Origin: Candidatus Woesebacteria bacterium
Lineage (GTDB): Bacteria > Patescibacteriota > Microgenomatia > UBA8517
DNA length: 64,000 nt
Direction: 5' to 3'
NCBI GenBank assembly: GCA_016700095.1
Contig: CP065002.1
Location: 932,145 to 996,144 of the forward strand
Part shown: positions 1 to 64,000 of the stretch, one piece after another
Layout of the letters: each line of letters begins with the position of its first letter
Position numbering within the stretch: the stretch's first letter is position 1
Translations under genes and position numbers: made by a program
The notes under the pieces: generated by a model
The model's input: the letters and a program-made list of their open reading frames with translations, nothing else
What the model was told of the DNA's origin: nothing
Database searches by the model: none

Positions 1-939
1 ACATGATCTCGACAATAACATCTATTTTTGGATACCACCAAAAATTATAAAGATTAAATAAGTTAATAATAGACATAATAACCAGCGTTTTTATATATTT
101 TCTGTTGATTCCGGCAATAATTGTAAGCGGTACAAAAACGGGATATATATATCGTTCATGCATATTTGTCAAAAGCATGAAACCCGAAAAAGAAACAACC
201 AATAGTGCCATGACAAGCGATTTATGGGAGGTGTCTTTCACCAAAGAAATACTTACTACTATATAAGATAAGAGAAATAATGCATTGCCCCACATTTCAT
301 ATGAATAGATAAAGAAGATATCTGAATTCGGACGTTCGTGTATCCCGGTTAAGAAAGCCCATAAATTAAATGCGTTCGCAGTGATTACATGCAACTGATG
401 ACTTAGTACTTTATCAACATAAATACTATATAGCCAGGTAAATGAATCTAGCTTTGCAAACGGATAAGTTAACATAAAAATCGCTACAAAACATATTAAA
501 GCAGTAATTAAATAATGTTTAATTTTGTATTTGCCATGTAATGCTACGATGACATAAATCGGTATATAAATTGCCAAAGATAATTTTATATATAAACAAA
601 TAGCATAAAGAAGGGCTGAAGTGGTCAGTTTTTTTCTCATCAAAAAATAAAACGATGCAATTGCAAGAAAGTTTACAATCGCATCCGTTTGTCCCCAGAC
701 GGCTGAGTTATACCATATAACTGGATTTAAAAGAAATATTAACGAAGATAATTTTGCTATTTTTTCATTCTTGCCAATAAGTAGAATTATTTTAGATATA
801 AAGTAAGCAATTCCAAAGTCTGCAAGAATTGACGGCAATTTAAGCAAAGCCGGATACAAATTTGTTTCTGAATATGAAACGATAATTGACGGAAACAACG
901 AAATATTTATATTTATTATCCACAATAAATTAAAAACCA
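1..939 (-). CDS. Polytopic membrane protein, probable GT-C-type glycosyltransferase. Partial: the N-terminus is at 939 and the C-terminus lies beyond the window start.
   Basis: Hand translation of the minus strand gives an open frame from ATG 939..937 to position 1 with no stop (MVFNLLWIININISLFPSII...NPVIWYNSAVWGQTDAIVNFLAIASFYF...TNMHERYIYPVFVPL...). It has multiple hydrophobic helices and an acidic loop motif. It is absent from the ORF track because it runs off the edge. Confidence 0.5.
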
Positions 940-1219
940 TTTCATAAATTTTGCGAATCAAAGCAAAAATATATATTGTTCCGGGTGGTTGGTTGGGCCA
1001 AGTAAAATTCCACACATTTGAATCCGGAGCGTAAAATTGTTGTGGGCCATATTGATAAAATCGTATTCCCCAATCAACATGATTATTGAGATCTCCATGC
1101 CAGTATATAAAAGCAAGGACAAGTCTAAATAGTAACAATCCAAGAAGTATATAAACATACTTACTGATAAATATATTTCCGATAAGTTTAAAGTTAATTT
1201 TTTTCATGTATGTTAATAA

Positions 1220-3004
1220 TTATTTTTTTTCAAAAAGATAAAAAGCAGGCAACCCGGACGGGTAAGTAATCGATTTAATTAAAGTCAAATCTCCGGGAGT
1301 TCTGTCGGGTTCTTTTATCAGATTTATACCCACTTCTTTTTCGCTAGATAACACCAGTACTCCTTTTTCCAAATTTTTTCCCCAGTCATAAAGTTGTCCT
1401 TGGGGTGATGTAAAATAGTACTTGTCAATCATTGTTATCCTTCCATACCTCGGGTCATCAATCCAATTTGAATCCGGTTTAACATTTTGCCATCTCACCG
1501 GATCGTAGTTCATATATGCGGCAAAAAATGTCCACGCGGGTTCACTAGCCATCGTAATAAGCACTTCATTGTAATTACTTTCCAATTCTTTAACCGATTG
1601 AATCGCTTCTTTATATCCTGCATGCCACCATCTCTCGCTGTACCAAGGATTCTGCGTCCAATAGTTTTGTTGATAAAATATGAAATTAATAGTTAGGAGT
1701 GTGGCGTAAAACGAAGTGAATACTATTTTTGTATTTCTATTTAAGGTAGTGACAAAGTAAACCAGTCCATAGGAGATAAGAAATATCATCGGAGGTAGAA
1801 TTACTATCAACCGAGTTGCGTGTCTACCACCTTCTCTGGTTATCGCAGATGGAATTACCCCCAATACTAACCACAAAGCGATAAGCAGTTTATTCTTTCT
1901 TTCTTTCTTGTTACCAAAAAAATATATAAGTCCTAAAATAAGTGCAATAGCTTCAACTTTGTAAAATTGACCTATTCCTTCTATTGAATGCCTCAAATTG
2001 AAATCTCCTTTAATAAATAGAAATTCACCTGAAAATGATTCAAAATAGTTTTTCAGAATTCTTTGTCCCCAAAAGGTGTATTTATTGTAAAACAGCTTGT
2101 CGGAAAATGTTGGAGTCAAGCCAATTCCCATCTCTCCTCTAAATCTCGCGGCTTGCTCTCTTTTGACACCAACTTCCGGTTCCCTAGTTGGATCCGAAAA
2201 TACACTAATGTATCCAAAACGCTGTGTCCCGCCGGAAAACAAAGTTGCGTAGGTAGTGATAGAACCCATAATCAAAACTACGGCACAAGAAGCAACAATA
2301 TATTTTTTTACACCTTTATTTAATTTGTAATGGGTAATATTTTTGTCTTTGTTGAAGAAAAAAAGTGCAATTATTTCTTTTCTCCATATTAGAAATAGTA
2401 AAATTAATAGAATTAGTGTAAACAATTTCGCCGTACTGTAAATAAGGGGTGTGGCAATCAGTAGAGCAAGCGAAACACTAAAATATTTTACTTTCACAAA
2501 GGATTTAAAAAAGAAATACAGCCCAAATAGATAAAACATAATTAACATTGTCACTTCAAATGCCGCACGAGAATATTGTATATGCCAAGGTGAGATCCCT
2601 AAAAATAATGCACTAAGCAATGCTGTCACTTCGATAACTTTAGGATTATCTTTGTTGATCGAGTGTGTCATGAATTCACGTACAAATAGATACATACCGA
2701 GTACCCCCAATATTCCAAATACTGCTGCCGGTAAACGCACTCCCAGCGGCGTTATGCCAAATAGTGCTACAGTCGGTATTGTTGAATAAATAAAAAGTGG
2801 TGTTCGCCATTCGGCAAGAGACTGAAAATTAGCAGGGAAATAATTTCCGGAATAATCTTTACCCGTTTCAATGAAGCTAAATGCGTGGTATCCGACATCA
2901 AGTTCATCTCCAAACAAAGAAACTGGAACCTGTGATAGGTTCCATAATCTCAATATCGAAGAAACAAATAATATTAATATCAATACCTTGATTGTATTTT
3001 TCAT
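1220..3004 (-). CDS. GT-C membrane glycosyltransferase, ArnT/PMT (COG1807, GT39/83)-like, DE-motif subfamily.
   Basis: 594 aa. The N-terminal loop LWNLSQVPVSLFGDELDVGYHAF carries the DE motif typical of ArnT/PMT enzymes. About 11 TM segments are followed by a soluble C-terminal domain (WHAGYKEAIQSVKEL...). Confidence 0.8.
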   Translation of the reverse strand: MKNTIKVLILILFVSSILRLWNLSQVPVSLFGDELDVGYHAFSFIETGKDYSGNYFPANFQSLAEWRTPLFIYSTIPTVALFGITPLGVRLPAAVFGILGVLGMYLFVREFMTHSINKDNPKVIEVTALLSALFLGISPWHIQYSRAAFEVTMLIMFYLFGLYFFFKSFVKVKYFSVSLALLIATPLIYSTAKLFTLILLILLFLIWRKEIIALFFFNKDKNITHYKLNKGVKKYIVASCAVVLIMGSITTYATLFSGGTQRFGYISVFSDPTREPEVGVKREQAARFRGEMGIGLTPTFSDKLFYNKYTFWGQRILKNYFESFSGEFLFIKGDFNLRHSIEGIGQFYKVEAIALILGLIYFFGNKKERKNKLLIALWLVLGVIPSAITREGGRHATRLIVILPPMIFLISYGLVYFVTTLNRNTKIVFTSFYATLLTINFIFYQQNYWTQNPWYSERWWHAGYKEAIQSVKELESNYNEVLITMASEPAWTFFAAYMNYDPVRWQNVKPDSNWIDDPRYGRITMIDKYYFTSPQGQLYDWGKNLEKGVLVLSSEKEVGINLIKEPDRTPGDLTLIKSITYPSGLPAFYLFEKK

Positions 3005-3057
3005 TGTAACTATTTTTACATATTAACGATCAACACACAAACAGACTGGCAATTGTA

Positions 3058-4797
3058 TTACCAATATCTTACCGACTCGCTTGGTAGCAGTGCTTCATTA
3101 AATGAAAGATCGGTCTGCACCATATAGTGTAGTGTACTTGGTAAATCCTGTGTAATTCTTTCGGAAAAGGGAACAAATTCCAATAATAAAAATGCAGGAA
3201 CACTATCATTGAAAGTAATTACTTGATGTAATATTGCATTTTGAGGAATTTCATTTCCCCTGCAAACGTACAATACATGCGCCTTTCCTATTTTGGGACA
3301 TGCGACATCCATTTTAAAGATAATATTTTCGTATCGTTCAACTCTTTCCCAAACACCGGGATTTTCTTTCACAATCACCGACTTTCGAACAAATTCTTCT
3401 GGATGTACTTTGTTGTAAAACAAGAAAAATATGTAAGGATCGCCACCGATAACAACATTTTCATAAGACGACATTTGCCTTACACTGGAAACCATTTCCT
3501 TCATTCCCCCATCCTCATACCACGGCCTATGATAAACATCATGAATGCTAAATTGATGCCAAAAATATGCGAAGTGAGAAAATATTACTAAAAACATTGT
3601 CAGAAATACCAATCTTCGACGAACCCAATTTTTTCCTTTGGCAATTTCATACAAGTGATAAAGTCCGCATCCGGAAAGAATTATAAAGGCAGGTAAACTT
3701 ATTAACGCCCTAACCGGATTTGGGGTTTCTATTGTAAGAGATGAAGGAAGTAAGGATACTAATATCCAGAAATAGATAATATTTTTGTAATTTTGTTTAC
3801 TTGTCGATAAGTAAACAATACCCATAAACATCGTAAGCACTTCAAAGAAATAGTATTGCCCTACACGCGGGATGGAATATTTTGGCATATTGGGATTTCC
3901 ATCTAAAAACATATATTCAAACGAAAGGTGCTCAAAATAGTTTTGTAAAACATCAAATGATTTGATGACAAAATCACTATGAATAACTTCAGCCAATAAA
4001 AGTTTATTCCCTGTCAAAACCCACGAATCTTCGAGTAAAAGTTCGTTCCTGGTAAACTCAGCAGCTCTTTGATTTTTCCCAAACACCATAATGTCATTAG
4101 CCCGAACACGACTTCTGATATCTATAGACAAGAAAACTCCCAAAACAATTATTGAGATTATAAATAACGATATTACTTTTTTCGTTTTCACTACCTTTCT
4201 AAAAACAAAAACGTACATAATGGGAAGAAATGTCATTAGAAAAACTCGTGTTGATGAATATGTCAACATTGCCAAAAAGAACATAACGCTTGCCGCAATC
4301 AGAACTTTGGGGCGTTTATTTTTTGAGTAATTTATTACAAAAAGTATTCCCAGTGATACCAAGGTCGTCGCCAAATTAGACTCAAATGCTTTGCTGGAAA
4401 ACATTATTCCATAAGGAGATATTGCGGCTAGTAATGCCGATGCAATTCCGATATTTTTCTTTTTTGTTATCGCAAACGCCAGAAAATAAATTACGATAGG
4501 AAGAAAAGCACCAGAGACGATAGATACAAATCTCGTTGAAAATTCATTTAAGCCCAGTATTGATACAGGTATCGCTGTAAAATAGGCATACACCGGATAT
4601 TTATAATCTCCAATGCTCGGAAAATACAGTGGAAGTTTATTTCCATATTCATCACTCAGATTATGCGATAGCGAGTATCCATAGTAACCAAACGCTGCCT
4701 CATCGCCATCAAACCCGCGTTGAAGAATCGATGCGCCTGACATCCTAATCATCAATCCCAAAAAGGTAATCCAAAATAAAACAACTTTTGTATTCAT
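3058..4797 (-). CDS. GT-C membrane glycosyltransferase, ArnT/PMT-like, DE-motif subfamily.
   Basis: 579 aa. Loop GFDGDEAAFGYYGYSL. It is polytopic, and its C-terminal domain (EDGGMKEMVSSVRQMSSYENVVIGGD) is paralogous to that of 1220..3004. Confidence 0.8.
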   Translation of the reverse strand: MNTKVVLFWITFLGLMIRMSGASILQRGFDGDEAAFGYYGYSLSHNLSDEYGNKLPLYFPSIGDYKYPVYAYFTAIPVSILGLNEFSTRFVSIVSGAFLPIVIYFLAFAITKKKNIGIASALLAAISPYGIMFSSKAFESNLATTLVSLGILFVINYSKNKRPKVLIAASVMFFLAMLTYSSTRVFLMTFLPIMYVFVFRKVVKTKKVISLFIISIIVLGVFLSIDIRSRVRANDIMVFGKNQRAAEFTRNELLLEDSWVLTGNKLLLAEVIHSDFVIKSFDVLQNYFEHLSFEYMFLDGNPNMPKYSIPRVGQYYFFEVLTMFMGIVYLSTSKQNYKNIIYFWILVSLLPSSLTIETPNPVRALISLPAFIILSGCGLYHLYEIAKGKNWVRRRLVFLTMFLVIFSHFAYFWHQFSIHDVYHRPWYEDGGMKEMVSSVRQMSSYENVVIGGDPYIFFLFYNKVHPEEFVRKSVIVKENPGVWERVERYENIIFKMDVACPKIGKAHVLYVCRGNEIPQNAILHQVITFNDSVPAFLLLEFVPFSERITQDLPSTLHYMVQTDLSFNEALLPSESVRYW

Positions 4798-4835
4798 TCA
4801 ATTTGATTTCGATAAATAGCCGTAGACATCAAGTG

Positions 4836-6308
4836 TTATATTGTTTTTTTAGCTCTTCTCATCTCAACTTCTAATTGACCAGACTGATAAGTATCAATTA
4901 ACTCGGAATCCTTTTTATATTCACCGTACCAATTATCTTGATGTACCGGAATAAACAAATTCGGTTCGATTAAAGTAAAGTAGACGTCAGTTTTTTCTCG
5001 TACCGGTAATCGGCCGTGTGTATTTTTGCCATACCAACGAAACATATATTCCCACATTTCTTCTTTCCAATAGGGAACAGAATAATAATTGTAACTAAAA
5101 TAATTTCCATTGCTGTTAATGTAAGTCCAATCAATAACATTTTTTAAATCGCCTAAATATGTCCTTTGCGCGTTGTAAATAAAAGTTGGTTTATTGGCTA
5201 ATATATTATTTTTGTAAACCCAAACACTGCATACTATTACCAACACATAGACAGGAAATAGTTTGAGATTTATTTTGTTTTTATCCATATTCCAAACAAG
5301 CAGCGCAATTAATACCGGTAAAAATACTGGGATAGTTATAAAGAAATGTCTAAGCGGAACAATGCCGAAACACAAAAAAAATACCAAAGGTGAAAGAGAT
5401 AGAAAAAGCGTTGCTAATACATGTCTATTGATTAAATACTTTCTAGAAAAAACCACAACAGTCACGACAATAACCAGAAAACTAAAACGCGGAGATAAAG
5501 TATAAATATTATCAGCTACTTCTTCGATAAAAGTATAAAAAGAACTTAATCCTGTTGATCCAACACCCCCGCCCGAGAAATAACCCAGAAGCGCTTTCGT
5601 CATAAGAAAATCATTTTTAATTTCATAAATGCCATATGTTGTAAATACACAAGGAACACTCAAAGAAATTGCCAATACTTGCTTAAGGCGTAACTTTATT
5701 TTTTCCACACATATGAAGCCGACTATTCCGGGTAATAACGACATTCCGACGACCTCGTGAAAGTTAAGTATTAATCCCCAAAAGATAACTACACCAAACA
5801 GGTATTTCCAATTGGTTTTAGATTTTACCAAGAAATAATAAAGTAGAATTGCGCAGGCAGGAATTAATGTCGTGTTAGAAAGCCAACGAGCATACACAAT
5901 TGATGAATAATTTACTACATACAAGACTGTTGACAATCGTGCGATTTTTTCATTGAAATGATTCTTTACAGCCAAATATAAAAATAATACAGAGAGACTA
6001 TTAATTGCAATTAAGCACATCTCTATTTTGTACGGATCGCCGTCAAAAATAAAATAAAATGGAAGTAAAATATACAAATAAATTACACCGTGATATATAC
6101 CTGCTATATCGGTTGGAGGACCAAGCAGTTTCAAGTCGCCTCCGAGTATTTTTTCAACTTCAAATAAATCTCTTGCCTGTTCATACCCAAAAAACAGATA
6201 CTTATTTAATAAAAATGACCGGAAAACTAAAGCTATCGCAATCATACACACAACAAAAAGTATGTCACTACTTTTTTTCCGTTTAACTTTTTTAATCAAG
6301 TCTTTCAT
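4836..6308 (-). CDS. GT-C-like membrane glycosyltransferase, second subfamily with the F-G-[YW]-[DE]-Q-x-R-D motif.
   Basis: 490 aa. Motifs FFGYEQARDLFEV, LLGPPTDIAGIYHGVIY and YARWLSNTT. The conserved aromatic C-terminal module is PYWKEEMWEYMFRWYGKNTHGRLP...LIEP. Confidence 0.7.
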   Translation of the reverse strand: MKDLIKKVKRKKSSDILFVVCMIAIALVFRSFLLNKYLFFGYEQARDLFEVEKILGGDLKLLGPPTDIAGIYHGVIYLYILLPFYFIFDGDPYKIEMCLIAINSLSVLFLYLAVKNHFNEKIARLSTVLYVVNYSSIVYARWLSNTTLIPACAILLYYFLVKSKTNWKYLFGVVIFWGLILNFHEVVGMSLLPGIVGFICVEKIKLRLKQVLAISLSVPCVFTTYGIYEIKNDFLMTKALLGYFSGGGVGSTGLSSFYTFIEEVADNIYTLSPRFSFLVIVVTVVVFSRKYLINRHVLATLFLSLSPLVFFLCFGIVPLRHFFITIPVFLPVLIALLVWNMDKNKINLKLFPVYVLVIVCSVWVYKNNILANKPTFIYNAQRTYLGDLKNVIDWTYINSNGNYFSYNYYSVPYWKEEMWEYMFRWYGKNTHGRLPVREKTDVYFTLIEPNLFIPVHQDNWYGEYKKDSELIDTYQSGQLEVEMRRAKKTI

Positions 6309-7785
6309 AAAAGTTATCTATGTTTATATTATCCGTATTTTTATCTGTTGTTCTTTTCTCAACGGTTAAACGACCAAACACTTTATAATCGACTAAATTG
6401 GAATTTCTGTTTAAATCTTTATACCAATTTAGCGACAGTTGTGGTTGGGAATCGTCCGGTTCAATTATCACATAAAATATCTTGGTATCGTTAACGCTAG
6501 GTAGATATCCGTATTCGGTTTGACCTTTCCATGTAAATAAATATTCCCATGCTTCTGATTTCCAATACGGTACGGTAAAGTAATTGTATTTAAAATCGTT
6601 CCCCGCAGAGTCGGAAAATATATAATCAACTATTTTTAAGTCATTCTTTAAATAGGTATATTGAGCATAGTGTAAAAAGTTTTCATTGTGCAAATATATT
6701 TTATTAATCGTTGTTTTAGTATTAGATATAAAAAGCATAAGGATTACAAAAGTCGTAACCACTTTGCCCCAACCTTTCGTTGTCGAATACAACGCACCAA
6801 TCACAGCAAAGAAGAAAAGATGTGTTAGCTGTAAATAGTGTTGATTTGGATCAACTTTGAATATCCAAAAAAATAAAGGAGATGAAATAGTAAATGCGAA
6901 AAATAAAGTAAACCATTTTTCTTTTCTATAAAATATAACCGCTATAATACACAAGGCAACGAGAGCCACCGTTAACCAAATATTGTTGTAAAACGTAAAT
7001 TTTTCAAATTCACTAATGACAATATCTATGATTTTATTTCTATCTCCCCCACCACTTCCTTGATTTATATATACAAGTAGTGATCGAGCCATAATATAAT
7101 TATTCCTTACTTCAAACAACAAATATGAAGAAAACAAAGTTATCAGCAATGCAATATTAGTCAGGACGAGTTTTGCTGAATATTTTATCTTTTGAAGACA
7201 TAGAGCAACAATTACAACCGGCAAAATTGAAAGTGCAACAATCGATTGTAAATGAAAAATGATTGCCCAAGAAAACGTGACTAATAATAGATAGTATCGA
7301 TTATCTTTCAATTTAGAGAGTGCATAAAGTAACAATCCAGCAAAGGCGGGAACCAAATTGGGATTTGATAACCACCTCGAATAGATTATTGAAATATAAG
7401 ACACAGTTAGCAATAAGGAGGATATGACACCTGATATTTTTCCGAATATATTCTCGAGTGCTTTGTAATAAAACAGGATAGAGATACTATTTATAACAAC
7501 CAATATTAACGCGACAACATAAGGATTACCCGAAGCAACAAGTGTAAGTAAAGCTAAAATGTAATAATAAATAACTCCATGGAAATACCCCGGGATACTT
7601 GTTGTCGGACCGATCAAAGCAAAATCTCCATGTATTATGTCGTTTGCCGCCAAAAAGTCTCTCCCCTGCTCCCATCCAAAAAATAAATTGTCACTTAGTT
7701 TTAATGTGCGCAAAAAAAAAGCTAAAGTTATTAGACCAAGCAAAAATACCTTAGACAGATTTATGTGTTTTTTGAGTTTTTCCAC
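6292..7785 (-). CDS. GT-C-like membrane glycosyltransferase (DQxRD subfamily), paralogue of 4836..6308.
   Basis: 497 aa. Motifs FFGWEQGRDFLAA, LIGPTTSIPGYFHGVIY and YSRWLSNPN. C-terminal module PYWKSEAWEYLFTWKGQTEYGYLP...IIEP. It overlaps the downstream gene by 17 nt. Confidence 0.7.
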   Translation of the reverse strand: MEKLKKHINLSKVFLLGLITLAFFLRTLKLSDNLFFGWEQGRDFLAANDIIHGDFALIGPTTSIPGYFHGVIYYYILALLTLVASGNPYVVALILVVINSISILFYYKALENIFGKISGVISSLLLTVSYISIIYSRWLSNPNLVPAFAGLLLYALSKLKDNRYYLLLVTFSWAIIFHLQSIVALSILPVVIVALCLQKIKYSAKLVLTNIALLITLFSSYLLFEVRNNYIMARSLLVYINQGSGGGDRNKIIDIVISEFEKFTFYNNIWLTVALVALCIIAVIFYRKEKWFTLFFAFTISSPLFFWIFKVDPNQHYLQLTHLFFFAVIGALYSTTKGWGKVVTTFVILMLFISNTKTTINKIYLHNENFLHYAQYTYLKNDLKIVDYIFSDSAGNDFKYNYFTVPYWKSEAWEYLFTWKGQTEYGYLPSVNDTKIFYVIIEPDDSQPQLSLNWYKDLNRNSNLVDYKVFGRLTVEKRTTDKNTDNINIDNFYERLD

Positions 7786-8579
7786 TTTGTTCCCGACCAG
7801 ATGATGAAATTGAATACATAATGAATTAGTGTTCCGTGATATATTTTACTCCCGGGAATTAATTTTCTCCATGCATCGGGGTCGTTCTTTTTATCCTTTG
7901 TACTTGCGCCATGATAATGTATAATCTGCGCCTTCGGTAGATAAAAGACTTTCAATCCTTTTTTTCTGACCAGCCGACAATAGTCCAAATCTTCGAAATA
8001 AAAAAAGTATTTTTCATTTAGCTTACCCGCAGACTCAAGAGCTTGTGGGGTAATTAGCATTGCAGCTCCTACAACTGCATCGACTTTTGTTGGCTTCATC
8101 GATTTTGGAGCAAATTTATCCAACTCATTTCCACTACCCAACCAATATTGTTTGATGGCAAGAGGTATTGTCGGAAGGTTCATGCATGATGCTTGTACAC
8201 TGCCGTCTTTGTTTAGAAGCTTGGCACCAACCACACCGATTGTCTTGTCAGTTTCGGCAAATCTAACCATTTCCTGCAGTGCGTCTTTTTTTACTAGTGT
8301 ATCCGAATTTAGAAGTAATATATATTTACCACGTGATTTTGATATTCCTTGATTATTTGCTTTACTAAAACCCGCGTTGGTTTTATTTGCGATTAATGAA
8401 ATATTACTTTTGTTAGTTGCAACCAACTTTTCGAGAAGTTGAACACTGCCGTCATGTGAATAATTGTCAACTATTATTATTTCAAGATCCAGCGAACCCT
8501 TTGTTTTTTTGATTGATTCAATACACGAAAGTGTTAGGTCGCGTGTGTTGAAACTTACTATTATTATTGATAGATCCAT
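7761..8579 (-). CDS. Family 2 glycosyltransferase (GT-A fold).
   Basis: 272 aa. Motifs IIIVSFNT...IIIVDNYSHDGS, LLNSD (DxD-like) and YFEDLDYC. Confidence 0.85.
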   Translation of the reverse strand: MDLSIIIVSFNTRDLTLSCIESIKKTKGSLDLEIIIVDNYSHDGSVQLLEKLVATNKSNISLIANKTNAGFSKANNQGISKSRGKYILLLNSDTLVKKDALQEMVRFAETDKTIGVVGAKLLNKDGSVQASCMNLPTIPLAIKQYWLGSGNELDKFAPKSMKPTKVDAVVGAAMLITPQALESAGKLNEKYFFYFEDLDYCRLVRKKGLKVFYLPKAQIIHYHGASTKDKKNDPDAWRKLIPGSKIYHGTLIHYVFNFIIWSGTKWKNSKNT

Positions 8580-9473
8580 TTAAAAACGAGCAAAAATACT
8601 TTCATCGGATACGACTGACTCTTTCTTTTCAATTTTTCGCAATCTATGCACACCGGCAAACTTGAGTATTGCCATAAAAACTATTCGCAGATACCCCGGA
8701 TGTAAAACAATTCTATTTAATAGTCCTTTTATGTGTTTTCGAAACATTCTTGAACTAGTTATATTGCGCCATATAAAAAGTAGTTGATTTCTTTCTTGAA
8801 TCCTTTGTCTATAGGAAGTTTTAAAAACTTTATTGGTTGATTCATGCTCGTGTAAAACCATTGCATGTGGTTCCCACAGGAGTTTATATCCACGTTTAGC
8901 CGCTCGATAACTCAAATCAATATCTTCCCAATAAAAAGGTGGATATAATTCTTCGTCCATACCTTTTAGTTTCATCCACACGTCTCTGACAAAAACACCC
9001 GATCCCCCATTTACCCAAAACGTATGATGTGCATGTGAACTTTTTTTACCTCCCTCGTGTTCAACAAAACCCTTACAGAAATTTCCGCTTGCCCAAGAAT
9101 AGCCCTTCTCGTTTAAGGAAACGGCAAATAACAAATTATCCTTGAAATGTGGAATAACCCGATGAAGGAAGTTTTTTGCTGGTTTAACATCGGTGTTTAA
9201 AAGACATATTAACTCACCCTTGGCCATTCTGGCGCCGGTATTACACGCCGCAGAAAATCGTCGATTGGTTTTGTGTTTTACGAGTTTCACATCTGGAAAA
9301 TTATTCTTTAGCACTTCGATGCTTTTATCGGTTGAACAATCATCGACAACGATCACTTCAATTATTCGATTGCCACTGTCTCCAAAGGCGCTTAATACAT
9401 GAGGAATATTTTCCAATAACAGCTCTTCGCCATTATAGTTCGGAATAACAATTGACACAAAGAGGTCTTTCAT
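8580..9473 (-). CDS. Family 2 glycosyltransferase.
   Basis: 297 aa. Motifs VSIVIPNYNGEELL, VVDDCSTDKS and LLNTDV. It abuts the next GT2 gene at 8579/8580. Confidence 0.85.
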   Translation of the reverse strand: MKDLFVSIVIPNYNGEELLLENIPHVLSAFGDSGNRIIEVIVVDDCSTDKSIEVLKNNFPDVKLVKHKTNRRFSAACNTGARMAKGELICLLNTDVKPAKNFLHRVIPHFKDNLLFAVSLNEKGYSWASGNFCKGFVEHEGGKKSSHAHHTFWVNGGSGVFVRDVWMKLKGMDEELYPPFYWEDIDLSYRAAKRGYKLLWEPHAMVLHEHESTNKVFKTSYRQRIQERNQLLFIWRNITSSRMFRKHIKGLLNRIVLHPGYLRIVFMAILKFAGVHRLRKIEKKESVVSDESIFARF

Positions 9474-9479
9474 CTAATT

Positions 9480-10136
9480 TTATACTTTTCTAACTTTTAC
9501 AGCGTGCAGCATACCCAATATGAATTTTTTATTACATATAACCTTAAACCCATTTTTGACGCACAGCTCATCAAGGTATTCGTTCCTATATGCATGCAGG
9601 TGGGTATGATTCCATATTTTTCCCCGACCTTTACACCAAAACGGCCACAGTAACCGAAAAAGAAAATTCTCGGAAGGTACTAGAAATACCGCGTAACCAT
9701 TTTTTTTCAACACTCTTTTAACTTCCTTAAGAACCTTCATCGGCTCAAATACATGTTCGAGCATTTCCATCGCAAATACAGCATCAAAAGTACCCGACTT
9801 AAACTTAAGTTTATGGGCATCTCCTACCTCAAATTTCATCTTTTTGTTTTTCTTCCAATGATTTTTTGCCCATGTTATACTGCTCTCCAAAACATCAATC
9901 CCGATTATTTCTTTAGCTTTAGTTGAATCTAATATTACTTTCGTAAAAACTCCATCCGCACATCCGATGTCCAACACTTTCCCCTTGACCGGTTCTGCCA
10001 ATCTGGTTACCTCCTGAAATCTCCTGGTGTGCCAATACCTCTGCATCTTGTTAATTTGAATTGAAGTGTAATACCAGTCGGGTGGTACATTTTCGTGTAA
10101 TTTAGCTGCCATTGATTCCGACTGTTTCATAATCAT
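9480..10136 (-). CDS. Class I SAM-dependent methyltransferase.
   Basis: 218 aa. Motif I VLDIGCADGVF and FDAVFAMEMLEHV, typical of the Methyltransf_11/12 fold. Confidence 0.8.
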   Translation of the reverse strand: MIMKQSESMAAKLHENVPPDWYYTSIQINKMQRYWHTRRFQEVTRLAEPVKGKVLDIGCADGVFTKVILDSTKAKEIIGIDVLESSITWAKNHWKKNKKMKFEVGDAHKLKFKSGTFDAVFAMEMLEHVFEPMKVLKEVKRVLKKNGYAVFLVPSENFLFRLLWPFWCKGRGKIWNHTHLHAYRNEYLDELCVKNGFKVICNKKFILGMLHAVKVRKV

Positions 10137-10260
10137 ATTATAGCAAGGAAAAATGTTTACGTCTGTATATATTCCGTAACATTTTACTCTGCCTGTTCTA
10201 ATATATATTTTTCATCCTTTTATGACACAAAAGGTTTACTGTCAAGACAAAAAATACAAT

Positions 10261-11802
10261 CTATTTTATTTTTTCGCGTTCTTGAACTCTTAACTCGCCC
10301 CAGTATTTCTCATCGACTAAACGAGACTTGCTATTTTCTTCGGCAAGTGTTTCATCCAGATATCTCATTGGAATACCACCCATTGGTTCAATAATCAGAA
10401 AATACTTATCAACGTTTTCATCCACACTTGGTAAAGCAGTAAGTTGCCCCTCTTGACCTTTGCCATGCCAAAAAGGCACGTAACCATATTGGGCATCACC
10501 ATACCATTCAAACAAATAACTCCATACTATGTTAATCCAAAGCGGACTGGTTAGGGAATTAACACTAAATTGTTTACCTTCCGATTCGGCATACATATAA
10601 TCAAGTGCCGAAATTTGTTTGGCTAACGTCATCTCTTTTTGTATTGAAAATATTGTTTGCCCTTTCGGATTTTCCTTTTTTATCATATTTAAATTGCCAA
10701 ACACTACGATGGCAACGATTATACAGACAAATATTTTTTTACCCTCGCTATACCACATATACAAACAAACCGCCATAATTATAGCTACGGCAGGACCTAT
10801 ACCTACCAACAAAAATGGGGTTGCGGTTCCACCAACTGTCACTACGGTTAAGTGTGCCATTAACCAAATCGCCAAGAACGGCTCCCAAGATATGGAAGTA
10901 TTTTTAGATTTTTTCCATGTGTAAATTGAAATCACAATCAACATCAGGATAAACACTCCCCCATAACCAATATTTCCGGGGTATGAGTTATAAGCATAGA
11001 CATTACCCAATTGATTAAAAAATAAGATAATAAAATCACCCAACTTCTTAGAAGCGATAATTGAATCTTGAGAGGTTAATATCGATAACACTCCGGAAAA
11101 ACTTTTAAATCCAAATTTTGCCTCTGACACAATAAACGAAGAAAGTGTAAGCGTTAACGGAATCAAAAAATACACCATACTTTTTACGCTTATTTTTTTC
11201 CGTGCAAAATTAAGCCAAATGAAAAGCGGTACGATATGGTACAAAAGAAAGATATTTGCTTGTATCGACAAACCCAGACCAATGGCAGTCATAACTGGAT
11301 ATGCTAAGTAGTACTTATTCTTAATGTTGTGTGTAATCCACAACCATAATCCCAAGTAACAAAGTGGGGCCGTCCAAATTCCAATTGTGGGATTTGATAA
11401 CCAAGATGAATATTGAGTTGCTTCAAAAGAAATTGCATATAAAAATGCCGCCAATATTCCGGCTTTTTCATTTTTAGTTATGTTGGCTGCAAATATATAA
11501 ACAATAAATACTACTGCTGAATTAAATATTGCGTTCCAATACGCTGAAGCAACGGGGTTTCCGCCGCTTATTAAATTCGGGGGTACTAAATAATAAAACC
11601 AAAATACACCATGGTGCATTCCGGGTGTCGATGCAGGCGGACCTTGAATTTTAAAATCGCCGGTAATAATATTTTGTGCTTGTAACGCATCCCTTGCCTG
11701 GTCATAACCAAAGGTCAGGGATTTTTGCGGTAGATACCACACTCTCAACACATAAGCAAAAATAAAAATAGTGCTTAATAAAAAAAGAGTAGTTTTTTTC
11801 AT
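10261..11802 (-). CDS. GT-C-like membrane glycosyltransferase (DQxRD subfamily).
   Basis: 513 aa. Motifs TFGYDQARDALQA, IQGPPASTPGMHHGVFW and YSSWLSNPT. C-terminal SPLWINIVWSYLFEWYGDAQYGYVP...IIEP. Confidence 0.7.
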   Translation of the reverse strand: MKKTTLFLLSTIFIFAYVLRVWYLPQKSLTFGYDQARDALQAQNIITGDFKIQGPPASTPGMHHGVFWFYYLVPPNLISGGNPVASAYWNAIFNSAVVFIVYIFAANITKNEKAGILAAFLYAISFEATQYSSWLSNPTIGIWTAPLCYLGLWLWITHNIKNKYYLAYPVMTAIGLGLSIQANIFLLYHIVPLFIWLNFARKKISVKSMVYFLIPLTLTLSSFIVSEAKFGFKSFSGVLSILTSQDSIIASKKLGDFIILFFNQLGNVYAYNSYPGNIGYGGVFILMLIVISIYTWKKSKNTSISWEPFLAIWLMAHLTVVTVGGTATPFLLVGIGPAVAIIMAVCLYMWYSEGKKIFVCIIVAIVVFGNLNMIKKENPKGQTIFSIQKEMTLAKQISALDYMYAESEGKQFSVNSLTSPLWINIVWSYLFEWYGDAQYGYVPFWHGKGQEGQLTALPSVDENVDKYFLIIEPMGGIPMRYLDETLAEENSKSRLVDEKYWGELRVQEREKIK

Positions 11803-11931
11803 ATTCGTCTAATTATAAATCATTTAACATTAAATATTATATAGTCGTGTCTAGTTTATTTAAGTAAACTAAAATAATTACATGTGTTTAATTGAGGATG
11901 GGCAACGCTTTGATAGAAATTATAAATACCA

Positions 11932-13515
11932 TTAGTTGGCTTTCTCTACGTTCCATTCCTGGATAATAAAACCATCTATCGCGACTTCGTTTATTAATTG
12001 CCCTCTCTCACTAGCCCACATAACGATTTCTTTTTTGTACTTTTCAGGAATTCTATATGTAGTATCAATGACTACAAACATCAATTCTTCGTTGGCACTA
12101 CGAGGTAATTTATAGTAGGGATCCATCAAATCTCCACCCAACCATCCCGGCAAATAGCCATATTTTCTTAAGCCATACCAATTATAGTGATAAGACCATG
12201 TCGCGTTGTAATAAAGAGGATACGAAACGGTATTTAAAGAGAAGGGTTTCCCGTTTGCTTTTTGATAGGTAAAATCCACAACGGCAAGTTGCGAAGTTAA
12301 TACTGCGGATAAACACGGTTTAAGTAGAAAATCTTTATTACTTTTATACGCTCTAACGGTAGTGACGTTGCTTAATACTATCAAGGTAAGCAAAATCAAT
12401 GGTGTTATTCCGGGAACTCTAGATAAAACATATCCTGCAGATAGTGCTATCGCGGATAATATCCCTATTAAAAACCAAGGTTGAGTGTGATATCCGAAAA
12501 TTATCATTAAAGAAGGAGACAATAAAAATAGAAGCACAAAAACTGCTGATTGTTTAAGGTTCTTGTCTTTTGCTTTTCGAGAAACATATATTAAATAAGT
12601 AATTGTAATGAGGGCTACAAGTGTTCCAAACTTGTGAAATCCTGGTGACAGACTATTTGTAAAGATATCGAAAAAATCATTTAAAAAATAAAGTGCCCGG
12701 TTTTGAAGTGTAATGTCAGCATCGTTAAAAAACTCTGAAAAATGTGTTAGCGTGTATATCCCGGCGTATTTTAATTTTATCTCATTAACTATCATTGTCG
12801 ATGTAGCTAGAAAAAATAAAAGACATGATATTGCGACAGTTCTCAAGGTCGGAAGCCTTGGTCTAAATATCACAAGAGCAATTAACGTCGCCGGAATCAG
12901 GTACAACATAAATAGTTGCGATTGCAGGGCTAGCCCTAAAAATAATGCCGACAACTGAACACCATATTTTTTTCCTTGGATAAATCGCCAAAGAAAATAA
13001 TAGTACAAAGGAACCGTAACCAAAGTTAATGTCGTATTTGATATCCAGCCGGTGAATTGAATAGTCACAAAAGAAACTGCGAAAAGAAGTGATGATATGT
13101 ATGCCGCTTTGTTATCTTTAAACAACGCCTTTGAAAAGATAAATATTACGACAACCATTAGTGAATTTATTAGCGAATTCCACGCAGCTATATAAACGGG
13201 GTGTGCATTAAACAAGGTATATGGTAGCAAATTATAATAGAAATAAAGTACACCATGTCTTAAGTTATATAACCCATAAATCTTTCTTCCCATGACAGGT
13301 AAATCATGATATTCAACAATTTTGCGGGTATGCATCAAATCTTCGATTTGATCATAGTCAAATACTAATACATCCGGATAAAAACTATAGATTCTAATAA
13401 TGAAGGCAAATGCAAATATAAAAAATAAGGGCAACGCAAACGCCCGAAGATTGGCGTTATAGTATTTCTTTGATGTGTTTACAAAATTCTTCATATGAAT
13501 ACATGATAGCGTCAT
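11932..13515 (-). CDS. GT-C-like membrane glycosyltransferase, a divergent member of the DQxRD subfamily.
   Basis: 527 aa. Motifs VFDYDQIEDLMHT and FTGWISNTT. C-terminal SYPLYYNATWSYHYNWYGLRKYGYLP. The true start may be the internal Met at about 13494. Confidence 0.6.
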   Translation of the reverse strand: MTLSCIHMKNFVNTSKKYYNANLRAFALPLFFIFAFAFIIRIYSFYPDVLVFDYDQIEDLMHTRKIVEYHDLPVMGRKIYGLYNLRHGVLYFYYNLLPYTLFNAHPVYIAAWNSLINSLMVVVIFIFSKALFKDNKAAYISSLLFAVSFVTIQFTGWISNTTLTLVTVPLYYYFLWRFIQGKKYGVQLSALFLGLALQSQLFMLYLIPATLIALVIFRPRLPTLRTVAISCLLFFLATSTMIVNEIKLKYAGIYTLTHFSEFFNDADITLQNRALYFLNDFFDIFTNSLSPGFHKFGTLVALITITYLIYVSRKAKDKNLKQSAVFVLLFLLSPSLMIIFGYHTQPWFLIGILSAIALSAGYVLSRVPGITPLILLTLIVLSNVTTVRAYKSNKDFLLKPCLSAVLTSQLAVVDFTYQKANGKPFSLNTVSYPLYYNATWSYHYNWYGLRKYGYLPGWLGGDLMDPYYKLPRSANEELMFVVIDTTYRIPEKYKKEIVMWASERGQLINEVAIDGFIIQEWNVEKAN

Positions 13516-14494
13516 TGACAGCCTTCTTTTTCAAGGCATTTAACTGTCTTGGGTTGTCAATAATTTCTTGCGTTTGTTTCTTTAAGCCATCCTTAGTTGA
13601 CCACAATATTCCATTACTATCATTAAGTATTTCTCTGTGACCACCAGCATCCAATGCCATCGGAACACACCCTGCCGCCATTGCTTCTACAACCGTAATT
13701 CCAAAATGTTCTACTTTTTCAGGTTTAGTATTTTCATCAACATCGTATCCGGCTGCAGTCCAATATATTTTCGCTTGAGAAAACAAACTTTGTATTTTAA
13801 CAAAAGGTGGATTTTCCAAAATAGTAATCGGATAGTGTTTGGATTTCTGAATAAGATCGTCAACATAGTGAGTTCTCCCAACATCGCTTCCACCCGCAAC
13901 GATTAACTGCCATTTCTCTTTTCGCAAAACACTGTTTCTTTCATCGAACAGCGTTTTAAATACATCAATCAAAACGTCTTGTCTTTTTGATTGCTCAAGC
14001 AGCGAAAATCTACCTACCGATAAAATTGTATTAACCTTTTTTCCGGATTTGAAACTACGAACATCTACGGGAGGATAAAGTACAAATGATTTCTGAGGAT
14101 ACTCATTATCGATCCACTTTTTGGTAAAATTGGAATTTACCAACACTTTATTAATCCTAAAAAACTTCATCCTGTTTATCAATGATTTACCATCTGTTCC
14201 ATAAAAAGGACGTTGAAAATGAAGTATGTTTTTTCTTGCATAAAGTGTGGGAATACTTCCGTCCGATAACCAAAAACACAAATCATATCCATTGCCACGA
14301 TTAATAGAAGGGACTACTTTTAATTTGGTAGTATTAATACCAAGACGCTTTTGAATCTTAGTTAGTATCAGTTTGTCGCTTGACTCTATATATACATCCC
14401 ACCCCATCTCTTGCAAACATTTTGCAAAACTAATGGTATATCTTTCCCCACCACCCAAGGTGTCAAGATAAGGGCTAAATATTGCTGCTTTCAT
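13457..14494 (-). CDS. GT4-family (GT-B fold) glycosyltransferase.
   Basis: 345 aa. The C-terminal E-x7-E region EHFGITVVEAMAAGCVPMALDAGGHREIL is typical of GT4/GT1 retaining transferases. The N-terminus is FSPYLDTLGGGERY. Confidence 0.8.
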   Translation of the reverse strand: MKAAIFSPYLDTLGGGERYTISFAKCLQEMGWDVYIESSDKLILTKIQKRLGINTTKLKVVPSINRGNGYDLCFWLSDGSIPTLYARKNILHFQRPFYGTDGKSLINRMKFFRINKVLVNSNFTKKWIDNEYPQKSFVLYPPVDVRSFKSGKKVNTILSVGRFSLLEQSKRQDVLIDVFKTLFDERNSVLRKEKWQLIVAGGSDVGRTHYVDDLIQKSKHYPITILENPPFVKIQSLFSQAKIYWTAAGYDVDENTKPEKVEHFGITVVEAMAAGCVPMALDAGGHREILNDSNGILWSTKDGLKKQTQEIIDNPRQLNALKKKAVNDAIMYSYEEFCKHIKEIL

Positions 14495-14562
14495 AGAATA
14501 TGTACTTCGTAAAGAGATGCGTATTAATCGCTATTTAAGAAATTTTTTAAGTTAACATCACA

Positions 14563-15354
14563 TTAATCCGATTTTTTTTCAACTTTGTTTAGTTTCCTCT
14601 CCTGCATTTCCCATAGTTTCGCATAACTTGTAAACCTACTGTAAATCTGAAAAAGTGAATATATCACTCCTTCAGTTTTGTCTCTGAATCCTTGCTTAAG
14701 AATAAAAACGGACCAGGCTTCTCTCATTGTGGCGGTAAAAAACCTGACAATATTCATTGGTGGGTGATGGGCATCAAACATTAGTTTGGCCTCGATTTCC
14801 GACCATTTGTTAGTTTTCGCCATCATATCCGACAGGTTATCGTGTTTAAGGTGGATTAGATGATTAGATAGATAAGAAAGCTCACCGTCAAAAACAGGAC
14901 GTTCATGAACATTGCCAACCCATTTTTTCAAAGCAGATTTTCTAAACAAACGATGTTGGTAATCCGGCCATTGTCCACCGAATCGAAATTCTTTTCCAAA
15001 TATTATGTTTTTTCTTGGTACTGCATAGGCAGTAAAGCGAAGCTGGGTATCAGTGACAATAGAAAGCATTTCCTTCTTTAGGTCATCCGTAATTCTTTCG
15101 TCGCAATCCAAATAAAACAACCATTCTCCTTTAGCTTTTTTCTTTCCCTCATCCCGTAAGCGATTGAAATCTCCTTTTGCTTTTTCGTATACTTTTGCAC
15201 CCGCTCGGCGTGATACTTCTGACGTCAAATCACTTGAGTAATTATCAATTACTATTACTTCGTCCGCAAAACCAGCCGATTCAATAGCATCGACGATTTT
15301 ACTCTGCTCATTTTTTGCAATTATTACAACCGAAAGCTTTGTTTTATTTGTCAT
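14563..15354 (-). CDS. Family 2 glycosyltransferase (LPS-core/WaaE-like type).
   Basis: 263 aa. Motifs LSVVIIAKNEQSKI, VIVIDNYSSD and YLDCDER. It is paralogous to 16293..17192. Confidence 0.8.
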   Translation of the reverse strand: MTNKTKLSVVIIAKNEQSKIVDAIESAGFADEVIVIDNYSSDLTSEVSRRAGAKVYEKAKGDFNRLRDEGKKKAKGEWLFYLDCDERITDDLKKEMLSIVTDTQLRFTAYAVPRKNIIFGKEFRFGGQWPDYQHRLFRKSALKKWVGNVHERPVFDGELSYLSNHLIHLKHDNLSDMMAKTNKWSEIEAKLMFDAHHPPMNIVRFFTATMREAWSVFILKQGFRDKTEGVIYSLFQIYSRFTSYAKLWEMQERKLNKVEKKSD

Positions 15355-15355
15355 G

Positions 15356-16285
15356 TTAATTCCAACTTCCCTTCTCTAAATTTCCCAACACATAATCTTT
15401 TATTCCTATTTTTTGCCATTTTCTTCCGTGTACTAATAAACGGACAGCTTCACGCATTATAGCAAATTTTGTCCGACTACTTGCATATTTCATCGCGAAA
15501 AGTAAACGATTTCTTGAAATGAAGTAATCGTTTAAATAACCGCCTATTTGAGAACTTTGCGATACTTTGTGCCATACTACCGCTTTCGGAACAAAACATA
15601 TTTGGAATCCGGCTTTTCTCACTCTCTCTGAAAAATCCATGTCCTCCAAATACATATAGTATTTTTCATCAAACATGCCAACTTTTTTTATTACCTCTGC
15701 CTTAACAAACAAACAAGCACCGCTTGCAAAGTCCACTTCATCAACTTCATCAAACTGTCCGGTATCTACCTCATCAACACCTCTATTGGTACCGTAAATA
15801 TTATTCCAATCAACATTTCCCCCAACTGCCCAAATAACTTTTCCTAAGTTGTGTTTTTTATACCTTTCTTTATGGAATTCGTAACCTTTGGCAAAATATA
15901 TTTTAGGCGATAAAATACCCGCTGAAGGATTTGAATAAATCTCCCTAAGTAGTTCGACAATTAACTTACTATCGGCTTTAGTGTCGTTATTTAATAACAC
16001 TAAATAATCAGCTCCCTGCTTTATTGCATACTTGATTCCGATATTATTTCCCTTGGCAAAACCATAATTTTCCTTATTAACTAACAATTTATATGCAGCT
16101 TTCTGGAGTTTGATATTTGAAAGTTTGTCTTTACTGTCATCACTTGATGCGTTATCAACAACAATCACCTGTAATTTATAATTATCAACTTGGAGTTGAT
16201 CTAGCGATTCTAAACACTCCAGAGTAAGTCCCGGTTTATTCCAATTTAATATTATTATTGCAACTTTAGGAATCTTATTTTTCAT
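15356..16285 (-). CDS. Family 2 glycosyltransferase.
   Basis: 309 aa. Motifs VAIIILNWNKPGLT, VVDNASSDDS, LLNNDT and YLEDMDF. Confidence 0.85.
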   Translation of the reverse strand: MKNKIPKVAIIILNWNKPGLTLECLESLDQLQVDNYKLQVIVVDNASSDDSKDKLSNIKLQKAAYKLLVNKENYGFAKGNNIGIKYAIKQGADYLVLLNNDTKADSKLIVELLREIYSNPSAGILSPKIYFAKGYEFHKERYKKHNLGKVIWAVGGNVDWNNIYGTNRGVDEVDTGQFDEVDEVDFASGACLFVKAEVIKKVGMFDEKYYMYLEDMDFSERVRKAGFQICFVPKAVVWHKVSQSSQIGGYLNDYFISRNRLLFAMKYASSRTKFAIMREAVRLLVHGRKWQKIGIKDYVLGNLEKGSWN

Positions 16286-16292
16286 TGACTGT

Positions 16293-17192
16293 TCAGGGTA
16301 ACTTGAATTTTCGTTTTACTTGATTAACGATTCCCCCGTGTTTAATGCATAAAACATTGGCATTCCAATAATTTAATTCTTTTTGAGATGTTTTTAATTC
16401 TTTTATAATCTCCTCGGTGTCGATAATCTGACTTTTGAACTTAGATAGTTCCCATAATTTAAGGTACAAAACCAACTCGGAAAAAGCCTGAAGTAGCGAT
16501 AAACCCAAACCGTGGATTCCGTCTTTATACCCTTCACCTTGAAAGTATCTGCTTAAAAACTCACTCATCGGTTTTCGGATTAAATCGCGCCACTTAAAGT
16601 AATATTTGTTTTTTCTCATCTCTTTGGCTTGCATCGTAGTATACCGATTCATCCGTGCTACGTACTGATCAATAGTATCGTAGTGGTGATGAACAATCGC
16701 ATTTTCTTCATTCCCCTCAAGGTCTATGCCCTTACCTTTCGTAGTTGGAACCGAGTGAATAAGTTCACTCCACTCTACGAATCCTTTTTTAAAAAAACGT
16801 ATATTATAGTCAGGCCACCACCGGGAATGTTTTATCCACTTACCAAAAACAATATTTTTCCTGGGCAAACGATAGTAATCAGCCGTTGGAGTTTCCCGAA
16901 GTTTCTTTAACGTGTGAACCAATTGGGCGGTTAATTCTTCGTCAGCGTCAAGTACCAGCACCCAATCGCCGGTTGTCTTACTTATAGCAAAATTGCGCGC
17001 CGGTTCGACGTAACCCATACGAGCATGTTCGTATACACTTGCACCAGCACGCCGCGCAAGTGTGCGTGTTGCATCGGTTGACTTCATGTCAACAACAATC
17101 ACTTCATCTGCTAAATCACCCAACGACGACAAACACCTCGGAAGATTTTTTTCCTCATTGAGTGTGTTTATGACAACCGATATTTTTGCCAT
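16293..17192 (-). CDS. Family 2 glycosyltransferase, paralogue of 14563..15354.
   Basis: 299 aa. Motifs ISVVINTLNEEKNL, VIVVDMKSTD and VLDADEE. Confidence 0.8.
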   Translation of the reverse strand: MAKISVVINTLNEEKNLPRCLSSLGDLADEVIVVDMKSTDATRTLARRAGASVYEHARMGYVEPARNFAISKTTGDWVLVLDADEELTAQLVHTLKKLRETPTADYYRLPRKNIVFGKWIKHSRWWPDYNIRFFKKGFVEWSELIHSVPTTKGKGIDLEGNEENAIVHHHYDTIDQYVARMNRYTTMQAKEMRKNKYYFKWRDLIRKPMSEFLSRYFQGEGYKDGIHGLGLSLLQAFSELVLYLKLWELSKFKSQIIDTEEIIKELKTSQKELNYWNANVLCIKHGGIVNQVKRKFKLP

Positions 17193-17246
17193 ACCTTATA
17201 TTATCACGGCTATGAAATAAGCCCAACCTGGTATATTCTAGTAGAC

Positions 17247-19571
17247 ATGATAATGACGGTTGCAACACTTTTTCTAGGCTCCTCACTGGGGACGATTCTT
17301 GCGAGATTGTTAGTCAAGGCAACAAACCTACAACTAATTAATCCAACCATACCGGGAGTATCAAGTAATCTGGTAATATACAAAACCTTTGACTTTGTCG
17401 AATTCATTTTTGCCATCATCGCAACGCTTGGACTATTTTTCGTTAATTACGTGATTGAGAGAAGATATTTAAAGAACGCCAAAGATAATAATATCACCAA
17501 AACACCTAAAATATTTTTCTTAATTCTTTCGAGTGTTATCTTTGTTCAGACACATTTTGTAACTTCATCCGGGAAAATTGTTTTAGTACTTATTGGTGTT
17601 ATCGAATTACAATACCTTTTATTGAACAAATATCCTTTTAGGAAATTTCCCAAAAATGATATTATCTTATTAATTACTAACGGTGCTTTGACGGGATACT
17701 GGGGATTATTGATTGCAAATACATTTACGACAAGTATTGCTATTCCGGTTTCAATTTTCTTGTTTTGTGTCTTTTGGTATGTATTACTCGGCCAAAGATA
17801 CAAAAATATATTACTTAGTCCCTTCCACTTAGTGCTTCCACTTGGATTATTTTTTCCGACAAACACGGGTTTCTTGTTTATTCTTGGGGGAGTTAGTGTG
17901 TTTTTAATTTTACTTTTTAAAGACAAATTTTCAAAGTTATCGCACACTCGGCAAAAAAGGACGGACAACATTTTGTCGTTTCTTCAATATGTTGGATATG
18001 GAAAAATAAACTTCAATTTCGTTTACTCCTTTTTATATCCTGTGTTAATTATCGTGGTTATATATTACAACCCGCTTTATTATGCAGGTAATCTAGATAG
18101 TGTAGAAGAAGGTTTTTGGTTAGCTTGGCTAGAGAGAATGAAAAATGGTCAGCATATATATAGAGATTTTGCCGCATACCATCCTCCGTTTCTTGCGTGG
18201 GGTATGTATGCGTTTGTTACTATAACCGATTTTACAATCAAAAACGTCCGGTTATTCTTACATATCTGCCAAATAATATCCGCAATTATTTTCTACTTTT
18301 TTACTAAAAACTTAGTATCCAAAAAAGTAAGTATACTTGCTACATTTCTTATTTTCCTATCAGCAACATATACCCCGGTCAGAAATAATGTTGAAATACG
18401 AACAACGATCGGATTGTTGGCAATTCTATTTTGGTTTTATTATTTACAATATAAACATACCGGATTGTTGATATTTTCTGGCTTGATTTCTTCGATATCA
18501 TTATTTACAAGCACGGAAGTCGGAATATCCGTAACTCTCGCCATTGCACTATCAATACTAATTACCGGCAGTAATAAACCCAAAAGTATTGTCATATATT
18601 TGTTTGGGTTATTTCTCGGGGTAACGCCTGTTGTTATATATCTGGCAATAAACAGTTCTTTAACACAATATATTTCTTACATCTTTTTCTACTCTTCAAC
18701 CCTTGCACAGGGATATTTTAATACAGCGGTTGAAAGGGCAATTAGTACAGCCTTTTTACGTTGGCATTTGGTGTGGCAATATTTTAGTTCGACGGCATGG
18801 CTTACCGAATTCACACGTATGGTTTTTCTCACTACTTTTATTGTTGTTGCAAAAAAAGTGTTCGACAAATCAAAAAGTAGGAGAAATATTATTTTAACAA
18901 CCTTAACTAATAAAGAAGTTCTTGCGTTTACCGTCGCGGTGTTTGGAATTATATTATTTAGATCGGTATTGGGAAGATCCGATTACTATCATGTTTTATT
19001 TGTCCTGATACCTGCATTACCACTATGTTATTTTCTATTGGAGAAATATGACAACAAGGCTGTATTCTCGACCGTTACGGCATTTTTACTATTTGTTGTC
19101 TTTGCGAAACCCGTCAACGAAACTTACCTGTCACATGTGCTTTTTAAATTCACTACTTATGCAACTATTGTGGATGAATACAAAAGTTATGACATACCAA
19201 ATAGCCAAATTCTAGTAGGCACTGAAGTTGATGTTGATAAAATCAAAGAAGTTGTCGATTACATCAATGAAAACACACACTCTCGTGATACAATTTTTGT
19301 CTTTCCTTGGAATCCCGAATTGTATTTTTTGTCCGACATCAAAAACGCCACATCGTTTGATACACCGCATGCTTTCTGGTCTGATCATTTTCAAAATATC
19401 ATGGTTTCAGAACTACAACAAAATACACCAAAGTTAATAATTCTAAATAAAACTTCTATATTTGGAAACCTTGGACCAAATAGCTTGCCACTAGTAAATG
19501 GATTTATAAACGATAATTATAAGGTTTCGAAAACATTCTACCCGTACGATATCTTGATTCCTGTGAATTAA
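17247..19571 (+). CDS. Large polytopic membrane protein of unknown function; possibly a GT-C-like transferase or polymerase.
   Basis: 774 aa. About 18 predicted hydrophobic helices. It has a loop LAWLERMKNGQHIYRDFAAYHPPF and a C-terminal soluble domain of about 150 aa. It is the only plus-strand gene in a long minus-strand glycosylation run. Confidence 0.5.
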   Translation: MIMTVATLFLGSSLGTILARLLVKATNLQLINPTIPGVSSNLVIYKTFDFVEFIFAIIATLGLFFVNYVIERRYLKNAKDNNITKTPKIFFLILSSVIFVQTHFVTSSGKIVLVLIGVIELQYLLLNKYPFRKFPKNDIILLITNGALTGYWGLLIANTFTTSIAIPVSIFLFCVFWYVLLGQRYKNILLSPFHLVLPLGLFFPTNTGFLFILGGVSVFLILLFKDKFSKLSHTRQKRTDNILSFLQYVGYGKINFNFVYSFLYPVLIIVVIYYNPLYYAGNLDSVEEGFWLAWLERMKNGQHIYRDFAAYHPPFLAWGMYAFVTITDFTIKNVRLFLHICQIISAIIFYFFTKNLVSKKVSILATFLIFLSATYTPVRNNVEIRTTIGLLAILFWFYYLQYKHTGLLIFSGLISSISLFTSTEVGISVTLAIALSILITGSNKPKSIVIYLFGLFLGVTPVVIYLAINSSLTQYISYIFFYSSTLAQGYFNTAVERAISTAFLRWHLVWQYFSSTAWLTEFTRMVFLTTFIVVAKKVFDKSKSRRNIILTTLTNKEVLAFTVAVFGIILFRSVLGRSDYYHVLFVLIPALPLCYFLLEKYDNKAVFSTVTAFLLFVVFAKPVNETYLSHVLFKFTTYATIVDEYKSYDIPNSQILVGTEVDVDKIKEVVDYINENTHSRDTIFVFPWNPELYFLSDIKNATSFDTPHAFWSDHFQNIMVSELQQNTPKLIILNKTSIFGNLGPNSLPLVNGFINDNYKVSKTFYPYDILIPVN

Positions 19572-19623
19572 TATTATTGAGGTTTTCCCTAAATAGAAGA
19601 GAACAACTATTTTCTACCAAGTA

Positions 19624-21357
19624 TTATTGGTTAATTACCTTGTATATATTTACACTTTTATTTTCAAATATTTTTATTAACCCCAGTTGTGTTTCACCAA
19701 GTTTAGCTCGTTGTCCATTTACCCAATAGATATATTTTATGTTGTTTCTTCGTAAAAAATCTTGTGCATCGTTTTGATTAAGTGTGTTAATGAATACGTC
19801 GACTTCTTTGCGCCGCGCTGGCCAATCGTAGCCAGTAATATTTAAATTAACTTCGTCTTCGAGATAGACATCATGTTTCGACAATGCGGACACATACGCA
19901 GTCGATTCATATAAATAAAGTGGTCTGGGAGGATTTGAAATCGCATCACTTGCGGCTTTTTGGTCAAAGGGGTAAGTTAGTACAACACCCTCTTCTTGAC
20001 GCGATAAATACTTTAGAGCCGATAATTCATCCAAGGGTAACATTGCCGGAGGCCTGTGTGGAATATATACATATAAAAGCGTTGTGATGGTTGTTGGTAG
20101 TGTAAAAAGAATAACACATAATCCCAGCACTACACTAATTACGGTTTTTTTGTTTATTAGAGTAGCAAGCTCAATCCCGGCAAACACTCCCGCAAATATT
20201 TGAACGTAGTAAAAAAATTGTATTGTGTTCCACGGAGTTCCCGACTGAACAAAAAAAAGCGGAAATATTATACCCAATAAAATTAACGAGATCATAAAAA
20301 TATCAATAAAGTCTGTTTTGTTTTTTGGAAATAGTCTCGTTGTGATATACCCAAGACCAATAATTCTTGTTCCCAAATTTCCGACAATAAACAACACCAG
20401 AGAAAATCCATAAAAGATTAATCCATTGATCCAATTACCAGCCAACTTGTAATTAACCATGGCAGCGCCAAATTTCTCCCAACCTACCCGGTCAGACAAC
20501 TGCATCATTGTTTCCAAAAACCAAAACGGCGACCATACAATGGTTGTCGTATTTAGATTAACAAAAGGCAGAAAGACGATAAGTGAGACAATAAGAGCTC
20601 CTGAAAATATTTTCAGTACATTAATTCCTTTTTTTGCAATAACTGCCTTGTACATTCCAGAGCAAAATAATGCAAACAATACAAGTATTCCTGCATAGAC
20701 TTTTATCGAAATCAGAATGCCAAATAACAACGTCGACATCGTCAAACTCTTTTTGTCAGTGTGAGATACTCCATTTAACATACTATTTAACCCCACAAAA
20801 ATAATTAAAATTGATAATGCAAAAGGTGGATTAATAAGTGTCGATATTGATTGTTGCGACCAGAAAGTACTTTCTCCGTCAAAACTACCAGTTTTTATAA
20901 GTGTAATAATCCACCCCAAACTTCCACCGAAATATACAAAAAAAGTTGAGAAGAAGGCGGCAAGATGCGACTTTTTCCAATTTAACACAAATCTGTATAC
21001 TGCATACCCAATTCCCAAAGACATAAGAATGGGTACTAACTGAAAATATAAAGTAATTACGGGGATGAAAGTTAACTTATGTAAAACCGCAATAATTATA
21101 TCAAAGCCCAAATGATAATTTTGCAATGGTTCTCCTGAGAATATCGGCATATTCAAACTTCCTCTAAGTAAACTTTCTATAACGGCTATATGCCAAATAC
21201 CGTCGTGGCCATTTGCGCCCCAAAATCCCAAACCATAAGTGTACGCATAACCACTTTTAACCATAGTAGTCGACCAAGCAGTACTCGCTACAATTATTAA
21301 AATCAGTGAATAGTAGTTAATTTTTCGAAAACAAATTTTTTGCAACTTTTTTAACAT
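19624..21357 (-). CDS. Polytopic membrane protein of unknown function; candidate polymerase, ligase or GT-C next to the flippase.
   Basis: 577 aa. About 12 TM helices (GFWGANGHDGIWHIAVIESL...) plus a C-terminal soluble domain. The alternative start Met at about 21267 would avoid the 41-nt overlap with wzx. Confidence 0.5.
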   Translation of the reverse strand: MLKKLQKICFRKINYYSLILIIVASTAWSTTMVKSGYAYTYGLGFWGANGHDGIWHIAVIESLLRGSLNMPIFSGEPLQNYHLGFDIIIAVLHKLTFIPVITLYFQLVPILMSLGIGYAVYRFVLNWKKSHLAAFFSTFFVYFGGSLGWIITLIKTGSFDGESTFWSQQSISTLINPPFALSILIIFVGLNSMLNGVSHTDKKSLTMSTLLFGILISIKVYAGILVLFALFCSGMYKAVIAKKGINVLKIFSGALIVSLIVFLPFVNLNTTTIVWSPFWFLETMMQLSDRVGWEKFGAAMVNYKLAGNWINGLIFYGFSLVLFIVGNLGTRIIGLGYITTRLFPKNKTDFIDIFMISLILLGIIFPLFFVQSGTPWNTIQFFYYVQIFAGVFAGIELATLINKKTVISVVLGLCVILFTLPTTITTLLYVYIPHRPPAMLPLDELSALKYLSRQEEGVVLTYPFDQKAASDAISNPPRPLYLYESTAYVSALSKHDVYLEDEVNLNITGYDWPARRKEVDVFINTLNQNDAQDFLRRNNIKYIYWVNGQRAKLGETQLGLIKIFENKSVNIYKVINQ

Positions 21358-22819
21358 CGCCTGTTATTGAATCACCAACTAAATATCTAAGTGTCGACAT
21401 ATAAACTACCATCCCTGTAAGCGATAAAATAATTACCGATAGTATATTTCTGGGTAAAAAACTTCGTATCACAATTAGTATCACCGCCATGACGATGGTC
21501 CCAAGTGTTGGAGTAAAAACACTATCTTTGATGGAAAAGTTTATGTGGTGTTTGGTTACAATAATTGCAATGATCGAACTTGAAGAAACAAGCGCATATC
21601 CAACGGCAGCCCCGATATATCCGAAATTCAGTGCTAACACGGGAATCAAAACCCATGCTAAAACCGACCACATTATCATTAAGCGAAACGTAACAGTAAT
21701 TTTACCGATAGCGTTTAAGGTGTTGGTAAGCTGTGTCGTTACTGTCGCAAAAACCGTATCTATACCGATTATATAAAGGGGGACAAGTGCAGGTAGCCAT
21801 TTTTCATATCGTGGAATTATTTCAGTTAAAGTAGGTGCTAAAATCATAAAACCGGCAAGGGAAGGAAAAACGAGAAAACACAAGAAAAATATTGATCTTG
21901 TTACTGAGTTAGATAAATGATCCCTGGAATCCTGCATTCTCGAGAACGCAGGAAAAGTAACTTTTAATACATTGTCCATAAAAAGCCTTAATGGATATTT
22001 AGCCCATTTCTGTGCCCAACCTAAATAACCAAGACCAGCAGGTGTTAGAATTCCACCTAAAAATGCCGTCAATCCATCATCTTTGATTGTTGCCAAAAAT
22101 GTATTGGCTTGATAAGGTACACCAAATTTTAAAAGTTTTTTCAGCGAATATTTTGAAAATTTCAATCCCGGTAACCATGGTTTTAAAAGATACATAGCAA
22201 TTAGTCCAACAATCCCTCTTAACAAAACTGCATATGTAAATGCCGATATTCCGTATCCTTTCCAAGCAAAATACACAGCAACAAGATGATAGACAACCGT
22301 CTCCAATACCTGCGGCAACACCAAGCGCGAAAAATTCAACTCCCGCTCAAGTAGAACTGAGGGAATTGTTTTAAGGGAAGACATTAAAAGTGAAATTCCC
22401 AATGCATAGAATAGAAGTACCCCCTCGTGGGATAGGTTATAGTACGCTTCAAAATAAGGAACAAACACAAAAAGAACAACAAGTAAGGTGATAACAATAA
22501 ATTGCTGTACAGTAAATGTTGTTTTTAAATCAGCATCAGTTACTTCCTTTTTGGTCTGAATTAGGGCAGCAGCTAATCCGACATCAGAAAAGTATGCAAG
22601 AAAATTCACAACGGCGGAAACAACAAAAAACACTCCAAACTCGGCTGGGCTTAGAAATATTCCCAAAAAGATGCTAGCAATAAGCGCCATAATTTGGAGA
22701 AGAAAAGTGCGTCCGGTAAGGACAATTATTCCCTTAACGGCTCTTTCTTTGACTGTCTCAAGAGTGATTTCCAACGTATTATCAAAACTCTCTCCCGGTT
22801 CATTTTCCGTCTTTGACAT
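21317..22819 (-). CDS. wzx: Oligosaccharide/polysaccharide flippase, Wzx/RfbX-like (MOP superfamily).
   Basis: 500 aa. About 12-14 TM helices. The N-terminal region TGRTFLLQIMALIASIFLGIFLSPAEFGVFFVVSAVVNFLAYFSDVGLAAALIQ is characteristic of Wzx-type flippases. Confidence 0.75.
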   Translation of the reverse strand: MSKTENEPGESFDNTLEITLETVKERAVKGIIVLTGRTFLLQIMALIASIFLGIFLSPAEFGVFFVVSAVVNFLAYFSDVGLAAALIQTKKEVTDADLKTTFTVQQFIVITLLVVLFVFVPYFEAYYNLSHEGVLLFYALGISLLMSSLKTIPSVLLERELNFSRLVLPQVLETVVYHLVAVYFAWKGYGISAFTYAVLLRGIVGLIAMYLLKPWLPGLKFSKYSLKKLLKFGVPYQANTFLATIKDDGLTAFLGGILTPAGLGYLGWAQKWAKYPLRLFMDNVLKVTFPAFSRMQDSRDHLSNSVTRSIFFLCFLVFPSLAGFMILAPTLTEIIPRYEKWLPALVPLYIIGIDTVFATVTTQLTNTLNAIGKITVTFRLMIMWSVLAWVLIPVLALNFGYIGAAVGYALVSSSSIIAIIVTKHHINFSIKDSVFTPTLGTIVMAVILIVIRSFLPRNILSVIILSLTGMVVYMSTLRYLVGDSITGDVKKVAKNLFSKN

Positions 22820-23669
22820 ATTTCAATTGTACACGAAGCATGAATGTAAGTTTAGAGTAGACATGGTTTTCAACCATTAACGAATACATATTTATGTGAT
22901 AAAAAAATGCTATTACTATCAAGATACAATGTATCGTTTCAAAGTTACCACGAACTAATATTCGTCGTAACTTTATTAAGTTTTAGATGTGGTGACAATT
23001 CTTCATCCAAGCGAGAAATCGCGTGATAACACGAAAAGAGAAAGCAAATATATTATTCGATTAGTAGTTTCACTAATTGTTGGTCTTTTGATTCTTCTTC
23101 CTACACTAAGCATTATTAACACACCTGGATTTCTCCGTCGGGCAACAGGTTTAAATATCTTCTCGAGTCAAACCACTCCTGCCGGATATATTGATAATTA
23201 CCATGGGAAACATACGTCTATTGTCAATAATAAAATATATCTTTCGACAAAGATAATATTTTGTTGGCGATGCTTTAGCAATTTCGGACAATAAAATAAA
23301 AGAACATGACTTGACGGTCGTTCAAACAATCACGTATTCCGATTGGAGTAAGGCATTTATAATTGTAAAAACACCGGGTCATAATGAGCCATAAAAGCTA
23401 CTTTTTCGCCAACTTTGTGATTCAATTTGAACCACCCTTATACAAGATAACTAATATAAAATCTCGTTAATATTTTTAGTTGCAATCACGTCATAAAGAC
23501 TAATGATATTGTAGGTAATGCAAATGTAAATTTGTTTTGGCTTATACTCTGAGTTAGTATAAACGTATTAAAAAAATAATAGTCTAAGTTCACAACACCA
23601 CACAAATATAGCTGTGATTTATCGTGTATGAATGGACAAGAAGATAACAAAACAATCAACCGACAAAAC

Positions 23670-25472
23670 TTACTGTTTATTTGATGCAAGGCCGGATTTA
23701 CGTTTTATTACCACATAAAATATTAATGTGGTCCACGTTAACGCTGATACATAATTACTTATACTTCGGATTGGGGTATTGGTAAATTCCACTCTCAAAT
23801 TGTGAACACCCGGAGAAAGATCAACATACATTCTCCCCCATTTTTCATCTTGATCAACGTAGTTAATACTTTCAACTTCATCCACATACACTTTCCAACC
23901 CGGAAACATAAAAATTCCAAGTCTAATTACAGCCGAATCACTCGTCACATTAAGTCTTATTCTTGCCCAATCAGTTCCCAATACGCTCTCTGCCACACTC
24001 CCCTCACCTTTCATAAATTCAACCAATTGATGCATTGGTTCACGCGGAGCCATCTCGGCTGTTGCCGGTAGATAATCATAAATACCAGCTGTTTGCTGCA
24101 AATCCCATGCTGCGCCTGAGAACTTTTGCTCATCTGTCAGGGGACCCATTTTCCCATTCTCGGGAAGAAAATAATTCCAATTAGGAATAACCACCAGTGC
24201 AACGAGTGTTATTATTACCAGATATTTCTTCTCAGAAATAATTAAACGCGCAAACCATCTTTTTGTTGATTTATACTCATTTAAAAAATATGGTATGAAA
24301 CCGACAACAAGTGAAAAAGAAAATATAACTATGGTTAAAAATCTCCATGGAAATTGTGAATAAGCTAGCTGTGGAAACAGTTGCCAAATTGGAGTCGATT
24401 TGGAATGTGTCATAAAAGCTGTTATCCACCCGACGACGAAAAAATAACCGGTTATAAGTGCGACCTTGTCGTTTAATAGATGTTGATACAGATTTTTCTG
24501 TCTGACAAGTTTAACACATCTGCCAAGCACTAAAAGGGCTACAACAATCGACAAAATCCAATAAATATAACCAACCTGAAAACTCATGCCGTCATCATTT
24601 ACCCCCCATACAGATGGTCCATATCCCCAGTAGTTCGAGAAAAGTAGTTGTTTGATACTGACAAAATGCGCGGTATAGTCATAATACCCAATCAACTGTC
24701 CTCTAATTTGCGTTAGACCATTTTCAACAATTGCAGGAAGTGTAAAAAAGGCTGAAAAACACAATGCCATAATGCCGGATATCATTAGATTAAAAATTAT
24801 TCTCCAATTTTTAGATATCGCAATAAATAACACTACCCATCCAGCAAATACAGGTGTAAAAATCATCAACATTAAGTTATGCGACAGCATCAAAAAAGCA
24901 TAAGAAACTGCGAGTAAAACGGTCCACTTAGTTCGCTTTGTGATATTTTCTTCGCGGATTAGTTGCATCGAAAAAAGAAGAATAAGTGGAAAAAAGACCA
25001 AAGCCCATGCCTCGTTCATCGCACCTCGAACATAAACATCTACTGCGTGATAAGGAGCCCATACGTAAAAAATCGAGGACAACACACCACCTGCTCTCCC
25101 AAAGATGTTTTTTACAAGATAATACATAGCCACACCGGACAAAATAATTGCAGATGCAAAGGTATATCGTGCGGTTTCTACAAACGTTGCCCCCATGAAT
25201 CTGAATATTTGCCCAAACATGTAAGGAAGAGGTGGATAAAAATTGAAAAGCGGGAAACCAAATCCATACCCCATATCCGGCACCCAACGGCAGGGAATCT
25301 GTCGATCAAGTAAGCATTTTTCAAACTGCAGTTGCCTCATCATTTGCAAATCGTCATGCATGTTAAAATAACCGGACTGAAAAATTAAAGTACGGGAAGC
25401 TAGGATTGCAAAAAATATCACCACCAGAAGCGCAAATTTATTACCCTTGGTTTTATTTTTAAAAAAGAACAT
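23670..25472 (-). CDS. Large polytopic membrane protein of unknown function (possible GT-C or polymerase-like).
   Basis: 600 aa. N-terminus QSGYFNMHDDLQMMRQLQFEKCLLDRQIPCRWVPDMGYGFGFPLFNFYPP. More than 12 TM helices and a C-terminal beta-rich soluble domain. Confidence 0.5.
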   Translation of the reverse strand: MFFFKNKTKGNKFALLVVIFFAILASRTLIFQSGYFNMHDDLQMMRQLQFEKCLLDRQIPCRWVPDMGYGFGFPLFNFYPPLPYMFGQIFRFMGATFVETARYTFASAIILSGVAMYYLVKNIFGRAGGVLSSIFYVWAPYHAVDVYVRGAMNEAWALVFFPLILLFSMQLIREENITKRTKWTVLLAVSYAFLMLSHNLMLMIFTPVFAGWVVLFIAISKNWRIIFNLMISGIMALCFSAFFTLPAIVENGLTQIRGQLIGYYDYTAHFVSIKQLLFSNYWGYGPSVWGVNDDGMSFQVGYIYWILSIVVALLVLGRCVKLVRQKNLYQHLLNDKVALITGYFFVVGWITAFMTHSKSTPIWQLFPQLAYSQFPWRFLTIVIFSFSLVVGFIPYFLNEYKSTKRWFARLIISEKKYLVIITLVALVVIPNWNYFLPENGKMGPLTDEQKFSGAAWDLQQTAGIYDYLPATAEMAPREPMHQLVEFMKGEGSVAESVLGTDWARIRLNVTSDSAVIRLGIFMFPGWKVYVDEVESINYVDQDEKWGRMYVDLSPGVHNLRVEFTNTPIRSISNYVSALTWTTLIFYVVIKRKSGLASNKQ

Positions 25473-25638
25473 GAGATAAATGTTAACACAAATTAAATAT
25501 TACTTAATACCAAATATTTCGCTTAATCCTCCTTGCAATATTACCCCCTCCTGATCCCAGACACTAAACTTCCAAGACTGTTTTGGGTCATTTTTCCCGA
25601 CGAGCTTAAGTTGGGTTGTCTTCAATAATTATAAACTG

Positions 25639-27219
25639 TCACTGTCGATTTTTCACTTCACTCACTTGAAATAAATATAGAGTATCATGCAGACCGTGTT
25701 GCACATATTCTCTCGTATTCATCGGTCTATCCGCTTTTATCCAACTTTGTACAAGTTCCAATCCAATATCTTCGGGATCTGATTTGAATCTCGAACTGTT
25801 CACAACCAGATATGTCTGATTTCCGGCTTGGAATGATTCAATTAATTGAATTGGCACCTCAAGAAAATTCAAACCTACACCAATCACAGTTATTTCAGGC
25901 AAATCATTAAGGTATACTTGCATCGCGTCGGGTAAGGTTCCGAAATAACCTTCTGTCCCAACAACGATTTTTTTGGATGGATCGGAATTATACTTGGCCC
26001 GTATTACATTTGACGCCTCTTTAATTCCACCCCCTGCCGTCCATTCTTCTAAATATCCGGATCGCTCACTTCTGGGAAGATTCACCTTTGACGGGTTGGT
26101 CACAATATAGTAATCACTTTTCAAGGAAATTAAGGTAAATATAAAAAGTCCAAAGAGTAGCACATCTCTCACTTTCAATTTCAGACCAGGTCGCTCGTTA
26201 CTTAGCAAAAAGGATGAAGAGGCAAGAACACAAACAAAAGGCAGAGTAAACAAGATATATCTTGCCGTTAGTGTTTTGGAAAGACCGGAAACGACAAATA
26301 TGGGAAACACTATCCAGACAAGAAGAAGTAATATTTGCTTGGGAAATTTCTTGTAGTTACCAAGTAGGGCAAATAGTGAAAAAATAACAATTAACCCCGG
26401 ACCAAGCATTGTATAGTATTCCAATGACCGATCAAGATACGGTTTCAAGGGATCAAGTGGAGAACTAATAATGTGAGAAAGTGGATAAACATAATCTTTG
26501 GTTCGAGAAACAAGCAAATTGAAATTCGGACCCAATCGCAATATGTTGTAAATCGCAAATCCCATAACGACAATCACCACCCACAAAAACGACATCTTTA
26601 GATAAAACACACCCCGTTTTTTATCTGGTAATTTATTTACCAAAACCGTAGTCGGTATTAACATGGCAAAAAAGGTCGCAGTAGATTTGGTAAGCAGTGC
26701 CCCTCCGAGCAAAAAACCGGTTATCATTGCCATATCCAATCTCAAATAGCGAATAGTTAGTATCGACAATACAACAATCCACACGCCAAACATGGAAAGT
26801 AGCGAATCAACCAGCGCCATGCGGTCAAAAAATACCGCGAAGGGTGAAAGTGAGTAGATATATGACGAAATTAATGCAACATATTTTGATTTAAATAAAA
26901 GATAACTTAATACAAAGACTGCCACAATCGTCGACACACCAGCCAGTCCAGATACTACTCTTCCGGCAATAAGTGGATCGGCAATAACTTTCATAAATGG
27001 AATTACAATCCACATAAATAGCGGTTGCTTACCATCCGACAGCGGCAAGAATCGCAAAGTCGGTTCCGCTCTCATTACCTGACTCCACCTTACATATATC
27101 GCTTCATCCGCAAAAATAGGTAGTGCATTTAGATTGTAAAATCTCAACAATGCCCCAGTAATAATAATCAAAAGTCCTACGAGTAGTGAATTCTTCCACT
27201 GAGCTATTAGTTTAGTCAT
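25639..27219 (-). CDS. ArnT-like GT-C glycosyltransferase (undecaprenyl-phosphate-sugar dependent).
   Basis: 526 aa. PIFADEAIYVRWSQVM and GKQPLFMW match the ArnT DE loop and the KPPL-like motif. The C-terminal domain (EEWTAGGGIKEASNVIRAKY) is paralogous to 1220..3004 and 3058..4797. Confidence 0.85.
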   Translation of the reverse strand: MTKLIAQWKNSLLVGLLIIITGALLRFYNLNALPIFADEAIYVRWSQVMRAEPTLRFLPLSDGKQPLFMWIVIPFMKVIADPLIAGRVVSGLAGVSTIVAVFVLSYLLFKSKYVALISSYIYSLSPFAVFFDRMALVDSLLSMFGVWIVVLSILTIRYLRLDMAMITGFLLGGALLTKSTATFFAMLIPTTVLVNKLPDKKRGVFYLKMSFLWVVIVVMGFAIYNILRLGPNFNLLVSRTKDYVYPLSHIISSPLDPLKPYLDRSLEYYTMLGPGLIVIFSLFALLGNYKKFPKQILLLLVWIVFPIFVVSGLSKTLTARYILFTLPFVCVLASSSFLLSNERPGLKLKVRDVLLFGLFIFTLISLKSDYYIVTNPSKVNLPRSERSGYLEEWTAGGGIKEASNVIRAKYNSDPSKKIVVGTEGYFGTLPDAMQVYLNDLPEITVIGVGLNFLEVPIQLIESFQAGNQTYLVVNSSRFKSDPEDIGLELVQSWIKADRPMNTREYVQHGLHDTLYLFQVSEVKNRQ

Positions 27220-27235
27220 TATAAAAAGAGGTTAC

Positions 27236-28018
27236 TTAAACGTTGTACTTACCCTGTAACGCATTCAATCTTACTTTAACTAGATCGGTTAATCCCTGCC
27301 ATGAATCTTTTACTGCCGATACCCTTTTTGATCCTTTATGTTGCCATACAACCGGAACTTCTTCGACTTTCAGATTTAATTTTCGTGCAATGTACAGTAT
27401 TTCAAGATCAAATCCTGCAGTTACTGCTGCACCTTCAACGGCTTTTTCTTTAAATACTTTCAATCTACTAAATATTTGACGAGCAGCTTCTTTTTTAAAT
27501 GCCTTAAACCCGCATTGGGTATCCTTGTAGGGTAACTTCAAAACAATTGCTCTGAGAATGGAAAACCCCGAAGCCATTGATTTTCTAATTAGTGGAGCTC
27601 CTTCTCTTCCACTCCTTGAACCGATTACAATATCGGCAGAATGCTTTCGATTTAGCAGTTTACCTGTTTTTGGTTCATACCCAAAATGGAGCCAGAAGTT
27701 CTCAATCTGATTAAGCGAAGTCGATTGGTCCATATCGGTAAATAAAATAATATCTCCTTTTGCAGCTAAAACACCCGCTACTACCGTCCCACCCTTTCCT
27801 CGATGGGGTTCTTTTAGCAGTCGAAAGCCTTTTTTATTATTAATATATTTCGCCACCATTTCTCTGGTTTTGTCCAATGATCCATCATCAACGATTAACA
27901 CTTCCCAGTCGTATTTTTGTTTTATTAGGTAAATGTAGATATCAACAAGCACTCCATCTTTGAGGTTATGAACTTCGTTATAAGCAGGAACAACGACTGA
28001 CAATAATGGCTTTCCCAT
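27236..28018 (-). CDS. GT2 polyprenyl-phosphate sugar synthase (Dpm1/ArnC/GtrB-like).
   Basis: Motifs LSVVVPAYNEVHNL, VLIVDDGSLDKT and ILFTDMDQST. The likely start is MGKPLL at 28018 (the track ORF extends to 28078). It lies immediately upstream of the ArnT-like gene on the same strand. Confidence 0.85.
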   Translation of the reverse strand: MGKPLLSVVVPAYNEVHNLKDGVLVDIYIYLIKQKYDWEVLIVDDGSLDKTREMVAKYINNKKGFRLLKEPHRGKGGTVVAGVLAAKGDIILFTDMDQSTSLNQIENFWLHFGYEPKTGKLLNRKHSADIVIGSRSGREGAPLIRKSMASGFSILRAIVLKLPYKDTQCGFKAFKKEAARQIFSRLKVFKEKAVEGAAVTAGFDLEILYIARKLNLKVEEVPVVWQHKGSKRVSAVKDSWQGLTDLVKVRLNALQGKYNV

Positions 28019-28049
28019 ATACACATTGTAACAGATCAAAGCTATTCCA

Positions 28050-28694
28050 TTAACTTGTAATACACTTGTGGGAACCAATCAGAGATTCGAAATCAACTTG
28101 GGTAAAAACTTCGGATCTAAACATATCAACGTGATGATTAACTTCATTAATCACGTCACTAAAATTTAGTGTATCTGGAGTCTTTGTAGCAGAAAAATCA
28201 CAAGGTGCTTGATAAATAATTACTTTGGTCGGAGAAATATAGTTATGTGGATTATTTCCATAGCGTGTAGCGAGTAATTGCTCTTCTTCGTGTTCTTTTT
28301 TGGCTATCAAAGCTTCAAATTGCGCAACCAGTTTCTCAAATTGGGTAACAATTTCTTCGGCAAGATACGTAGCATTATCGGAATTCAATGCTTTTTCCAG
28401 CTGAAGTAACTTGTCCAACATCACATCGTGTAAGCATTTTTCCTCCCAGATGTTGTCAAAACCAGAACTACTATCAACTTCCAGCCATTCGGTATTTATA
28501 TTTTTTCTTTGCTCTCCGATTCCGGCAACCTTTTTTCTCTCATCATATAAGGTTGTTGATTTATTTTTCCGTGAAGACAGTTCATTAACTGTTTTATTAA
28601 TTAAACTAATTACTGTGTCAAATTCTTTGATTGCATCACTTACGAAACCGGGGGTATGTATCGATGTCACCGTCAAACCACGTATATCATTCAT
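28050..28694 (-). CDS. Hypothetical protein.
   Basis: 214 aa soluble ORF with coiled-coil-like stretches (LLQLEKALNSDNATYLAEEIVTQFEKLVAQFEALIAKKEHEEEQ). It is embedded in the glycosyltransferase run and has no recognisable motif. Confidence 0.4.
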   Translation of the reverse strand: MNDIRGLTVTSIHTPGFVSDAIKEFDTVISLINKTVNELSSRKNKSTTLYDERKKVAGIGEQRKNINTEWLEVDSSSGFDNIWEEKCLHDVMLDKLLQLEKALNSDNATYLAEEIVTQFEKLVAQFEALIAKKEHEEEQLLATRYGNNPHNYISPTKVIIYQAPCDFSATKTPDTLNFSDVINEVNHHVDMFRSEVFTQVDFESLIGSHKCITS

Positions 28695-28736
28695 TAGCTA
28701 TTAATTATATTTTTAACACAAAGATCATTTTCGGCG

Positions 28737-30320
28737 TTACATAAATCGTTTGCGCCTTTGCACCGAAACACCACCAAATTTAACTTCTTCCTCAACACTT
28801 CCTATCCCCATTTGACGCACAAACCAGGCATCAAGCCGTTCCGGATGGGGAGGATCAACTTCGTACACCGTATACAATAACTCTATCTGTTCGTCGCTTG
28901 GTTTATACCCATATTTTTCCGGACCATACCATGTAAACAAATATGTATATGAGTAGGGAATTACGGGTGGCACATAAACATCTACACTAAAATCTCTACC
29001 TGCTGCATCTTGGTATAACCAATCGATTGCTTGTTTCTGATTACCATACATGACCGTTTGCGGACCATCTACACCGGCAATAATGTGATAACGCGTAACC
29101 ATACCGTTCCAAGATAAAAACACATAGAAAAAAACGAGAACAAATATTTTTCCGATTTTGAATTTCCATATCTGCCCCAGGACAATTCCAACCAACAGTA
29201 AAAATATTAAATAGTAACCGGTCAGATAATAATCATAAACATTTCCGGAATTACCCTGGAAAAACAAAAGTCCGATAATAGGAGATACAAGTAGTATTAG
29301 TATTATTTTAATACCATCGTTTTTTAACATCATCGGCAACCGGATAATAAAAGCTGCTGCAAGAACCATAAGTAGTACTTTCTCCCTTGGTCTGATCCAG
29401 TGAAATATTTTACTGGCAAACACATCGTAGTAAAAAGGTAGTCTGATCTGTAAAACATCCCAAAAGTTCTTCTTGAAACTTTCGTCATCGACAAAAAATT
29501 TCTTGATATTATTGCTTAGAATCTGATCGTGTATAAAATCAAATACGACCTGCGGAGCCAGTGTAAACAAAAATGCGGCTATAGCCAAAACAAGAGTTGT
29601 AAGATCGATTACCTTTGATAATTTCCATTTCGTTTTTGTTAACTGCCATAAAATAAAAATTGCGAATGCCGGAAAATAAAAGAACTCCCCTGCCGACCCA
29701 AAGTGGAATAACGACATTCCCGATACAAAAGAGAGTGTAATCCATGCCAATCGAAGTGTATTCGACCTATTTTTCAAACTGATATTTTTATTAATAACCC
29801 ACAACATCCAAACTACCACAACCGACAATAGCAACATGGGTGTCGGGTTAGACAACCAACGGGAAGCAACCATTATGTAAAAGGAGAATGATCCCAACAA
29901 AGCCGCAAACAGACCAGTTGCTCTATCTTGGATTTTTGCTCCTAAATAATATAAAAGTACAACCGCCAGAAGTGTAGTAAATGCCAAAAAGTATGCCGGC
30001 CCAAGAGGGTTCCCACCGCTTATTAAATAAAACGGTGCGATCAAGTAATAATAAAACGGACCCCTGAATATTCCGGCAATTCCTGTTGTCGGACCGATTA
30101 AGAAGAAATCTCCTTTGTGCCACAAATCCCAAATTATCAAAGCGTCACGCCCTTGATCGTAATAAAACCCTAGAATCTGGTCGGTTCGATAAGTTCTAAT
30201 AAACCATCCACCCAAAAGTATAACGGTAAGTAAAAAATAGGTAATTCTATGACTTCGTATTTCTGTCATAAGCTTACTGTAAATTTTTCTCATGTTTTTC
30301 CGTAACTTAGTAACCAACAT
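28737..30320 (-). CDS. GT-C-like membrane glycosyltransferase (DQxRD subfamily).
   Basis: 527 aa. Motifs GFYYDQGRDALII, LIGPTTGIAGIFRGPFY and ASRWLSNPT. C-terminal PYSYTYLFTWYGPEKYGYKP...VYEVDP. Confidence 0.7.
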   Translation of the reverse strand: MLVTKLRKNMRKIYSKLMTEIRSHRITYFLLTVILLGGWFIRTYRTDQILGFYYDQGRDALIIWDLWHKGDFFLIGPTTGIAGIFRGPFYYYLIAPFYLISGGNPLGPAYFLAFTTLLAVVLLYYLGAKIQDRATGLFAALLGSFSFYIMVASRWLSNPTPMLLLSVVVVWMLWVINKNISLKNRSNTLRLAWITLSFVSGMSLFHFGSAGEFFYFPAFAIFILWQLTKTKWKLSKVIDLTTLVLAIAAFLFTLAPQVVFDFIHDQILSNNIKKFFVDDESFKKNFWDVLQIRLPFYYDVFASKIFHWIRPREKVLLMVLAAAFIIRLPMMLKNDGIKIILILLVSPIIGLLFFQGNSGNVYDYYLTGYYLIFLLLVGIVLGQIWKFKIGKIFVLVFFYVFLSWNGMVTRYHIIAGVDGPQTVMYGNQKQAIDWLYQDAAGRDFSVDVYVPPVIPYSYTYLFTWYGPEKYGYKPSDEQIELLYTVYEVDPPHPERLDAWFVRQMGIGSVEEEVKFGGVSVQRRKRFM

Positions 30321-30534
30321 TATCCAATAATATCACGAAATAGTTGATAAACTACACTCGGTACTCATGAAGAAGTTATCTTGAAGTTATTTCTTTATTT
30401 TCGTGTCAAACATCCCGGATAAATGGAAGTAATTATTAAGTAAGTTAATAATTTGTTAAAAATAAAAATCAAATTAAGTAAAAAATGTGAGCTCCACCAT
30501 TTAAACACACATGAAAGCTATGTTTAACAAATAT

Positions 30535-31545
30535 CTATTTAGTGAATGTATGACTGTTTTCTGTCGCAAATTTGCAAGCAATTTTAATAACTTTTTTTAC
30601 CGCCTTGTCAAAAGGCAAGCCGTGTACAGATCCACCTGCCGCCACCTTATGTCCGCCGCCACCGAGAATTGTCGCCATTTTGGATACATCCAAATTTGAA
30701 CGGCTACGAAAAGTTACACTTAAATTTTCAGGTTCTTTTTCATACATCAGCAGTCCAAAATCGGTATCTTTTGTGCATTGGGCAAATATACTTACGGCTA
30801 ATTCTTTGGCATTCATTTGCTGATCTGTGGTTTTCAAAACACTATAGGGAACGGCTCCCCAGACAAATCGATGTTTTTTGTTCAGCTTGATATTTCTTAA
30901 TACCTCACCTGTAAATCTCAAATCATTAATTGGTACATCCTGATATATACTTCTCACGATTAATTCTTTATCGGCTTTTAATTTAAGCAGGTCACCGGCA
31001 ATTCTAAGAGTTTGTGATGAAGTATTTGAATACCTAAAAACTCCCGTATCGCCAATAATTGCTGTCAAAAGAGCCGTAGCCGTCTTATTATCCAATTTAA
31101 TTTTCCAGTCAGAATATATTAAAAATAACAATTCACCCACAGAACTAACTTTGTCGTCCACAAGATTTATCTTGCCGAAATGTGTGTTTGTCAGATGGTG
31201 ATCAATAAGTATTATTGGTTTGGTCGGAAGTGGTATTGATAAATCGCCGGATACCATATCCCAGCTTGAGCTATCAAGAAAAATCAGTAAGTCGTATTTA
31301 GAAAAATCAAATGTCTTGAAATTAGTCGCAGGTTGAATATTTTTAAAGTCGGGTAAGAAATTCAAACGACTATCAAGTTCTGTCGGACATACAATCTCAA
31401 CTTGTTTTCCCAATTTACTCAATACCCTACTTAACGAAATCGCACTTCCAATCGAATCCGGGTCAGGTCCGCGATGGCAATTAATTAATATATTGCTAGC
31501 TTTACTTATTTCGTCAAATATTAGCCGTGACTTGTCGTAGTGCAT
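30535..31545 (-). CDS. nrnA: DHH-family phosphoesterase with a DHHA1 domain (NrnA-like nanoRNase / pAp phosphatase).
   Basis: 336 aa. It has the DHH motif (ILIDHHLTN), the GGGGH motif of DHHA1 (ILGGGGHKVAAGGS), and an N-terminal HRGPDPDSIGSAISL. Confidence 0.8.
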   Translation of the reverse strand: MHYDKSRLIFDEISKASNILINCHRGPDPDSIGSAISLSRVLSKLGKQVEIVCPTELDSRLNFLPDFKNIQPATNFKTFDFSKYDLLIFLDSSSWDMVSGDLSIPLPTKPIILIDHHLTNTHFGKINLVDDKVSSVGELLFLIYSDWKIKLDNKTATALLTAIIGDTGVFRYSNTSSQTLRIAGDLLKLKADKELIVRSIYQDVPINDLRFTGEVLRNIKLNKKHRFVWGAVPYSVLKTTDQQMNAKELAVSIFAQCTKDTDFGLLMYEKEPENLSVTFRSRSNLDVSKMATILGGGGHKVAAGGSVHGLPFDKAVKKVIKIACKFATENSHTFTK

Positions 31546-31584
31546 ATTTTGTGGTCTTAGTATACATCAGGTGGCAAGTTTTTC

Positions 31585-33228
31585 TTATATCCCGTTGGAA
31601 TGAACCAGTTTATATAAAGTTATTCCAAAAATATCTATTTCCTTTTCAATCTTACTCCAACCAAAATTCGCCACTTCCGCTTTCCCGTTATGGGTTGGGT
31701 CACACTTCTCTTTTGGTAATTCACATACAACAAATAATTGATCCGTAACCGTCTCCTGTAATTTCTGGGCGTTAATAATTTTGAAATTGGCTTGTTTTCG
31801 TTCCAAATAATATTGATATGCCCCTTCATAGTTTCGCTCGGCGATGACAGCAATATTAAACGGTTTGTCGGCTGCTTCATCTACAATTCTTTGCGAGACT
31901 TCTTCGGAACGCTTAAGTTGGTCGTTGGGACTATACTTCAGAGGGTTTTTGACAATGTTTGCATTGGCAATTAGGACAAGAAATATGATGAAAGAAAGTG
32001 TGATGATTTTTTTTCTTAAAGCAAATACGAACTGAGAAATTCCACCCAACATAATAAATAGTGCAGGATATAGAAATCCAAAATAATGATCGTAAATCTC
32101 TTGTTTATAAACTCCCAAACCTATGAGTGCAAAAACAAACCAAAGAAACAAAACAAAGAAAGCTTCAGAATGAAGATATTTTTCGTTTTTCGCAAATAAG
32201 GTACTAGCTATTTGCTTACTTCTAATTATTTTTAGGATAATTAGCATAAATATAACTGCACATAAAATTACAAACCATAGCCCCAAATTGTCGTTATATC
32301 CGGTTACAACATGTGACGATATTTCATTACTTATCGGTAATAGTTTTGAAAACGAACTCCATGGTTTTACGCTTAAAGTGGTTTGTCGCTCGGTGAAAAA
32401 AATCTTCATAGCACTGAAATTTATCCAATTATGCCTTGCGTCAAAAATTACCAGCGGGCTCATTAGTAGAGTAAATATTCCAGCGCCACAAAACGAGGCA
32501 ATCATAAAAGTTCTTAGTTTTTGTTTCGAGTCTTTTGTTGTGGGAATTTTAACAGCAACAAAAGTTAATATCCAAAGTAAAGCAATAACAGGAAAGAGAA
32601 TTAATCCCAAATAATGAGATTGCACGACACCGGCAAGCGAAAAGCCCGTAATCATTAGCCATTTGTACTCTCGGGCTTTCCATACTTTCCAAATTGAAAA
32701 CACGGCTACGATGGAAAAAAACGGCATGATGTTTGGATTCCACGAGGATTTTGAATATATTATTACTGTAGGTGCAATCGCGTAAAAAAATGCAGCGATG
32801 AGTGCTCCGATATTTACCGACCGATTTTTATCACTTTTCCCAACAGGAAACCACTTTTTGGTAATATACCATACTAAATAATTTGTAAATATTCCAAGCA
32901 ATGCAATCATTACCGCCGGACCAACCGGCGAAAACCGAGCTACAAAAAGCGCTGGAGCCATCATGTAATAATAGAGAGGACCTAAATACATATTGCCGAT
33001 CGACGTACCGGGGCCAATTAGCATTAAGTCAAAATCGGTTAGAAATCTCCTCACGATTATTGCGTCACGTCCTTCATCACCAAGAAAAGTCATATATCCG
33101 CCAATTTTGTACAGCCTTAAAAAAGTGCTTAGCAATAGAATACATACAAGAAGTATTCCTTCAACTTTATGTAATTTGAACCAAGTGGTGATTTTATTAA
33201 CTAAAGAGCCTATTTTATTTTCCGCCAT
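31585..33228 (-). CDS. GT-C membrane glycosyltransferase, with a motif intermediate between the ArnT DE type and the DQxRD type.
   Basis: 547 aa. Motifs TFLGDEGRDAIIV, LIGPGTSIGNMYLGPLY and YSKSSWNPN. It is polytopic. Confidence 0.7.
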   Translation of the reverse strand: MAENKIGSLVNKITTWFKLHKVEGILLVCILLLSTFLRLYKIGGYMTFLGDEGRDAIIVRRFLTDFDLMLIGPGTSIGNMYLGPLYYYMMAPALFVARFSPVGPAVMIALLGIFTNYLVWYITKKWFPVGKSDKNRSVNIGALIAAFFYAIAPTVIIYSKSSWNPNIMPFFSIVAVFSIWKVWKAREYKWLMITGFSLAGVVQSHYLGLILFPVIALLWILTFVAVKIPTTKDSKQKLRTFMIASFCGAGIFTLLMSPLVIFDARHNWINFSAMKIFFTERQTTLSVKPWSSFSKLLPISNEISSHVVTGYNDNLGLWFVILCAVIFMLIILKIIRSKQIASTLFAKNEKYLHSEAFFVLFLWFVFALIGLGVYKQEIYDHYFGFLYPALFIMLGGISQFVFALRKKIITLSFIIFLVLIANANIVKNPLKYSPNDQLKRSEEVSQRIVDEAADKPFNIAVIAERNYEGAYQYYLERKQANFKIINAQKLQETVTDQLFVVCELPKEKCDPTHNGKAEVANFGWSKIEKEIDIFGITLYKLVHSNGI

Positions 33229-33929
33229 AGAGTAAAAAGATCAATAAAACTTTTTATAATGACATTAATATCGGCACCCGTACCCTTACCGGTGACACGG
33301 GGGTAATGATGAACTCCGATTTCGACAATCTTAAATCCGTTCTTTCTTGCTTTTATTAAAAATTCACTTGAGATGAATGCTCCGCGTTCCGATTCAAGTT
33401 TGGGAATATGTGTAACAACCTTTTTCGATATCAGTTTAAATCCACAATCAATGTCCTTTACTCGCAAACCAAATAAAATAAATACAACCGTTTCCCACGC
33501 AGTCGTATTTAACTTCCTAAAAAAAGATACTTTCCTGTCGAGATAGTATCCGATAACCAAGTCGGCTTTGGTTTGTTTTTGAGTTTCGACAAACTTATCA
33601 ATCTCGGCAAAATCAAATTGGCCGTCAGCATCCGTAAAAGCAATCCAGTCATACTTCGCATTGTAAAAACCACTTTTTATTGCAGCGCCGTATCCTCTGT
33701 TTTGCTTGTGATTAATAACTCTGACTGACCTTTCTTTCAAAGCAATCTTTTCTGCTTTTTGTAAAGTATTATCTTTGGAGCCGTCATTGATAATGAGAAC
33801 TTCCCACTTTTTTGCTGTGTTTTTGAGTATTTTAATTGCCGACGCTACCGTCTTTTCAATTTGCGCCTCTTCGTTGTATGCAGGGAAAAATACCGACAAT
33901 TCATCAATTAGATATGTTTTTCTTTTCAT
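33210..33929 (-). CDS. GT2 polyprenyl-phosphate sugar synthase (Dpm1/ArnC-like).
   Basis: 239 aa. Motifs LSVFFPAYNEEAQI, VLIINDGSKDNT and IAFTDADGQFDF. It overlaps the downstream GT-C gene by 19 nt, giving an ArnC/ArnT-like pair. Confidence 0.85.
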   Translation of the reverse strand: MKRKTYLIDELSVFFPAYNEEAQIEKTVASAIKILKNTAKKWEVLIINDGSKDNTLQKAEKIALKERSVRVINHKQNRGYGAAIKSGFYNAKYDWIAFTDADGQFDFAEIDKFVETQKQTKADLVIGYYLDRKVSFFRKLNTTAWETVVFILFGLRVKDIDCGFKLISKKVVTHIPKLESERGAFISSEFLIKARKNGFKIVEIGVHHYPRVTGKGTGADINVIIKSFIDLFTLWRKIK

Positions 33930-34050
33930 AATTATTTGATAAGTTTAGAGACTTCACCTTGAAGTCTATCATGAATGTACAATTTTCCGCTATATTTAGC
34001 ATCCTCAAAGATATTGTTAAGTTCAGCAAAAGACGCTATCATCATGCTAC

Positions 34051-35268
34051 ATGGGAAAAAGACTAGTCAGGTTGGCTCCGATATTTCTAATGACTTTTCT
34101 GCCAACACTCTTTGTGTGGTTACCCTATCTCCTGCGATTGGAATCAATCTGGAAAATTCCCCTAACATCAAATGGTATGGCAACAGTTGTTGCAAATTAT
34201 GACGGACCTCTTTACATCGTAATCGCAAAAACATTTTACAATCTGGATATGATTTCTAAAAGTTTTTCGTTCGATCTCCCCCTCGAGTATTACGCGGCTC
34301 ATTTTCCGATGTATCCAATTCTCATATTTCTGGTTGCTTCGGTAACTAATCTTTTCAGCGCTTTTTCATCGTTTGCCGGATATCCGTATGCCATGCTGAT
34401 TAGTACGTTAATAAGTTCCTTTTTGGCAATGTACTTTTTCAATAAGTTCATCAAACAATACACTTCAGAACCGAACGCCCTGTGGATTACGTTTGTATTT
34501 GGCTTACTACCTGCAAGATGGTTAATCGTAAGATCGGTCGGTTCACCGGAACCATTGTTCGTCGCCGCAATAATCGCATCTATTTATTATTTTCAAAACA
34601 AAAAATACTGGCTTGCCGCTGTGTGGGGAGTAGTTGCCCAACTAACAAAATCACCCGGGGTACTGTTATTTTTGGCATACGGTCTGACAATCACCGCTCA
34701 GTCATTTAAGCAAATTGCCATTTCAAAGGCAAAAGCTTTTGACCATATACTAAATTGGCGAGCGTATCCGGTTGTGCTTATTCCACTTTCTCTTTTAGGG
34801 TTGTTTTCGTTATATAGCATTAGATTCAATAACTTTTTCGCTTACTTTAATTCGGGCGACAATATCCATTTGTTTTTTCCACCTTTTCAAGTTTTTAATT
34901 CGTCAGCTCCTTGGGTGGGAACATTTTGGTTGGAAGATATCATATTTATTTATCTTCTTGGCACCATAGGTATTGTCCAATTAATCGATATTTTTATGCA
35001 TGCAGACAAAAAGGATCGGGAACGCCATGCAGTTGTAATGTGGTTCGCAATCATATATTTTGTATCGATATTATTTGTCTCACATCGGGATGTTGCCAGA
35101 TATTCGCTACCTATCGTTCCATTTCTGTTTGCAGCCTGGCATAAATTTTTTACTACCAAGGAATTTAAAATTGCCTTCTTTATTATTATTATCCCCATAT
35201 TTTTATATTCATATACCTTCATAACCGGAAACACTATTCCGATATCGGATTGGGCACCGCTTTTGTAA
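34051..35268 (+). CDS. Polytopic membrane protein, putative GT-C-type (mannosyltransferase-like) enzyme.
   Basis: 405 aa. About 11 TM helices. Loop motifs ANYDGPLYIVIAKTFYN and VSHRDVARYSLPIVPF. The family is not confidently assignable. Confidence 0.5.
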   Translation: MGKRLVRLAPIFLMTFLPTLFVWLPYLLRLESIWKIPLTSNGMATVVANYDGPLYIVIAKTFYNLDMISKSFSFDLPLEYYAAHFPMYPILIFLVASVTNLFSAFSSFAGYPYAMLISTLISSFLAMYFFNKFIKQYTSEPNALWITFVFGLLPARWLIVRSVGSPEPLFVAAIIASIYYFQNKKYWLAAVWGVVAQLTKSPGVLLFLAYGLTITAQSFKQIAISKAKAFDHILNWRAYPVVLIPLSLLGLFSLYSIRFNNFFAYFNSGDNIHLFFPPFQVFNSSAPWVGTFWLEDIIFIYLLGTIGIVQLIDIFMHADKKDRERHAVVMWFAIIYFVSILFVSHRDVARYSLPIVPFLFAAWHKFFTTKEFKIAFFIIIIPIFLYSYTFITGNTIPISDWAPLL

Positions 35269-35391
35269 TTTACTACACCAGATTAAGTATCAATAACGTA
35301 TATGTTCAGTGTAAATTGTTTCATTTAGTCATAATTTGTTGTAACGAAAAATACTTAAACAATAATATTTTAAATGTTGTAGAATTTAACG

Positions 35392-35592
35392 ATGAAAAAC
35401 GCTAACACTGAAAAAATAAAAGACCTTAAATCCAAGCTGAATCACTATGAATCTATATTAAAAGCCGAAATGAAAGGATATCGCGGAGTGGTTCATGAAT
35501 CTGCAGCAAGTGAAATAAAGCACACAAAAGTTATGGTTTATACAGCAATGGTAGATGGATTAAAAAAAGAAATACGGGATCTTGAAAATTAG
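35392..35592 (+). CDS. Small hypothetical protein (66 aa, coiled-coil-like).
   Basis: An ORF with no Shine-Dalgarno sequence, convergent with and overlapping the next gene by 4 nt. The only support is its open frame. Confidence 0.25.
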   Translation: MKNANTEKIKDLKSKLNHYESILKAEMKGYRGVVHESAASEIKHTKVMVYTAMVDGLKKEIRDLEN

Positions 35593-36800
35593 TTCGACTT
35601 CTTGCCTTTTAACTTCCAAGTTTTCCAAATAACGAGATTATACATCGTATAGTTAAATGCCATAACTAGCGGCATGGCGATAAGAATACCAATCTGTCGA
35701 ACGAAAGTCGTATCCGAGAAAGCTACAACCATGACACCAATTACTACAAATTGAATAACGACTGCACCAAACGACGTTAAATTAAATTGAATAAACTTCC
35801 ACACTGTTACTAATGGATTGGTTATTTTTTCTTCCTTAAATGTCCAAATGTTATTAAGAACAAAGTTGGAAATAATTGCCATCTCTGCAGCAAGTGCAGC
35901 CGCCCAAGCAGATGATTCCCCGATAAATGAAAACGAAGTACCCTTGAAAAAACTAAAGTTTTGAGCAAGTGCCATGGCTATCGATGTCCCGGTGTAGAGT
36001 TCAAGTGCAATTGCGTTAACAACATACCCAATAAATCCAACAACAGCAAATTTAACAAACCTTATCTTGTCTCTAATACCCAGAATAATAGCAACCTTAA
36101 AAGTCGCCACCATTTCCTTGGTATTAAATTTCGACTTATCAGTTATCCTCGGTCTAAATTCAAGCGGCACCTCGACGACTTTATCCGCATTTTTAATACA
36201 TTGATACATGAGATCAACTTTGTAGGCAAATCTCTCGAGTTCCATTAATCCATCCAGGTCGATTTTATTAAGAACTCCCTTAACTTTAGATAATCTAAAT
36301 CCGGTGGTTAAATCGTGGATTTCTTTTTTCAGTAGGACAATTCGAATAAACAAATTTCCAAAATAACTAACCATGCGCCTAAAAAGTGCCCATTCTTTCG
36401 GAACCGTACCTCCTTTTATATATCTTGATCCTATTACATAACTTGCACCGTTTATATAAGCCTCAACCATCGGTTTAACAAACTCGGGAGGATGTTGACC
36501 GTCTGCGTCCATTTCCAAAATAGCATCCGCATGTAATTTCTCCATCGCATACTTCATACCAACCACATATGCGTTTCCCAATCCTTTTTTATCACCCTGT
36601 TGTATTAGATGGAGATTTCCTCGTTTCTCACTTGCCTTTTCGACAATCTCAGTCATACCGTCTTTAGAATGATTATCGACTACAAGCAAATGCATTTCGG
36701 CGTTAATCTTTTGGAATTCTGTATCAAACAGAGTATCAATCATTTTTTTGATTCCCTCTGCCTCATTCCAAGCCGGCATAACAATAACTACTTTTTCCAT
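35589..36800 (-). CDS. GT2 polyprenyl-phosphate glycosyltransferase fused to a C-terminal GtrA-like membrane domain.
   Basis: 403 aa. The N-terminal half has VIVMPAWNEAEGI, LVVDNHSKDGMT and ILEMDADGQHPP. The C-terminal about 130 aa form four TM helices (FVKFAVVGFIGYVVNAIALELY...), typical of GtrA-family domains. Confidence 0.8.
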   Translation of the reverse strand: MEKVVIVMPAWNEAEGIKKMIDTLFDTEFQKINAEMHLLVVDNHSKDGMTEIVEKASEKRGNLHLIQQGDKKGLGNAYVVGMKYAMEKLHADAILEMDADGQHPPEFVKPMVEAYINGASYVIGSRYIKGGTVPKEWALFRRMVSYFGNLFIRIVLLKKEIHDLTTGFRLSKVKGVLNKIDLDGLMELERFAYKVDLMYQCIKNADKVVEVPLEFRPRITDKSKFNTKEMVATFKVAIILGIRDKIRFVKFAVVGFIGYVVNAIALELYTGTSIAMALAQNFSFFKGTSFSFIGESSAWAAALAAEMAIISNFVLNNIWTFKEEKITNPLVTVWKFIQFNLTSFGAVVIQFVVIGVMVVAFSDTTFVRQIGILIAMPLVMAFNYTMYNLVIWKTWKLKGKKSN

Positions 36801-36801
36801 A

Positions 36802-37584
36802 CTATTTTATTCTACACCGTAATAAACGGATTTTGAAAGAAAGAAATATATATTCAACAATATCTCTGAGATAAGTGAATAAGTATTTTTTATTAAAAGA
36901 CACTTTACTCTCACCGCGCGTCCGAAAAGTAAACTTTGTCGGAAATTCATATATCTTGTCTGTAATCCGGGTTAATCGGTAAATCAGAAAAAAGAAAAAA
37001 CCAAAACCCGTAACTTCAAGTTTGTCAAAATTTATTTTGTCCAACACTCCCTTAACACGAATGGCACGGAAGGCTCCATTGTGATCTTTGACTTGATTTA
37101 CTCCTGCTACCAAGGTTGCGAATAAAGAGTTTGCAACCCAATGATTCAAACGCCGGGTAATTGTCCATCCGCTTGTGCTACCCCCATCAACATGCCGTGA
37201 GGCAACAACGACATCATATCCCTCGCTTATCTTATCTAACATTAGCGGTAAATGTTTGAAATCAAATCCAAAGTCTGCTTCGTTTGTCACCACTATATCA
37301 GCTTTCAATTTACCAATCGCATAAGTATATCCGCGTACCATTGCCTTACCCAAACCCTTTTTTTCTCCCGATAGCATTTCAATATTTTTGTATTTGCTCA
37401 TATACCGATGCACAATATCACCTGTGTGATCGGGTGAATTATCATCAACAATTAAAATTCTAATCGAGAATTTCCTGATTGCTCGTGATAAAATTAACAG
37501 TTGATCTAGAAGCAGGGAAATGTTTTCTGCTTCGTTGTATGTTGGAATTACGATAACCACCTTATCCATATCAAAATCATACAA
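36802..37584 (-). CDS. GT2 polyprenyl-phosphate sugar synthase (Dpm1-like).
   Basis: Motifs VVIVIPTYNEAENI and ILIVDDNSPDHTGDIV. The likely start is MDKVVIV at 37569. It has a C-terminal amphipathic/TM tail. Confidence 0.8.
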   Translation of the reverse strand: MYDFDMDKVVIVIPTYNEAENISLLLDQLLILSRAIRKFSIRILIVDDNSPDHTGDIVHRYMSKYKNIEMLSGEKKGLGKAMVRGYTYAIGKLKADIVVTNEADFGFDFKHLPLMLDKISEGYDVVVASRHVDGGSTSGWTITRRLNHWVANSLFATLVAGVNQVKDHNGAFRAIRVKGVLDKINFDKLEVTGFGFFFFLIYRLTRITDKIYEFPTKFTFRTRGESKVSFNKKYLFTYLRDIVEYIFLSFKIRLLRCRIK

Positions 37585-37649
37585 GTAATTGTATTCGGAG
37601 GAAATAGGTACATGTTACAAAACAACTTATTTAAGATATAATTAACACT

Positions 37650-38789
37650 ATGAGAAAAATAATCACTACCATCAGGACAAACAAACTAACACACTTTATT
37701 ACCAAAACCAGACGACGGAAATTATTGGTTTTTGCTGTCGTAATCTTTCTTGTGATCGGTCAGTTAAACAAATCGATGAAGCCCGATTTCGAGCTTGAAG
37801 TCACGAAAGCCGAAAAGAAAACACTCGAAGAAACCATTTCGGCTTCCGGTAAGGTTAGTGCCGAAAAACTCGCCCAACTTTCATTTCTTGCAACCGAAAA
37901 TATTAACGAGATAGTTGTAAACGATGGGAGCTATGTAAAAAAGGGAGATCTGATTGCAAAACTTAATTCCTCCAGCATTTATCAATCATATCTACAAGCC
38001 GAAGCAAACCTGAGAGCAGCTGAAGCTAATGCGGACAGCGTTCTGGATAGTATTCAGAATAAGGAAAAAACAGAAACTTTTGCCGAAATAAACGCACGTA
38101 CCGCAGCGGAGGTAGCTCGTGACAATGCTTATAGATCATTCGTAATTGCTCAACAGAATTTATCAAACACTACTTTGCGTGCACCGTTTGATGGAATCTT
38201 AAGTTATGCAGACAGCGCCTCAATCGGTAAATTGGCATCGTCACTGGAAGCCAACTTTATAATTGTCGACCCGACAACGGTTTATTTCACAGCTGATGTG
38301 GGAGAAATTGATATTCCGACAGTGAAAGTCGGTACTCCTGTAAGATTGGAGCTTGACGCCTACCCGGATGAGAAATATGACGAAAAAGTAATTTCCGTCG
38401 GATACGTAAGTAAAATTACATCCACCGGAGGTACGGCATATAAAATAAATATTTCCCTACCTAACAATACGGAAAATAAATTCCGTGTTGGTATGAATGG
38501 TGATGCGGAATTAATATTATCAACACACAAGGATACAATCAGCATTCCCCAATCCGCACTTATCGAGGAAAACGGAAATGATTATGTGTGGGTTGTTAAT
38601 CAAAAGGGGAAAGCCGAAAAAGTTGAAGTTAAAACGGGGACATCATCCATTAACGATATTGAAATTGTTGATGGTTTAAATATCGGTGATACAGTCATCT
38701 CCCGTCCCCCGGCAAAAATTGAGGTTGGTAATAAAATTAAAATAAAGAATGAAGATAATTCCAACGGTAAGTTTATGGGCTTGTTTTAA
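37650..38789 (+). CDS. HlyD-family periplasmic adaptor (membrane-fusion protein, MacA-like).
   Basis: 379 aa. An N-terminal TM anchor, a coiled-coil region (YLQAEANLRAAEANADS), and biotinyl/lipoyl-like beta segments. It is the first gene of an adaptor-ATPase-permease operon. Confidence 0.75.
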   Translation: MRKIITTIRTNKLTHFITKTRRRKLLVFAVVIFLVIGQLNKSMKPDFELEVTKAEKKTLEETISASGKVSAEKLAQLSFLATENINEIVVNDGSYVKKGDLIAKLNSSSIYQSYLQAEANLRAAEANADSVLDSIQNKEKTETFAEINARTAAEVARDNAYRSFVIAQQNLSNTTLRAPFDGILSYADSASIGKLASSLEANFIIVDPTTVYFTADVGEIDIPTVKVGTPVRLELDAYPDEKYDEKVISVGYVSKITSTGGTAYKINISLPNNTENKFRVGMNGDAELILSTHKDTISIPQSALIEENGNDYVWVVNQKGKAEKVEVKTGTSSINDIEIVDGLNIGDTVISRPPAKIEVGNKIKIKNEDNSNGKFMGLF

Positions 38790-38794
38790 AACCT

Positions 38795-39478
38795 ATGGCC
38801 TCCATTTTAAGCCTCGAAAAAATATCGAAAGTCTATCCAATGGGTGACATGATGGTGCACGCTTTACGCGAGGTAAGTTTAGAAATCAAAGAGGGAGATT
38901 TCGCTTCCATAACGGGACCATCCGGAAGCGGCAAATCAACTCTCATGCACATGATCGGACTTCTGGATAAACCAACAAGTGGCAGAATTCTATTACAAGG
39001 GAAAAATGTTAGCGATCTTGACGAAAACGAATTAGCCGTAGCTCGAAATAAATATATCGGATTTGTTTTCCAATCATTTAACTTATTGTCCAAAACAAGC
39101 GCCCTAGACAATGTTGCTCTTCCCCTGCTTTACGCAGGTGTTGCCAAAAACGAACGTAACGAACGGGCCCAAAAAGCTCTCATAACGGTCGGTCTCGGCG
39201 ACCGACTTGATCATACATCAACACAATTATCAGGAGGTCAACAGCAAAGAGTTGCCATCGCACGAGCTCTGGTAAATGATCCTCGGTTAATATTAGCGGA
39301 CGAACCGACGGGTAATTTGGATACCAAATCGGGAGATGAAATTATGTCACTGCTTAAAAATCTTAACAAGGAAGGTAACACTATTTTACTAGTTACTCAC
39401 GAAATGGAAATTGCAGCGAGTACCAAAAGGCGAATAAAAATAGTCGACGGAGAAATCGTCGAAGATAAAAAACAGTAA
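38795..39478 (+). CDS. ABC transporter ATP-binding protein (MacB/LolD/FtsE-like).
   Basis: 227 aa. Walker A GPSGSGKSTL, signature LSGGQQQRVAIARAL, and Walker B ILADEPTGNLD. Confidence 0.9.
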   Translation: MASILSLEKISKVYPMGDMMVHALREVSLEIKEGDFASITGPSGSGKSTLMHMIGLLDKPTSGRILLQGKNVSDLDENELAVARNKYIGFVFQSFNLLSKTSALDNVALPLLYAGVAKNERNERAQKALITVGLGDRLDHTSTQLSGGQQQRVAIARALVNDPRLILADEPTGNLDTKSGDEIMSLLKNLNKEGNTILLVTHEMEIAASTKRRIKIVDGEIVEDKKQ

Positions 39479-39480
39479 AC

Positions 39481-40680
39481 ATGATTGATTACACTGAGAC
39501 ATTCACTCTTGCAACCAAGGCAATTTGGCGAAACAAGGCCCGATCAAGTCTAACTATGCTCGGCATTATCATTGGTGTTTCAGCGGTGATTCTACTTATT
39601 TCAGTAGGTCAGGGTTTACAAAACTACATTACACAGCAGTTTGAGTCAATCGGATCAAACCAGATTTTCGTTCTCCCGGGAAAAGGATTGGAAGGTTTTG
39701 GATCAGGTCCTCCAAATCTGGCAGGTAGCAAACTTACCCTTCGTCATGTCGAGAGTATTTCCAGACTTGGCGGATCAGTAAAAACAGCGGCTGCCGACAA
39801 CGAATTACCATCCTCAGTCAAATACAAAGGCACATCGATTGTTTCAACAGTAGCCGGAACTTCAGCAGAATGGCTGGTTATGTCCAATGTCGAAATCGGA
39901 AACGGTAGAGGTTTAACCGATAGTGACGTCGAGCAGTCTCGAAATGTTGCAATTGTTGGCAAATCTGTCGTCGAAGAATTGTTTGGAAGCGCAAATCCCG
40001 TTGGTCAAAACATAACCGTCGGTGATCAGAGTTTTAAAATAATCGGCGAACTTAACGAGCTGGGAACACAAAGTATCGGTATAGATGTTGATAATTTTGT
40101 AATTATCCCCATAACCACCTCTCAGCGGGTGTTTGGTGTTGAGGCAATTACGACAATTGTTGTCCAGGCAGTAAATAAAGATGAAATTCCAATTGCGGTC
40201 GAACAAGTGGAACGCTACCTAAAAACACAGCTGGATGAAGATGATTTTTCAGTTGTAGATCAGGAAAGTTTATTAAATACGATTAATCAAATTCTCGGTG
40301 TATTAACGGCAGCTTTAGGAGGAATAGCGGCGATATCTCTAGTCGTAGGTGGTGTTGGAATTATGAATATCATGCTCGTATCAGTCACTGAACGCACACG
40401 CGAAATAGGTTTAAGGAAAGCTATTGGTGCAAAACCAAGTGACATTTCAAGCCAATTTGTAATCGAGGCAGTGGCTTTATCTGTCTCAGGTGGAGGAATC
40501 GGTATCATCATCGGCTGGTTGGGCTCTCTTGCCCTTAACCCATACTTCCCAACCCATGTCACACTCTGGTCAATCGCTCTCGCCTTTGGGGTTTCGGCTG
40601 CAATTGGAATTTTGTTTGGGGTAGCTCCGGCAGTTCGCGCATCAAAACTTAACCCGATTGACGCACTGCGTTATGAGTAA
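39481..40680 (+). CDS. ABC transporter permease, FtsX/MacB-type.
   Basis: 399 aa. An N-terminal TM helix, a large periplasmic domain, and a C-terminal three-TM FtsX core (GGVGIMNIMLVSVTERTREIGLRKAIGA). Confidence 0.85.
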   Translation: MIDYTETFTLATKAIWRNKARSSLTMLGIIIGVSAVILLISVGQGLQNYITQQFESIGSNQIFVLPGKGLEGFGSGPPNLAGSKLTLRHVESISRLGGSVKTAAADNELPSSVKYKGTSIVSTVAGTSAEWLVMSNVEIGNGRGLTDSDVEQSRNVAIVGKSVVEELFGSANPVGQNITVGDQSFKIIGELNELGTQSIGIDVDNFVIIPITTSQRVFGVEAITTIVVQAVNKDEIPIAVEQVERYLKTQLDEDDFSVVDQESLLNTINQILGVLTAALGGIAAISLVVGGVGIMNIMLVSVTERTREIGLRKAIGAKPSDISSQFVIEAVALSVSGGGIGIIIGWLGSLALNPYFPTHVTLWSIALAFGVSAAIGILFGVAPAVRASKLNPIDALRYE

Positions 40681-41074
40681 AACCACCGTGCCTTAAAGTC
40701 TGTAGTTTATTGGTAAATTATTAATGTGGGGTCAGTACTTTGCTTCATTAACAAGTTCTTTTGCTCATGGTCATTTACAAATTTTTTACATGGTTCTCCA
40801 CCGACTAAAGTCCGTAGTGACTTTTCTATGGTAACTTTTTCCGCTTTCAATGTTAAGACAAATCTCGATTCACTGACTAATCGCGTGGTATTACCTGAAG
40901 ATAAAAATATAGTATGTGTCACTCTCCAATATCTCACCTTTCAGAGTGCAAATGCCTGATTAACGCCAACTAGATAATATTTATGTGACTACACCTAAAA
41001 TCAGACTATTAGACACAGTAAACCAAGATACTAATAAATTGACCTGGACTTCGATCATGTTATAGCATTAATAA

Positions 41075-42313
41075 ATGAATCCTCCTATTGCCCAATACAG
41101 AAACGATATTAACAACTATGAATTGGAACGTATTTTTTCGGGAATGAAGGCAAATCCGGTTGAATTCGTCGACATAATCATTAAAGAAGCTGTCAAGTAT
41201 GGCGCCTCGGATGTTTTATTAGAACCCAGGAAAGATACTTTTCTGGTTCGATCCAGAATTGATGGTGTATTGTATAAATTTGGAGAAATGAGTATCGACT
41301 CGTATCCCGAGATCACTTCGAGACTTAAGATTCTAAGTGGACTTGATCCAACTGAAAAAAGACATATTCAAGAAGGTCAAAGCACTACTACAATTGATGA
41401 AAAACAAGTAAATTTGCGTGTTGAAATAGCACAAACCGTGCACGGAGAGTTAGTTGTCATTCGAATCCACGAGAAAAAATCTATTGCCATGGATCTTTCA
41501 CAACTTGGATTGAATAATGCCGCATTTCAAACCTTTGAAACAATGGTTAAACAAAAAAGCGGATTAATTCTCGTCAGCGGACCAACTGGTTCCGGCAAAA
41601 CAACTACGCTTTATTCAACTCTAATTAAACTCAATGAAAATAAAGATCAAAATGTCATGACAATTGAAGACCCGGTCGAATTTCACTTGGACGGTATCAA
41701 TCAAATGCAGGTTGACGAAGCAAACGGATTTACCTTTGCCAAGGGACTGTCAACAATTCTCAGATTAACTCCCGATATCGTCCTCGTCGGAGAAATTCGA
41801 GATCGCGAAACCGCCAAAATTGCCATCGAATCAGGTCTCACGGGACAGCTAGTTTTATCAACAGCTCATGCGGAAGACTCGGTGCGGACACTTTTCCGAC
41901 TTATGGATTTAGGAGTTGAAACATATTTCCTAAACTCTGCACTTATGGGGGTTATTGCACAAAGATTAGTTAGAAAATCGTGTACCGAGTGTAAAGAAAT
42001 TTATCAACCAACGCAAAAAGAAATCGATATTTTTACAAGCGTAATGGGAAGATCACCGAAACAATTGATCAAAAGCCGTGGGTGCGAAAAATGCAATAAT
42101 TTGGGTTACAAAGGTAGAGTTGGCATTTTTGAAGTTTTGTATATTGATTCAGGAGTTCGCGAACTCCTGCGAATGCGGGCTAACGAAGACAGACTTAAAG
42201 AAGCACTAACCAAAAACGGTTTTATCACTCTTCTCAAAGATGGTTTAGACAAAGCGGAAAACGGAATAACGACGATTGATGAAGTCTTGAAAAACAGTCT
42301 TCGAGTAGTGTAA
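41075..42313 (+). CDS. Type II/IV secretion-system ATPase (GspE/PilB family).
   Basis: 412 aa. Walker A GPTGSGKTTTLYS, the Asp box and VGEIRD, a His box, and a C-terminal tetracysteine (CTECKE...CEKCNN). Confidence 0.85.
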   Translation: MNPPIAQYRNDINNYELERIFSGMKANPVEFVDIIIKEAVKYGASDVLLEPRKDTFLVRSRIDGVLYKFGEMSIDSYPEITSRLKILSGLDPTEKRHIQEGQSTTTIDEKQVNLRVEIAQTVHGELVVIRIHEKKSIAMDLSQLGLNNAAFQTFETMVKQKSGLILVSGPTGSGKTTTLYSTLIKLNENKDQNVMTIEDPVEFHLDGINQMQVDEANGFTFAKGLSTILRLTPDIVLVGEIRDRETAKIAIESGLTGQLVLSTAHAEDSVRTLFRLMDLGVETYFLNSALMGVIAQRLVRKSCTECKEIYQPTQKEIDIFTSVMGRSPKQLIKSRGCEKCNNLGYKGRVGIFEVLYIDSGVRELLRMRANEDRLKEALTKNGFITLLKDGLDKAENGITTIDEVLKNSLRVV

Positions 42314-42314
42314 T

Positions 42315-43109
42315 TTATTTTAAACCAACGACAGTCACAAATCTTCCCCGATCTCCATCGCTGGTACGCACATCCCGATAGTGAGAGAAAAATCTTTTAT
42401 CTTTCGCCGTATCGATTTTACAGTCAATGATATTGTTTTCTTTTACACCGGTATGCACTAGTTGATCGATATTATATTTAAATAAATCAACCAGGTAATT
42501 ATCACCTTTTCTGCTAATATATTTTTCCCATACTCTACTATTAGTAGAAAATTTTTCTGTATCTTTGTCAAATTCATACGACGCTTTCCTAATTCCCGGA
42601 CCAATTCCCACAACCAGATGTGAAGGTTTGGTGCCGTAATACTTCTTCATATCTAATACGGTTTTTACAGTTATCTCGTTTTCTGTCCCTTTCCAACCAG
42701 CATGCACTAAACCGACTGCTTGCACTTTAGGATCAAATAACATTATCGGCAGGCAATCAGCGGTTTTAATTAGTAAAAACAATCGACGTACTCGTGTAAT
42801 CATGGCATCCGCATCCACAAGCGAATCGGGGTCATATATATTTGCAGGTTTTTTTACTTCAACAATTCTTGTTCCGTGCACCAAGCGTATCGTTGAACAA
42901 CGATTGCCATCGACTTTGCAGGTAACGAGAAATTTTTGCATGTTTTCGTTTACTTTCTTCAAATCCCCGAAGTTATATGACATATTTCCTTCTCGTGTTG
43001 TAGAAATTGCGTGAAATAAGTTTGAAAACTTTGTTAATTTTTCAATTTGGTACATTGCGTAAATTATACAAAATTTTTCCGCTTTTTCGGGACTTAATTG
43101 TTTTTCCAT
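42315..43109 (-). CDS. pgeF: YfiH/PgeF (DUF152 laccase-domain) family protein, peptidoglycan editing factor-like.
   Basis: 264 aa. Motifs LVHGTRIV, TADCLPIMLFD and VGLVHAGWKGT. Confidence 0.8.
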   Translation of the reverse strand: MEKQLSPEKAEKFCIIYAMYQIEKLTKFSNLFHAISTTREGNMSYNFGDLKKVNENMQKFLVTCKVDGNRCSTIRLVHGTRIVEVKKPANIYDPDSLVDADAMITRVRRLFLLIKTADCLPIMLFDPKVQAVGLVHAGWKGTENEITVKTVLDMKKYYGTKPSHLVVGIGPGIRKASYEFDKDTEKFSTNSRVWEKYISRKGDNYLVDLFKYNIDQLVHTGVKENNIIDCKIDTAKDKRFFSHYRDVRTSDGDRGRFVTVVGLK

Positions 43110-43130
43110 TAAAATTGATATAATAACGCT

Positions 43131-43772
43131 ATGATAATTGACATAATTACTTTGTTTCCCAACATGTTTTCCGGGCCATTCGAAGAATCTATAATAAGTC
43201 GAGCCAAGAATAAAGGCTTAGTCGAAATAAATATCCACTATCTTAGAAATTGGACCACAGATAAACATCATACTGTAGACGATAAACCCTTTGGAGGTGG
43301 CGCGGGTATGGTTTTAATGGTTGAACCGATATACAAAGCAATAAAAGAATTGAAGAAAAAAAACACCAAAGTTTATCTTGTCTGTCCACAGGGGTCGACA
43401 TTTAACCAACAAATTGCCCAACACATGTCGCAAGAAAAACATATTATTCTCATATCCGGCCATTACGAAGGTTTTGACGAGAGAATTCGTGAACACCTGG
43501 TGGACGATGAAATTTCAATAGGTGATTACGTATTAACAGGCGGTGAGTTACCTTCGATGGTAATTGTCGATACCATAGTACGGCTTATCCCCGGAGTATT
43601 GGGAGACAATGAATCTCTCAGTGGTGAAACACATTCTCGAAAAGGATTAGTCAAGCATCCTGTCTACACTCGCCCTGAGAATTTCAAAGGCTGGAAGGTG
43701 CCCAATATCTTACTTTCGGGCGATCACGCAAAAATATCTGAATGGAAGAAAGAAAACAATCGTCCAAGGTAA
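43131..43772 (+). CDS. trmD: tRNA (guanine37-N1)-methyltransferase TrmD.
   Basis: 213 aa. Motifs IIDIITLFPNMF, GGGAGMVLMVEPIYKAI, GHYEGFDERI and VLTGGELPSMVIVDTIVRL. Confidence 0.9.
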   Translation: MIIDIITLFPNMFSGPFEESIISRAKNKGLVEINIHYLRNWTTDKHHTVDDKPFGGGAGMVLMVEPIYKAIKELKKKNTKVYLVCPQGSTFNQQIAQHMSQEKHIILISGHYEGFDERIREHLVDDEISIGDYVLTGGELPSMVIVDTIVRLIPGVLGDNESLSGETHSRKGLVKHPVYTRPENFKGWKVPNILLSGDHAKISEWKKENNRPR

Positions 43773-44192
43773 CAACTTTCTCAATAAGTCCGATTAATTC
43801 CCATTGTCTTCAAATGTTACTCAATAGACTAAAGTTTGTGGTAACTAATTGACGCTTTTGCCGCAAAGACTATTCGTCATGCACACAAAGAAACGCGTGG
43901 AATTGCCGAAAACAGAAAAATTGATACCACTAATTTATTTCCCCAAAAGATGAAGTATTAATGAAATAAATACACGACCTAGTTATAATTTGTCGTTTTT
44001 TTGCTATCCATTTAAATACATATCAAGAAGTACTGATAACGAGAATACAAAAAGAGTTAGGTTTTCTACACATTATTTTATTAGCCGCACTTGCTAATAA
44101 AACCCACAGTATTACTTAAGGTAATACTACACATCTTATGTGTACGATATTACAACCCAAACTGAAACATGTCAAGTAATTCCGAATGTGTG

Positions 44193-44783
44193 TCACCTAA
44201 CCATATCGTCACTTATGAGGTACCCAAGCTTTTCTTTTTTAACCCTCAAATATTTTTTAATCCTTTCTGAGATTGGATATTTAATATCATAACGATTAAC
44301 TACAAAGCCTGATTTGCTTACAGCACGTATCAAATTGGGATTATTGGTAATTAATCGAATTTGATTACTAATTCCAAGATCAGTTAATGCTCTTATTGCA
44401 TTACTATGAGTTCTCGGATCAGTAGAAAAGCTAAGTTCCTCAAATGCCTCTACCGTATCAATCCCTTTTGTTCTTTCTAATTCCATAGCTCTTATTTTAT
44501 TTTCAAGTCCAACACCTCTCCCTTCCTCATAGCTATATACAACTACACCACTACCAACTTTTGAAATTGTTTTCAATGAAGTAGATAATTGCAAATTACA
44601 ATCACAATCTATTGCATGGAACGCTTCACTGAAAAGACATGACGATTGAATTCTTACCAATATATTTGTTTCCTTAATATCACCGTAAGTTAAAGAAATA
44701 CAATAACCTTTACTGAATTTGTGATAATTCACCATAAAGTTTCCGTATTTTGTAGATAGTATTGTAGAAGATGTTACTGCCAT
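44193..44783 (-). CDS. ribA: GTP cyclohydrolase II family protein.
   Basis: 196 aa. The zinc/GTP site is RIQSSCLFSEAFHAIDCDCNLQL. EGRGVGLENKIRAMELERTKGIDTVEA and LITNNPNLIRAV match the RibA catalytic region. Confidence 0.75.
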   Translation of the reverse strand: MAVTSSTILSTKYGNFMVNYHKFSKGYCISLTYGDIKETNILVRIQSSCLFSEAFHAIDCDCNLQLSTSLKTISKVGSGVVVYSYEEGRGVGLENKIRAMELERTKGIDTVEAFEELSFSTDPRTHSNAIRALTDLGISNQIRLITNNPNLIRAVSKSGFVVNRYDIKYPISERIKKYLRVKKEKLGYLISDDMVR

Positions 44784-44809
44784 ATTTTATTAATATTTGT
44801 CCGAAGCTA

Positions 44810-45391
44810 TTACCGGTTTTTATAAAGACGATCAGTTTCTATAATTTTTTCGAGAGCCTTACGAATTACTTCAGATCTATTTGTCCCATCGTGTACCTTT
44901 ACATACCAGTTTAAATAACTGATATGTTTGTTGTGAAGAAACACGTTAATCCTTTTGTTGAGATGATTACTCCTCACAGTAGCAAGAAATTCTTTTACTA
45001 TTTTATCAATTTCCGAAACAGATGAGTATATCTTAGAATAAAAAAGAGGATCTTGAACTTTAGCTGAGTAATCTCTTTCGTCCGATAAGCACAATACGGG
45101 TATTTTCTTATCCAAAGACATTTGGGCTTCCTGTCCCAACTTAAATGAATATTTACTTGCTTCAAAAATTGCCGCATCAGACATTTCGATAGCCTTTCTT
45201 ATAAACTGATTATGTATTGATATCTTAGAAATTTTTTTATTTGCTTTTTCGAGATCAAGCAGATCTGAATATTTATGTGTTTCCGGGCTAATTACTTTAT
45301 GTCCATGTGAACGAATAGAACGAATAATTTCGTCAAATATTTCCTGTTTCTGATCCTTGGTACTTACTGAATTTGTATAGAATATAATCAT
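44810..45391 (-). CDS. Hypothetical protein with a C-terminal ribbon-helix-helix (CopG/Arc-like) domain.
   Basis: 193 aa. The C-terminus INVFLHNKHISYLNWYVKVHDGTNRSEVIRKALEKII matches the RHH pattern. The N-terminal about 140 aa form a Rossmann-like alpha/beta domain of unknown function. Confidence 0.4.
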   Translation of the reverse strand: MIIFYTNSVSTKDQKQEIFDEIIRSIRSHGHKVISPETHKYSDLLDLEKANKKISKISIHNQFIRKAIEMSDAAIFEASKYSFKLGQEAQMSLDKKIPVLCLSDERDYSAKVQDPLFYSKIYSSVSEIDKIVKEFLATVRSNHLNKRINVFLHNKHISYLNWYVKVHDGTNRSEVIRKALEKIIETDRLYKNR

Positions 45392-45548
45392 ATTCGTACT
45401 CTCACATTAGATACGTATTTTAACACTTTACCTTGCAATATTACCATATTGTAGATCAATTTCAATCACGTAAGAACAGGCATTAATAAATATTTTTCAT
45501 AACACCTAATGCAATCAATATGTAATAACATATTGTAGTTAATAGCAT

Positions 45549-46454
45549 TTAGTTTTCACCTAATCCTTGAAGAATCATGTCCTCTACAATCTGTTTCCAT
45601 GTTCTAAATTTCATCCCCAGCGCTTTTTGTGTTTCTTCCACCTTTAAACCACCATATTTGGGATATCGTACCGGACTGTCGGTTTTTAACAAAAATTCAT
45701 CAATCGAGGTTGTACTAAGGTTTACATCCTTGTTTCGCGTTTTTTTAAGTACATAAGTATACAATTCGTGCGGTGTGGTGCGATCAACAGAACATGCATG
45801 ATAAATTCCTTTGACAGACGCATCAATGAGGGCTGATATCACTTGACATGCCTCATCTATGTAAGTAATTGACACTATTTGATCGGTAAAAAGCGGATAA
45901 AGTTTTTTTTCGTCATAAAGCTGAATTGGTTTGCGAATGTAGTCAAGCTTACTTGCAAATTTTGCTCTAACCGGATAAGTTAATCTTAATATTGCCGAAC
46001 TAGCCGTGTATTCATTAACCACTTTTTCCGCCTCTAGTTTCGTATAACCATACCATGTAAGGTTTTTGGAAACTTCGTGTCTTGTGTCTTTTTCACCATA
46101 CGGACCCGGGGTCAAACTAGATCCCGGAAATATCATATCTGTCGAGATGTGAACGAAATGTCTTTTTTCTTTACCTGCCCAAACACTCAGAGTCTTGGTT
46201 GCGTCTACGTTTATTTTCCAACATAATCCTTGTCTATTGTCTCGTTGCAACTCGGCTTCACCTACATTTGTATAAGCAGCAAAATGGACAATCGCGTCTG
46301 GTTTGTTTGAATTTAAGTAATTTACAACCTCTTTACTTTTTGTCAGGTCGAGAGTGTCAATTTCGGGAGTTAACATTTGGTAATCATCTTTTTTTAACTC
46401 CACAAACCTCGAACCAATTAAGCCATGTGAACCGGTAACAAAAATTTTCTTCAT
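45549..46454 (-). CDS. rmlD: dTDP-4-dehydrorhamnose reductase (RmlD-like NAD(P)-dependent reductase).
   Basis: 301 aa. Motifs IFVTGSHGLIGSRF, AIVHFAAYTNVGEAE, HISTDMIF and PYGE. It overlaps rmlC by 4 nt (ATGA). Confidence 0.75.
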   Translation of the reverse strand: MKKIFVTGSHGLIGSRFVELKKDDYQMLTPEIDTLDLTKSKEVVNYLNSNKPDAIVHFAAYTNVGEAELQRDNRQGLCWKINVDATKTLSVWAGKEKRHFVHISTDMIFPGSSLTPGPYGEKDTRHEVSKNLTWYGYTKLEAEKVVNEYTASSAILRLTYPVRAKFASKLDYIRKPIQLYDEKKLYPLFTDQIVSITYIDEACQVISALIDASVKGIYHACSVDRTTPHELYTYVLKKTRNKDVNLSTTSIDEFLLKTDSPVRYPKYGGLKVEETQKALGMKFRTWKQIVEDMILQGLGEN

Positions 46455-47013
46455 GTGAATTTATTGGGAAATTGTTCACGCAATGTCGGATTGGCTCGGT
46501 CACGGTCGGATATAATGGGATTTTTGACAGGCCACGAAATATTAAGATCCGGATCATTCCACGCTATTCCACTCGCTTTACTGTTGTCCCAATACTCTTC
46601 GACCAGATACATATAATTTACCTCTTTGCTTCCAAGTGCACATATTGAATTTCCTATTCCGGGAGGCAATAACAAAGCCGACCGTACAGGGTTTTCTTTC
46701 GTGCAATCAAAAATAAAAGTTTCTACTTTCCCAAAATCCGGCGAGTCTTCCCGAACATCAGCAATCGCAACAAATGTTTTTCCCGTAAGGGGATAAACAA
46801 TTTTTTTCCAGTTTTCTGTATGAATCGCTCTGATAACCCGCGGTTTAGATACCGAGTGATTCCATTGAACCGCTTTGAATTTTACACCCATTTCTTCCAA
46901 CTCGCTTACTCTAAATACTTCATGAAAAAACCTCGTTCATCGTAATAAACAGGTTTCTCGATAATGAAAACTCCTTCAATACTCGTTTTTTTCACAGTGA
47001 TTGTGTTTTCCAT
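46451..47013 (-). CDS. rmlC: dTDP-4-dehydrorhamnose 3,5-epimerase (RmlC), interrupted by a 1-nt indel in a homopolymer.
   Basis: The first 35 codons (MENTITVKKTSIEGVFIIEKPVYYDERGFF...) start at 47013 and hit a stop after MKYLE. The remaining 149 aa (46451..46900) are in another frame. One extra T in the coding-strand T6 run (forward A6 at 46925..46930) restores DERGFFHEVFRVSELEEMGVKF..., a typical cupin-fold RmlC. Confidence 0.7.
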
Positions 47014-47016
47014 ATT

Positions 47017-48021
47017 TTACTTCTGTTTAGTTTTAGAATACATTTTTTCCGATTTCAGTTTAAGCGGTCGCCACCACCATTCATTATCTTTGTACCACTT
47101 AATCGTTTCTATTAGCCATTTTTCAAAATCATGTTGAGGCCTCCAACCGAGATTTTTAATTTTTGTCCAATTAACCGCGTATCTTCTATCATGTCCACTT
47201 CTATCAGCAACAAATCTAATTTTTGAGTGATCGAAACCAAATGCCTCCAACAATAGATTGGTAACCTTAAGGTTATTTATATCATGTGTTAAACCACCAA
47301 CTAAATAAGTTTCCCCCACTTTTCCCTTATTAATAACCAGGTCAATCGCACTACAATGATCTTCGACATACAACCAATCTCTTACATTCTTTCCGTCCCC
47401 ATAAATCGGTACATCTTTCGAATCAATTAGATTTGTGATAAATCTGGGAAGCAACTTCTCGGGATCTTGAAAAGGACCGTAATTATTGGAAGTATTAGTG
47501 ATAGTTATATTCAAACCATACGTAGTGTGATATGCCCGAACAAGATGGTCGGATGCTGCTTTACTCGCCGAATATGGACTGTTTGGCTTGTAACATGATT
47601 TCTCACTAAATTTTTCTACACCACTTAACGGTAGAGCACCATACACTTCATCTGTAGACACATGGTGAAATCGTTTAACGCCGCGTTTTACCGCTTCATC
47701 CAATAAAACTTGAGTACCTATGACATTTGTTTTTATAAACACTTTTGGTCCAATTATCGAACGGTCGACGTGACTTTCTGCAGCAAAATGAACTACGACA
47801 TCGACATCCTTCATTGCATGAGACACTGTCGTAGGCGAGCAGATATCGCCCTTAATAAAAGTATAGTTAGAATTACCCCCAAAATCTTTCGTCGATGTCA
47901 AATGACCGGCATATGTTAATTTGTCTAAATTTACTATTTGATCCTTTGGATATTTTTTTAGCCAGTAACGGATAAAGTTACTGCCGATAAATCCCGCTCC
48001 TCCTGTTACAAGCAATCTCAT
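47017..48021 (-). CDS. rmlB: dTDP-glucose 4,6-dehydratase (RmlB).
   Basis: 334 aa. Motifs MRLLVTGGAGFIGSNF, YxxxK (YSASKAASD), HFAAESHVDRS and VSTDEVYG. Confidence 0.9.
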   Translation of the reverse strand: MRLLVTGGAGFIGSNFIRYWLKKYPKDQIVNLDKLTYAGHLTSTKDFGGNSNYTFIKGDICSPTTVSHAMKDVDVVVHFAAESHVDRSIIGPKVFIKTNVIGTQVLLDEAVKRGVKRFHHVSTDEVYGALPLSGVEKFSEKSCYKPNSPYSASKAASDHLVRAYHTTYGLNITITNTSNNYGPFQDPEKLLPRFITNLIDSKDVPIYGDGKNVRDWLYVEDHCSAIDLVINKGKVGETYLVGGLTHDINNLKVTNLLLEAFGFDHSKIRFVADRSGHDRRYAVNWTKIKNLGWRPQHDFEKWLIETIKWYKDNEWWWRPLKLKSEKMYSKTKQK

Positions 48022-48267
48022 AGGTTGTTCATAAAATGATAATTAATTAATAGTGCTTTACTTTGAAAGCAAGCTTTTAAATCCCGCTCCTGACGTTACA
48101 AGCAATTTCATAGGTTGTTCATAAAATGATAATTAATTAATAGTGCTTTACTTTGAAAGCAAGCTTATAAATCCCGCCCCTGACGTTACAAGCAATCTCA
48201 TAGGTTGTTCATAAAATGATAATTAATTAATAGTGCTTTACTTTGAAAGCAAGCTTATAAATCCCGC
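47989..48267. repeat. Tandem direct repeat, 3.1 copies of a 90 bp unit spanning the rmlB start codon and its 5' region.
   Basis: The unit aaatcccgc(t/c)cc(tcc/tga)(t/c)gttacaagcaat(c/t)tcataggttgttcataaaatgataattaattaatagtgctttactttgaaagcaagctt(t/a)ta occurs at 47989-48078, 48079-48168 and 48169-48258, with a partial copy at 48259-48267. Copy 1 carries the real rmlB ATG (48021..48019). Copies 2 and 3 carry decoy ATGs encoding MKLLVTSGAGFKSLLSK-like 17-aa peptides. Confidence 0.9.
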
Positions 48268-48302
48268 ACTTTTAATTATAATTAAGTTTTATTGCCGAAA
48301 TA

Positions 48303-49382
48303 TTAAACTCTTACTTTGGATTTTTCTCCAATGAACAATTTTATCCAATGAGTGGGATCTTCCAAATCATAAACTTCGGCTTCGTTGCCAATCATACTTT
48401 CGTTAATTGGTTGTTTGACGTTTATTATTCTTACATTTTCCATCAATACACTATCTTCTAAATGACTTTTTTCAATTACACATCCACTGCTAATAGATGA
48501 ATATGGACCAATATACGAATCACTTATTTCAACATTGTCGCTTATTGACACAGGGCCTTTTATTTCTGAATTTCTAATTTTACAGTTTTTTCCCACACTC
48601 ACTCTACCGATTATTTTCGTACTCCTGTCGATTTTTGACCCCATATCATCTACCAGGTATTCATCTAACAAATATCTATTGGATTCTATCCAGTCATTAA
48701 ATTTACCAGGGTCTAACCACTTTCCTTTATACTCAATTACATCGACCCGATATTTATTGTCAATTAACCATTGGAAAACTGATGGTATTTCATATTCTCC
48801 ACGCGCTGATGGTACTATCTTGTTTTTTCCCGTGAAGCATTTGAAAACATTATGGTCACCAAAATATAATCCGGGGACAGCAAAGTCGTGTGGGGAATTC
48901 TTTGGTTTTTCCACATATTTTATAAGTCTGTTTGTTTTCGAGAAATAAGGGACACCAAGACGGGAGTTTTCAGGATGATGTACCATAGTCACCATGCCAT
49001 TTGGCTTGTTTTTCCGAAAGTAGTCAGTAACTTCTTTAATACCTTTTGTAAAAATATTATCGCCTAAATGGTATACGAAACTATCACCATTCAATTTCTC
49101 TTCACATACTTGGACAACGTTTGCCAGTCCAATTGGTTTTTCTTGTAATACGTAGGTAAATTTCGCTCCCCACTTACTTCCATCACCTAAATACGACTTC
49201 ACCACATCTAGCCAACCGGGGTTATAGGTAATTAATATATCTTTTATGTCTGCTTCGACAACAGATTCAATTGGATAGAAAATCAATGGTTTATTGGCTA
49301 CTGGAATAAAATGTTTATTGGTAGAAAAAGTCAGAGGTTGCATTCGCGTTCCTCGTCCTCCTGTAGGTATTATTGCTTTCAT
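48303..49382 (-). CDS. rmlA: Sugar-1-phosphate nucleotidyltransferase, long form with a C-terminal left-handed beta-helix (glucose-1-phosphate thymidylyltransferase-like).
   Basis: 359 aa. The N-terminus KAIIPTGGRGTRMQPLTFSTNKHFIPVANKPLIFY matches the GxGxR nucleotidyltransferase signature. The C-terminal hexapeptide-repeat region is (VSIGKNCKIRNSEIKGPVSISDNVEI). It heads the rml gene run. Sugar and nucleotide specificity is not provable from sequence. Confidence 0.75.
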   Translation of the reverse strand: MKAIIPTGGRGTRMQPLTFSTNKHFIPVANKPLIFYPIESVVEADIKDILITYNPGWLDVVKSYLGDGSKWGAKFTYVLQEKPIGLANVVQVCEEKLNGDSFVYHLGDNIFTKGIKEVTDYFRKNKPNGMVTMVHHPENSRLGVPYFSKTNRLIKYVEKPKNSPHDFAVPGLYFGDHNVFKCFTGKNKIVPSARGEYEIPSVFQWLIDNKYRVDVIEYKGKWLDPGKFNDWIESNRYLLDEYLVDDMGSKIDRSTKIIGRVSVGKNCKIRNSEIKGPVSISDNVEISDSYIGPYSSISSGCVIEKSHLEDSVLMENVRIINVKQPINESMIGNEAEVYDLEDPTHWIKLFIGEKSKVRV

Positions 49383-49632
49383 ATAGTCATACTAATCCAA
49401 TGTCGCTTACAACTTACCTTCTATTAAGTATAAATTTAATAGCTACTAAACTCCATAAAGTATTCTATAGGTATTTGTAATATAACAAATATCATTATAC
49501 ACACTCAATGCAATCATCCTCCAATCATCTCAAGTCAAGTAAATGTAGTTTCTGCAACCCTTGGTGAACAGTTAACGTATCCTATAATTAATATGTGTTG
49601 TGATATAATATTCACACAATTTTTACATTACG

Positions 49633-50463
49633 ATGACTAAAAAAAATATCGGTATTCGCCCCACCATGTTACTGTGGTGTGTGCCCCCACTTGTGGCAAT
49701 TATTTTATTGATCGGTTTTTTACTAAATTCTGGAAGTGGTATGAAATTTCCTCGTGAAATTGTACTTTCCGAGACAACCGCAAATTTTGAGGATTTTCCT
49801 AAGATTAAATTAACGGGTCATGGAGCAATTACATTTTGGTTCGATGATGCATGGAAATCGCAATACGATGTTGCATTTGACATACTTGACGAGCGACATA
49901 TTAACGCAGCGCTTGCCGTACCAACAAAATTGGTCGGATTTGACGCTTATATGGATTGGGATCAAGTAATTAAATTGCGCGAGAAGGGGTGGGAAATTAC
50001 TTCTCACAGTAGATCTCACGACTGTAGTACCGACAACTTGGACTTCAATTCATTGAATGAGGAGATTGAAGGATCGAAAAAAGATCTCGAAGCCCATGGT
50101 ATTCGTACAAATATCTATCTTCCTCCATGTGGTATTACATCTAAAATATCAAATAGTTTGGTTTTGTATCACTACGAGTATCAGAGATTAATCGAGGCGG
50201 GATTTAACGACATTCCCGTTGAAGATCCCTTTGGAATAAAAATCCAAGAAGTCGGTAGACACACTACGGTAAGTGATGTCGAAAAATGGATTAGGGTTGC
50301 TCAAAAAGACAACAAGTGGTTGATATTAATGTTCCATCAGATCGATAACGACGATACAAGATACGGTATAGATCCAGTCACATACAGAAGCATAGTTGAT
50401 CTGGTTGATAATTCCAATATTCAAATAGTGCTACCTACCCAGATACTTGAAAAATCCATATGA
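49633..50463 (+). CDS. Polysaccharide deacetylase (NodB-homology / CE4 domain), membrane-anchored.
   Basis: 276 aa. An N-terminal TM helix. CE4 motifs ITFWFDDAW, HSRSHD and LPPCG. Confidence 0.8.
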   Translation: MTKKNIGIRPTMLLWCVPPLVAIILLIGFLLNSGSGMKFPREIVLSETTANFEDFPKIKLTGHGAITFWFDDAWKSQYDVAFDILDERHINAALAVPTKLVGFDAYMDWDQVIKLREKGWEITSHSRSHDCSTDNLDFNSLNEEIEGSKKDLEAHGIRTNIYLPPCGITSKISNSLVLYHYEYQRLIEAGFNDIPVEDPFGIKIQEVGRHTTVSDVEKWIRVAQKDNKWLILMFHQIDNDDTRYGIDPVTYRSIVDLVDNSNIQIVLPTQILEKSI

Positions 50464-51536
50464 CCAAACGACAAGTATGTATTGTTATTGCTGCCTACAA
50501 CGAAGAAAGGGTTATCGGGAAAACTCTCAGAAGATTGTCAAAGATAATACCTGCAACCGATATTTATGTGGTTGACGATGGAAGCGTAGATAAAACCGCT
50601 CAAATAGCAAGAAAATATACACCCAATGTTCTTACAAAAGCTAACAGTGGTAAAGGCAGTTCATTGCAATACGGAATAAAGAATTTTCGGCTTTGTCAGA
50701 AATATAAATATATTACCCCAAACGACGCCGACTCAATCTTACATCCAAAGTTTTTTGACAAAATTATTGAAACTTTTGAGATGGATAAGGATAGAAAAAT
50801 AGCCGGTATCGCAGGAAAAGTAGTTGGTAGCAATATAAATTGGTTAACCGCCTATCGACTCTGGGAATATGAAATAACGCAATTAATACACAAATCTGCA
50901 CAGTCTATAACTAACTCAATAACCGTATGTCCTGGACCATGCAGTGTTTTCCGATCAAGCATCTTTTACAAAATTAATTACCCCAAGGGTACAATCACCG
51001 AAGATATGGATCTAACATTTTACATTCATAGAAAAAAACTTGGTACGATTGTTTATGAACCGCAATCACTCGCTTACACTCAAGATCCCAAGAATTTAAA
51101 AAGTTACATACAACAAATAAACCGTTGGTACACAGGTTTTTGGCAATGTGTAATCAAACACAACATCCCCACAGGAAGACAACTATTGGATCTGGAAGTA
51201 TCTTTGCTGTGCATGGAGGGGATATTTAGCGGACTGTTTGTTTTATCATCGCCTTTACTTGTATTTCTGTTTATTGGACATCATAATTATTTATTTCTGT
51301 ACGCTATTATTACCGATTTTCTTCTTTTTGTTCTACCCTCTACTTTATATGTGGCAAGTAAATTCGCATCCCCAAAAATACTTCTCTATATTCCGCATTT
51401 TTATTTCTTAAGAGCAGTTAGTAGCTTGATATTTATCAGAAATTATGGGATAGTATTCTTGGGTAGAGATAGAAAACTTAGTGCGAGTTGGGATACTGCT
51501 CGTTATTCATTTCAGAAATTCAGTTCAATTCATTAA
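50460..51536 (+). CDS. Processive GT2 beta-glycosyltransferase (NodC/IcaA/PgaC/chitin-synthase-like) with C-terminal TM helices.
   Basis: 358 aa. Motifs VCIVIAAYNEERVI, VVDDGSVDKT, TEDMDLT and the Q-x-x-R-W motif (QQINRWYTGFWQ), followed by four TM helices. The start overlaps the deacetylase stop (ATGA). Confidence 0.8.
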   Translation: MTKRQVCIVIAAYNEERVIGKTLRRLSKIIPATDIYVVDDGSVDKTAQIARKYTPNVLTKANSGKGSSLQYGIKNFRLCQKYKYITPNDADSILHPKFFDKIIETFEMDKDRKIAGIAGKVVGSNINWLTAYRLWEYEITQLIHKSAQSITNSITVCPGPCSVFRSSIFYKINYPKGTITEDMDLTFYIHRKKLGTIVYEPQSLAYTQDPKNLKSYIQQINRWYTGFWQCVIKHNIPTGRQLLDLEVSLLCMEGIFSGLFVLSSPLLVFLFIGHHNYLFLYAIITDFLLFVLPSTLYVASKFASPKILLYIPHFYFLRAVSSLIFIRNYGIVFLGRDRKLSASWDTARYSFQKFSSIH

Positions 51537-51794
51537 ATTAGCTTATGTCACTACCAATACGAACATTCACAGGAGTAACTTTAATTTATCACCTTATTAT
51601 AGTTATTTTGTACAAAACCTACAAAGAGGGTGTAAGTATTGTCAGAAAAATTAAAATCTCTATTTAACTAAATTACTAAAAGCACACATACTCCGTTTAT
51701 ATTAAACACCAAACTATACCTTTATGTATTAACTAATATATTTCCCAAGGGGAAATTAAACTCATAATTGGTAGGGTAATAGATGTAAGAAAGT

Positions 51795-52067
51795 TTAAAA
51801 TCTAAAAAGAACCGACAGAACTATCATCAGTCCAAGAGTTGCTATCGCCAAATATTCAACAAGAATTGAAACATCTAAGTCTTGGTGTAAGTAATGATGT
51901 ATAACTCCCCATACAAAATAAGAAAATGCTACCGCTACCGCCAGTGATGCCTGAAACATTCTATCGTAAGAAAAATGAATAATCCCAAGGGAACCTGACA
52001 AAATAATACCAACAAGGGGTATGTAATGATTCACGTGTCTTGAAACAATCTTGATTTTACTCATCAT
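51795..52067 (-). CDS. Small integral membrane protein (hypothetical).
   Basis: 90 aa with three hydrophobic helices, located directly downstream of the CAP-domain gene on the same strand. Confidence 0.4.
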   Translation of the reverse strand: MMSKIKIVSRHVNHYIPLVGIILSGSLGIIHFSYDRMFQASLAVAVAFSYFVWGVIHHYLHQDLDVSILVEYLAIATLGLMIVLSVLFRF

Positions 52068-52075
52068 TAGTTAGC

Positions 52076-53002
52076 TTAAAGAATCTTACCGGCTTTAACA
52101 ATAAGGACAATTACAAATATCATTCCCAAAAAGGTCAAATGTGCAATCAGTCTACCGCTTTTTCTGGGAACTTTTTTGTGCAATACAATAGCACTATCAA
52201 CGACCATCACAACTAACAGTAGTCCGAGAATAGTAAGTGAAATAGTTTTTGTTGCAGAAAATGGTGAAATTTCATAGGATGAAGACTTGCTGTTCATTGC
52301 GGTTTTTCCGTTTTGAATATCTCCTACAACAACCGGCTTCTCCTTACTTACAGTTGGTGTCACCGGTTGCGTCGTTGGCGTGACTACTGTTTCATCTACG
52401 GTATAAGCCGCGGCCACAGGAACACTTGTCTTGTCTTTGGCACTCCTGGTTCCAAAAAATTGGACAACAATAGTTGTATCTACACCATCAATATCACCCT
52501 CAACAACACCTATTCCAATTTCTTCGTACTTTGACGAAAGTAAATTTTCCCGATGTGAAGGCGATGCCATCCAGGCTTCAACCGCTGCTGTCGGGTTTGA
52601 GAAATCACGCGCCAAATTCTCGCCCGCATATCGATACACATAGCCCTCGTCTATGAAAAATTTCCATGGTTGCGTACCATCCGGCGAAACATGCGCCCAA
52701 TAGTTTTTCGCCAACATATCTTGCCCCTTGAGATACGCAGCTTTATTTAGTACCTGACTAACTTCTAAGTTACCCACACCATTTTCCCTTCTTTTTTGGT
52801 TTGTAAGATTTACTACTTCATCTATTGAAATATTCGCAGCATAACCAAGGACTTTAACACCCTGCCTTGGAATAATTGTCAAAGCCAGCTGGGATAAGAG
52901 TACGCAAAAACCTATAAGAAAGAGGGTTGAAGAGTGTAGCAATTTAGCCTTGTGATTATTTGAATGCCTGGGAATTATCAAATGCGACAAATATGTAAAC
53001 AT
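52076..53002 (-). CDS. CAP/SCP (YkwD-like) domain protein with a Thr/Pro-rich linker and a C-terminal TM anchor.
   Basis: 308 aa. An N-terminal TM/signal segment. CAP motifs NQKRRENGVGNLEVSQVLNKAAYLKGQDMLAKNYWAHVSPDG and SPSHRENLL. The linker is VTPTTQPVTPTVSKEKP, and two C-terminal hydrophobic helices follow. Confidence 0.7.
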   Translation of the reverse strand: MFTYLSHLIIPRHSNNHKAKLLHSSTLFLIGFCVLLSQLALTIIPRQGVKVLGYAANISIDEVVNLTNQKRRENGVGNLEVSQVLNKAAYLKGQDMLAKNYWAHVSPDGTQPWKFFIDEGYVYRYAGENLARDFSNPTAAVEAWMASPSHRENLLSSKYEEIGIGVVEGDIDGVDTTIVVQFFGTRSAKDKTSVPVAAAYTVDETVVTPTTQPVTPTVSKEKPVVVGDIQNGKTAMNSKSSSYEISPFSATKTISLTILGLLLVVMVVDSAIVLHKKVPRKSGRLIAHLTFLGMIFVIVLIVKAGKIL

Positions 53003-53234
53003 ATATACATATTAGCTTTATAACCAAAGGTAATCAATATTTACTACATATAGTTTTAACTAGATTGCAGGGTGTTTATACACCAAATGTATCCAGTTTG
53101 CATTGATATAATTCGATTACTACTAGCACAGCAACGGTAACGTTCTAGCCACGAAATGTGTTATAATATCCTGTAGTATTTTAAGCGTTTGTTTTAGGAA
53201 TATATTTTGTACCACAAAGTGCGTCAAGTTTTTC

Positions 53235-54989
53235 ATGCAAATTCATATGGCTAATAATTATTTGAAATATATCAACAATTCCCGGAGATATCGTGTTGCG
53301 GGAATACTTTATATTGTTACAACCGTTGTATATCTTTTTTGGCTTAATGGTCATCTTAACTACCAGGATTGGTGGCTAAGTTTGCCTTTCTTTTTTGCTC
53401 AAGCGTATACAGCTATGCTTGTGACGTTGTCCGTTATAAACAACTGGAAAGCAAAATATGAAACCGTTAGACCCACACTGCCAACCAATTTACCATGTGT
53501 AGCAATCGTCGTACCTGTTTACGAAGAGCCTATCGACATCATACAACGTACTCTCAAATCTTTACTACATATATCATACGACAAGGACTTGGTAATCATT
53601 GTTAGTAAGGGATATAACGGCAATTTCAAAGAAACTGCCTATACCCAAAAGCTTATAGATATGGTCAATACTGTTTGCAGTGATCACGCTAATATTTCAA
53701 CAAAATCCGCTAAACATCAAAGAAAAAATATACATCTACTATTTTCCAATCAACAAAATAATGCAAAGGCGGGAAATCTCAATGCTACGCTAGATTTCTT
53801 GGCTAAAGAATATCCATGGATTGATCATGTATTAACACAGGATGCTGACGAAATAGCATATTGCGACTTACTAAAAGCCACGATGGGATATTTCAACGAT
53901 CCCAAAATTGCATATGTTCAAACAATTAAACAAGCAGATGTCAATAAACACGATCCTTTCGGCAACCATGATCTGATGTGGTACTGTCGTACGGCAGCAA
54001 GTAGAAATGCCGATAATGCAATGTTTGCTTGTGGGTCAGGAGTAGTGTGGAAGATTAGCGCCCTTCGCTCAATTGGTGGCTTTGCTACATGGAATTTAGT
54101 TGAGGATCTTACTACCTCATATAACTTACTTGCCGCGGGCTGGAAATCTTCCTACCATTACGAAGCATTGTCTAAAGGCATCGCACCGGAAGATTTACCT
54201 AATTTTATTAAACAAAGAAGTACTTGGGCACTTGACAACATGAGGCTATTCTTTTGGGATAATCCATTATTCAAAAAAGGGTTAACTTTGAGGCAAAAAC
54301 TTCATTTTATTGAAACACCGTTATTTTATCTAAACGGATATGCAGGTATCGCATTTGTACTTACAGTCTCAGCGAGTTTATATTTTCGTGTTTGGCCAAC
54401 TACCTCCAGTGCCTTAACACACGCTTTATTTATCTTTCCTTCATTTATAACCATGGAGATATATTTTTTATTGTTAGCAGACACAATTCCGTTTAGAAGA
54501 ATTAGACAGTTTTGGGTTGGTCTTGCCCCCGTTTTTATTATCACATCATTACAAGCTTTGTTGTACGGTCCCAAGAAAAAACCTACTTACCAAGTAACCA
54601 GAAAAATAAATAAAGTTGGTAACTATTTACATATGGTGTTGCCGCAATTAGTGTTACTTGTATTAATTGTAGTCGCTCTTCTAAAAAATATATTGGGCAC
54701 TCCCTTGTATTCCGGTTTTGATTGGGCTGCGCTTTTTTGGGGTTTTTATCTGGCTTCTTTTTATCTACAAATTATTCGAGTGTCGATGTGGAATTGGATA
54801 CCCGACATAAGTATCGAGGCTATAACAATTGGTGGTTTGCCTAATTGGTTTCCAAATTTTGACAAGCTGAAAAACATATTTGGATCTACTCCATTGATTA
54901 ATCGTAGTCACGGATTCAACACACCAGACAACACTCACCATGTACCTTACACGAAAAGTACTGATTATCACTCAAATAGTAACAAGTAA
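53235..54989 (+). CDS. Cellulose-synthase-like processive GT2 (CesA/BcsA-like catalytic subunit, no PilZ domain).
   Basis: 584 aa. Two N-terminal TM helices. Motifs VAIVVPVYEEP, QDADE, FACGSGVVW, VEDLTTSY and QRSTWALDN (a QxxRW-like motif), followed by six C-terminal TM helices. Confidence 0.75.
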   Translation: MQIHMANNYLKYINNSRRYRVAGILYIVTTVVYLFWLNGHLNYQDWWLSLPFFFAQAYTAMLVTLSVINNWKAKYETVRPTLPTNLPCVAIVVPVYEEPIDIIQRTLKSLLHISYDKDLVIIVSKGYNGNFKETAYTQKLIDMVNTVCSDHANISTKSAKHQRKNIHLLFSNQQNNAKAGNLNATLDFLAKEYPWIDHVLTQDADEIAYCDLLKATMGYFNDPKIAYVQTIKQADVNKHDPFGNHDLMWYCRTAASRNADNAMFACGSGVVWKISALRSIGGFATWNLVEDLTTSYNLLAAGWKSSYHYEALSKGIAPEDLPNFIKQRSTWALDNMRLFFWDNPLFKKGLTLRQKLHFIETPLFYLNGYAGIAFVLTVSASLYFRVWPTTSSALTHALFIFPSFITMEIYFLLLADTIPFRRIRQFWVGLAPVFIITSLQALLYGPKKKPTYQVTRKINKVGNYLHMVLPQLVLLVLIVVALLKNILGTPLYSGFDWAALFWGFYLASFYLQIIRVSMWNWIPDISIEAITIGGLPNWFPNFDKLKNIFGSTPLINRSHGFNTPDNTHHVPYTKSTDYHSNSNK

Positions 54990-54991
54990 CC

Positions 54992-56557
54992 ATGGAACTG
55001 TCATTTAACAAAGTAAAATTTCGCATCACTAAACTTAAGATTGCTTACCTAAGCTTAATATCCGTATTCTTGCTTTATTTGATTAAAGATATGCAGTTTA
55101 ATACGGCATTTGTCGACGAAGCAATATATGCAACTATCGGTGAAGAGGTACTTAGAAAAATATACTGGGAGAATGCAATTTCATGGATGGGTGGATCTTA
55201 TCTCTATCCAGTTATTAGCGGGTTTATTAATCGGTATTATGGACTGGAAGGAATAAGAATGTTCTCAGCATTATGCGTATTAACTGCGGGTGTTTTGTCC
55301 GCTAAATTAGCTCGACTGCTTGGCGGAAAATATAGTTCTCTTGCGGCGCTTATCTTTTTTTTATTTTCTTCACTTTCTCTAAACTTGGGACAACTTGGAA
55401 CTTACGACACACCTAGTCTTATGTGCATGTCGATTTCATTTTATTGCGTAATTACCTCCAGATATCACATTGGTAAACGTAAGTTTTTACTACTTATCTT
55501 ATCATCCTTCTTTATGACACTTGCTGTTCTTAGCAAGTATGTAGCAATTTTATTTGTACCCACAATTATTTTAGCTATTATTCCGACTGTAAAAAATACA
55601 ACAGAGTTTATAAAACATATTCCCAAACTTACTGTATATATTTTGTGTTGGTCTCTTCCATTTACAGCACTAGTGGGTTGGTATGTATTTGTCAACTACT
55701 CACAAGTAATTAATTTTTTTGAAGGCGATTTCTTTTCTGAGCCTTCAAACTTACTAACCATATTTACAACGCTAATACAATCAACTAACTTCATAATCAT
55801 TGGAGCAACCACTTCCCTAGTATATGCTTTGCTTAAAGTTAAGGGGGAGAAAAAATGGTTAGTTATAGTATTGTTTATCGGAGGACTCGCTCCAATCTTA
55901 TATCACCTATCTTCGATGAATATTAGATCTTTTCCAAAACATCTCGTTTTTACTTTATTCTATTGGGTGCCATTAACAGGGTGGATATTAAACAAAATTT
56001 ATACCAAATTAACTCAAGTTTCCAATAGTTTTACTTTTATTAATAATTCTTATCAACTGATTTGGACAACTTTATTTATTCTTATTATCACCAACACATG
56101 GTTAAGTTTTGCCAAACACTGGCAATTCCAAAGATCATGGCCAAGCAGTACTGCAACATTAGAATACTTGAGAGAGCATAGGAAAAATGATGATAAAATA
56201 TTTGCCGAAGCTGCAGCCATTTATAAATTTCATATGTTTGAAGGTTTTGAAGATCCATCCGCGTGGCCTTCCACTTGGCATTTAGAATACAAAGGCAAAT
56301 TTGGCGTAGACGCAATGAAGATGGCTATCAGTGAAAAAGCATTCGACTACATAATATTAAATGATTATTTTACCAGTGAAATTAACCGCGAAATTAAACC
56401 TGTTATTAATGAATATTATGAAGTAGTAGCTTTCGACGATTACAAGCTTAGCGGTGTACACACCATAACAACGCTTGTTTGGCAACCGAAAGATGATACT
56501 AACATACTGGTCCTGAGTGAAAATAACGACTGGTTTTCATATTTTTCCAAACCTTAG
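54992..56557 (+). CDS. GT-C membrane glycosyltransferase (ArnT/PMT-like, DE motif).
   Basis: 521 aa. The N-terminal loop is AFVDEAIYATIGEE. About 12 TM helices and a C-terminal soluble domain. It starts 3 nt after the cellulose-synthase-like gene. Confidence 0.65.
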   Translation: MELSFNKVKFRITKLKIAYLSLISVFLLYLIKDMQFNTAFVDEAIYATIGEEVLRKIYWENAISWMGGSYLYPVISGFINRYYGLEGIRMFSALCVLTAGVLSAKLARLLGGKYSSLAALIFFLFSSLSLNLGQLGTYDTPSLMCMSISFYCVITSRYHIGKRKFLLLILSSFFMTLAVLSKYVAILFVPTIILAIIPTVKNTTEFIKHIPKLTVYILCWSLPFTALVGWYVFVNYSQVINFFEGDFFSEPSNLLTIFTTLIQSTNFIIIGATTSLVYALLKVKGEKKWLVIVLFIGGLAPILYHLSSMNIRSFPKHLVFTLFYWVPLTGWILNKIYTKLTQVSNSFTFINNSYQLIWTTLFILIITNTWLSFAKHWQFQRSWPSSTATLEYLREHRKNDDKIFAEAAAIYKFHMFEGFEDPSAWPSTWHLEYKGKFGVDAMKMAISEKAFDYIILNDYFTSEINREIKPVINEYYEVVAFDDYKLSGVHTITTLVWQPKDDTNILVLSENNDWFSYFSKP

Positions 56558-56687
56558 CTTAATTCATTTGATTGAATAACATGCTGCATCATTTATCACT
56601 TGTGAAAAATATACTTGTTATCCCGCTCTAGCATATCGATGATATTACTGAGAACGAAATACCATCTAATTATTTAAACAAATACAA

Positions 56688-57329
56688 CTATTTTTTGGGT
56701 TTCGCAACTACAATTAGTCTTTTGCTGTCCTTGTAACCGGAGCAAGTATACAGTGTCAGCGTCTCATCCTCGGTCGGTTTTATCACTTGAGTTTCATTGG
56801 GAAAGACTTCTGTAATACTAGTGATTTCGTATGCATGCCATGCTTTAGTAGACACTTCGCTTGAGATATAATTATTATCTACACCATTTTCCCTTATGTC
56901 AGACACACTTAACACATATACACTATCTTTCACTTTTACTTTCTTGAGTGGTTCAAAAAGACCCTCTCTGGCGTGTGCAAATATAACTTGATTCCCTGCT
57001 TTTCCCGGTATGCCTGATCCTTTTCCCCAACCCGCTTTATCATCAAATACCTCCCAATATCCATTTATCACTTCTGCCGTTTTAACTTCTAAATCAATAT
57101 TTACACTTGGTATTATTATCCGAGTAGGTGTCTCACTATCATTATCCGTCTCTCGAAATCCTTCCATCGATATCGGTTCGTCGTTGTATGCATAATTATC
57201 CGGTTGAGTAATAAATATATTGTTCCAGAATATTAGCAAGCTTCCGATTAATAGAATCACACATCCTGCAATTACTTTCTCAACATGTATCTGAAGTGTT
57301 GTTCTTTTGATTTTATTGATTGAATTCAT
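56688..57329 (-). CDS. Sortase-family transpeptidase.
   Basis: 213 aa. An N-terminal TM anchor. Motifs IIPSVNIDLEV, the His region VIFAHAREGLF, the catalytic TLxTC motif (LTLYTCSGY) and a downstream Arg (KRLIVVAKP). It is the last gene of a four-gene minus-strand operon. Confidence 0.7.
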   Translation of the reverse strand: MNSINKIKRTTLQIHVEKVIAGCVILLIGSLLIFWNNIFITQPDNYAYNDEPISMEGFRETDNDSETPTRIIIPSVNIDLEVKTAEVINGYWEVFDDKAGWGKGSGIPGKAGNQVIFAHAREGLFEPLKKVKVKDSVYVLSVSDIRENGVDNNYISSEVSTKAWHAYEITSITEVFPNETQVIKPTEDETLTLYTCSGYKDSKRLIVVAKPKK

Positions 57330-57460
57330 TTTCTAGCGTGATTTTAGAGGATATTAGTAATATTTGCAAAATATTATTTATGAATGTTTATCGTGCCGGG
57401 TAATTAAGCAATCTGGTGTATTCAAGTTGACATAAGGAAACTGAGGTGTTTACTTTTAGT

Positions 57461-58582
57461 TTAGCGATATTTGTATTTTTTATTAACAGAGCTACCGACA
57501 GTTTTTAATCCAAGTCCGACAAAGATAACTCCCATCCAATAGATATATGGATTAACTAAATTACTTGATGTATCGGAAAGCCCTAAGATTTCAATAGCAT
57601 CAATAGCTACAGAATAAACTGCCGCCTGAACTGCATGGGTATTATTCGTACTGCCACCAATAGGATCTCCGGGGTCAACGGGGTCGCTAAAATCATCCGG
57701 ATCGTCCGGGTCTTCCGGATCGTCGATGATACAACAATCATCAATAGTAATCGAGCCAAAATTAATAGGACCGTTATCAATATAGAAATTAAAGTCAATA
57801 TCCCCGGTTAGAATACTCACGTCTCCACTGTTACCATTCGCGTGATTGTTACCGGTATTGAGATCCCATAAAACATTATTTAATATATTTGCAGTGTTAA
57901 ATATATAAGTTGTATCGTTTGCGGTATTGGTGTAATTTAACGAATTGAATGAGTTTACTCCATTCTCGTTAATTACCATGTTAGTACTTGTACTTTTATC
58001 TGAATTAACTTTGACATCGTGAATATTTATTGGGCCATTATTAATACCGCCCGCTACAGTTATACTACCGGTGGAAATATTTACATTGCCGTTATTTTGA
58101 TTTGCTACATTGTTACCCGTATTTACATTTCCATATATAGTATTTTTAATAGTCGTATTTTGATTTACCACTACCTGTGTATTTAGTTCTTGGAAAACCG
58201 AAGTAGTATTAGTAGAACCATTTCCGTTGCCCACTATGGTAATTTCTGTTTCGTTTTGACAGCAATCACCGGTATCCACAAGAGAAGTGTTTGTATTGTT
58301 TTCGACTACGACAGTTTGCGAAGTATCCCCGGTGACAATTTCAACTTCTCCACCATTTTCACTAGCGGTATTTCCGCCCGTGTTTGAATCTATGTGAATA
58401 TTATTATCGATATTTGCAGTGTTTGTTTGAACAACATTCTGATTATTTTCAACTTGAATATTTACTTCATTGTTAGTATCCGAACCATTGCCGGTAATGG
58501 TGATATCAAGAGCCGTAACCAGGCGAACCGGATACGATATCAATATCAACATGGCGAGAATTAATGTAATAATGTTTTTCAT
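57461..58582 (-). CDS. Secreted Asn/Thr/Gly-rich tandem-repeat protein (paralogue C) with a hydrophobic C-terminal tail.
   Basis: 373 aa. A signal peptide, then repeated units (TGNGSDTNNEVNIQVENNQNVVQTNTANIDNNIHIDSNTGGNTASENGGEVEIVTGD; NTGNNVANQNNGNVNISTGSI; NTGNNHANGNSGDVSILTGDI). Cys pairs DCC and DDCC, an acidic DPEDPDDPDDFSDPVDPGDP stretch, and a C-terminal helix YIYWMGVIFVGLGL followed by KKYKYR. Confidence 0.6.
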   Translation of the reverse strand: MKNIITLILAMLILISYPVRLVTALDITITGNGSDTNNEVNIQVENNQNVVQTNTANIDNNIHIDSNTGGNTASENGGEVEIVTGDTSQTVVVENNTNTSLVDTGDCCQNETEITIVGNGNGSTNTTSVFQELNTQVVVNQNTTIKNTIYGNVNTGNNVANQNNGNVNISTGSITVAGGINNGPINIHDVKVNSDKSTSTNMVINENGVNSFNSLNYTNTANDTTYIFNTANILNNVLWDLNTGNNHANGNSGDVSILTGDIDFNFYIDNGPINFGSITIDDCCIIDDPEDPDDPDDFSDPVDPGDPIGGSTNNTHAVQAAVYSVAIDAIEILGLSDTSSNLVNPYIYWMGVIFVGLGLKTVGSSVNKKYKYR

Positions 58583-58619
58583 TAACCGTTTGGCAGAAGA
58601 AATTTTTGGCAGAAGAAAT

Positions 58620-60833
58620 TTATCTAGTCTTTACGACAATTAGTTTGCTTTTTTTAACAAATGCGATTATGGCAAGTGCGGGCAAAGTAAAGATTAACCA
58701 AGCAAGATTAATATTGTAAATACCTTCCGCCGTTTCAGCTTGCCCGCTTGTTATCGATTCGCTTCCTACCATTGCAATACTTTCATTGTCTGGAGTAGAC
58801 GTTATTGCCACTCCGGCAACTTGTTTGTTAAGTTTTTCGGATTTACCGGTAGTTTTATAGACTAAAGAAGCTACTGCTACACTGCCGCCTCCCTGGTCAT
58901 TTTGACTACTAACCTCATCGGTAATATCGTCATTGTCGGAAGTATTAAACCCGGTGTCAACATTTGCTCCACCAATTGCAGTATTTTGATTATATATTTC
59001 AGCCGTAGACTCTGTTTTAGAATTACCGGGAGTTACAAAATCCCCAAGCCAACTTCCAAAGACATTTACAACCGTGACAACCAATTTACCTTCGCCGACA
59101 ATATTATTGTTTACAAAATTTACAATATTGGCAATTATATTTGCATCACCCGTTAATATTCCACTAGTTCCTCCTGTGTTGGCATTAGCCGTATTTCCAC
59201 CCGTATTGGCAGTTAAATTAACGTTATTTACAATCTTGGCATCATTATCTTGAACGGTCGTACTATTGGAAGATTGATTTACATTTGCTGTGTTTGTCGA
59301 ACCACTACCGTTATCTGCGTTACTTACATTGACTTCACCGTTTTCACCAATCTGAAATTCGAATCCATCAGACCCTGCAAGGTTAGATCCATCCGGTGCT
59401 CCCATAATCTTGCCGATCCAATTTCCCGCCTCATTAATAATTACCAACCACCAATTTCCACTATCAATATTGGTATTTGCTACATTGAGAACCTGAGCAT
59501 CCACATTTGAATTACCTGTTGATAAATAATTATCACCATTTGTGTTTTGCGCTAAACTATTATCACCTGTTTGGGCATCGAAGATTAGATTGTTCTCGAT
59601 GTCTGCATTATTAAACTGGTAGGTACTATCGGTTGTCGCAGTTGTTGCATTAGCGAGATTGGTACTACCCGTACCATTTTCACTATTGGCCACACTCGTA
59701 CCCAAACCACAACAATCCAGTGAAAAACCATCCGGCATAATAATATCTCCAATCAAATTACCGAATATATTTACTACACCATAAATTATATCTCCCGCAA
59801 TATTGTTATTAGCGAAAGTCAATACGTTGGCAGCTACATTTGCATCACCCGTATCAATTAAATTATCCCCGCCGGTGTTGTACGATGTGCTGTTATTACC
59901 CGAATCAGCAAGAAGAGTTAGACTATTTTCAACCGTTGCGTCATTATTTTGAAATGTTATATCGTTGTCAAGATCAGTAAGATTGGCTTCGTTAGTTGAG
60001 TTGGCACCATTTGCTGTATTTGTCACACTAGATTGACCGTCACATCCTTGTATACAATTACTTCCAAAATCTAAAATAATGTCACCTACGTGATCATCGG
60101 CGATGTTGAATTCCGAAACAGCTACGCCATCAACATTGGTATTAACCGAGGTTATAATTGTACCAGTCGTATTTGCATTACCTGTTTGAATAAATGAATT
60201 ATCTCCTGTATTGAAACTTGACGAATTCTGCCCGGTGATCGTTTCCTGATCCACGTTGTTTGCCACAGCGGCAGAATTATTTTGATTGGTCACATTATCA
60301 TTTGCTATCGTTGCCGATCCGTTGTTGGTAGAACCACTTCCGTTGCCTGTATTTGCAACATATGCACCACCCGCAGAACCGCCACCTAACGTAGCTATGT
60401 TATTATTTCCTGTTGTGATGACTGTCGTATCATTTGTTGCATCGCCTGTCTGGATATTACTTTCACCCTCACTTTGATTCTGTGTGTTCGTTGGTGTTGG
60501 TGTAGGTGAGACGTAACTTTCGGAATTATTTGTTCCACCATTCGTTTCCTCCTGTTGATTTTGAGTATTATCATTATTCGTATCATGACCATGCGACGCT
60601 GGAGAACCCGTGGGCGACGGAGTAATACTTACCTGTGCCGGACTCGGATTACTCGGTGGCGTTGGAACCAAAGGAGAAGCGGGCGGTGTTGGTGCCGTCG
60701 GTGTACCAGGTGCTGCCGGTGCGGTTGGCGGTGTTGGTGCCTCCAAAGCATAGACACTCGCGGTATTTGTTAGTAAAAATACCGCTGTAAATAGCGTAAT
60801 TATTATTTGTCTAATCCTATATTTTGTTTTCAT
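58620..60833 (-). CDS. Secreted Asn/Thr/Gly-rich repeat protein (paralogue B) with a Pro/Thr-rich N-terminal linker and a C-terminal TM plus basic tail.
   Basis: 737 aa. A signal peptide followed by EAPTPPTAPAAPGTPTAPTPPASPLVPTPPSNPSP. Repeated modules of the form NTGGDNLIDTGDANVAANVLTFANNNIAGDIIYGVVNIFGNLIGDIIMP occur four times. Motifs DCC and CIQGCDG. C-terminus IYNINLAWLIFTLPALAIIAFVKKSKLIVVKTR. Confidence 0.6.
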   Translation of the reverse strand: MKTKYRIRQIIITLFTAVFLLTNTASVYALEAPTPPTAPAAPGTPTAPTPPASPLVPTPPSNPSPAQVSITPSPTGSPASHGHDTNNDNTQNQQEETNGGTNNSESYVSPTPTPTNTQNQSEGESNIQTGDATNDTTVITTGNNNIATLGGGSAGGAYVANTGNGSGSTNNGSATIANDNVTNQNNSAAVANNVDQETITGQNSSSFNTGDNSFIQTGNANTTGTIITSVNTNVDGVAVSEFNIADDHVGDIILDFGSNCIQGCDGQSSVTNTANGANSTNEANLTDLDNDITFQNNDATVENSLTLLADSGNNSTSYNTGGDNLIDTGDANVAANVLTFANNNIAGDIIYGVVNIFGNLIGDIIMPDGFSLDCCGLGTSVANSENGTGSTNLANATTATTDSTYQFNNADIENNLIFDAQTGDNSLAQNTNGDNYLSTGNSNVDAQVLNVANTNIDSGNWWLVIINEAGNWIGKIMGAPDGSNLAGSDGFEFQIGENGEVNVSNADNGSGSTNTANVNQSSNSTTVQDNDAKIVNNVNLTANTGGNTANANTGGTSGILTGDANIIANIVNFVNNNIVGEGKLVVTVVNVFGSWLGDFVTPGNSKTESTAEIYNQNTAIGGANVDTGFNTSDNDDITDEVSSQNDQGGGSVAVASLVYKTTGKSEKLNKQVAGVAITSTPDNESIAMVGSESITSGQAETAEGIYNINLAWLIFTLPALAIIAFVKKSKLIVVKTR

Positions 60834-60859
60834 TATTATGTTAATTTGTTATAAAAATT

Positions 60860-60909
60860 TCCTTTCGGTTGCAGGGTTATCCGCCGAAGTGCCAGCAGAT
60901 GCACCCTGC
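60860..60909 (-). terminator. GC-rich stem-loop between repeat-protein genes A and B: a candidate intrinsic terminator or attenuator.
   Basis: On the minus strand GCAGGGU(25-nt loop)ACCCUGC (60909..60871) is followed by a CCGAAAGG mini-hairpin and AAAUUUUUAUAAC. It sits 15 nt after the gene A stop and 27 nt before the gene B start. Confidence 0.4.
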
Positions 60910-60923
60910 TTCCCTTAGGTTAG

Positions 60924-62231
60924 CTATGCTCCAAGGTAAGCCATTAAATCAGCTAAGCTGAATGAAAAATTAAAGCTTAAACCTGTTGTTGGCCAATCAA
61001 ATGATTGGTCAGGAGTTGCGCCAAAGATATTTGAATTGCTGTCATTATATACAGCACTATCAACCCATGAATCACCAGTCATTACTCCAGGATCACCATA
61101 AGCATCACCTGTGTTCTGATTGGTATCATTGTGACCTGTGTCACCATCTAGGTACATATTGGTATCGCATCCTCCACCAAATTGTGGCATATGGAATTGT
61201 CCCAACATATTGAGTTTACCAGGATAAACGCGAGGCATATAGCCTCCACAAGTATTATCTTGCCAAACACCAAGATCGTTACCTAAATTAGCTTTCAATA
61301 CACTGTTGGCATCATAGCCGTTTCCAGCGATTTTTGCGTGAACATCTTGAATGCAGTCACAATCGACGTCTGCGTAATTAAAGTTAACTGAATTGTCAAC
61401 TGTTGCGTAAACATCAGAATCTCCTGTTTGGATACCCACGTTTCCACCGGTATTTTGATTTGCATCATTTTTACCAGTTTCGGAATCTACTGTAACGAAG
61501 TTATTGATTCTGGCTGAATTGTCTTGAACTAATTCGGTATTTTTACCCATGTTCAATTCAATTTTGTTCCAAGTGTCAGCACCGTTATCAACGATTCTTG
61601 CACTCAAAACTGAACCTAAACCATTACCTCCACCAACACGTGCTACGTTTGAATTACCCTCATTTAGGATACCTACGCCAACTGTTGAGCTACCTGTCAT
61701 TGTGTAAACATCTCCACCGGTATTTTGATTTGCATCATTTCTACCAGTTTTTGAATCAACATTTACTCTATTATTGACATTAGCGTTGTTGTTTTGATAA
61801 ACACCTGTTTCGCTTTTGTCATTAAGTTTTACAACGTTGTTTGAATCATATCCATTTCCGGAAACAACAACTTCTGTATCTTGATCACAATTACAATCTT
61901 CTACATCCGCAGCATTGCTGTTGAGGTTGTTTTTGACTGTTGTAACCACGGTTGAATTTCCAGTTTGAGTGTAAACGTCTCCTCCAGTATTTTGATTGGC
62001 ATTATTGCCACCTGTGTTTGATGATACTTGCACGTTATTATTAACGTTTGCATTATTATCTTGTGTAACAGTAGTAGTGCTTCCACTATTGTACTGAACA
62101 TTATTCCAGGTATCTGCTCCGTTACCCGTAATTTCTAGGGTTGTGGTGCCTGCCAATGCTGGAGTTGCAAGTTGCGCAAACATTGCTGCTGCTGCAGTTA
62201 ATGATGCGACTTTCTTTTGTAGTTTTGTCAT
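60924..62231 (-). CDS. Secreted Asn/Thr/Gly-rich repeat protein (paralogue A); the first gene of the operon with the strongest RBS, and the candidate major subunit.
   Basis: 435 aa. A signal peptide ends AQLATPALA. About four repeats of roughly 88 aa (ITGNGADTWNNV...NNANVNNNVQVSSNTGGNNANQNTGGDVYTQTGNSTV...EDCNCDQDTEVVV). Cys motifs DCNCDQD and DCDCIQD. Strong SD aaagggggtga precedes the ATG. The C-terminus is WPTTGLSFNFSFSLADLMAYLGA. Confidence 0.6.
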   Translation of the reverse strand: MTKLQKKVASLTAAAAMFAQLATPALAGTTTLEITGNGADTWNNVQYNSGSTTTVTQDNNANVNNNVQVSSNTGGNNANQNTGGDVYTQTGNSTVVTTVKNNLNSNAADVEDCNCDQDTEVVVSGNGYDSNNVVKLNDKSETGVYQNNNANVNNRVNVDSKTGRNDANQNTGGDVYTMTGSSTVGVGILNEGNSNVARVGGGNGLGSVLSARIVDNGADTWNKIELNMGKNTELVQDNSARINNFVTVDSETGKNDANQNTGGNVGIQTGDSDVYATVDNSVNFNYADVDCDCIQDVHAKIAGNGYDANSVLKANLGNDLGVWQDNTCGGYMPRVYPGKLNMLGQFHMPQFGGGCDTNMYLDGDTGHNDTNQNTGDAYGDPGVMTGDSWVDSAVYNDSNSNIFGATPDQSFDWPTTGLSFNFSFSLADLMAYLGA

Positions 62232-62329
62232 ATTTAGTTATCACCCCCTTTCTTTTATGGACCCCGCCAACGGCGAGGGCACTTCACCTTACGTCCATTT
62301 CCTGTCAAAAAGCCCTAAGGCGAAAAGCC

Positions 62330-62390
62330 TTCTCTTCAACAGAAAACGGAGGCGCCCCAATCCAAGTCTAACTTGGGTTGGAGAGCCTCC
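62330..62390 (-). terminator. Long imperfect hairpin followed by a U-rich tract: a candidate rho-independent terminator between the upstream operon and the gene A promoter.
   Basis: Minus strand GGAGGCucuCCAAcCCAAGuuagaCUUGGaUUGGggcGCCUCC, followed by GUUUUCUGUUG. Confidence 0.35.
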
Positions 62391-62627
62391 GTTTGCGGTC
62401 AACTCTCGTTTATAGTTATTTTCTTATTGAATATAGTATAAAGCTCTTATACGTATTTTTATATTACTTATAAGATATTTTTATACTAGGGCAGCCTTTT
62501 CTTAGTCGTACAATACAGCTTTGTATTTTATTACTGTACTTATATAAACACCATTTCGTGCGTTTGTCAATACTTTTATTCCATTTATTATAAGTAATAT
62601 TATAATTCCTTATAATTATCCCGTATT

Positions 62628-62807
62628 TTATAAAGACTTACCGGATATTTTACTTGTTTTTCTGATATTTCTAGTTGTGATTTGCGTCACAATATTATTT
62701 TGTATATATATCTCGACGCTACCAAAACCTCCAGCCTTTTCAAGTGCTGTTTTGATTTCTGAAAGCAAAGATTTCGACACCTTTTTTGTTGAGTAATCCA
62801 CAGTCAT
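62628..62807 (-). CDS. Small YezD/DUF2292-like protein (59 aa). It falls below the 60-aa cutoff of the ORF track.
   Basis: Hand translation gives MTVDYSTKKVSKSLLSEIKTALEKAGGFGSVEIYIQNNIVTQITTRNIRKTSKISGKSL. The G(F/Y)GSV-x-I-x-(I/V)-x-(N/D)-x-x-(V/I)-x-x-I motif resembles the YezD family. It starts 12 nt after the stop of 62819..63658. Confidence 0.45.
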   Translation of the reverse strand: MTVDYSTKKVSKSLLSEIKTALEKAGGFGSVEIYIQNNIVTQITTRNIRKTSKISGKSL

Positions 62808-62818
62808 TATTGTTGGTA

Positions 62819-63658
62819 TTAGAGATCAAGTTTTATTGACTCTTTCTCGCCATTAATTTCACCAATGCGAAGAGTTAAATCTGTATCGGTGTCGTTAATC
62901 GGAAAACCTATCCTTGTGTACTTTGTCGAAATAGGTTGAACCGAAACCGAGTCGTTGTGAATATCCGCTGCCATCTGTTCTTCTTCATTGCCATTAACAG
63001 CCAATCTCACATAGTCGATTGTGTCAATATCAATTGGTTCAGTATATACGTTGGTAATTTTAATATTTAAAACTAAAAATGTTCTACCCTTTACCGCGGT
63101 AGCTTTTTGTCCACGGACAACTATCTCATCTCTTTTTTCAACAGTGAGTATTTCATATTTAAAATCACTTACGACTTCATTGTCTGCCGTACGCAATGGA
63201 AAGGAAAATTCCTTGTTTAATTCCTGAGCTGACTTGGCTCCTTCTATTTCTATTCGACTATCAGTCGAAGTCTTATTTACCACCAAACTGCCTAATCCTC
63301 CTAAAACAATTAATGCACATATTAGTAAAGCGATTCTTTTAATACTCTTTTTACTAACTTTGGGAAATCTAAGCTTTGCTTTTTTTGTTTGATTATAATT
63401 TTCGTTGTATTCCCCTTGACTCGAAACGGGTGATATATTTTCACCTAAATTTCTATTTTTCCTAAAAGATATTCTTTTTAATGCCTTGAACGAGACGACT
63501 GAAATACTCTTTAATTGACTGAATGCTTTTGAGGTAAATGTTTTTGTATTTTGTGTTAGTGTTCTTAGCACACTTAAAGTTATATTTGACACCTTGGTCA
63601 TTTTCTCCTGGAGTTCTAAATCTTTAATTGTTGGTAAAGTTACTTCGATTGTCTTCAT
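62819..63658 (-). CDS. Membrane-anchored extracytoplasmic protein, DUF4352-like beta-sandwich domain (hypothetical).
   Basis: One TM helix (IALLICALIVLGGLGSLVV), then the domain with GRTFLVLNIKITNVYTEPIDIDTIDYVRLAVNGNEEEQ. The likely start is ATG 63658 (MKTIEVTL). The track ORF begins at a TTG at 63673. Confidence 0.6.
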   Translation of the reverse strand: MKTIEVTLPTIKDLELQEKMTKVSNITLSVLRTLTQNTKTFTSKAFSQLKSISVVSFKALKRISFRKNRNLGENISPVSSQGEYNENYNQTKKAKLRFPKVSKKSIKRIALLICALIVLGGLGSLVVNKTSTDSRIEIEGAKSAQELNKEFSFPLRTADNEVVSDFKYEILTVEKRDEIVVRGQKATAVKGRTFLVLNIKITNVYTEPIDIDTIDYVRLAVNGNEEEQMAADIHNDSVSVQPISTKYTRIGFPINDTDTDLTLRIGEINGEKESIKLDL

Positions 63659-63661
63659 GGT

Positions 63662-63690
63662 TATAAAATACAAAAAGCCCCTTTCGGGGC
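63662..63690 (-). terminator. Rho-independent terminator (minus strand).
   Basis: The minus-strand GCCCCGAAAGGGGC hairpin (63690..63677) is followed by UUUUUGUAUUUUAU. It lies downstream of the partial CDS ending at 63789 and about 19 nt upstream of the next start codon. Confidence 0.5.
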
Positions 63691-63788
63691 AGATTCAGAT
63701 TATTGATGGTATGTTAGCGAAGCAGGTACTTGTTGTCAAGCATCAAGTATGACTAATTTAATGAAATAAAGTGTTTTGTTAACTATCA

Positions 63789-64000
63789 TTTCTAACACTA
63801 ATAGTCGTAGTACTTGCTGATGCATTTTTATTAATGTCCACTTCTATTTTAGTAGTACCACTTACACCAACAAGCTTATTTGAAATATTATCATTATTAC
63901 TGGTTACGACAAATGAATTTATTGACATATTCCGGTTTTTAATCATACTTTTATACCACTCGGTTATTGTATTAGGACTATCTGTACTTTCCAGAGTTAA
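63789..64000 (-). CDS. C-terminal fragment of a Ser/Thr/Asn-rich hypothetical protein (partial at the window end).
   Basis: Hand translation of the minus strand gives ...LTLESTDSPNTITEWYKSMIKNRNMSINSFVVTSNNDNISNKLVGVSGTTKIEVDINKNASASTTTISVRNDS with a stop at 63789..63791. It is followed by a terminator. Confidence 0.4.

Follow-up and report, generated by a model that had tools for sequence, protein, structure and literature searches.

A tandem array of rmlB start modules in the rmlA-rmlB spacer of a Candidatus Woesebacteria bacterium

The rml operon

The DNA analysed here, called the window, is a stretch of 64,000 nucleotides (64 kb) from a 1.27-Mb contig of Candidatus Woesebacteria. This contig has no close relative; the best RmlB found in a genome-collection scan is 71% identical. 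The window carries an rml operon with the following genes:

48303..49382, minus strand: rmlA, long-form glucose-1-phosphate thymidylyltransferase (TIGR01208, 332 bits against a cut-off of 320)
47017..48021, minus strand: rmlB, dTDP-glucose 4,6-dehydratase (TIGR01181, E 4.9e-136, above the NCBIfam cut-off)
46451..47013, minus strand: rmlC, split by a 1-nt frameshift within a T6 run at 46925-46930 (profile search and ORFs)
45549..46454, minus strand: rmlD, with a 4-nt overlap with rmlC (TIGR01214, E 1e-40, 139.6 bits against a curated cut-off of 224)

RmlB of the window is 100% identical to QQS38686.1 from Candidatus Woesebacteria bacterium, and exact-protein look-ups with RmlB and RmlA retrieved no other contig. 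One T added to rmlC restores a 187-aa RmlC, and this aligns over its full length with the orthologue at locus L005.

Anatomy of the array

Most of the 281-nt spacer between rmlA and rmlB (48302..48022) is occupied by a tandem array, by a wide margin the strongest repeat that Tandem Repeats Finder (TRF) detects in the window. TRF places it on the minus strand at 47987-48267, with a period of 90, 3.1 copies, 95% matches, no indels and a score of 520. A second repeat search gave the same register and spacings of 90 and 90 (family D1). The parts of the array are:

47987..48267, minus strand: whole tandem array, 3.1 copies of a 90-nt unit (TRF and second repeat search)
48257..48267, minus strand: 11-nt direct repeat GCGGGATTTAT, the "0.1" copy upstream of the array (copy alignment and match search)
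48167..48256, minus strand: distal copy C, a 55-nt leader and a 35-nt copy of the rmlB 5' end (copy alignment)
48077..48166, minus strand: middle copy B (copy alignment)
47987..48076, minus strand: proximal copy A, the leader actually used, the real rmlB ATG (48021) and the first 35 nt of the gene (copy alignment and ORF)

The array and its identity of about 95% had been predicted, and both hold: pairwise identity among copies A, B and C is 94-98%. Every unit consists of 55 nt of leader and the first 35 nt of rmlB, ATG included, so that the start of the gene is indeed re-duplicated, as had also been proposed. In copy A the coding part (11 codons plus 2 nt, beginning at the ATG at 48021) runs on in frame into the 334-aa protein that matches TIGR01181 with 453 bits. 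The unit was found nowhere else in the window by blastn-short, and its 33-nt core has no match in JGI metagenome contigs. Every unit has a 6-bp hairpin, TGCTTT/AAAGCA, at its start.

The copies differ at six columns, representing four events, and all of these lie in the gene-derived part, between columns 60 and 90. A change of AGG to GTC at columns 73-75 is common to copies B and C. Private substitutions are found in copy B at columns 60 (G to A, Arg to Lys) and 90 (T to A) and in copy C at column 79 (A to G). Columns 1-59, corresponding to positions -55 to +4 relative to the start, are identical throughout. Were change uniform along the unit, the probability of all four events falling in columns 60-90 would be (31/90)^4, about 0.014. 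The invariance of these 59 columns is thus a possible sign of constraint on the leader, although recent duplication or gene conversion, instead of selection, may account for the perfect identity.

The 11-mer GCGGGATTTAT, which encodes the Gly-Ala-Gly-Phe-Ile part of the NAD-binding motif, is present at all four unit boundaries. It occurs at 48267-48257, 48177-48167 and 47997-47987, and in a one-mismatch version, GCGGGATTTAA, at 48087-48077 in copy B. When the sequence preceding the array is compared with the unit, this 11-mer is the only significant match. Immediately upstream of it, an alignment anchored to the 11-mer points to one further, probable feature:

48268..48292, minus strand: probable older copy of rmlB nt 1-24, decayed to a relic, ATAAAACTTAATTATAATTAAAAGT (11-mer-anchored alignment)

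The relic aligns to rmlB nt 1-24 with 13 of 24 matches and one gap, a score reached by 93 of 5000 shuffles and by 343 of the 18280 25-mers of the window (p about 0.02). By a tally made by eye, about half of its mismatches are G-to-A or other transitions.

The original prediction allowed that the repeats might be an assembly artefact. In that case the assembler, or a mixture of strains, would have turned one copy into several. The genome is one contig assembled from a metagenome, and the homopolymer frameshift in rmlC, 1 kb away, could itself be a sequencing error. An artefactual expansion, however, would yield identical copies and not six differences in a nested pattern; the array is only 281 nt long, and analogous, diverged duplicates exist in four independent assemblies from other projects (see below). 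The copy-specific substitutions and these unrelated assemblies make an artefact very improbable.

Upstream ORFs and start signals

Two 17-aa peptides ending ahead of the real start had been predicted, and ORF analysis finds them, together with a shorter reading frame:

48148..48201, minus strand: upstream ORF in copy C, MRLLVTSGAGFISLLSK, 17 codons plus TAA
48058..48111, minus strand: upstream ORF in copy B, MKLLVTSGAGFKSLLSK, 17 codons plus TAA
48018..48032, minus strand: 4-codon mini-ORF ATGAACAACCTATGA, encoding MNNL and a stop, whose TGA overlaps the rmlB ATG (ATGA)

The ATGs of copies C and B, at 48201 and 48111, are both in frame with rmlB. The first upstream ORF begins 101 nt after the rmlA stop, and each 17-codon ORF ends 36 nt before the next ATG without overlapping any neighbour. 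Because of these gaps the window offers no unbroken stop/start path from rmlA to rmlB through the upstream ORFs. Identical MNNL mini-ORFs at 48108-48122 and 48198-48212 mean that a 4-codon ORF overlaps each ATG by ATGA. In the extra copies Ser takes the place of Gly7, and the GxxGxxG motif is thereby lost.

The distal ATGs do have the upstream context of the real one, as predicted. Since they are identical to the real start from -55 to +4, whatever recognizes that start should also recognize them. The suggestion that they act as repressive decoys fares less well, as this concept is taken from scanning ribosomes. In bacteria, upstream ORFs deliver ribosomes more commonly than they withhold them.

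Any ribosome-binding or promoter elements in the unit would, according to the original prediction, be triplicated. The unit has no recognizable Shine-Dalgarno sequence, and Shine-Dalgarno-like motifs are almost absent upstream of 48 genes of this genome. A scan of the minus strand found no sigma-70-type promoter consensus in the repeats, a terminator scan found no terminator-like site in the rmlA-rmlB spacer, and a search of Rfam, both with the gathering threshold and with E values up to 1, returned no match. Predicted RNA folds of the whole spacer and of individual units were, for either strand, no more stable than those of shuffled sequences (z 0.34, 0.40 and -0.06). Before ATGs, -10-like hexamers cluster at 6-10 nt (11 sites, versus 25 over the 44 positions from 11 to 54), and many mRNAs of this genome appear to be leaderless or near-leaderless. 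The best -10-like hexamer of the unit, TATCAT (5/6), ends 14 nt before the rmlB ATG, compared with 6-10 nt for other genes.

Comparison with other rmlB loci

The comparative set comprises 141 distinct rmlB loci, 93 of which have rmlA upstream. Across the set, rmlA and rmlB usually overlap by 4 nt (ATGA): 45 of the 93 show a 4-5-nt overlap, and in 59 of 93 the spacer is at most 9 nt. An ATGA overlap is taken as the ancestral state, which implies translational coupling of the two genes. The original prediction singled out orthologous spacers as informative. In 75 genome loci, no tandem repeat with a period of 20 or more spans the rmlB start. The nearest relative by RmlB, L121 (= L169, L170; 76% identity), has a single-copy spacer of 42 nt. 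Two stretches of this spacer recur in the window leader, namely an initial AAGCTTGC and TTTTxTxAACxACCTAT ahead of the ATG.

Upstream copies of rmlB codons 1-12 are found at four other Microgenomates loci, L162, L086, L165 and L016. Loci with such a copy make up 5 of the 141 distinct loci, and 4 of the 39 whose RmlB is at least 68% identical. The copies are always broken at codon 11-12 and their arrangement varies. In L165 the copy overlaps the rmlA stop by ATGA and continues in frame into rmlB, giving an N-terminal duplication. L086, where the score of the upstream copy is reached by none of 500 shuffles, has the order rmlA stop, ATGA, 20-codon ORF, ATGA, rmlB. L162 has two copies, arranged as rmlA, ATGA, 33-codon ORF, ATGA, 21-codon ORF, TAA, one nucleotide and the rmlB ATG. 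The upstream copy of L016 (49 nt, 88%) is uncoupled; the idea that the spacer between its copies is downstream rmlB coding sequence was tested by comparison and ruled out.

Leader homology to the window is no more than suggestive for L162 (p 0.07) and L086 (p 0.36), and strong only between L162 and L121. No spacer sequence common to the window and L016 or L086 was found, the scores being reached by 325 and 356 of 500 shuffles, respectively. Start duplications elsewhere number at most one borderline case, L024, among the roughly 440 other genes of a 519-ORF scan. L024 turned out to be a repeated palindromic motif, TTAGGCCTAA, with no copy of coding sequence.

The array is part of a Woesebacteria/Microgenomates pattern in which rmlB codons 1-12 are inserted between rmlA and rmlB. 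The original prediction overlooked this wider context, namely that in this group copies of the rmlB start turn up again and again at the junction of rmlA and rmlB. The copies may stem from one old duplication, inherited and then lost, or from several independent ones.

These arrangements bear on the possibility that the short ORFs are relays, passing ribosomes from rmlA to rmlB by termination-reinitiation and so restoring coupling after the two genes had separated; the array of the window would be a multi-step version. The ATGA-linked 20-codon ORF of L086, the chain of 33-codon and 21-codon ORFs in L162 and the first copy of L165, which overlaps the rmlA stop and is in frame with rmlB, all conform to such a scheme, as do the ancestral ATGA coupling (45 of 93 loci) and the 4-codon ORF overlapping every ATG of the window. 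A precedent comes from a review of translational coupling, which describes short ORFs serving solely to deliver ribosomes, and MIRU elements coupled at -4 (PMC12548453). In the window itself, however, the chain is broken by the 101-nt and 36-nt gaps; the L016 copy is uncoupled too, and the MNNL mini-ORF is not conserved in the nearest relative, L121. Moreover, unbroken chains of stop/start-overlapping ORFs made from copies occur at two loci, L086 and L162, and where an ATGA is already in place, a period equal to 2 modulo 3 automatically yields a coupled chain. These two loci are thus weak evidence of selection, and we regard a relay as unlikely.

A broader proposal treats the junction in Woesebacteria and related Microgenomates as an "accordion" that would repeatedly generate copies of the first 12 rmlB codons, to be kept as self-derived relay ORFs or start modules, with the array of the window being functional and tunable by copy number. 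The copies would keep rmlB translated in genomes devoid of Shine-Dalgarno sites. The seed might be a stretch of identical nucleotides in the codons of the RmlA tail (G-I-Y-W, GGGATTTATTGG) and those of the RmlB motif (G-F-I-G, GGATTTATTGG). Microhomology of at least 6 nt between the rmlA tail and rmlB +22..+45 shows a weak enrichment, being present in 27% of loci versus 17.5% of shuffles. We find this proposal quite unlikely. An 8-mer, CAAAGTAA, common to the tail of long rmlA and the unit was judged, by eye, compatible with chance.

Origin and expected effect of the array

We consider it fairly probable that the array reflects a genuine tandem amplification of the rmlB start module, specific to this lineage, that it is a recent re-expansion and that its effect on expression is neutral to mildly positive. 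With an 11-nt direct repeat at each unit boundary, slippage or unequal crossover between GCGGGATTTAT repeats is the expected route; the slippage origin proposed earlier fits these boundaries, and so does unequal crossover. The AGG to GTC change common to copies B and C, together with their private changes, indicates that a first duplicate arose, then mutated, and was then duplicated a second time.

The seeding repeat upstream of the array is probably what remains of a former copy of the rmlB start. This would make the present array a recent re-expansion at an already duplicated junction. According to this model, the older duplicate decayed until its remnant, GCGGGATTTAT, seeded a new event, and two full extra copies (94-98% alike) were added in a recent re-amplification at a duplication-prone site.

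The extra copies would encode nothing useful, given the replacement of Gly7, yet each retains a start site identical to the real one. Since Shine-Dalgarno sites are lacking and many of the mRNAs are apparently leaderless or near-leaderless, each copy is best read as an additional entry point for RNA polymerase, ribosomes or both upstream of rmlB. The expected consequence for rmlBCD expression would be neutral to mildly positive, not repression.

Resemblance to known systems

Tandem duplication mediated by short repeats, through slipped-strand mispairing or unequal crossover, gives rise to bacterial minisatellites, or VNTRs. The rmlB array resembles these in its intergenic position, its head-to-tail copies in exact register, its constant period of 90 and its high identity, as well as in the short direct repeat (11 nt) at each boundary and in the stepwise expansion that left two copies with one common mutation. 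It differs in that the unit spans a start codon and the first 11 codons, making each copy a pseudo-start, and in that the seeding repeat itself looks like a vestige of a previous duplication. A VNTR is defined by polymorphism, which for this array is putative.

One possibility, raised by the original prediction, is that unit number varies in the population and sets expression of the dTDP-rhamnose pathway, through promoter dosage or upstream-ORF load. Slippage can act on 90-nt repeats in perfect register, the locus has evidently undergone more than one duplication, relatives have 0, 1 or 2 extra copies, and the leader part is invariant between copies. Against this, the private substitutions of each copy argue against rapid turnover, no promoter is demonstrable, and the relatives that vary in this way are separate species, differing by 25-40% in RmlB, and not strains. 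A copy-number-variable regulator is accordingly improbable.

Mycobacterial interspersed repetitive units (MIRUs) are tandem units of 40-100 nt in operons, with short ORFs coupled at -4 (PMC12548453). Like them, the 90-nt rmlB units lie in tandem between genes of one operon, and short ORFs overlap a neighbouring start or stop at -4 in L086, L162, L165 and the 4-codon mini-ORF of the window. Unlike them, the rmlB unit occupies one locus in the 64-kb window and is copied from rmlB over more than one third of its length, whereas MIRUs are dispersed over many loci and unrelated to flanking coding sequence. The 17-codon ORFs, in addition, overlap no neighbour. An element of this mobile kind, or a structured cis-regulatory RNA or terminator, that came by chance to lie at the rmlB start might be suspected from the 90-nt size, the within-operon position, the small ORFs and the hairpin in each unit. 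It is hardly credible, given that 35 of the 90 nt are rmlB's own codons, that the unit recurs neither in the window nor in JGI metagenomes, and that Rfam, the folding scores (z between -0.06 and +0.4) and the terminator scan of the spacer gave no sign of such an element.

Short ORFs whose sole role is to deliver ribosomes downstream by termination-reinitiation have also been described (PMC12548453), and PMC5574718 and PMC8092293 likewise treat short upstream ORFs and termination-reinitiation. Points of likeness are the short, apparently non-functional peptides directly upstream of the regulated gene and a genome seemingly without Shine-Dalgarno sites, an absence that would make coupling important. 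The ORFs of the window differ in being derived from rmlB's own N-terminus, in being arranged in tandem and in ending 36 nt before the next start.

A final parallel is provided by tandem promoter duplications that raise expression, such as TR34 and TR46 in the cyp51A promoter of Aspergillus fumigatus. Here too, the region directly upstream of a gene is copied in tandem and a dosage effect is plausible. The rmlB array, however, is bacterial, extends into coding sequence and contains at most a putative promoter.

Wider interest

Taken alone, the array is a small structural mutation of an uncultured bacterium. It gains some interest because four other divergent lineages retain comparable leftover copies of the start of rmlB. 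At one extreme, L165 has an in-frame N-terminal duplication; at the other, L086 and L162 have mini-ORFs whose stops and starts overlap in unbroken chains. These make up a natural series for asking how tightly coupled gene pairs separate and re-link, and how Candidate Phyla Radiation bacteria, which seem to do without Shine-Dalgarno sequences and to use leaderless-type promoters, choose their start sites. The copies are also a hazard for annotation: gene callers may choose the wrong start or fuse a duplicate to the gene, and P0054 is a case in point.

Organization of the repeat array

In the Tandem Repeats Finder output for the window one array stands out, at 47987-48267; it has a period of 90 with 3.1 copies and 95% matches, contains no indels and scores 520. 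A second repeat search agrees with this register and with the 90-nt period. The array and the neighbouring rml genes are arranged as follows.

49382..48303, minus strand: rmlA, long form (NCBIfam TIGR01208)
48256-48167: distal repeat copy, C
48166-48077: middle repeat copy, B
48076-47987: proximal repeat copy, A
48021..47017, minus strand: rmlB (NCBIfam TIGR01181, 453 bits)
47013..46451, minus strand: rmlC, split (NCBIfam)
46454..45549, minus strand: rmlD-like gene (TIGR01214, 139.6 bits, below the curated cut-off of 224)

The spacer between rmlA and rmlB measures 281 nt. Along the coding strand (5' to 3'), every unit begins with a 55-nt non-coding leader (AAGCTTGCTTTCAAAGTAAAGCACTATTAATTAATTATCATTTTATGAACAACCT), and the first 35 nt of rmlB follow. 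The genuine rmlB start lies inside the proximal copy, and each distal copy carries one in-frame ATG, at 48201 and 48111. These open 17-codon ORFs (MRLLVTSGAGFISLLSK and MKLLVTSGAGFKSLLSK) that stop 36 nt short of the next ATG. A 4-codon ORF (ATGAACAACCTATGA) forms an ATGA overlap with each of the three ATGs. The original prediction had described an array that re-duplicates the rmlB start, with in-frame ATGs and 17-codon ORFs; repeat register, unit content and ORFs are found as described, and that account is therefore accurate.

The 90-nt unit was not found elsewhere in the 64-kb window, and exact matches to a 33-nt core of it are absent from the metagenome collection. No structured RNA was detected: Rfam gave no match for the whole window at gathering thresholds and none for the region at E values up to 1, and neither the spacer nor the units taken singly gave folds more stable than those of shuffled sequence (z from -0.06 to +0.40).

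In the downstream rmlC gene, a 1-nt frameshift at a T6 homopolymer (46925-46930) interrupts the reading frame. Addition of one T yields a full-length RmlC of 187 aa that aligns end to end with the orthologue at comparison locus L005. The T6 run is also readable as a U UUU UUC slippery heptamer. The split could be an error of sequencing, a real mutation that inactivates the gene, or a -1 slippery frameshift site. Downstream of rmlD, the C-terminal part of a 193-aa ORF (44810-45391, minus strand) weakly resembles the aCcr1 ribbon-helix-helix family, scoring 27.8 bits where the cut-off is 60.

The rmlA-rmlB junction in other genomes

The RmlB of the window is identical to QQS38686.1 of Candidatus Woesebacteria bacterium, encoded on a contig of 1,274,238 bp, and the next best among 8000 scored homologues show 73-75% identity. 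Loci carrying rmlB were drawn from 78 species-representative genomes, 80 metagenome contigs and 14 further contigs reached via close protein homologues. Spacers were tallied for the 93 loci in which rmlA lies directly upstream on the same strand. An ATGA-type overlap of 4-5 nt is present in 45 of the 93 and a spacer of at most 9 nt in 59, which makes tight rmlA-rmlB coupling the ancestral state and the 281-nt spacer unusual. Other spacers measure 37-105 nt (16 loci), 17 nt (one) and 176 nt (one); the remaining 16 are of at least 473 nt, mostly with room for another gene. Outside this tally, a metagenome contig (L163 1012-1500; Logan SRR22387868_2870269) has 489 nt between long-form rmlA and rmlB, with no called genes or repeats and with short ORFs such as MNKKNKPKFQET…, another way of opening the junction.

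The nearest relative by RmlB (locus L121, 76% identity) has a single-copy spacer of 42 nt, also present in two further samples (L169 and L170). This spacer carries AAGCTTGC at its start and TTTTGTAAACTACCTATT at its end, before ATGAGA, and both ends match the 55-nt leader of the window. The leader is thus inherited and the triplication specific to the lineage of the window.

Recurrence of rmlB-start copies

At each locus, the upstream sequence was searched for copies of the resident rmlB start. Such copies occur in 5 of 141 distinct loci, namely the window and the four listed below; of the 39 loci with an RmlB at 68% identity or more to that of the window, 4 carry them. The original prediction had proposed a comparison of orthologous spacers. 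This reveals start copies in the four further loci. No tandem repeat of period 20 or more lies across the rmlB start in any of the 75 genome loci.

L016 2888-3033: single copy of 49 nt, 88% identical, 97 nt upstream, opening a 17-codon ORF
L086 406-468: single copy forming a 20-codon ORF (MRLLITGRAGFLSKVLKTYL), whose ATG overlaps the rmlA stop and whose TGA overlaps the rmlB ATG
L162 1336-1501 (Logan SRR30010519_830242): two diverged copies between rmlA and rmlB
L165 825-930 (Logan SRR31239916_40191; called protein P0054): in-frame 51-nt duplication

At L016 there is no rmlA upstream; directly 5' of rmlB lie a cluster of ribosomal protein genes and an ORF for a small membrane protein. The L086 alignment score was reached by none of 500 shuffles. 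L162 shows an unbroken chain of rmlA, ATGA, a 33-codon ORF, ATGA, a 21-codon ORF (MRLLITGGAGFISRACKAATF), TAA, 1 nt and rmlB (TAAtATG). A GAGGTG motif resembling a Shine-Dalgarno site lies ahead of its second copy, as does a 21-nt tandem repeat. At L165, where the start is a predicted one, the called protein begins MKLLVTGGAGFTAKTKG-RKLLVTGGAGFIGS (also given as MKLLVTGGAGFTAKTKGRKLLVTGGAGFIGS), and the second copy has CGC at the expected ATG position.

In a comparison scan of 519 ORFs of the same loci, the non-rmlB genes, about 440 in number, gave at most one borderline case, L024, which was rejected as a start duplication because the repeated element is a palindromic motif and not a coding-sequence copy. 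There, between rmlB and the next gene (4022-4171), there are about four occurrences of the palindrome ATTAGGCCTAAAAT, with core TTAGGCCTAA, in 150 nt, which look like a set of repeated operator sites.

In every case the copied coding segment ends at codon 11-12, after …GGN TTY A. The sequence following this break is clearly homologous between L162 and L121 (score reached by 0 of 2000 shuffles), and its homology with the window and L086 is only suggestive. In a neighbour-joining RmlB tree the carriers are scattered among non-carriers; the recurrence may represent either one old duplication event with later losses or several independent events. One possible cause is a nucleotide coincidence between the conserved RmlA tail G-I-Y-W (GGG ATT TAT TGG) and the RmlB motif G-F-I-G (GGA TTT ATT GG), which can share up to 11 nt. 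Locus L096 has GGATTTAT at -22 and +28, and TATTGG(G) is common to several other loci. Overall enrichment is weak, matches of 6 nt or more being found in 27% of loci versus 17.5% of shuffles.

Origin of the array

As a tandem duplication, the array belongs to a general kind that is already known. Its content, the gene's own start, is unusual, and the recurrence of start duplicates in related lineages is unexpected.

Six columns vary among the three copies (60, 73-75, 79 and 90), all in the part derived from rmlB coding sequence, while columns 1-59 show no difference. Copies B and C have in common a three-base change, AGG to GTC, by which Gly7 of the GxxGxxG nucleotide-binding motif becomes Ser, and each also has private changes. 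The simplest history would be one duplication, a change in the extra copy and a second duplication of that copy. An assembly artefact, raised in the original prediction, is unlikely because the substitutions differ by copy in a nested pattern, the array is short and diverged analogues occur in four independent assemblies. Were change uniform, all changes would fall in the gene-derived part with a probability of about 0.014. The change-free leader may reflect constraint in every copy or, alternatively, recent duplication or gene conversion.

Units end in GCGGGATTTAT throughout, except for GCGGGATTTAA in copy B, and the 11-mer GCGGGATTTAT is present again directly upstream of the array (48267-48257). 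These 11-nt direct repeats, which bound the units and precede the array, are the pattern typical of slippage or unequal exchange at short repeats of this kind, in support of the slippage origin suggested earlier. The 25 nt 5' of the upstream 11-mer can be aligned to rmlB nucleotides 1-24 with one gap and identity at 13 of 24 positions, a match equalled by only about 2% of shuffles or window 25-mers. Roughly half of the mismatches, tallied by hand, are transitions, e.g. G to A, in keeping with decay in an A+T-rich genome. From this match and these mismatches, we think that the seeding 11-nt repeat is a relic of an older rmlB-start copy.

Start sites and predicted effect on expression

Among the 48 ORFs of at least 100 aa in the window, Shine-Dalgarno-like motifs are nearly absent at the usual distance (5-15 nt) before starts. 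Hexamers resembling a -10 element end 6-10 nt before the ATG at 11 sites, versus 25 over the 44 positions from 11 to 54, and the clustered ones often have TG directly upstream. This suggests that many mRNAs of this Woesebacteria genome are leaderless or near-leaderless. The best -10-like hexamer of the unit, TATCAT, ends 14 nt before the rmlB ATG, as against 6-10 nt for the others, so that a promoter inside the unit is possible and has candidate status only. A consensus scan of the coding strand of the repeats gave no sigma-70-type promoter and no intrinsic terminator.

Between -55 and +4 the extra copies do not differ from the real start, and whatever recognizes the latter should therefore recognize them too: RNA polymerase if the leader holds a promoter, and ribosomes in any case. 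In bacteria, initiation at an upstream ORF is no bar to downstream initiation, and terminating ribosomes can re-initiate nearby. Some short ORFs are reported to serve solely to deliver ribosomes (PMC12548453). On these grounds, the extra units would be expected to have a neutral or mildly stimulatory effect on rmlBCD rather than to act as repressive decoys. For L086 and L162, it is attractive to suppose that the short ORFs pass ribosomes from rmlA to rmlB by termination-reinitiation. The window does not conform to this: the short ORFs there are linked neither to rmlA nor to the next start.

Other features of the window

PMT_2-type glycosyltransferases are numerous in the window. The stretch 3058-19571 encodes, interleaved with other ORFs, at least five large membrane proteins that are paralogous and carry PMT_2 (dolichyl-phosphate-mannose-protein mannosyltransferase-like) domains; it forms a large glycosylation-related gene block.

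3058-4797: PMT_2 protein
4836-6308: PMT_2 protein
6292-7785: PMT_2 protein
11932-13515: PMT_2 protein
17247-19571: PMT_2 protein

A perfect 16-nt tandem repeat (TTTGGCAGAAGAAATT, 2.1 copies) at 58589-58621 lies inside the 37-nt gap directly upstream of the gene at 57461..58582 (minus strand).

Follow-up and report, generated by a model that had tools for sequence, protein, structure and literature searches.

A short deacetylase–synthase gene pair and a micro-protein gene form a conserved CPR locus that may direct synthesis of a GlcNAc polymer

The CE4 deacetylase–GT2 gene pair analyzed here is, together with a micro-ORF that follows it, a reduced three-gene variant of known GlcNAc-polymer surface systems and not a new kind of system. 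Judged by gene order in relatives, the pair belongs to a module that is conserved across CPR bacteria. On balance, we favor the view that CE4, GT2, and the micro-ORF constitute a minimal exopolysaccharide system that is synthase-dependent and of the PNAG/chitin type, and the most likely product, as read from the encoded proteins, is a partly de-N-acetylated GlcNAc polymer. The locus lies within a 64-kb stretch of Candidatus Woesebacteria DNA, referred to as the window. The relevant genes are the following.

49633–50463, forward strand: CE4 polysaccharide deacetylase, 276 aa (ORF; Pfam PF01522, 43.2 bits)
50460–51536, forward strand: synthase-type GT2, 358 aa (ORF; motifs, profiles, and fold model)
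50460–50463, forward strand: ATGA start/stop overlap of the CE4 and GT2 genes (sequence)
51545–51667, forward strand: micro-ORF, 40 aa (ORF; orthologues, profile, and codon-position divergence)
53235–54989, forward strand: second synthase-type GT2, cellulose-synthase-like, 584 aa (NCBIfam CelA; Pfam Glyco_tranf_2_3)
54992–56557, forward strand: PMT_2-type GT-C membrane glycosyltransferase, 521 aa (Pfam PMT_2; module GT-C profile)

The original prediction described a CE4 ORF (49633–50463) joined by an ATGA overlap to a 358-aa GT2, and both ORFs were recovered as described, with 276 aa (49633–50463) and 358 aa (50460–51536). The junction reads ...tccatATGAccaaac..., with the GT2 ATG (50460–50462) overlapping the CE4 TGA (50461–50463). 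The motifs that had been named, TFWFDDAW and HSRSHD in CE4 and TED and QxxRW in GT2, were all located in the ORF translations. Of 23 orthologous ORF pairs, 10 share an identical 4-nt overlap, and in 21 the overlap or gap between the two genes is at most 20 nt. A CE4 orthologue lies directly upstream of the GT2 orthologue in all 24 loci with upstream DNA (22 loci from the scan, locus L025, and the window), a pairing far beyond chance. A promoter and terminator scan of positions 49300–53300 gave fewer promoter-like sites than were found in shuffled sequences and is uninformative. The antisense ORFs (85–107 aa) that cluster opposite GT2 were interpreted as a side effect of the conservation of GT2.

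The sequence motifs of GT2 are DDGS (residues 39–42), DAD (89–91), TED (180–182), and Q-I-N-R-W (219–223). Across the 120 homologous sequences that make up the family profile, D40, D89-A90-D91, T180-E181-D182, Q219, and R222-W223 are either invariant or conserved at 90% or more. The Pfam families Glyco_tranf_2_3 (89.8 bits), Glycos_transf_2 (71.7 bits), and Glyco_trans_2_3 (48.4 bits) match above their curated cut-offs, and Chitin_synth_2 scores 27.5 against a cut-off of 27. PgaC_IcaA (TIGR03937) ranks first of 18 NCBIfam families (97.6 bits, E = 7.6e-28; equivalog cut-off, 422.3 bits, which GT2 does not reach), with GT2 residues 4–333 aligned to positions 45–375 of the 407 in the profile. Pairwise comparison with Escherichia coli PgaC gave 25% identity (E = 6e-17; hhalign probability, 99.3%), and the GT2 motifs line up with ITEDID and QRLRW of PgaC. 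The family profile aligns with E. coli BcsA over approximately 300 positions (6–307, E = 4e-15) and over the same length with Chlorella virus HAS (20–319, E = 5e-13).

The AlphaFold model of GT2 (pLDDT 92) comprises a GT-A domain, interfacial helices at residues 128–150 and 213–233, and three long C-terminal helices, two of which are clear TM helices (approximately 242–274 and 278–301), the third (305–333) being less hydrophobic. In a Foldseek search, ranks 1 to 37 were occupied by HAS, chitin synthases, and BcsA (E = 9e-15 to 1e-9), and any non-synthase GT2 ranked lower; the TMq to CvHAS was 0.70–0.76. Fold and profile agree that the similarity to processive synthases continues past the GT-A domain and takes in the interfacial and TM helices. 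The GT2 thus groups with HAS, chitin synthases, and BcsA both by profile and by predicted fold, in line with the processive type proposed in the original prediction, and not with enzymes of the Dpm1/GtrB/ArnC type. Compared with HAS from Chlorella virus and Xenopus, with fungal and oomycete chitin synthases, and with BcsA, the GT-A domain, the interfacial helices, and the first TM pair align, whereas GT2 has 2 to 3 membrane helices instead of 6 to 8 and ends soon after the third. The C-terminal tail is short and basic and carries the conserved residues W344, R348, and Y349. This W-x-x-x-R-Y may match the gating loop of HAS and chitin synthases, with its WGT(R/K) motifs.

The membrane part of GT2 is small. 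Structure prediction had been suggested as a way to find a membrane channel, and the model shows too few helices for one of the BcsA/HAS type: three at the C terminus, of which two are clearly hydrophobic, compared with at least six in BcsA, HAS, and Chs. GT2 alone therefore probably forms no channel. There are no TM helices before the GT domain, and none of the GT2 homologues has a hydrophobic N terminus. The alignment with PgaC begins at PgaC residue 72–77, i.e., GT2 lacks the approximately 75 residues, comprising two TM helices, that precede the GT domain in PgaC. The short length (about 360 aa), described at the outset as unusual, is genuine and a trait of the whole family; it is not an annotation artefact because the ORF, taken from the earliest start codon that follows a stop, cannot be extended upstream.

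The micro-ORF starts downstream of GT2, 9 nt beyond the final base of its stop codon, so that a spacer of 8 nt separates the two. Its product is MSLPIRTFTGVTLIYHLIIVILYKTYKEGVSIVRKIKISI, in which one short hydrophobic helix, bearing a His that is nearly invariant, precedes a basic tail. Orthologues lie 3′ of GT2 in all 25 other loci, and thus in 26 of 26 when the window is counted, with products of 30–50 aa. When the window copy was withheld from the profile, the micro-ORF frame was the only one matched among the 1,804 frames of the window (E = 1.6e-10; next best, 0.071), and divergence at the three codon positions was 0.59/0.38/0.67, as compared with 0.72–0.75 in a control stretch. By these measures of conservation, the micro-ORF is a real gene, and one that most gene callers overlook. 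We propose that the micro-protein is a small membrane subunit of the synthase, with a predicted N-out/C-in topology. In locus L006, it is fused to the N terminus of GH18, the sole fusion seen. Among 1.84 billion representative proteins, 27 cluster representatives matched, all of them free-standing (36–94 aa) and none fused to a longer synthase. The micro-protein matches no Pfam family; a weak hit to DltX (E = 0.036, in 1 of 25 members) was judged to be due to chance. The original prediction included neither the micro-ORF nor the GT-C and GH18 partners.

For CE4, the Pfam score, the TM helix, and the fold agree with its earlier description as a membrane-anchored polysaccharide deacetylase. The match to Polysacc_deac_1 (PF01522) scores 43.2 bits against a cut-off of 23.1, with TFWFDDAW at residues 67–74 and HSRSHD at 125–130. 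The catalytic Asp and His residues, whose loss would have spoken against a deacetylase, are kept: each of D71-D72, H125/H129, and H235 is either invariant or conserved in at least 90% of 16–24 orthologues. P165-C166-G167 and R185 are also conserved. In this family, motif 3 reads x-x-P-C-G (163–167), so that the Arg of the canonical R-x-P-Y is replaced, and the conserved R185 might act as its stand-in. The N-terminal TM anchor spans approximately residues 10–34, where the AF2 model (pLDDT 87) also has a helix, and within it W15 is invariant in the alignment and P19 at least 90% conserved. Because the basic stretch MTKKNIGIR lies before this helix, an N-in/C-out topology is suggested, and the catalytic domain is predicted to be extracytoplasmic on a single TM anchor. 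The CPR enzymes belong to an HfsH/DUF2334-like subgroup. A fold search with the model confirmed the CE4 fold through generic CE4 matches; IcaB ranked 10th, PgaB 18th, and ArnD 45th, and the search did not discriminate between ArnD-like and PgaB/IcaB-like enzymes.

The canonical gene order in CPR genomes is GT-C (PMT_2), CE4, GT2, micro-ORF, and GH18. In 21 of the 22 scan loci with upstream DNA, GT-C precedes CE4, and a GH18 with an intact DxDxE motif adjoins GT2 in 23 of 26 loci. The module occurs in Woesebacteria, Gottesmanbacteria, Daviesbacteria, Shapirobacteria, WWE3, Parcubacteria, and Saccharimonadales; literature searches for it gave nothing relevant. The GH18 neighbors in the relatives' loci are membrane-anchored and located outside, and they are closest to the YdhD/YaaH/SleL type (E = 1e-55 to 1e-47). 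To our knowledge, cleavage of β-1,4 bonds after GlcNAc is the sole activity known for this family.

Among characterized systems, PgaB-PgaC-PgaD and IcaA-IcaD-IcaB likewise combine a GT2 carrying DxD, TED, and QxxRW with an extracytoplasmic CE4 de-N-acetylase. The E. coli order is pgaB-pgaC-pgaD with a pgaB/pgaC overlap, and the CPR locus shares with it the sequence deacetylase, synthase, small membrane protein, as well as the overlapping genes, placing the micro-ORF in the pgaD position. This likeness is one of position; the micro-protein has 30–50 aa and one helix, compared with 137 aa for PgaD and 101 aa for IcaD. Unlike the pga system, the CPR module has no PgaA porin and has GT-C as an extra partner. 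The hydrolase partners have in common a TIM barrel whose shape is GH18/GH20-like (PMC5933820), but the CPR one is a true GH18 encoded by a separate gene and not a GH153.

The same modules also occur within single proteins. Plasmids of B. mycoides and Sulfitobacter encode GH18-CE4-TM-GT2 proteins of 1,117 and 1,130 aa, the GT2 domain of which is the closest relative in the plasmid collection (36% identity to the CPR GT2). Their GH18 domains, likewise the nearest plasmid-borne relatives, share 26–29% identity with the CPR GH18. Their CE4 domains are of another subgroup than the CPR CE4 and are not detectably homologous to it (no BLASTP match). CE4–GT fusions have been described as divergent pga loci (PMC7112194), and the Streptomyces CE4-TM-GT2 fusion MatB is required, together with MatA, for PNAG production (PMC5972031). 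In MatB and in the GH18-containing fusions CE4 precedes GT2, as in CPR, but CE4 and GT2 are separate genes in 26 of 26 CPR loci, and the CPR GT2 lacks the TM helix that immediately precedes the GT2 domain in the fusions. The micro-protein was considered as a homologue of that helix, but there was no match even at E = 1000. A Streptomyces match (H29) followed as a route to MatAB proved to be an unrelated 362-aa short GT2 beside a subtilase.

The original prediction of a GlcNAc polymer with partial de-N-acetylation is supported by the GT2 profile and fold, and it gains from the conserved GH18 neighbor, from the fusion of GH18, CE4, and GT2, and from the part of MatB in PNAG production; the product and its linkage we infer from these data. 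As to linkage, the evidence conflicts: GT2 is most like the β-1,6 PNAG synthases, whereas the GH18 partner argues for β-1,4.

The preferred reading, a minimal GlcNAc-polymer system, suggests the following mechanism. GT2 would polymerize UDP-GlcNAc at the cytoplasmic face, using DxD, TED as the catalytic base, and QxxRW for acceptor binding, and the chain would then cross the membrane. The micro-protein and the conserved CE4 TM helix could complete the membrane part of the synthase, as PgaD and IcaD do for PgaC and IcaA. CE4, with one TM helix and its domain outside, would strip part of the N-acetyl groups and so leave the cell surface with a GlcNAc/GlcN polymer that is cationic and adhesive. 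In most relatives, the membrane-anchored GH18 may trim the polymer, and GT-C may act on or beside it. The analysis shows the gene structure, the motifs, the fold class, the conserved module, and that the micro-ORF is real; the sugar, processivity, export, assembly into a complex, and a role as surface coat or in attachment are inferred.

Patescibacteria make up a large and mostly uncultured part of the diversity of bacteria and live attached to other cells; the composition of their surface is little known. For an adhesin or coat on that surface, the five-gene module offers a concrete candidate, a partly deacetylated GlcNAc polymer. A synthase of 350 aa with 2 to 3 helices and a 40-aa partner would offer a very small model for the coupling of polymerization and export. 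What a GT-C does beside a processive-type synthase is a further question that the module poses. A bolder proposal, which we regard as possible but put forward only tentatively, is that CPR bacteria have the smallest known processive synthase, split into several subunits: a 350-aa core with 2 or 3 membrane helices, the path across the membrane being completed in trans by the micro-protein and the TM anchors of CE4 and GH18, possibly docked on GT-C, and making a lineage-wide chitosan- or PNAG-like cationic coat for host attachment.

Another view is that GT2 makes a polymer without GlcNAc (a β-glucan or mixed glycan) and that a PgdA-type CE4 and a SleL/YdhD-type GH18 act on peptidoglycan, the genes being co-located as envelope genes. 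The donor specificity of GT2 is not readable from its sequence, the closest GH18 relatives noted above (YdhD/YaaH/SleL) are spore-cortex-lytic, and many of the CE4 fold matches are peptidoglycan deacetylases. This view is nevertheless unlikely, given that the CE4–GT2 overlap and invariant adjacency persist across very divergent CPR lineages and that other bacteria have GH18, CE4, and GT2 in one polypeptide. The top-scoring family for GT2 is that of GlcNAc-polymer synthases, at 97.6 bits as compared with 31.5 bits for CelA (NCBIfam), and CelA-like scoring belongs to the neighboring 584-aa GT2.

A lipid-carrier route of the Arn/Lgm kind, analogous to ArnC/ArnD/ArnT or to LgmA/LgmC/LgmB of Bordetella, would have GT2 make polyprenyl-phosphate-GlcNAc, CE4 deacetylate it, and GT-C pass the GlcN on to an acceptor at the surface. 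It would account for the GT-C, CE4, and GT2 triad, seen in the same order in 21 loci, and for the DE motif kept by GT-C, and ArnD also has the CE4 fold (rank 45, see above). We consider this route rather unlikely, since the TED base and QxxRW of GT2 are invariant and the enzyme aligns over its full length with processive synthases, whereas DPMS (E = 9e-6), GtrB (3e-5), and ArnC (2e-3), in a range extending to 5e-3, match only the N-terminal 110 or so residues (approximately 4–113). The predicted location of the CE4 domain is extracytoplasmic, in contrast to ArnD, and the route leaves no role for GH18. Furthermore, the closest relatives, the window and L025, retain CE4, GT2, and the micro-ORF without an adjacent GT-C. 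Elsewhere in the window (35589–36800), a DPMS-like GT2 is fused to a GtrA domain, and because of this dedicated enzyme the GT-Cs need not rely on the 358-aa GT2 as donor supplier.

Lipid glycosyltransferases exist among the QxxRW-type GT2/GT21 enzymes, and an enzyme with 2 to 3 TM helices would need no channel if it added GlcNAc to a lipid or glycolipid of the membrane. CE4 would then deacetylate the glycolipid outside, as in the HexS/HexD route to C. difficile HNHDRG, where HexSDF provides the precedent of a glycosyltransferase and a polysaccharide deacetylase making an aminohexosyl glycolipid (PMC10128005). An amino-glycolipid is a quite improbable product here: HexS is annotated as MGDG-synthase-type and not as a synthase-type GT2, Pfam Glyco_transf_21 does not match the 358-aa GT2, and the conserved endo-type GH18 and the GH18-CE4-GT2 fusions indicate a glycan chain.

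NodC and NodB also pair a GT2 with a CE4 on GlcNAc chains, NodB being a soluble cytoplasmic enzyme. The GT2 motif is TED-M-D, of the PgaC/BcsA type, as opposed to the EDR type of NodC, Chs, and HAS. Synthesis of short chito-oligosaccharides, cytoplasmic or secreted as signals, is very improbable: a motif set is shared with NodC and a short GT2 with few TM helices might not translocate a polymer, but the CE4 anchor is conserved with the domain predicted outside, so that the cytoplasmic pathway does not fit, the GH18 partner is likewise anchored outside, no NodA, NodI, or NodJ equivalents were seen, and the weak NodC match (TIGR04242; 44.7 bits, cut-off 550) covers residues 6–225 only and is half that of PgaC/IcaA.

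The window carries a rearranged copy of the module, with GT-C 3.4 kb downstream, behind the second GT2. A search for GH18 in the 64-kb window was negative by tblastn (best E = 0.03) and by profile (best E = 1.1). The window GT-C matches Pfam PMT_2 with 43.4 bits and has a conserved VDEAIY motif after TM1. Against a profile built from 21 module GT-Cs, with the window copy excluded, it scores 174.6 bits across its whole length, compared with 32.6 bits for the next paralogue in the window; the same profile found no relatives in the PDB. This GT-C probably corresponds to the canonical one, displaced from its place before CE4, and it is uncertain whether it works in the same functional unit as the CE4–GT2 pair. 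The 584-aa GT2, whose gene stops 2 nt before the GT-C gene, matches NCBIfam CelA with 174 bits over residues 24–487 and probably represents a separate polymer system.

The CE4 and GT2 genes form a real pair, and the ORF listing reproduced the coordinates and sizes first claimed for them:

49633–50463, + strand: CE4 polysaccharide deacetylase, 276 aa (Polysacc_deac_1)
50460–51536, + strand: synthase-type GT2, 358 aa (Pfam GT2 families)

Sequence inspection showed that the genes share the ATGA at 50460–50463 and that the motifs attributed to them are present, namely TFWFDDAW and HSRSHD in the CE4, and TED and QINRW in the GT2, which also has a DAD motif. The CE4 ORF matches Pfam Polysacc_deac_1 with 43.2 bits (cut-off 23.1); the GT2 ORF matches Glyco_tranf_2_3, Glycos_transf_2, and Glyco_trans_2_3, with Chitin_synth_2 being borderline. 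No Rfam family was matched in the window. Judged by sequence, predicted structure, and gene context, the original reading of the pair as a GlcNAc-polymer synthase and its deacetylase is essentially right, and the system is a minimal variant of synthase-plus-deacetylase systems that is specific for the Candidate Phyla Radiation (CPR). It includes a micro-protein not noticed before and, in the majority of relatives, has a GH18 and a GT-C as partners.

The GT2 has 479 homologues at E < 1e-5, and the best 120 of these are nearly all from CPR/Patescibacteria. In the alignment of these 120 members, E181, D182, Q219, and W223 are invariant, and D40, D89-A90-D91, T180, and R222 are at least 90% conserved. 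The top curated family is PgaC_IcaA (97.6 bits, E 7.6e-28; GT2 residues 4–333 on profile positions 45–375 of 407), with a score far short of the equivalog cut-off of 422 bits; NodC and CelA scored 44.7 and 31.5 bits, respectively. Hence, the GT2 is outside the PgaC/IcaA and NodC equivalog families. It is 25% identical to Escherichia coli PgaC (GT2 6–226, PgaC 77–299, E 6e-17) and 27% identical to staphylococcal IcaA (E 1e-12). Comparison of the GT2 family with PgaC by hhalign gave 99.3% probability (columns 6–240 versus 72–307), and the first ~75 PgaC residues have no counterpart in the GT2.

The GT2 does not group with Dpm1-like enzymes, an outcome that would have refuted the original prediction, because profile alignments, the PgaC comparison, and Foldseek all side with the processive synthases. 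Polyprenyl-phosphate transferase families match only the N-terminal ~100 residues. Among PDB sequences, the family profile matched E. coli BcsA over positions 6–307 (E 4.4e-15) and Chlorella virus HAS over positions 20–319 (E 5e-13), whereas DPMS (9e-6), GtrB (3e-5), and ArnC (2e-3 to 5e-3) were matched over positions ~4–113 only. An AlphaFold model built from the 120-sequence alignment (pLDDT 92.2, pTM 0.89) had Chlorella virus HAS as its top Foldseek match in the PDB (E 9e-15, TMq 0.70–0.76), followed by Xenopus HAS1, Candida Chs2, BcsA, yeast Chs1, and Phytophthora Chs1; non-synthase GT2s began at rank 38.

The shortness of the synthase, pointed out originally, is a trait of the family: the best 120 homologues are 346–395 aa long, and a hydrophobic N-terminus was found in none of the aligned members. 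Set against known structures (BcsA, HAS, and chitin synthase), the GT2 presumably represents the catalytic core as far as the gating-loop region, with neither the N-terminal helices nor the final TM pair of those enzymes. The model has a GT-A domain with interfacial helices 128–150 and 213–233, the latter carrying QxxRW, and three long C-terminal helices (242–274, 278–301, and 305–333). Because only the first two of these are strongly hydrophobic, and because both the C-terminal tail and the loop that follows the second one are basic, the most likely predicted topology comprises two TM helices, a third helix that is interfacial or weakly membrane-embedded, and a cytoplasmic tail containing W344 and R348 (both invariant) and Y349 (at least 90% conserved). 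Judging from the model, a GT2 monomer would be unable to form a BcsA-type channel, which is a real mechanistic problem.

As regards the CE4, alignment showed that the catalytic Asp and His residues on which its assignment depended are kept. D71, D72, H125, H129, and H235, as well as the P165-C166-G167 motif and R185, are invariant or at least 90% conserved among 16–24 orthologues, and the motif-3 Arg usual in CE4 enzymes is absent from them. The AlphaFold model (pLDDT 87) has a helix (residues 10–34) followed by the CE4 barrel, and Foldseek matched it to CE4 enzymes across the board (acetylxylan esterases, deacetylases acting on chitin and chito-oligosaccharides, PplD, IcaB, PgdA, and PgaB), with ArnD at rank 45 only. 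The membrane anchor claimed earlier is a predicted N-in/C-out helix with the catalytic domain outside, since the N-terminus preceding it is basic. Within this helix, W15 is invariant and P19 at least 90% conserved (24 sequences); such conservation is more than simple anchoring would lead one to expect and suggests a specific intramembrane contact.

Scanning a single genome for each species yielded 24 loci from Woesebacteria, Gottesmanbacteria, Daviesbacteria, Shapirobacteria, WWE3, Parcubacteria, and Saccharimonadales, to which we added L025, the closest relative with long flanking DNA (55% identity). Among loci L003, L005, L008, L011, L022, and L024, several are titled “uncultured Gammaproteobacteria” and one “Candidatus Bathyarchaeia archaeon” (394-kb contig); such labels on loci of a typically CPR module probably reflect mis-binning or mislabelling, or else horizontal transfer. 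Clustering of ORFs revealed a conserved order of GT-C (PMT_2), CE4, GT2, and a ~350-aa protein encoded on either strand, which Pfam identifies as a GH18 (E 1e-21 to 1e-29) and which has an N-terminal anchor. The catalytic Glu of DxDxE is kept in 23/23 GH18 copies (D-V-N-F-E in L018). The CE4 gene lies immediately 5′ of the GT2 gene in all 24 loci having upstream DNA, the GT-C gene immediately 5′ of CE4 in 21 of 22 scan loci, and GH18 adjoins GT2 in 23 of 26 loci. The module GT-Cs keep an (N/S/V)DEA(I/V)Y motif after TM1. In L006 (Saccharimonadales), a second CE4 gene lies 5′ of GT-C. No GH18 was found near the pair in the window or in L025. The window has one GT-C that matches the module GT-C profile, preceded at 2 nt by a second synthase-type GT2:

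53235–54989, + strand: CelA-like GT2, 584 aa (174 bits to CelA; NAKAGNLN motif)
54992–56557, + strand: GT-C (PMT_2)

With a profile built without it, this GT-C scored 174.6 bits, versus 32.6 for the next paralogue. The two genes look like a separate beta-glucan-type system. L025 has a 427-aa GT2 (13331–14614) followed by an 882-aa PMT_2 GT-C–GH8 fusion (14618–17266) that is not orthologous to the window GT-C, a further case in which GT-C, synthase, and hydrolase occur together. Synthase-type GT2s adjoin GT-Cs in three layouts: the canonical module, the 584-aa pair, and the 427-aa pair.

A check for small ORFs 3′ of the GT2 gene identified the following feature:

51545–51667, + strand: micro-ORF of 40 codons

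In all other loci (L001–L025), a counterpart begins directly after the GT2 stop or overlaps it slightly. The products are membrane-type proteins of 30–50 aa that align without gaps up to residue 25 and then have a basic tail, with the consensus M-x-x-x-P-x-x-x-(G/N/S)-(G/S/N)-h-(S/T)-L-(I/V)-(F/I/Y)-H-L-h-(V/I); the His occurs in 24 of 25 sequences. When a profile omitting the window sequence was searched against all stop-to-stop frames in the 64-kb window (1,804), the micro-ORF was the sole significant frame (E 1.6e-10; second best 0.071). Across loci, the profile matched the post-GT2 position only, including in L022, which was outside the training set (E 5.5e-5). Pairwise divergence at codon positions 1, 2, and 3 was 0.59, 0.38, and 0.67 (control stretch, 0.72–0.75), a pattern that indicates a translated gene. 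In L006 (6736–7929), the GH18 carries the micro-protein as an N-terminal fusion, ahead of its own TM anchor, and is 397 aa long versus ~350 aa elsewhere; this arrangement implies an N-out/C-in orientation for the micro-protein. The micro-protein has no Pfam match, and few copies have been called, as hypothetical proteins, the L025 copy being uncalled. A HMMER search of 1.84 billion representatives returned 27 micro-proteins, all free-standing and 36–94 aa long. E. coli pgaB–pgaC–pgaD has the same succession of CE4, GT2, and small membrane protein. PgaD and IcaD are mutually non-homologous small membrane proteins needed for full synthase activity (PMC7112194).

In the plasmid collection, the nearest GT2 relatives are domains within a 1,117-aa and a 1,130-aa protein:

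L026, 2730–6083: Bacillus mycoides fusion (Pfam: TM–GH18–CE4–TM–GT2)
L027, 2727–6119: Sulfitobacter fusion (Pfam: CE4 and GT2 only)

The N-terminal region of the Sulfitobacter fusion shows weak BLASTP similarity to CPR GH18; the gene after it encodes an 816-aa DUF3131 protein (6182–8632). The fusion GT2 domain shares 36% identity with the window GT2 and aligns full length with a CPR orthologue, and CPR and fusion GH18s share 26–29% identity (E up to 8e-37), whereas BLASTP detected no relation between the CE4 domains. Literature searches found no published characterisation of these two fusions. CE4–GT fusions appear in a published list of divergent pga loci, with no experiments confirming them there (PMC7112194). 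In Streptomyces, the CE4–TM–GT2 fusion MatB is required, with MatA, for production of a polymer identified as PNAG through antibody binding and dispersin B sensitivity (PMC5972031), and PgaB joins a CE4 domain to a TIM-barrel hydrolase structurally like GH18 and GH20 (PMC5933820). In the CPR module, this toolkit is therefore divided among separate genes. Streptomyces sp. BHT-5-2 has a comparably short GT2 of 362 aa (L028, 5992–7080; 32% identity over residues 6–237) that adjoins a subtilase and has no CE4 neighbour.

The mechanism of GH18 enzymes is substrate-assisted and requires a 2-acetamido group. Because of this, and because a CE4 is present, all partners point to an N-acetylhexosamine chain. 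A beta-1,6 and a beta-1,4 linkage have roughly equal odds: the GT2 is most like beta-1,6 PNAG synthases, and its TED-x-D motif is the PgaC/BcsA form rather than the EDR variant of NodC, Chs, and HAS, whereas the neighbouring GH18s fall in the YdhD/YaaH/SleL subgroup (E 1e-55 to 1e-47; chitinases rank next), and all GH18 activities known to us cut beta-1,4 bonds. The triad of GT-C, CE4, and GT2 recalls the lipid-carrier routes of ArnT/ArnD/ArnC and LgmB/LgmC/LgmA; however, the invariant TED base and QxxRW of the GT2, its synthase-like fold at full length, the predicted outward-facing CE4, the GH18 partner, and a dedicated DPMS-like GT2–GtrA fusion in the window (35589–36800) all argue against such a route. 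A HexSD-like amino-glycolipid route (PMC10128005), or a CE4 and GH18 directed at peptidoglycan, is possible and less well supported.

The GT2–GtrA fusion is one of several GT2s in a dense envelope-glycosylation island (window 1–37600), which also contains a GT1/GT4 enzyme (13457–14494), a Wzx-like flippase (21317–22819), and a six-member paralogue family (490–547 aa), two members of which are among the six window ORFs with PMT_2 Pfam matches (3058–4797, 4836–6308, 17247–19571, 25639–27219, 28737–30320, and 54992–56557). A dTDP-rhamnose operon, rmlD–rmlC–rmlB–rmlA (45549–49382, − strand), is divergent from the CE4 gene; its RmlA (359 aa) is extended at the C-terminus by a left-handed beta-helix, and the same rml genes also flank the module in L010 and L025. 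A 90-aa ORF (51795–52067, − strand) that matches only the C-terminal third of DUF5656 adjoins a gene for a CAP-domain protein that has a TM segment at its C-terminus (52076–53002, − strand), and this pair also occurs near the module in L010, L024, and L025.

Follow-up and report, generated by a model that had tools for sequence, protein, structure and literature searches.

The GT2/GT-C gene pair and its surroundings

Two genes stand back to back on the plus strand of the window, by which is meant the whole 64,000-nucleotide stretch of Candidatus Woesebacteria DNA that was analysed. The first (53235-54989) encodes a GT2 protein of 584 amino acids, for which NCBI annotates the start at Met5 to give 580; the second (54992-56557) encodes a GT-C protein of 521 amino acids. 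The TAA stop codon of the GT2 gene is found at 54987-54989 and the ATG of the GT-C gene at 54992, leaving a gap of 2 nt, and both reading frames are located as given in a preliminary description of this DNA. No promoter-like or terminator-like site above shuffle expectation was found between the two genes. The promoter of this two-gene operon presumably lies in the divergent intergenic region 5' of GT2 (53003..53234), where only generic promoter-like matches, at or below shuffle expectation, were detected.

Beyond this region, and transcribed divergently from GT2, are genes identified by profile matches as encoding a CAP/YkwD protein (52076-53002) and a DUF5656-like small membrane protein (51795-52067). 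Both had been pointed out earlier and both are real, but they are not conserved neighbours of the pair, so synteny does not support a link. To the 3' side of the GT-C gene, the window contains a sortase gene on the minus strand, convergent with GT-C (56688..57329; Pfam Sortase, 3e-20), together with three repeat-rich surface proteins.

The window forms a glycosylation island with about 13 GT-C paralogues (eight Pfam-supported PMT_2 genes and about five further GT-C-like ORFs) and at least 10 other GT2 genes. Candidate donor synthases within it are a DPM1-like GT2 (33210-33929) and a GT2-GtrA fusion that carries the sole GtrA domain of the window (35589-36800); the DPM1-like GT2s lie about 18-22 kb from the pair. 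In a genome so crowded with both kinds of gene, a GT2 beside a GT-C is expected by chance, and given the number of GT-C paralogues adjacency by itself proves little.

The GT2 protein and its relation to BcsA

The GT2 matched Pfam Glyco_tranf_2_3 at 6e-17 and NCBIfam CelA at 3.5e-51, the latter over profile positions 62-530 of 714, which leaves the PilZ part of the profile unmatched. Scores against two profiles of the UDP-forming cellulose synthase catalytic subunit, TIGR03030 (CelA; 174 bits, cut-off 699) and PRK11498 (118 bits, cut-off 992), were below the curated equivalog level, while BcsA chains were recovered among PDB sequences at E ~1e-30. An AF2 model (pLDDT 83, pTM 0.84) was compared with known structures by Foldseek, with E. 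coli BcsA as the top match (9b8v_E; TMq 0.72, rmsd 3.2 over 534 columns) and plant CesA, CslF6 and hyaluronan synthase (HAS) ranked behind it. The protein groups with membrane-integrated processive synthases, and BcsA is its best match in both sequence and fold. An identical sequence (100%), P0001, is also from Candidatus Woesebacteria.

Two N-terminal TM helices (aa 18-39 and 43-69; 53286..53441, plus strand), evident from AF2 and hydropathy, are equivalent to BcsA TM3-4. The C-terminal membrane region (aa 352-517; 54288..54785, plus strand), delimited by AF2, hydropathy and an alignment to BcsA that extends to residue 473, contains TM helices at 352-384, 393-415, 465-488 and 497-517, and a further helix at 420-444, which precedes the gating loop and corresponds by position to the BcsA interface helix IF3. 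The two N-terminal helices proposed earlier are therefore present, but the six proposed at the C terminus are actually five hydrophobic helices; as one of these is IF3-like, the core consists of 2 + 4 TM helices, matching BcsA TM3-8. The AF2 model and Foldseek thus predict a BcsA-type fold in which TM3-8, with the interface helices, would form a channel for the glycan, the channel being judged from the fold match. The C-terminal tail (aa 527-584; 54813..54986, plus strand) was modelled with pLDDT < 50, has no Pfam match and is unaligned in relatives. No PilZ domain was detected in the GT2 by Pfam scan and, with the CelA, PDB and AF2 matches to BcsA, this agrees with the CesA/BcsA-like core lacking PilZ that had been described. 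A Pfam scan of 49 window ORFs revealed no BcsB-type gene, and none was present among the conserved neighbours of 80 loci.

All sequence motifs quoted in the preliminary description occur in the translation, namely DAD (203-205), FACGSGVVW (264-272), VEDLTTSY (289-296) and QRSTWA (327-332). The DxD motif, D203-A-D205 (53841..53849, plus strand), is invariant in the family, and the VED motif (aa 289-291; 54099..54107, plus strand), which includes D291, is a family-wide equivalent of BcsA TED with its catalytic-base Asp. The gating-loop motif YQVTRK (aa 452-457; 54588..54605, plus strand) is the counterpart of cellulose-synthase FxVTxK; Y452, V454, T455 and K457 are invariant in alignment A1, and YxVTxK is found in 180 of 195 family sequences. 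With channel helices, acceptor Trp and gating loop all retained, and with matches to BcsA, CesA, CslF6 and HAS, the enzyme is probably processive, as had been supposed.

The D,D,D,QxxRW signature is not fully kept, however: DxD and D291 are present, the Arg is replaced by T330 and the first Asp is replaced. These two deviations, neither of which was mentioned in the preliminary description, differ in distribution. The change from Arg to Thr is family-wide. It lies in KQRSTW (aa 326-331; 54210..54227, plus strand), a non-canonical QxxRW in which T330 aligns with BcsA R382; K326, Q327, T330 and W331 are invariant in A1, and about 185 of 195 family sequences have KQxxTW. Loss of the first Asp was seen only in the window copy and two other orthologues, P0003 and P0009. 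Here, a degenerate UDP-binding motif, SKGYNGN (53604..53624, plus strand; SKGYNG is aa 124-129), with a 4-aa insertion, stands where 41 of 44 Woesebacteria orthologue sequences carry SND(D) aligned to BcsA CDDGG, and G126 and Y127 align with BcsA D179 and D180. As the first UDP-binding Asp is gone, this copy could be impaired or repurposed, the module being in decay or the GT2 serving only as a channel or scaffold. We consider this improbable: no other catalytic or channel motif has been disrupted, the reading frame runs to full length, an Asn or Glu close by may take the place of the lost residue, and P0009, which also lacks the Asp, retains a complete PKD-sortase-GT2/GT-C neighbourhood.

The GT-C protein and conservation of the pair

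The GT-C scored 43.4 bits against Pfam PMT_2 (gathering cut-off 26.1). Its AF2 model (pLDDT 86, pTM 0.87) matched STT3, AglB, ArnT (TMq 0.58), ALG12, ALG9, PglB and Pmt4 in Foldseek (E 6e-8 to 7e-4), and the sole sequence-level PDB match of the family profile was ArnT (5ezm, E 0.0016). On these grounds the gene is described as ArnT/PMT-like, and family membership suggests a glycosyltransferase that depends on a polyprenyl-phosphate-sugar donor. The DE motif expected from the preliminary description was confirmed: D42-E43 of FVDEAIYA, in the first extracytoplasmic loop (55115..55120, plus strand), aligns with ArnT PDEGRYAE. Both residues are invariant in alignments A2 and A3, with D42 found in 35 and E43 in all of 36 cross-phylum orthologues, and R89, D139, K182, Y183, Y304 and K316 are also kept across phyla. 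From these conserved residues and the aligned DE motif, the enzyme is probably active. A C-terminal extracytoplasmic alpha/beta domain (about aa 385-500; 56144..56491, plus strand), predicted from AF2 secondary structure and conservation, begins at a conserved W383-P384.

Like the window GT-C, ArnT (GT83; Cupriavidus metallidurans 5ezm) and the PMT_2/GT39 enzymes combine a GT-C fold with a DE-x-x-YA loop motif and conserved basic residues in later loops. ArnT is nevertheless very distant in sequence, its E value above having been reached with a family profile, and neither Woesebacteria nor Chloroflexota would be expected to have its lipid A acceptor. The outer domain of the window GT-C is also small (about 115 aa), unlike that of ArnT, and its gene is tied to a processive synthase, whereas ArnT is found with ArnC.

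BLAST detected no paralogue of this GT-C among the 12 other GT-C-like ORFs of the window, so its orthologues could be tracked in other genomes. In Woesebacteria, it lies beside the GT2 orthologue at every one of the 14 informative loci, made up of the window, eight genome loci and five metagenome contigs with independent gene calls. The genome loci (8/8 informative adjacent) show three arrangements, with GT-C downstream on the same strand, downstream and convergent, or upstream on the same strand; the further metagenome contigs had the pair adjacent in 5 of 5 cases. Across 80 genome loci, the pair is adjacent in 44, GT-C is absent (none within 8 kb of GT2) from 26, and the remaining 10 run into a contig end, giving 44 of 70 informative loci. 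The 26 are mostly from Actinomycetota and show that the synthase can exist with no GT-C nearby. Adjacent pairs are found in most Chloroflexota loci and, overall, in dozens of genomes of Woesebacteria, Chloroflexota and some Actinomycetota, and also in WWE3 and some Solirubrobacteraceae.

GT-C is the sole neighbour family conserved across phyla (42 loci), the next real cluster reaching at most 8 loci. Pairwise distance matrices for the two proteins are correlated at r = 0.94, a value reached by none of 2000 permutations, and every deep clade of the GT2 tree includes adjacent pairs. A search for GT-C::GT2 fusions found none. No donor synthase, flippase or initiating phosphoglycosyltransferase was present among the conserved neighbours of the pair. 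Because these specific orthologues stay adjacent across phyla and through changes of order and orientation, with correlated distances, their coupling is well supported, and they constitute a module that is conserved and inherited together. The expectation that the pair would be conserved is borne out in all informative Woesebacteria loci and most Chloroflexota loci. That functionally unrelated genes were brought together by accident in a region crowded with glycosyltransferases is effectively refuted by this synteny: the same orthologous pair recurs in 44 genome loci of several phyla and in five further contigs.

Neighbouring genes, known systems and the role of the module

Genes near the pair in relatives bear on what the GT2 may produce. 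In two independent fusions (P0053 and L017 of WWE3), the GT2 is extended by one additional TM helix, a linker and a GH26-like domain, and in L017 the GT-C gene is upstream of the fusion. GH113 is found in seven loci, GH10 in six and a secreted GSDH-like sugar dehydrogenase in seven; in Ktedonobacter racemifer (L012), the order is GH10, GT-C, GT2. Extracellular glycoside hydrolases fused to or beside the GT2 imply a polymer substrate. The families disagree as to which, since GH26 and GH113 are of mannanase type and GH10 of xylanase type. Taken with the family-wide active-site changes (KQxxTW, VED and DAD(E/D)), the GH26-like, GH113 and GH10 hydrolases point to a backbone of beta-1,4 type that need not be cellulose.

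In classic GT2 / flippase / GT-C glycosylation systems, a GT2 is always paired with a GT-C (PMC13390465). Such systems, among them GtrB/GtrA/Gtr*, CsbB/GtcA/YfhO and ArnC/ArnEF/ArnT, resemble the present locus in having a GT2 gene beside a GT-C that is presumed to decorate a surface polymer, on the outer side of the membrane, from polyprenyl-phosphate-sugar. Their GT2 is a small DPM1/GtrB-type enzyme served by a GtrA-type flippase, whereas here no GtrB/DPM1/ArnC-type GT2 is encoded with the pair, the GT2 beside GT-C is a channel-forming synthase of BcsA type, and the conserved neighbours include no flippase. It is conceivable that the GT2 makes no long polymer and itself replaces the GtrB-type synthase and GtrA flippase: it would produce a mono- or oligosaccharide linked to lipid, flip this by way of its channel and feed it directly to GT-C. 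The pairing rule, the missing flippase and the non-canonical active site (the family-wide Thr and the Asp lost from the window copy) speak for such a role. We regard it as very unlikely, as the GT2 family retains the whole channel architecture of a processive synthase together with its acceptor Trp and gating loop, the glycoside hydrolases imply a polymer, and many family members have no adjacent GT-C.

A different context is seen in part of the Woesebacteria. A sortase lies beside the pair in 6 of 16 loci, and in five (L005, L009, L081, L083 and L084) an LPXTG-PKD protein gene, a sortase gene and GT2 follow one another on the same strand, abutting or overlapping. With the sortase and surface proteins 3' of GT-C in the window, this arrangement would equally fit a protein acceptor. 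Modification of the glycan and glycosylation of protein, both raised in the preliminary description, are the two leading hypotheses for GT-C. Under the second, GT-C would be a PMT-like protein O-glycosyltransferase acting on surface proteins such as sortase-anchored LPXTG/PKD proteins, the pair being kept since both enzymes build the same surface layer. The PMT_2 assignment and PMT-type DE motif are in keeping with this. We nonetheless think it rather unlikely: the sortase/LPXTG context is lineage-specific, the recurrent neighbours in Chloroflexota, WWE3 and some Solirubrobacteraceae are glycoside hydrolases, the only PDB match at the sequence level is ArnT and not a PMT, and GT-C has no MIR domain, which eukaryotic PMTs typically possess.

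Among the best Foldseek matches of GT-C, STT3, AglB and PglB are enzymes that transfer a whole lipid-linked glycan in one step. They raise another option, in which the GT2 both elongates a glycan on a lipid carrier and exports it, and GT-C acts as an oligosaccharyltransferase-like ligase, moving the finished chain to peptidoglycan, lipid or protein. A two-gene module with no conserved donor synthase nearby would be self-sufficient if the GT2 product were itself the donor, and the change from Arg to Thr in QxxRW could reflect unusual priming. BcsA-type synthases, however, have no need for a lipid primer, no initiating phosphoglycosyltransferase is conserved nearby, and GT-C is ArnT-like in sequence, the ArnT donor being a monophosphate-linked monosaccharide. 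In addition, the cluster contains a second GT-C paralogue at some Anaerolineae loci, which is easier to reconcile with the addition of side chains than with one ligation step. Ligation en bloc therefore appears quite unlikely.

BcsA (Rhodobacter sphaeroides 4hg6/4p00; E. coli 9b8v/9fmv) shares with the GT2 a GT-A domain, a six-helix channel, interface helices, DxD, the ED base, the acceptor Trp, an FFCGS-like FACGS, KAGN and the gating-loop xVTxK. The GT2 differs in lacking PilZ, and so c-di-GMP control, in lacking a BcsB partner, in having only two N-terminal TM helices, in being partnered by a GT-C, and in carrying KQxxTW for QxxRW, VED for TED and DAD(E/D) for DxDH, with the first Asp additionally absent from the window copy. 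The nearest mechanistic precedent for the pair is E. coli BcsA-BcsG, complexes of which (9b8v, 9fmz) are among the top structural matches of the GT2 model: there, a synthase works with a polytopic membrane enzyme whose outward-facing active site modifies the nascent glycan from a lipid-derived donor. BcsG, however, is a pEtN transferase of the alkaline-phosphatase superfamily that uses phosphatidylethanolamine; it is no GT-C and adds no sugar, and the system also needs BcsB, BcsE, BcsF and c-di-GMP.

A further parallel is the CslA-GlxA-CslZ system of Streptomyces, in which a cellulose-synthase-like GT2 without PilZ or BcsB is encoded in a monoderm with an extracellular oxidase and a glycoside hydrolase, comparable to the GSDH-like dehydrogenase and GH neighbours in Chloroflexota. 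CslA has a canonical QxxRW and is not known to have a GT-C partner. The pairing of such a synthase with a GT-C does appear unusual, as had been suggested: no description was found in the literature searched, and no GT2-GT-C complex is among the 50 PDB matches listed for the GT2 model.

We favour a reading in which a beta-glycan is produced in a synthase-dependent manner and receives further sugar outside the membrane from a dedicated GT-C; we give this a probability of about 50%, and its chemistry is inferred. The GT2 would be a minimal BcsA-type enzyme, with six channel-forming TM helices, interface helices and a gating loop but neither PilZ nor BcsB. At the cytoplasmic face, it would polymerise sugar from a nucleotide-sugar and thread the chain through its own channel. 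GT-C, whose ArnT-like active site faces outwards, would most likely draw individual sugars from a polyprenyl-phosphate-sugar whose synthesis is encoded elsewhere in the genome and move them onto the emerging chain, yielding a branched or decorated glycan. What we infer from the evidence above is that both enzymes act on one polymer, that the donor is lipid-linked, and which polymer is made.

More tentatively, the pair may represent an unrecognised class of synthase-dependent glycan machinery in monoderm and ultrasmall bacteria (Woesebacteria, WWE3, Chloroflexota and some Actinomycetota), in which a minimal, c-di-GMP-independent, BcsA-like KQxxTW synthase and a dedicated GT-C form a working unit. 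Its polymer, a non-cellulose beta-glycan that is possibly mannan- or xylan-like, would acquire branches or other sugar additions, supplied by a lipid-linked donor, on leaving the channel, and in Woesebacteria may be tied to sortase-anchored proteins. The conserved pair suggests a machine of two proteins, so far undescribed, that makes a beta-glycan of the cell surface and probably also decorates it.

Conservation of the GT2/GT-C pair

The two open reading frames were found exactly where the preliminary description had placed them, the BcsA-like GT2 at 53235–54989 (+ strand, 584 amino acids) and the GT-C glycosyltransferase at 54992–56557 (+ strand, 521 amino acids), with the TAA stop of the former ending at 54989 and the ATG of the latter beginning at 54992. 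Between them, a scan for promoter- and terminator-like sites gave nothing beyond what shuffled sequence would yield, and co-transcription is therefore likely. A protein identical to the GT2 is annotated in Candidatus Woesebacteria; an Rfam scan of the window gave zero matches.

The window is a glycosylation island, containing eight PMT_2 genes (by Pfam), about five further GT-C-like ORFs, more than 10 GT2 genes, a Wzx-like flippase, and rhamnose-pathway genes; no BcsB, PilZ, or GGDEF was found in it. For this reason, some GT2 beside some GT-C would be expected by chance in this genome. Because BLAST detected no paralogue of the GT-C within the window, its orthologues can be followed. A survey was carried out on 80 genome loci with a GT2 relative, whereby an orthologous GT-C within 800 nt of the GT2 was counted as adjacent. 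Such a gene adjoins the GT2 in 44 of these loci; in another 26 it does not occur within about 8 kb, and the other 10 are cut by contig ends. Adjacency was seen in all 8 informative Woesebacteria loci, and likewise in 5 of 5 further Woesebacteria metagenome contigs with independent gene calls. Woesebacteria show three arrangements: the GT-C is located downstream of the GT2, either co-directional or convergent with it, or else upstream and co-directional. In Chloroflexota and WWE3 the GT-C immediately precedes a co-directional GT2, and the two genes often overlap.

When all neighbouring ORFs were clustered, the GT-C was the sole family conserved across loci. Distance matrices for the GT2 and the GT-C correlate with r = 0.94, a value reached in 0 of 2000 permutations and to which shared species phylogeny contributes. 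All deep branches of the GT2 tree include adjacent pairs, which is most simply read as an ancestral association with subsequent losses, chiefly among Actinomycetota; ten candidate neighbours in Actinomycetota loci without this GT-C were scanned for an alternative one, and none is a GT-C. The synteny check proposed in the preliminary description has thus come out in favour of the pair. Chance adjacency was rejected on this cross-genome synteny, despite the approximately 13 GT-C-like genes in the window, and coincidence is now an extremely improbable explanation; functional coupling of the GT2 and GT-C is very likely.

The divergent genes upstream, a CAP-domain protein (52076–53002) and a small membrane protein (51795–52067), had also been mentioned in the preliminary description. 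They were rejected as parts of the system, having no homologues near the pair in any other locus. A long ORF in one locus (L060) was considered as a GT-C::GT2 fusion, and proved to be two genes parted by a stop and a frame change. Searching for fusions with the cross-phylum GT-C profile returned only the same 38 proteins, and the top 150 of 2159 representative hits included no protein longer than 720 amino acids.

GT-C gene density is extraordinary at 1220–33228, where there are seven PMT_2 matches (at 3058, 4836, 6292, 11932, 17247, 25639, and 28737), a PTPS_related membrane protein (23670), BLAST-related ORFs of 500–600 amino acids (1220, 10261, and 31585), and an unclassified one (19624). 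Interleaved among them are at least eight soluble GT2 genes, a GT1 gene, and the Wzx-like flippase (21317–22819). A MacAB-like export set, consisting of an HlyD-type adaptor, an ABC ATPase, and a MacB/FtsX permease, followed by a PilB/T2SSE-type ATPase, occupies 37650–42313 (+ strand) and is unrelated to the pair. Five of the surveyed MAGs (L003, L005, L007, L008, and L009) bear the label "uncultured Gammaproteobacteria bacterium". The GT2 and GT-C that they encode cluster inside the Woesebacteria clade, at 51–57% and 41–44% identity, respectively, to the Woesebacteria proteins, and judging from these sequences the labels look wrong.

The GT2 and its departures from the cellulose synthase signature

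Pfam assigned the GT2 to generic GT2 families only. The NCBIfam CelA profile matched it at 3.5e-51 over positions 62–530 of 714, that is, all but the PilZ part, with a score of 174 bits that is far under the equivalog cut-off of 699. Solved relatives identified by sequence were BcsA chains only (E ~1e-30 over residues 78–473). With 26 relatives as input, an AF2 model was obtained (pLDDT 83, pTM 0.84) whose best structural match is E. coli BcsA (TMq 0.72, rmsd 3.2), followed by R. sphaeroides BcsA, plant CesA, CslF6, and hyaluronan synthases. The classification is therefore BcsA-like by both sequence and fold, in line with the preliminary description.

In the model, two TM helices, the GT-A domain, and the QxxRW helix are followed by two TM helices, an amphipathic helix preceding the gating loop, and two more TM helices; this predicted pattern is that of the BcsA TM3–8 channel core. 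The two N-terminal TM helices noted earlier were recovered, while the six C-terminal ones were a slight overcount of what the model shows as four plus the amphipathic helix. There is no PilZ domain, as had been noted: the CelA match stops at profile position 530, and the tail (residues 527–584) is of low confidence in the model and is not conserved. A different role for the GT2, as a lipid-sugar synthase and flippase, is very doubtful.

Every one of the motifs read from the translation earlier (DAD, FACGSGVVW, VEDLTTSY, and QRSTWA) was found. In an alignment of 26 GT2 relatives from Woesebacteria and Chloroflexota, D203, D205, E290, D291, and W331 are invariant, as are Y452, V454, T455, and K457 of the gating loop. 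The Arg of QxxRW is replaced by an invariant Thr (T330, aligned with BcsA R382), and an invariant Lys occurs before the motif. Across about 195 family sequences, KQxxTW is present in about 185 and YxVTxK in 180, and VED stands in place of TED. In BcsA, the QxxRW Arg contacts the UDP diphosphate, and processive GT2 enzymes are considered to require this residue to bind the donor. Taken with DAD(E/D) replacing DxDH, the Arg-to-Thr change suggests that the donor site of this family may be somewhat different from that of BcsA; its family-wide occurrence is a natural experiment on that residue.

The window GT2 is additionally missing the first UDP-binding Asp, having SKGYNG and a four-amino acid insertion at 53604–53624 (residues 124–130) where SND is kept in 41 of 44 Woesebacteria orthologue sequences. 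This loss is common only to the GT2-family proteins P0003 and P0009, as similar, independent losses. It raises the question of whether the window's own GT2 is impaired, which is independent of the other alternatives and rather improbable; P0009, also without this Asp, retains its full gene neighbourhood. Of the four classical signature positions, two therefore fail in this copy. It is not classed here as a cellulose synthase, but very probably functions in the manner of one.

A second synthase-type module is located 1.7 kb upstream of the GT2, at 49633–51536 (+ strand). It comprises genes for a membrane-anchored polysaccharide deacetylase (49633–50463, + strand) and for a PgaC/IcaA-like GT2 that has TM helices at its C-terminal end (50460–51536, + strand; TIGR03937 at 7.6e-28, below cut-off). 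The two overlap by 4 nt and look like a PNAG-type synthase and deacetylase pair. Just upstream of both synthase modules are dTDP-rhamnose pathway genes (45549–49382, − strand): RmlD-like (45549–46454, − strand), RmlB-like (47017–48021, − strand), and an RmlA-like nucleotidyltransferase with a hexapeptide domain (48303–49382, − strand), with a short ORF between the first two (46451–46900).

The GT-C partner and the proposed mechanism

The GT-C matches Pfam PMT_2 above threshold, and its AF2 model (pLDDT 86, pTM 0.87) matches STT3, AglB, ArnT, ALG12, ALG9, PglB, and Pmt4. The cross-phylum orthologue profile matched a single PDB sequence, ArnT 5ezm (E 0.0016), with the family motif vDEaIYa aligned on ArnT PDEGRYAE, so the earlier reading of a DE-motif GT-C enzyme holds. 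D42, E43, R89, D139, K182, Y183, Y304, and K316 are conserved in 34–36 of 36 orthologues from several phyla and are invariant in a 21-sequence protein alignment (A3). Since selection keeps these residues, a role as a mere scaffold appears unlikely. The protein is a genuine ArnT/PMT_2-type GT-C, but its function cannot be that of ArnT.

Synthase-dependent systems usually come with a gene for a hydrolase of the polymer they make, and hydrolases recur around the pair. Two independent GT2s, P0053 and that of L017, are extended at the C terminus by an additional TM helix and, after a linker rich in Pro and Thr, a GH26-like domain, which this helix places outside the cell; each unites synthase and hydrolase in one polypeptide. 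The latter is a WWE3 fusion (L017:7998–10760) with the GT-C upstream. GH113 genes are found in seven Chloroflexota clusters and GH10 genes in six clusters, e.g. in the order GH10, GT-C, GT2 in Ktedonobacter racemifer DSM 44963 (L012, at about 129.0–134.1 kb of NZ_ADVG01000001.1). These neighbours argue for an exported beta-linked glycan as the GT2 product, but disagree on polymer identity, GH26 and GH113 being mannanase-type and GH10 xylanase-type. A secreted PQQ-type glucose/sorbosone dehydrogenase-like (GSDH-like) protein, often with PKD domains, lies beside the pair in seven loci, one from Woesebacteria (L003:7705–8862) and six from Chloroflexota (L027, L035, L039, L057, L078, and L080). 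A second GT-C paralogue occurs in some of the Anaerolineae clusters. Among GT2s with no GT-C close by, several instead have an N-terminal PATAN-like DUF4388 (L031:7149–9521, L043:7047–9551, and P0068), which may be an alternative regulatory input replacing PilZ.

On the main reading, given a probability of about 0.5 and for which we infer acceptor, donor, and polymer, the GT2 would polymerize and export a beta-glycan without c-di-GMP control or BcsB, and the GT-C would add sugars to the emerging chain from polyprenyl-phosphate-sugars of the cell's general pool. A DPM1/GtrB-like GT2 (33210–33929, − strand) and a fusion of a GT2 with a GtrA/DPMS TM domain (35589–36800, − strand) are candidate makers and flipper of such donors for the GT-Cs of the window, the one studied here included. 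That the GT-C ligates a lipid-linked polymer en bloc is a less probable alternative than glycosylation of surface proteins rather than glycan, itself unlikely. The latter is favoured by a sortase neighbourhood: in five Woesebacteria loci (L081, L083, L084, L005, and L009), genes for a PKD protein with a canonical LPXTG signal (LPATG, LPKTG, or LPETG) and for a sortase immediately precede the GT2 and abut or overlap it. At 56688–62231 (− strand), directly after the window GT-C, are a sortase (56688–57329) and, preceding it, three repeat-rich surface proteins that are Asn/Thr/Gly-rich, with a C-terminal TM helix, a basic tail, and no obvious LPXTG. A protein acceptor, however, leaves the conservation of the pair in Chloroflexota unexplained. 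The observation of the preliminary description is confirmed, and its interpretation, a processive-type synthase whose GT-C partner may modify the glycan outside the membrane or act on a protein, is supported.

Relation to known systems and significance

Synthase-dependent polysaccharide systems (cellulose, PNAG, alginate, Pel, and hyaluronan) are defined by their partner proteins. Likeness to BcsA-type synthases lies in the mode of working, membership having failed on signature residues, PilZ, BcsB, and curated score. The nearest parallel is the E. coli pair of BcsA and BcsG, a modifier that depends on a lipid donor; BcsA–BcsG complexes are among the top structural matches of the GT2 model, and no GT2–GT-C complex was among the 50 PDB matches listed. 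The pair is not a Gtr/Csb/Arn three-component system, because its GT2 does not belong to the right type and it has no linked flippase. The GSDH-like proteins recall the oxidase partner of Streptomyces CslA. Literature searches returned no description of such a pair, of the KQxxTW/QxxTW variant, or of Patescibacteria cellulose-synthase-like genes, and nothing relevant on cellulose synthase in Chloroflexi; a GT-C partner of a synthase-dependent system is likewise not described in the searchable literature.

With about 330 representative clusters of the GT-C subfamily at E <= 1e-30, and GT2 relatives encoded in about 408 stretches of the GTDB species-genome collection, the module is widespread, and it is uncharacterized. 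What is novel is the conserved GT-C partner of a synthase-dependent glycan system, together with an active-site signature that is non-canonical. Conservation is solid, but the chemistry is inferred. The pair occurs in cultured Ktedonobacter and Dictyobacter strains, which makes the hypothesis directly testable. If the GT-C does decorate the emerging chain, branched extracellular glycans could be made by a simple route that needs neither Wzx/Wzy nor ABC machinery. One of the numerous orphan PMT_2 genes in which Candidate Phyla Radiation genomes abound would then have a role, and there would be a first handle on the surface glycans of Woesebacteria and filamentous Chloroflexota.
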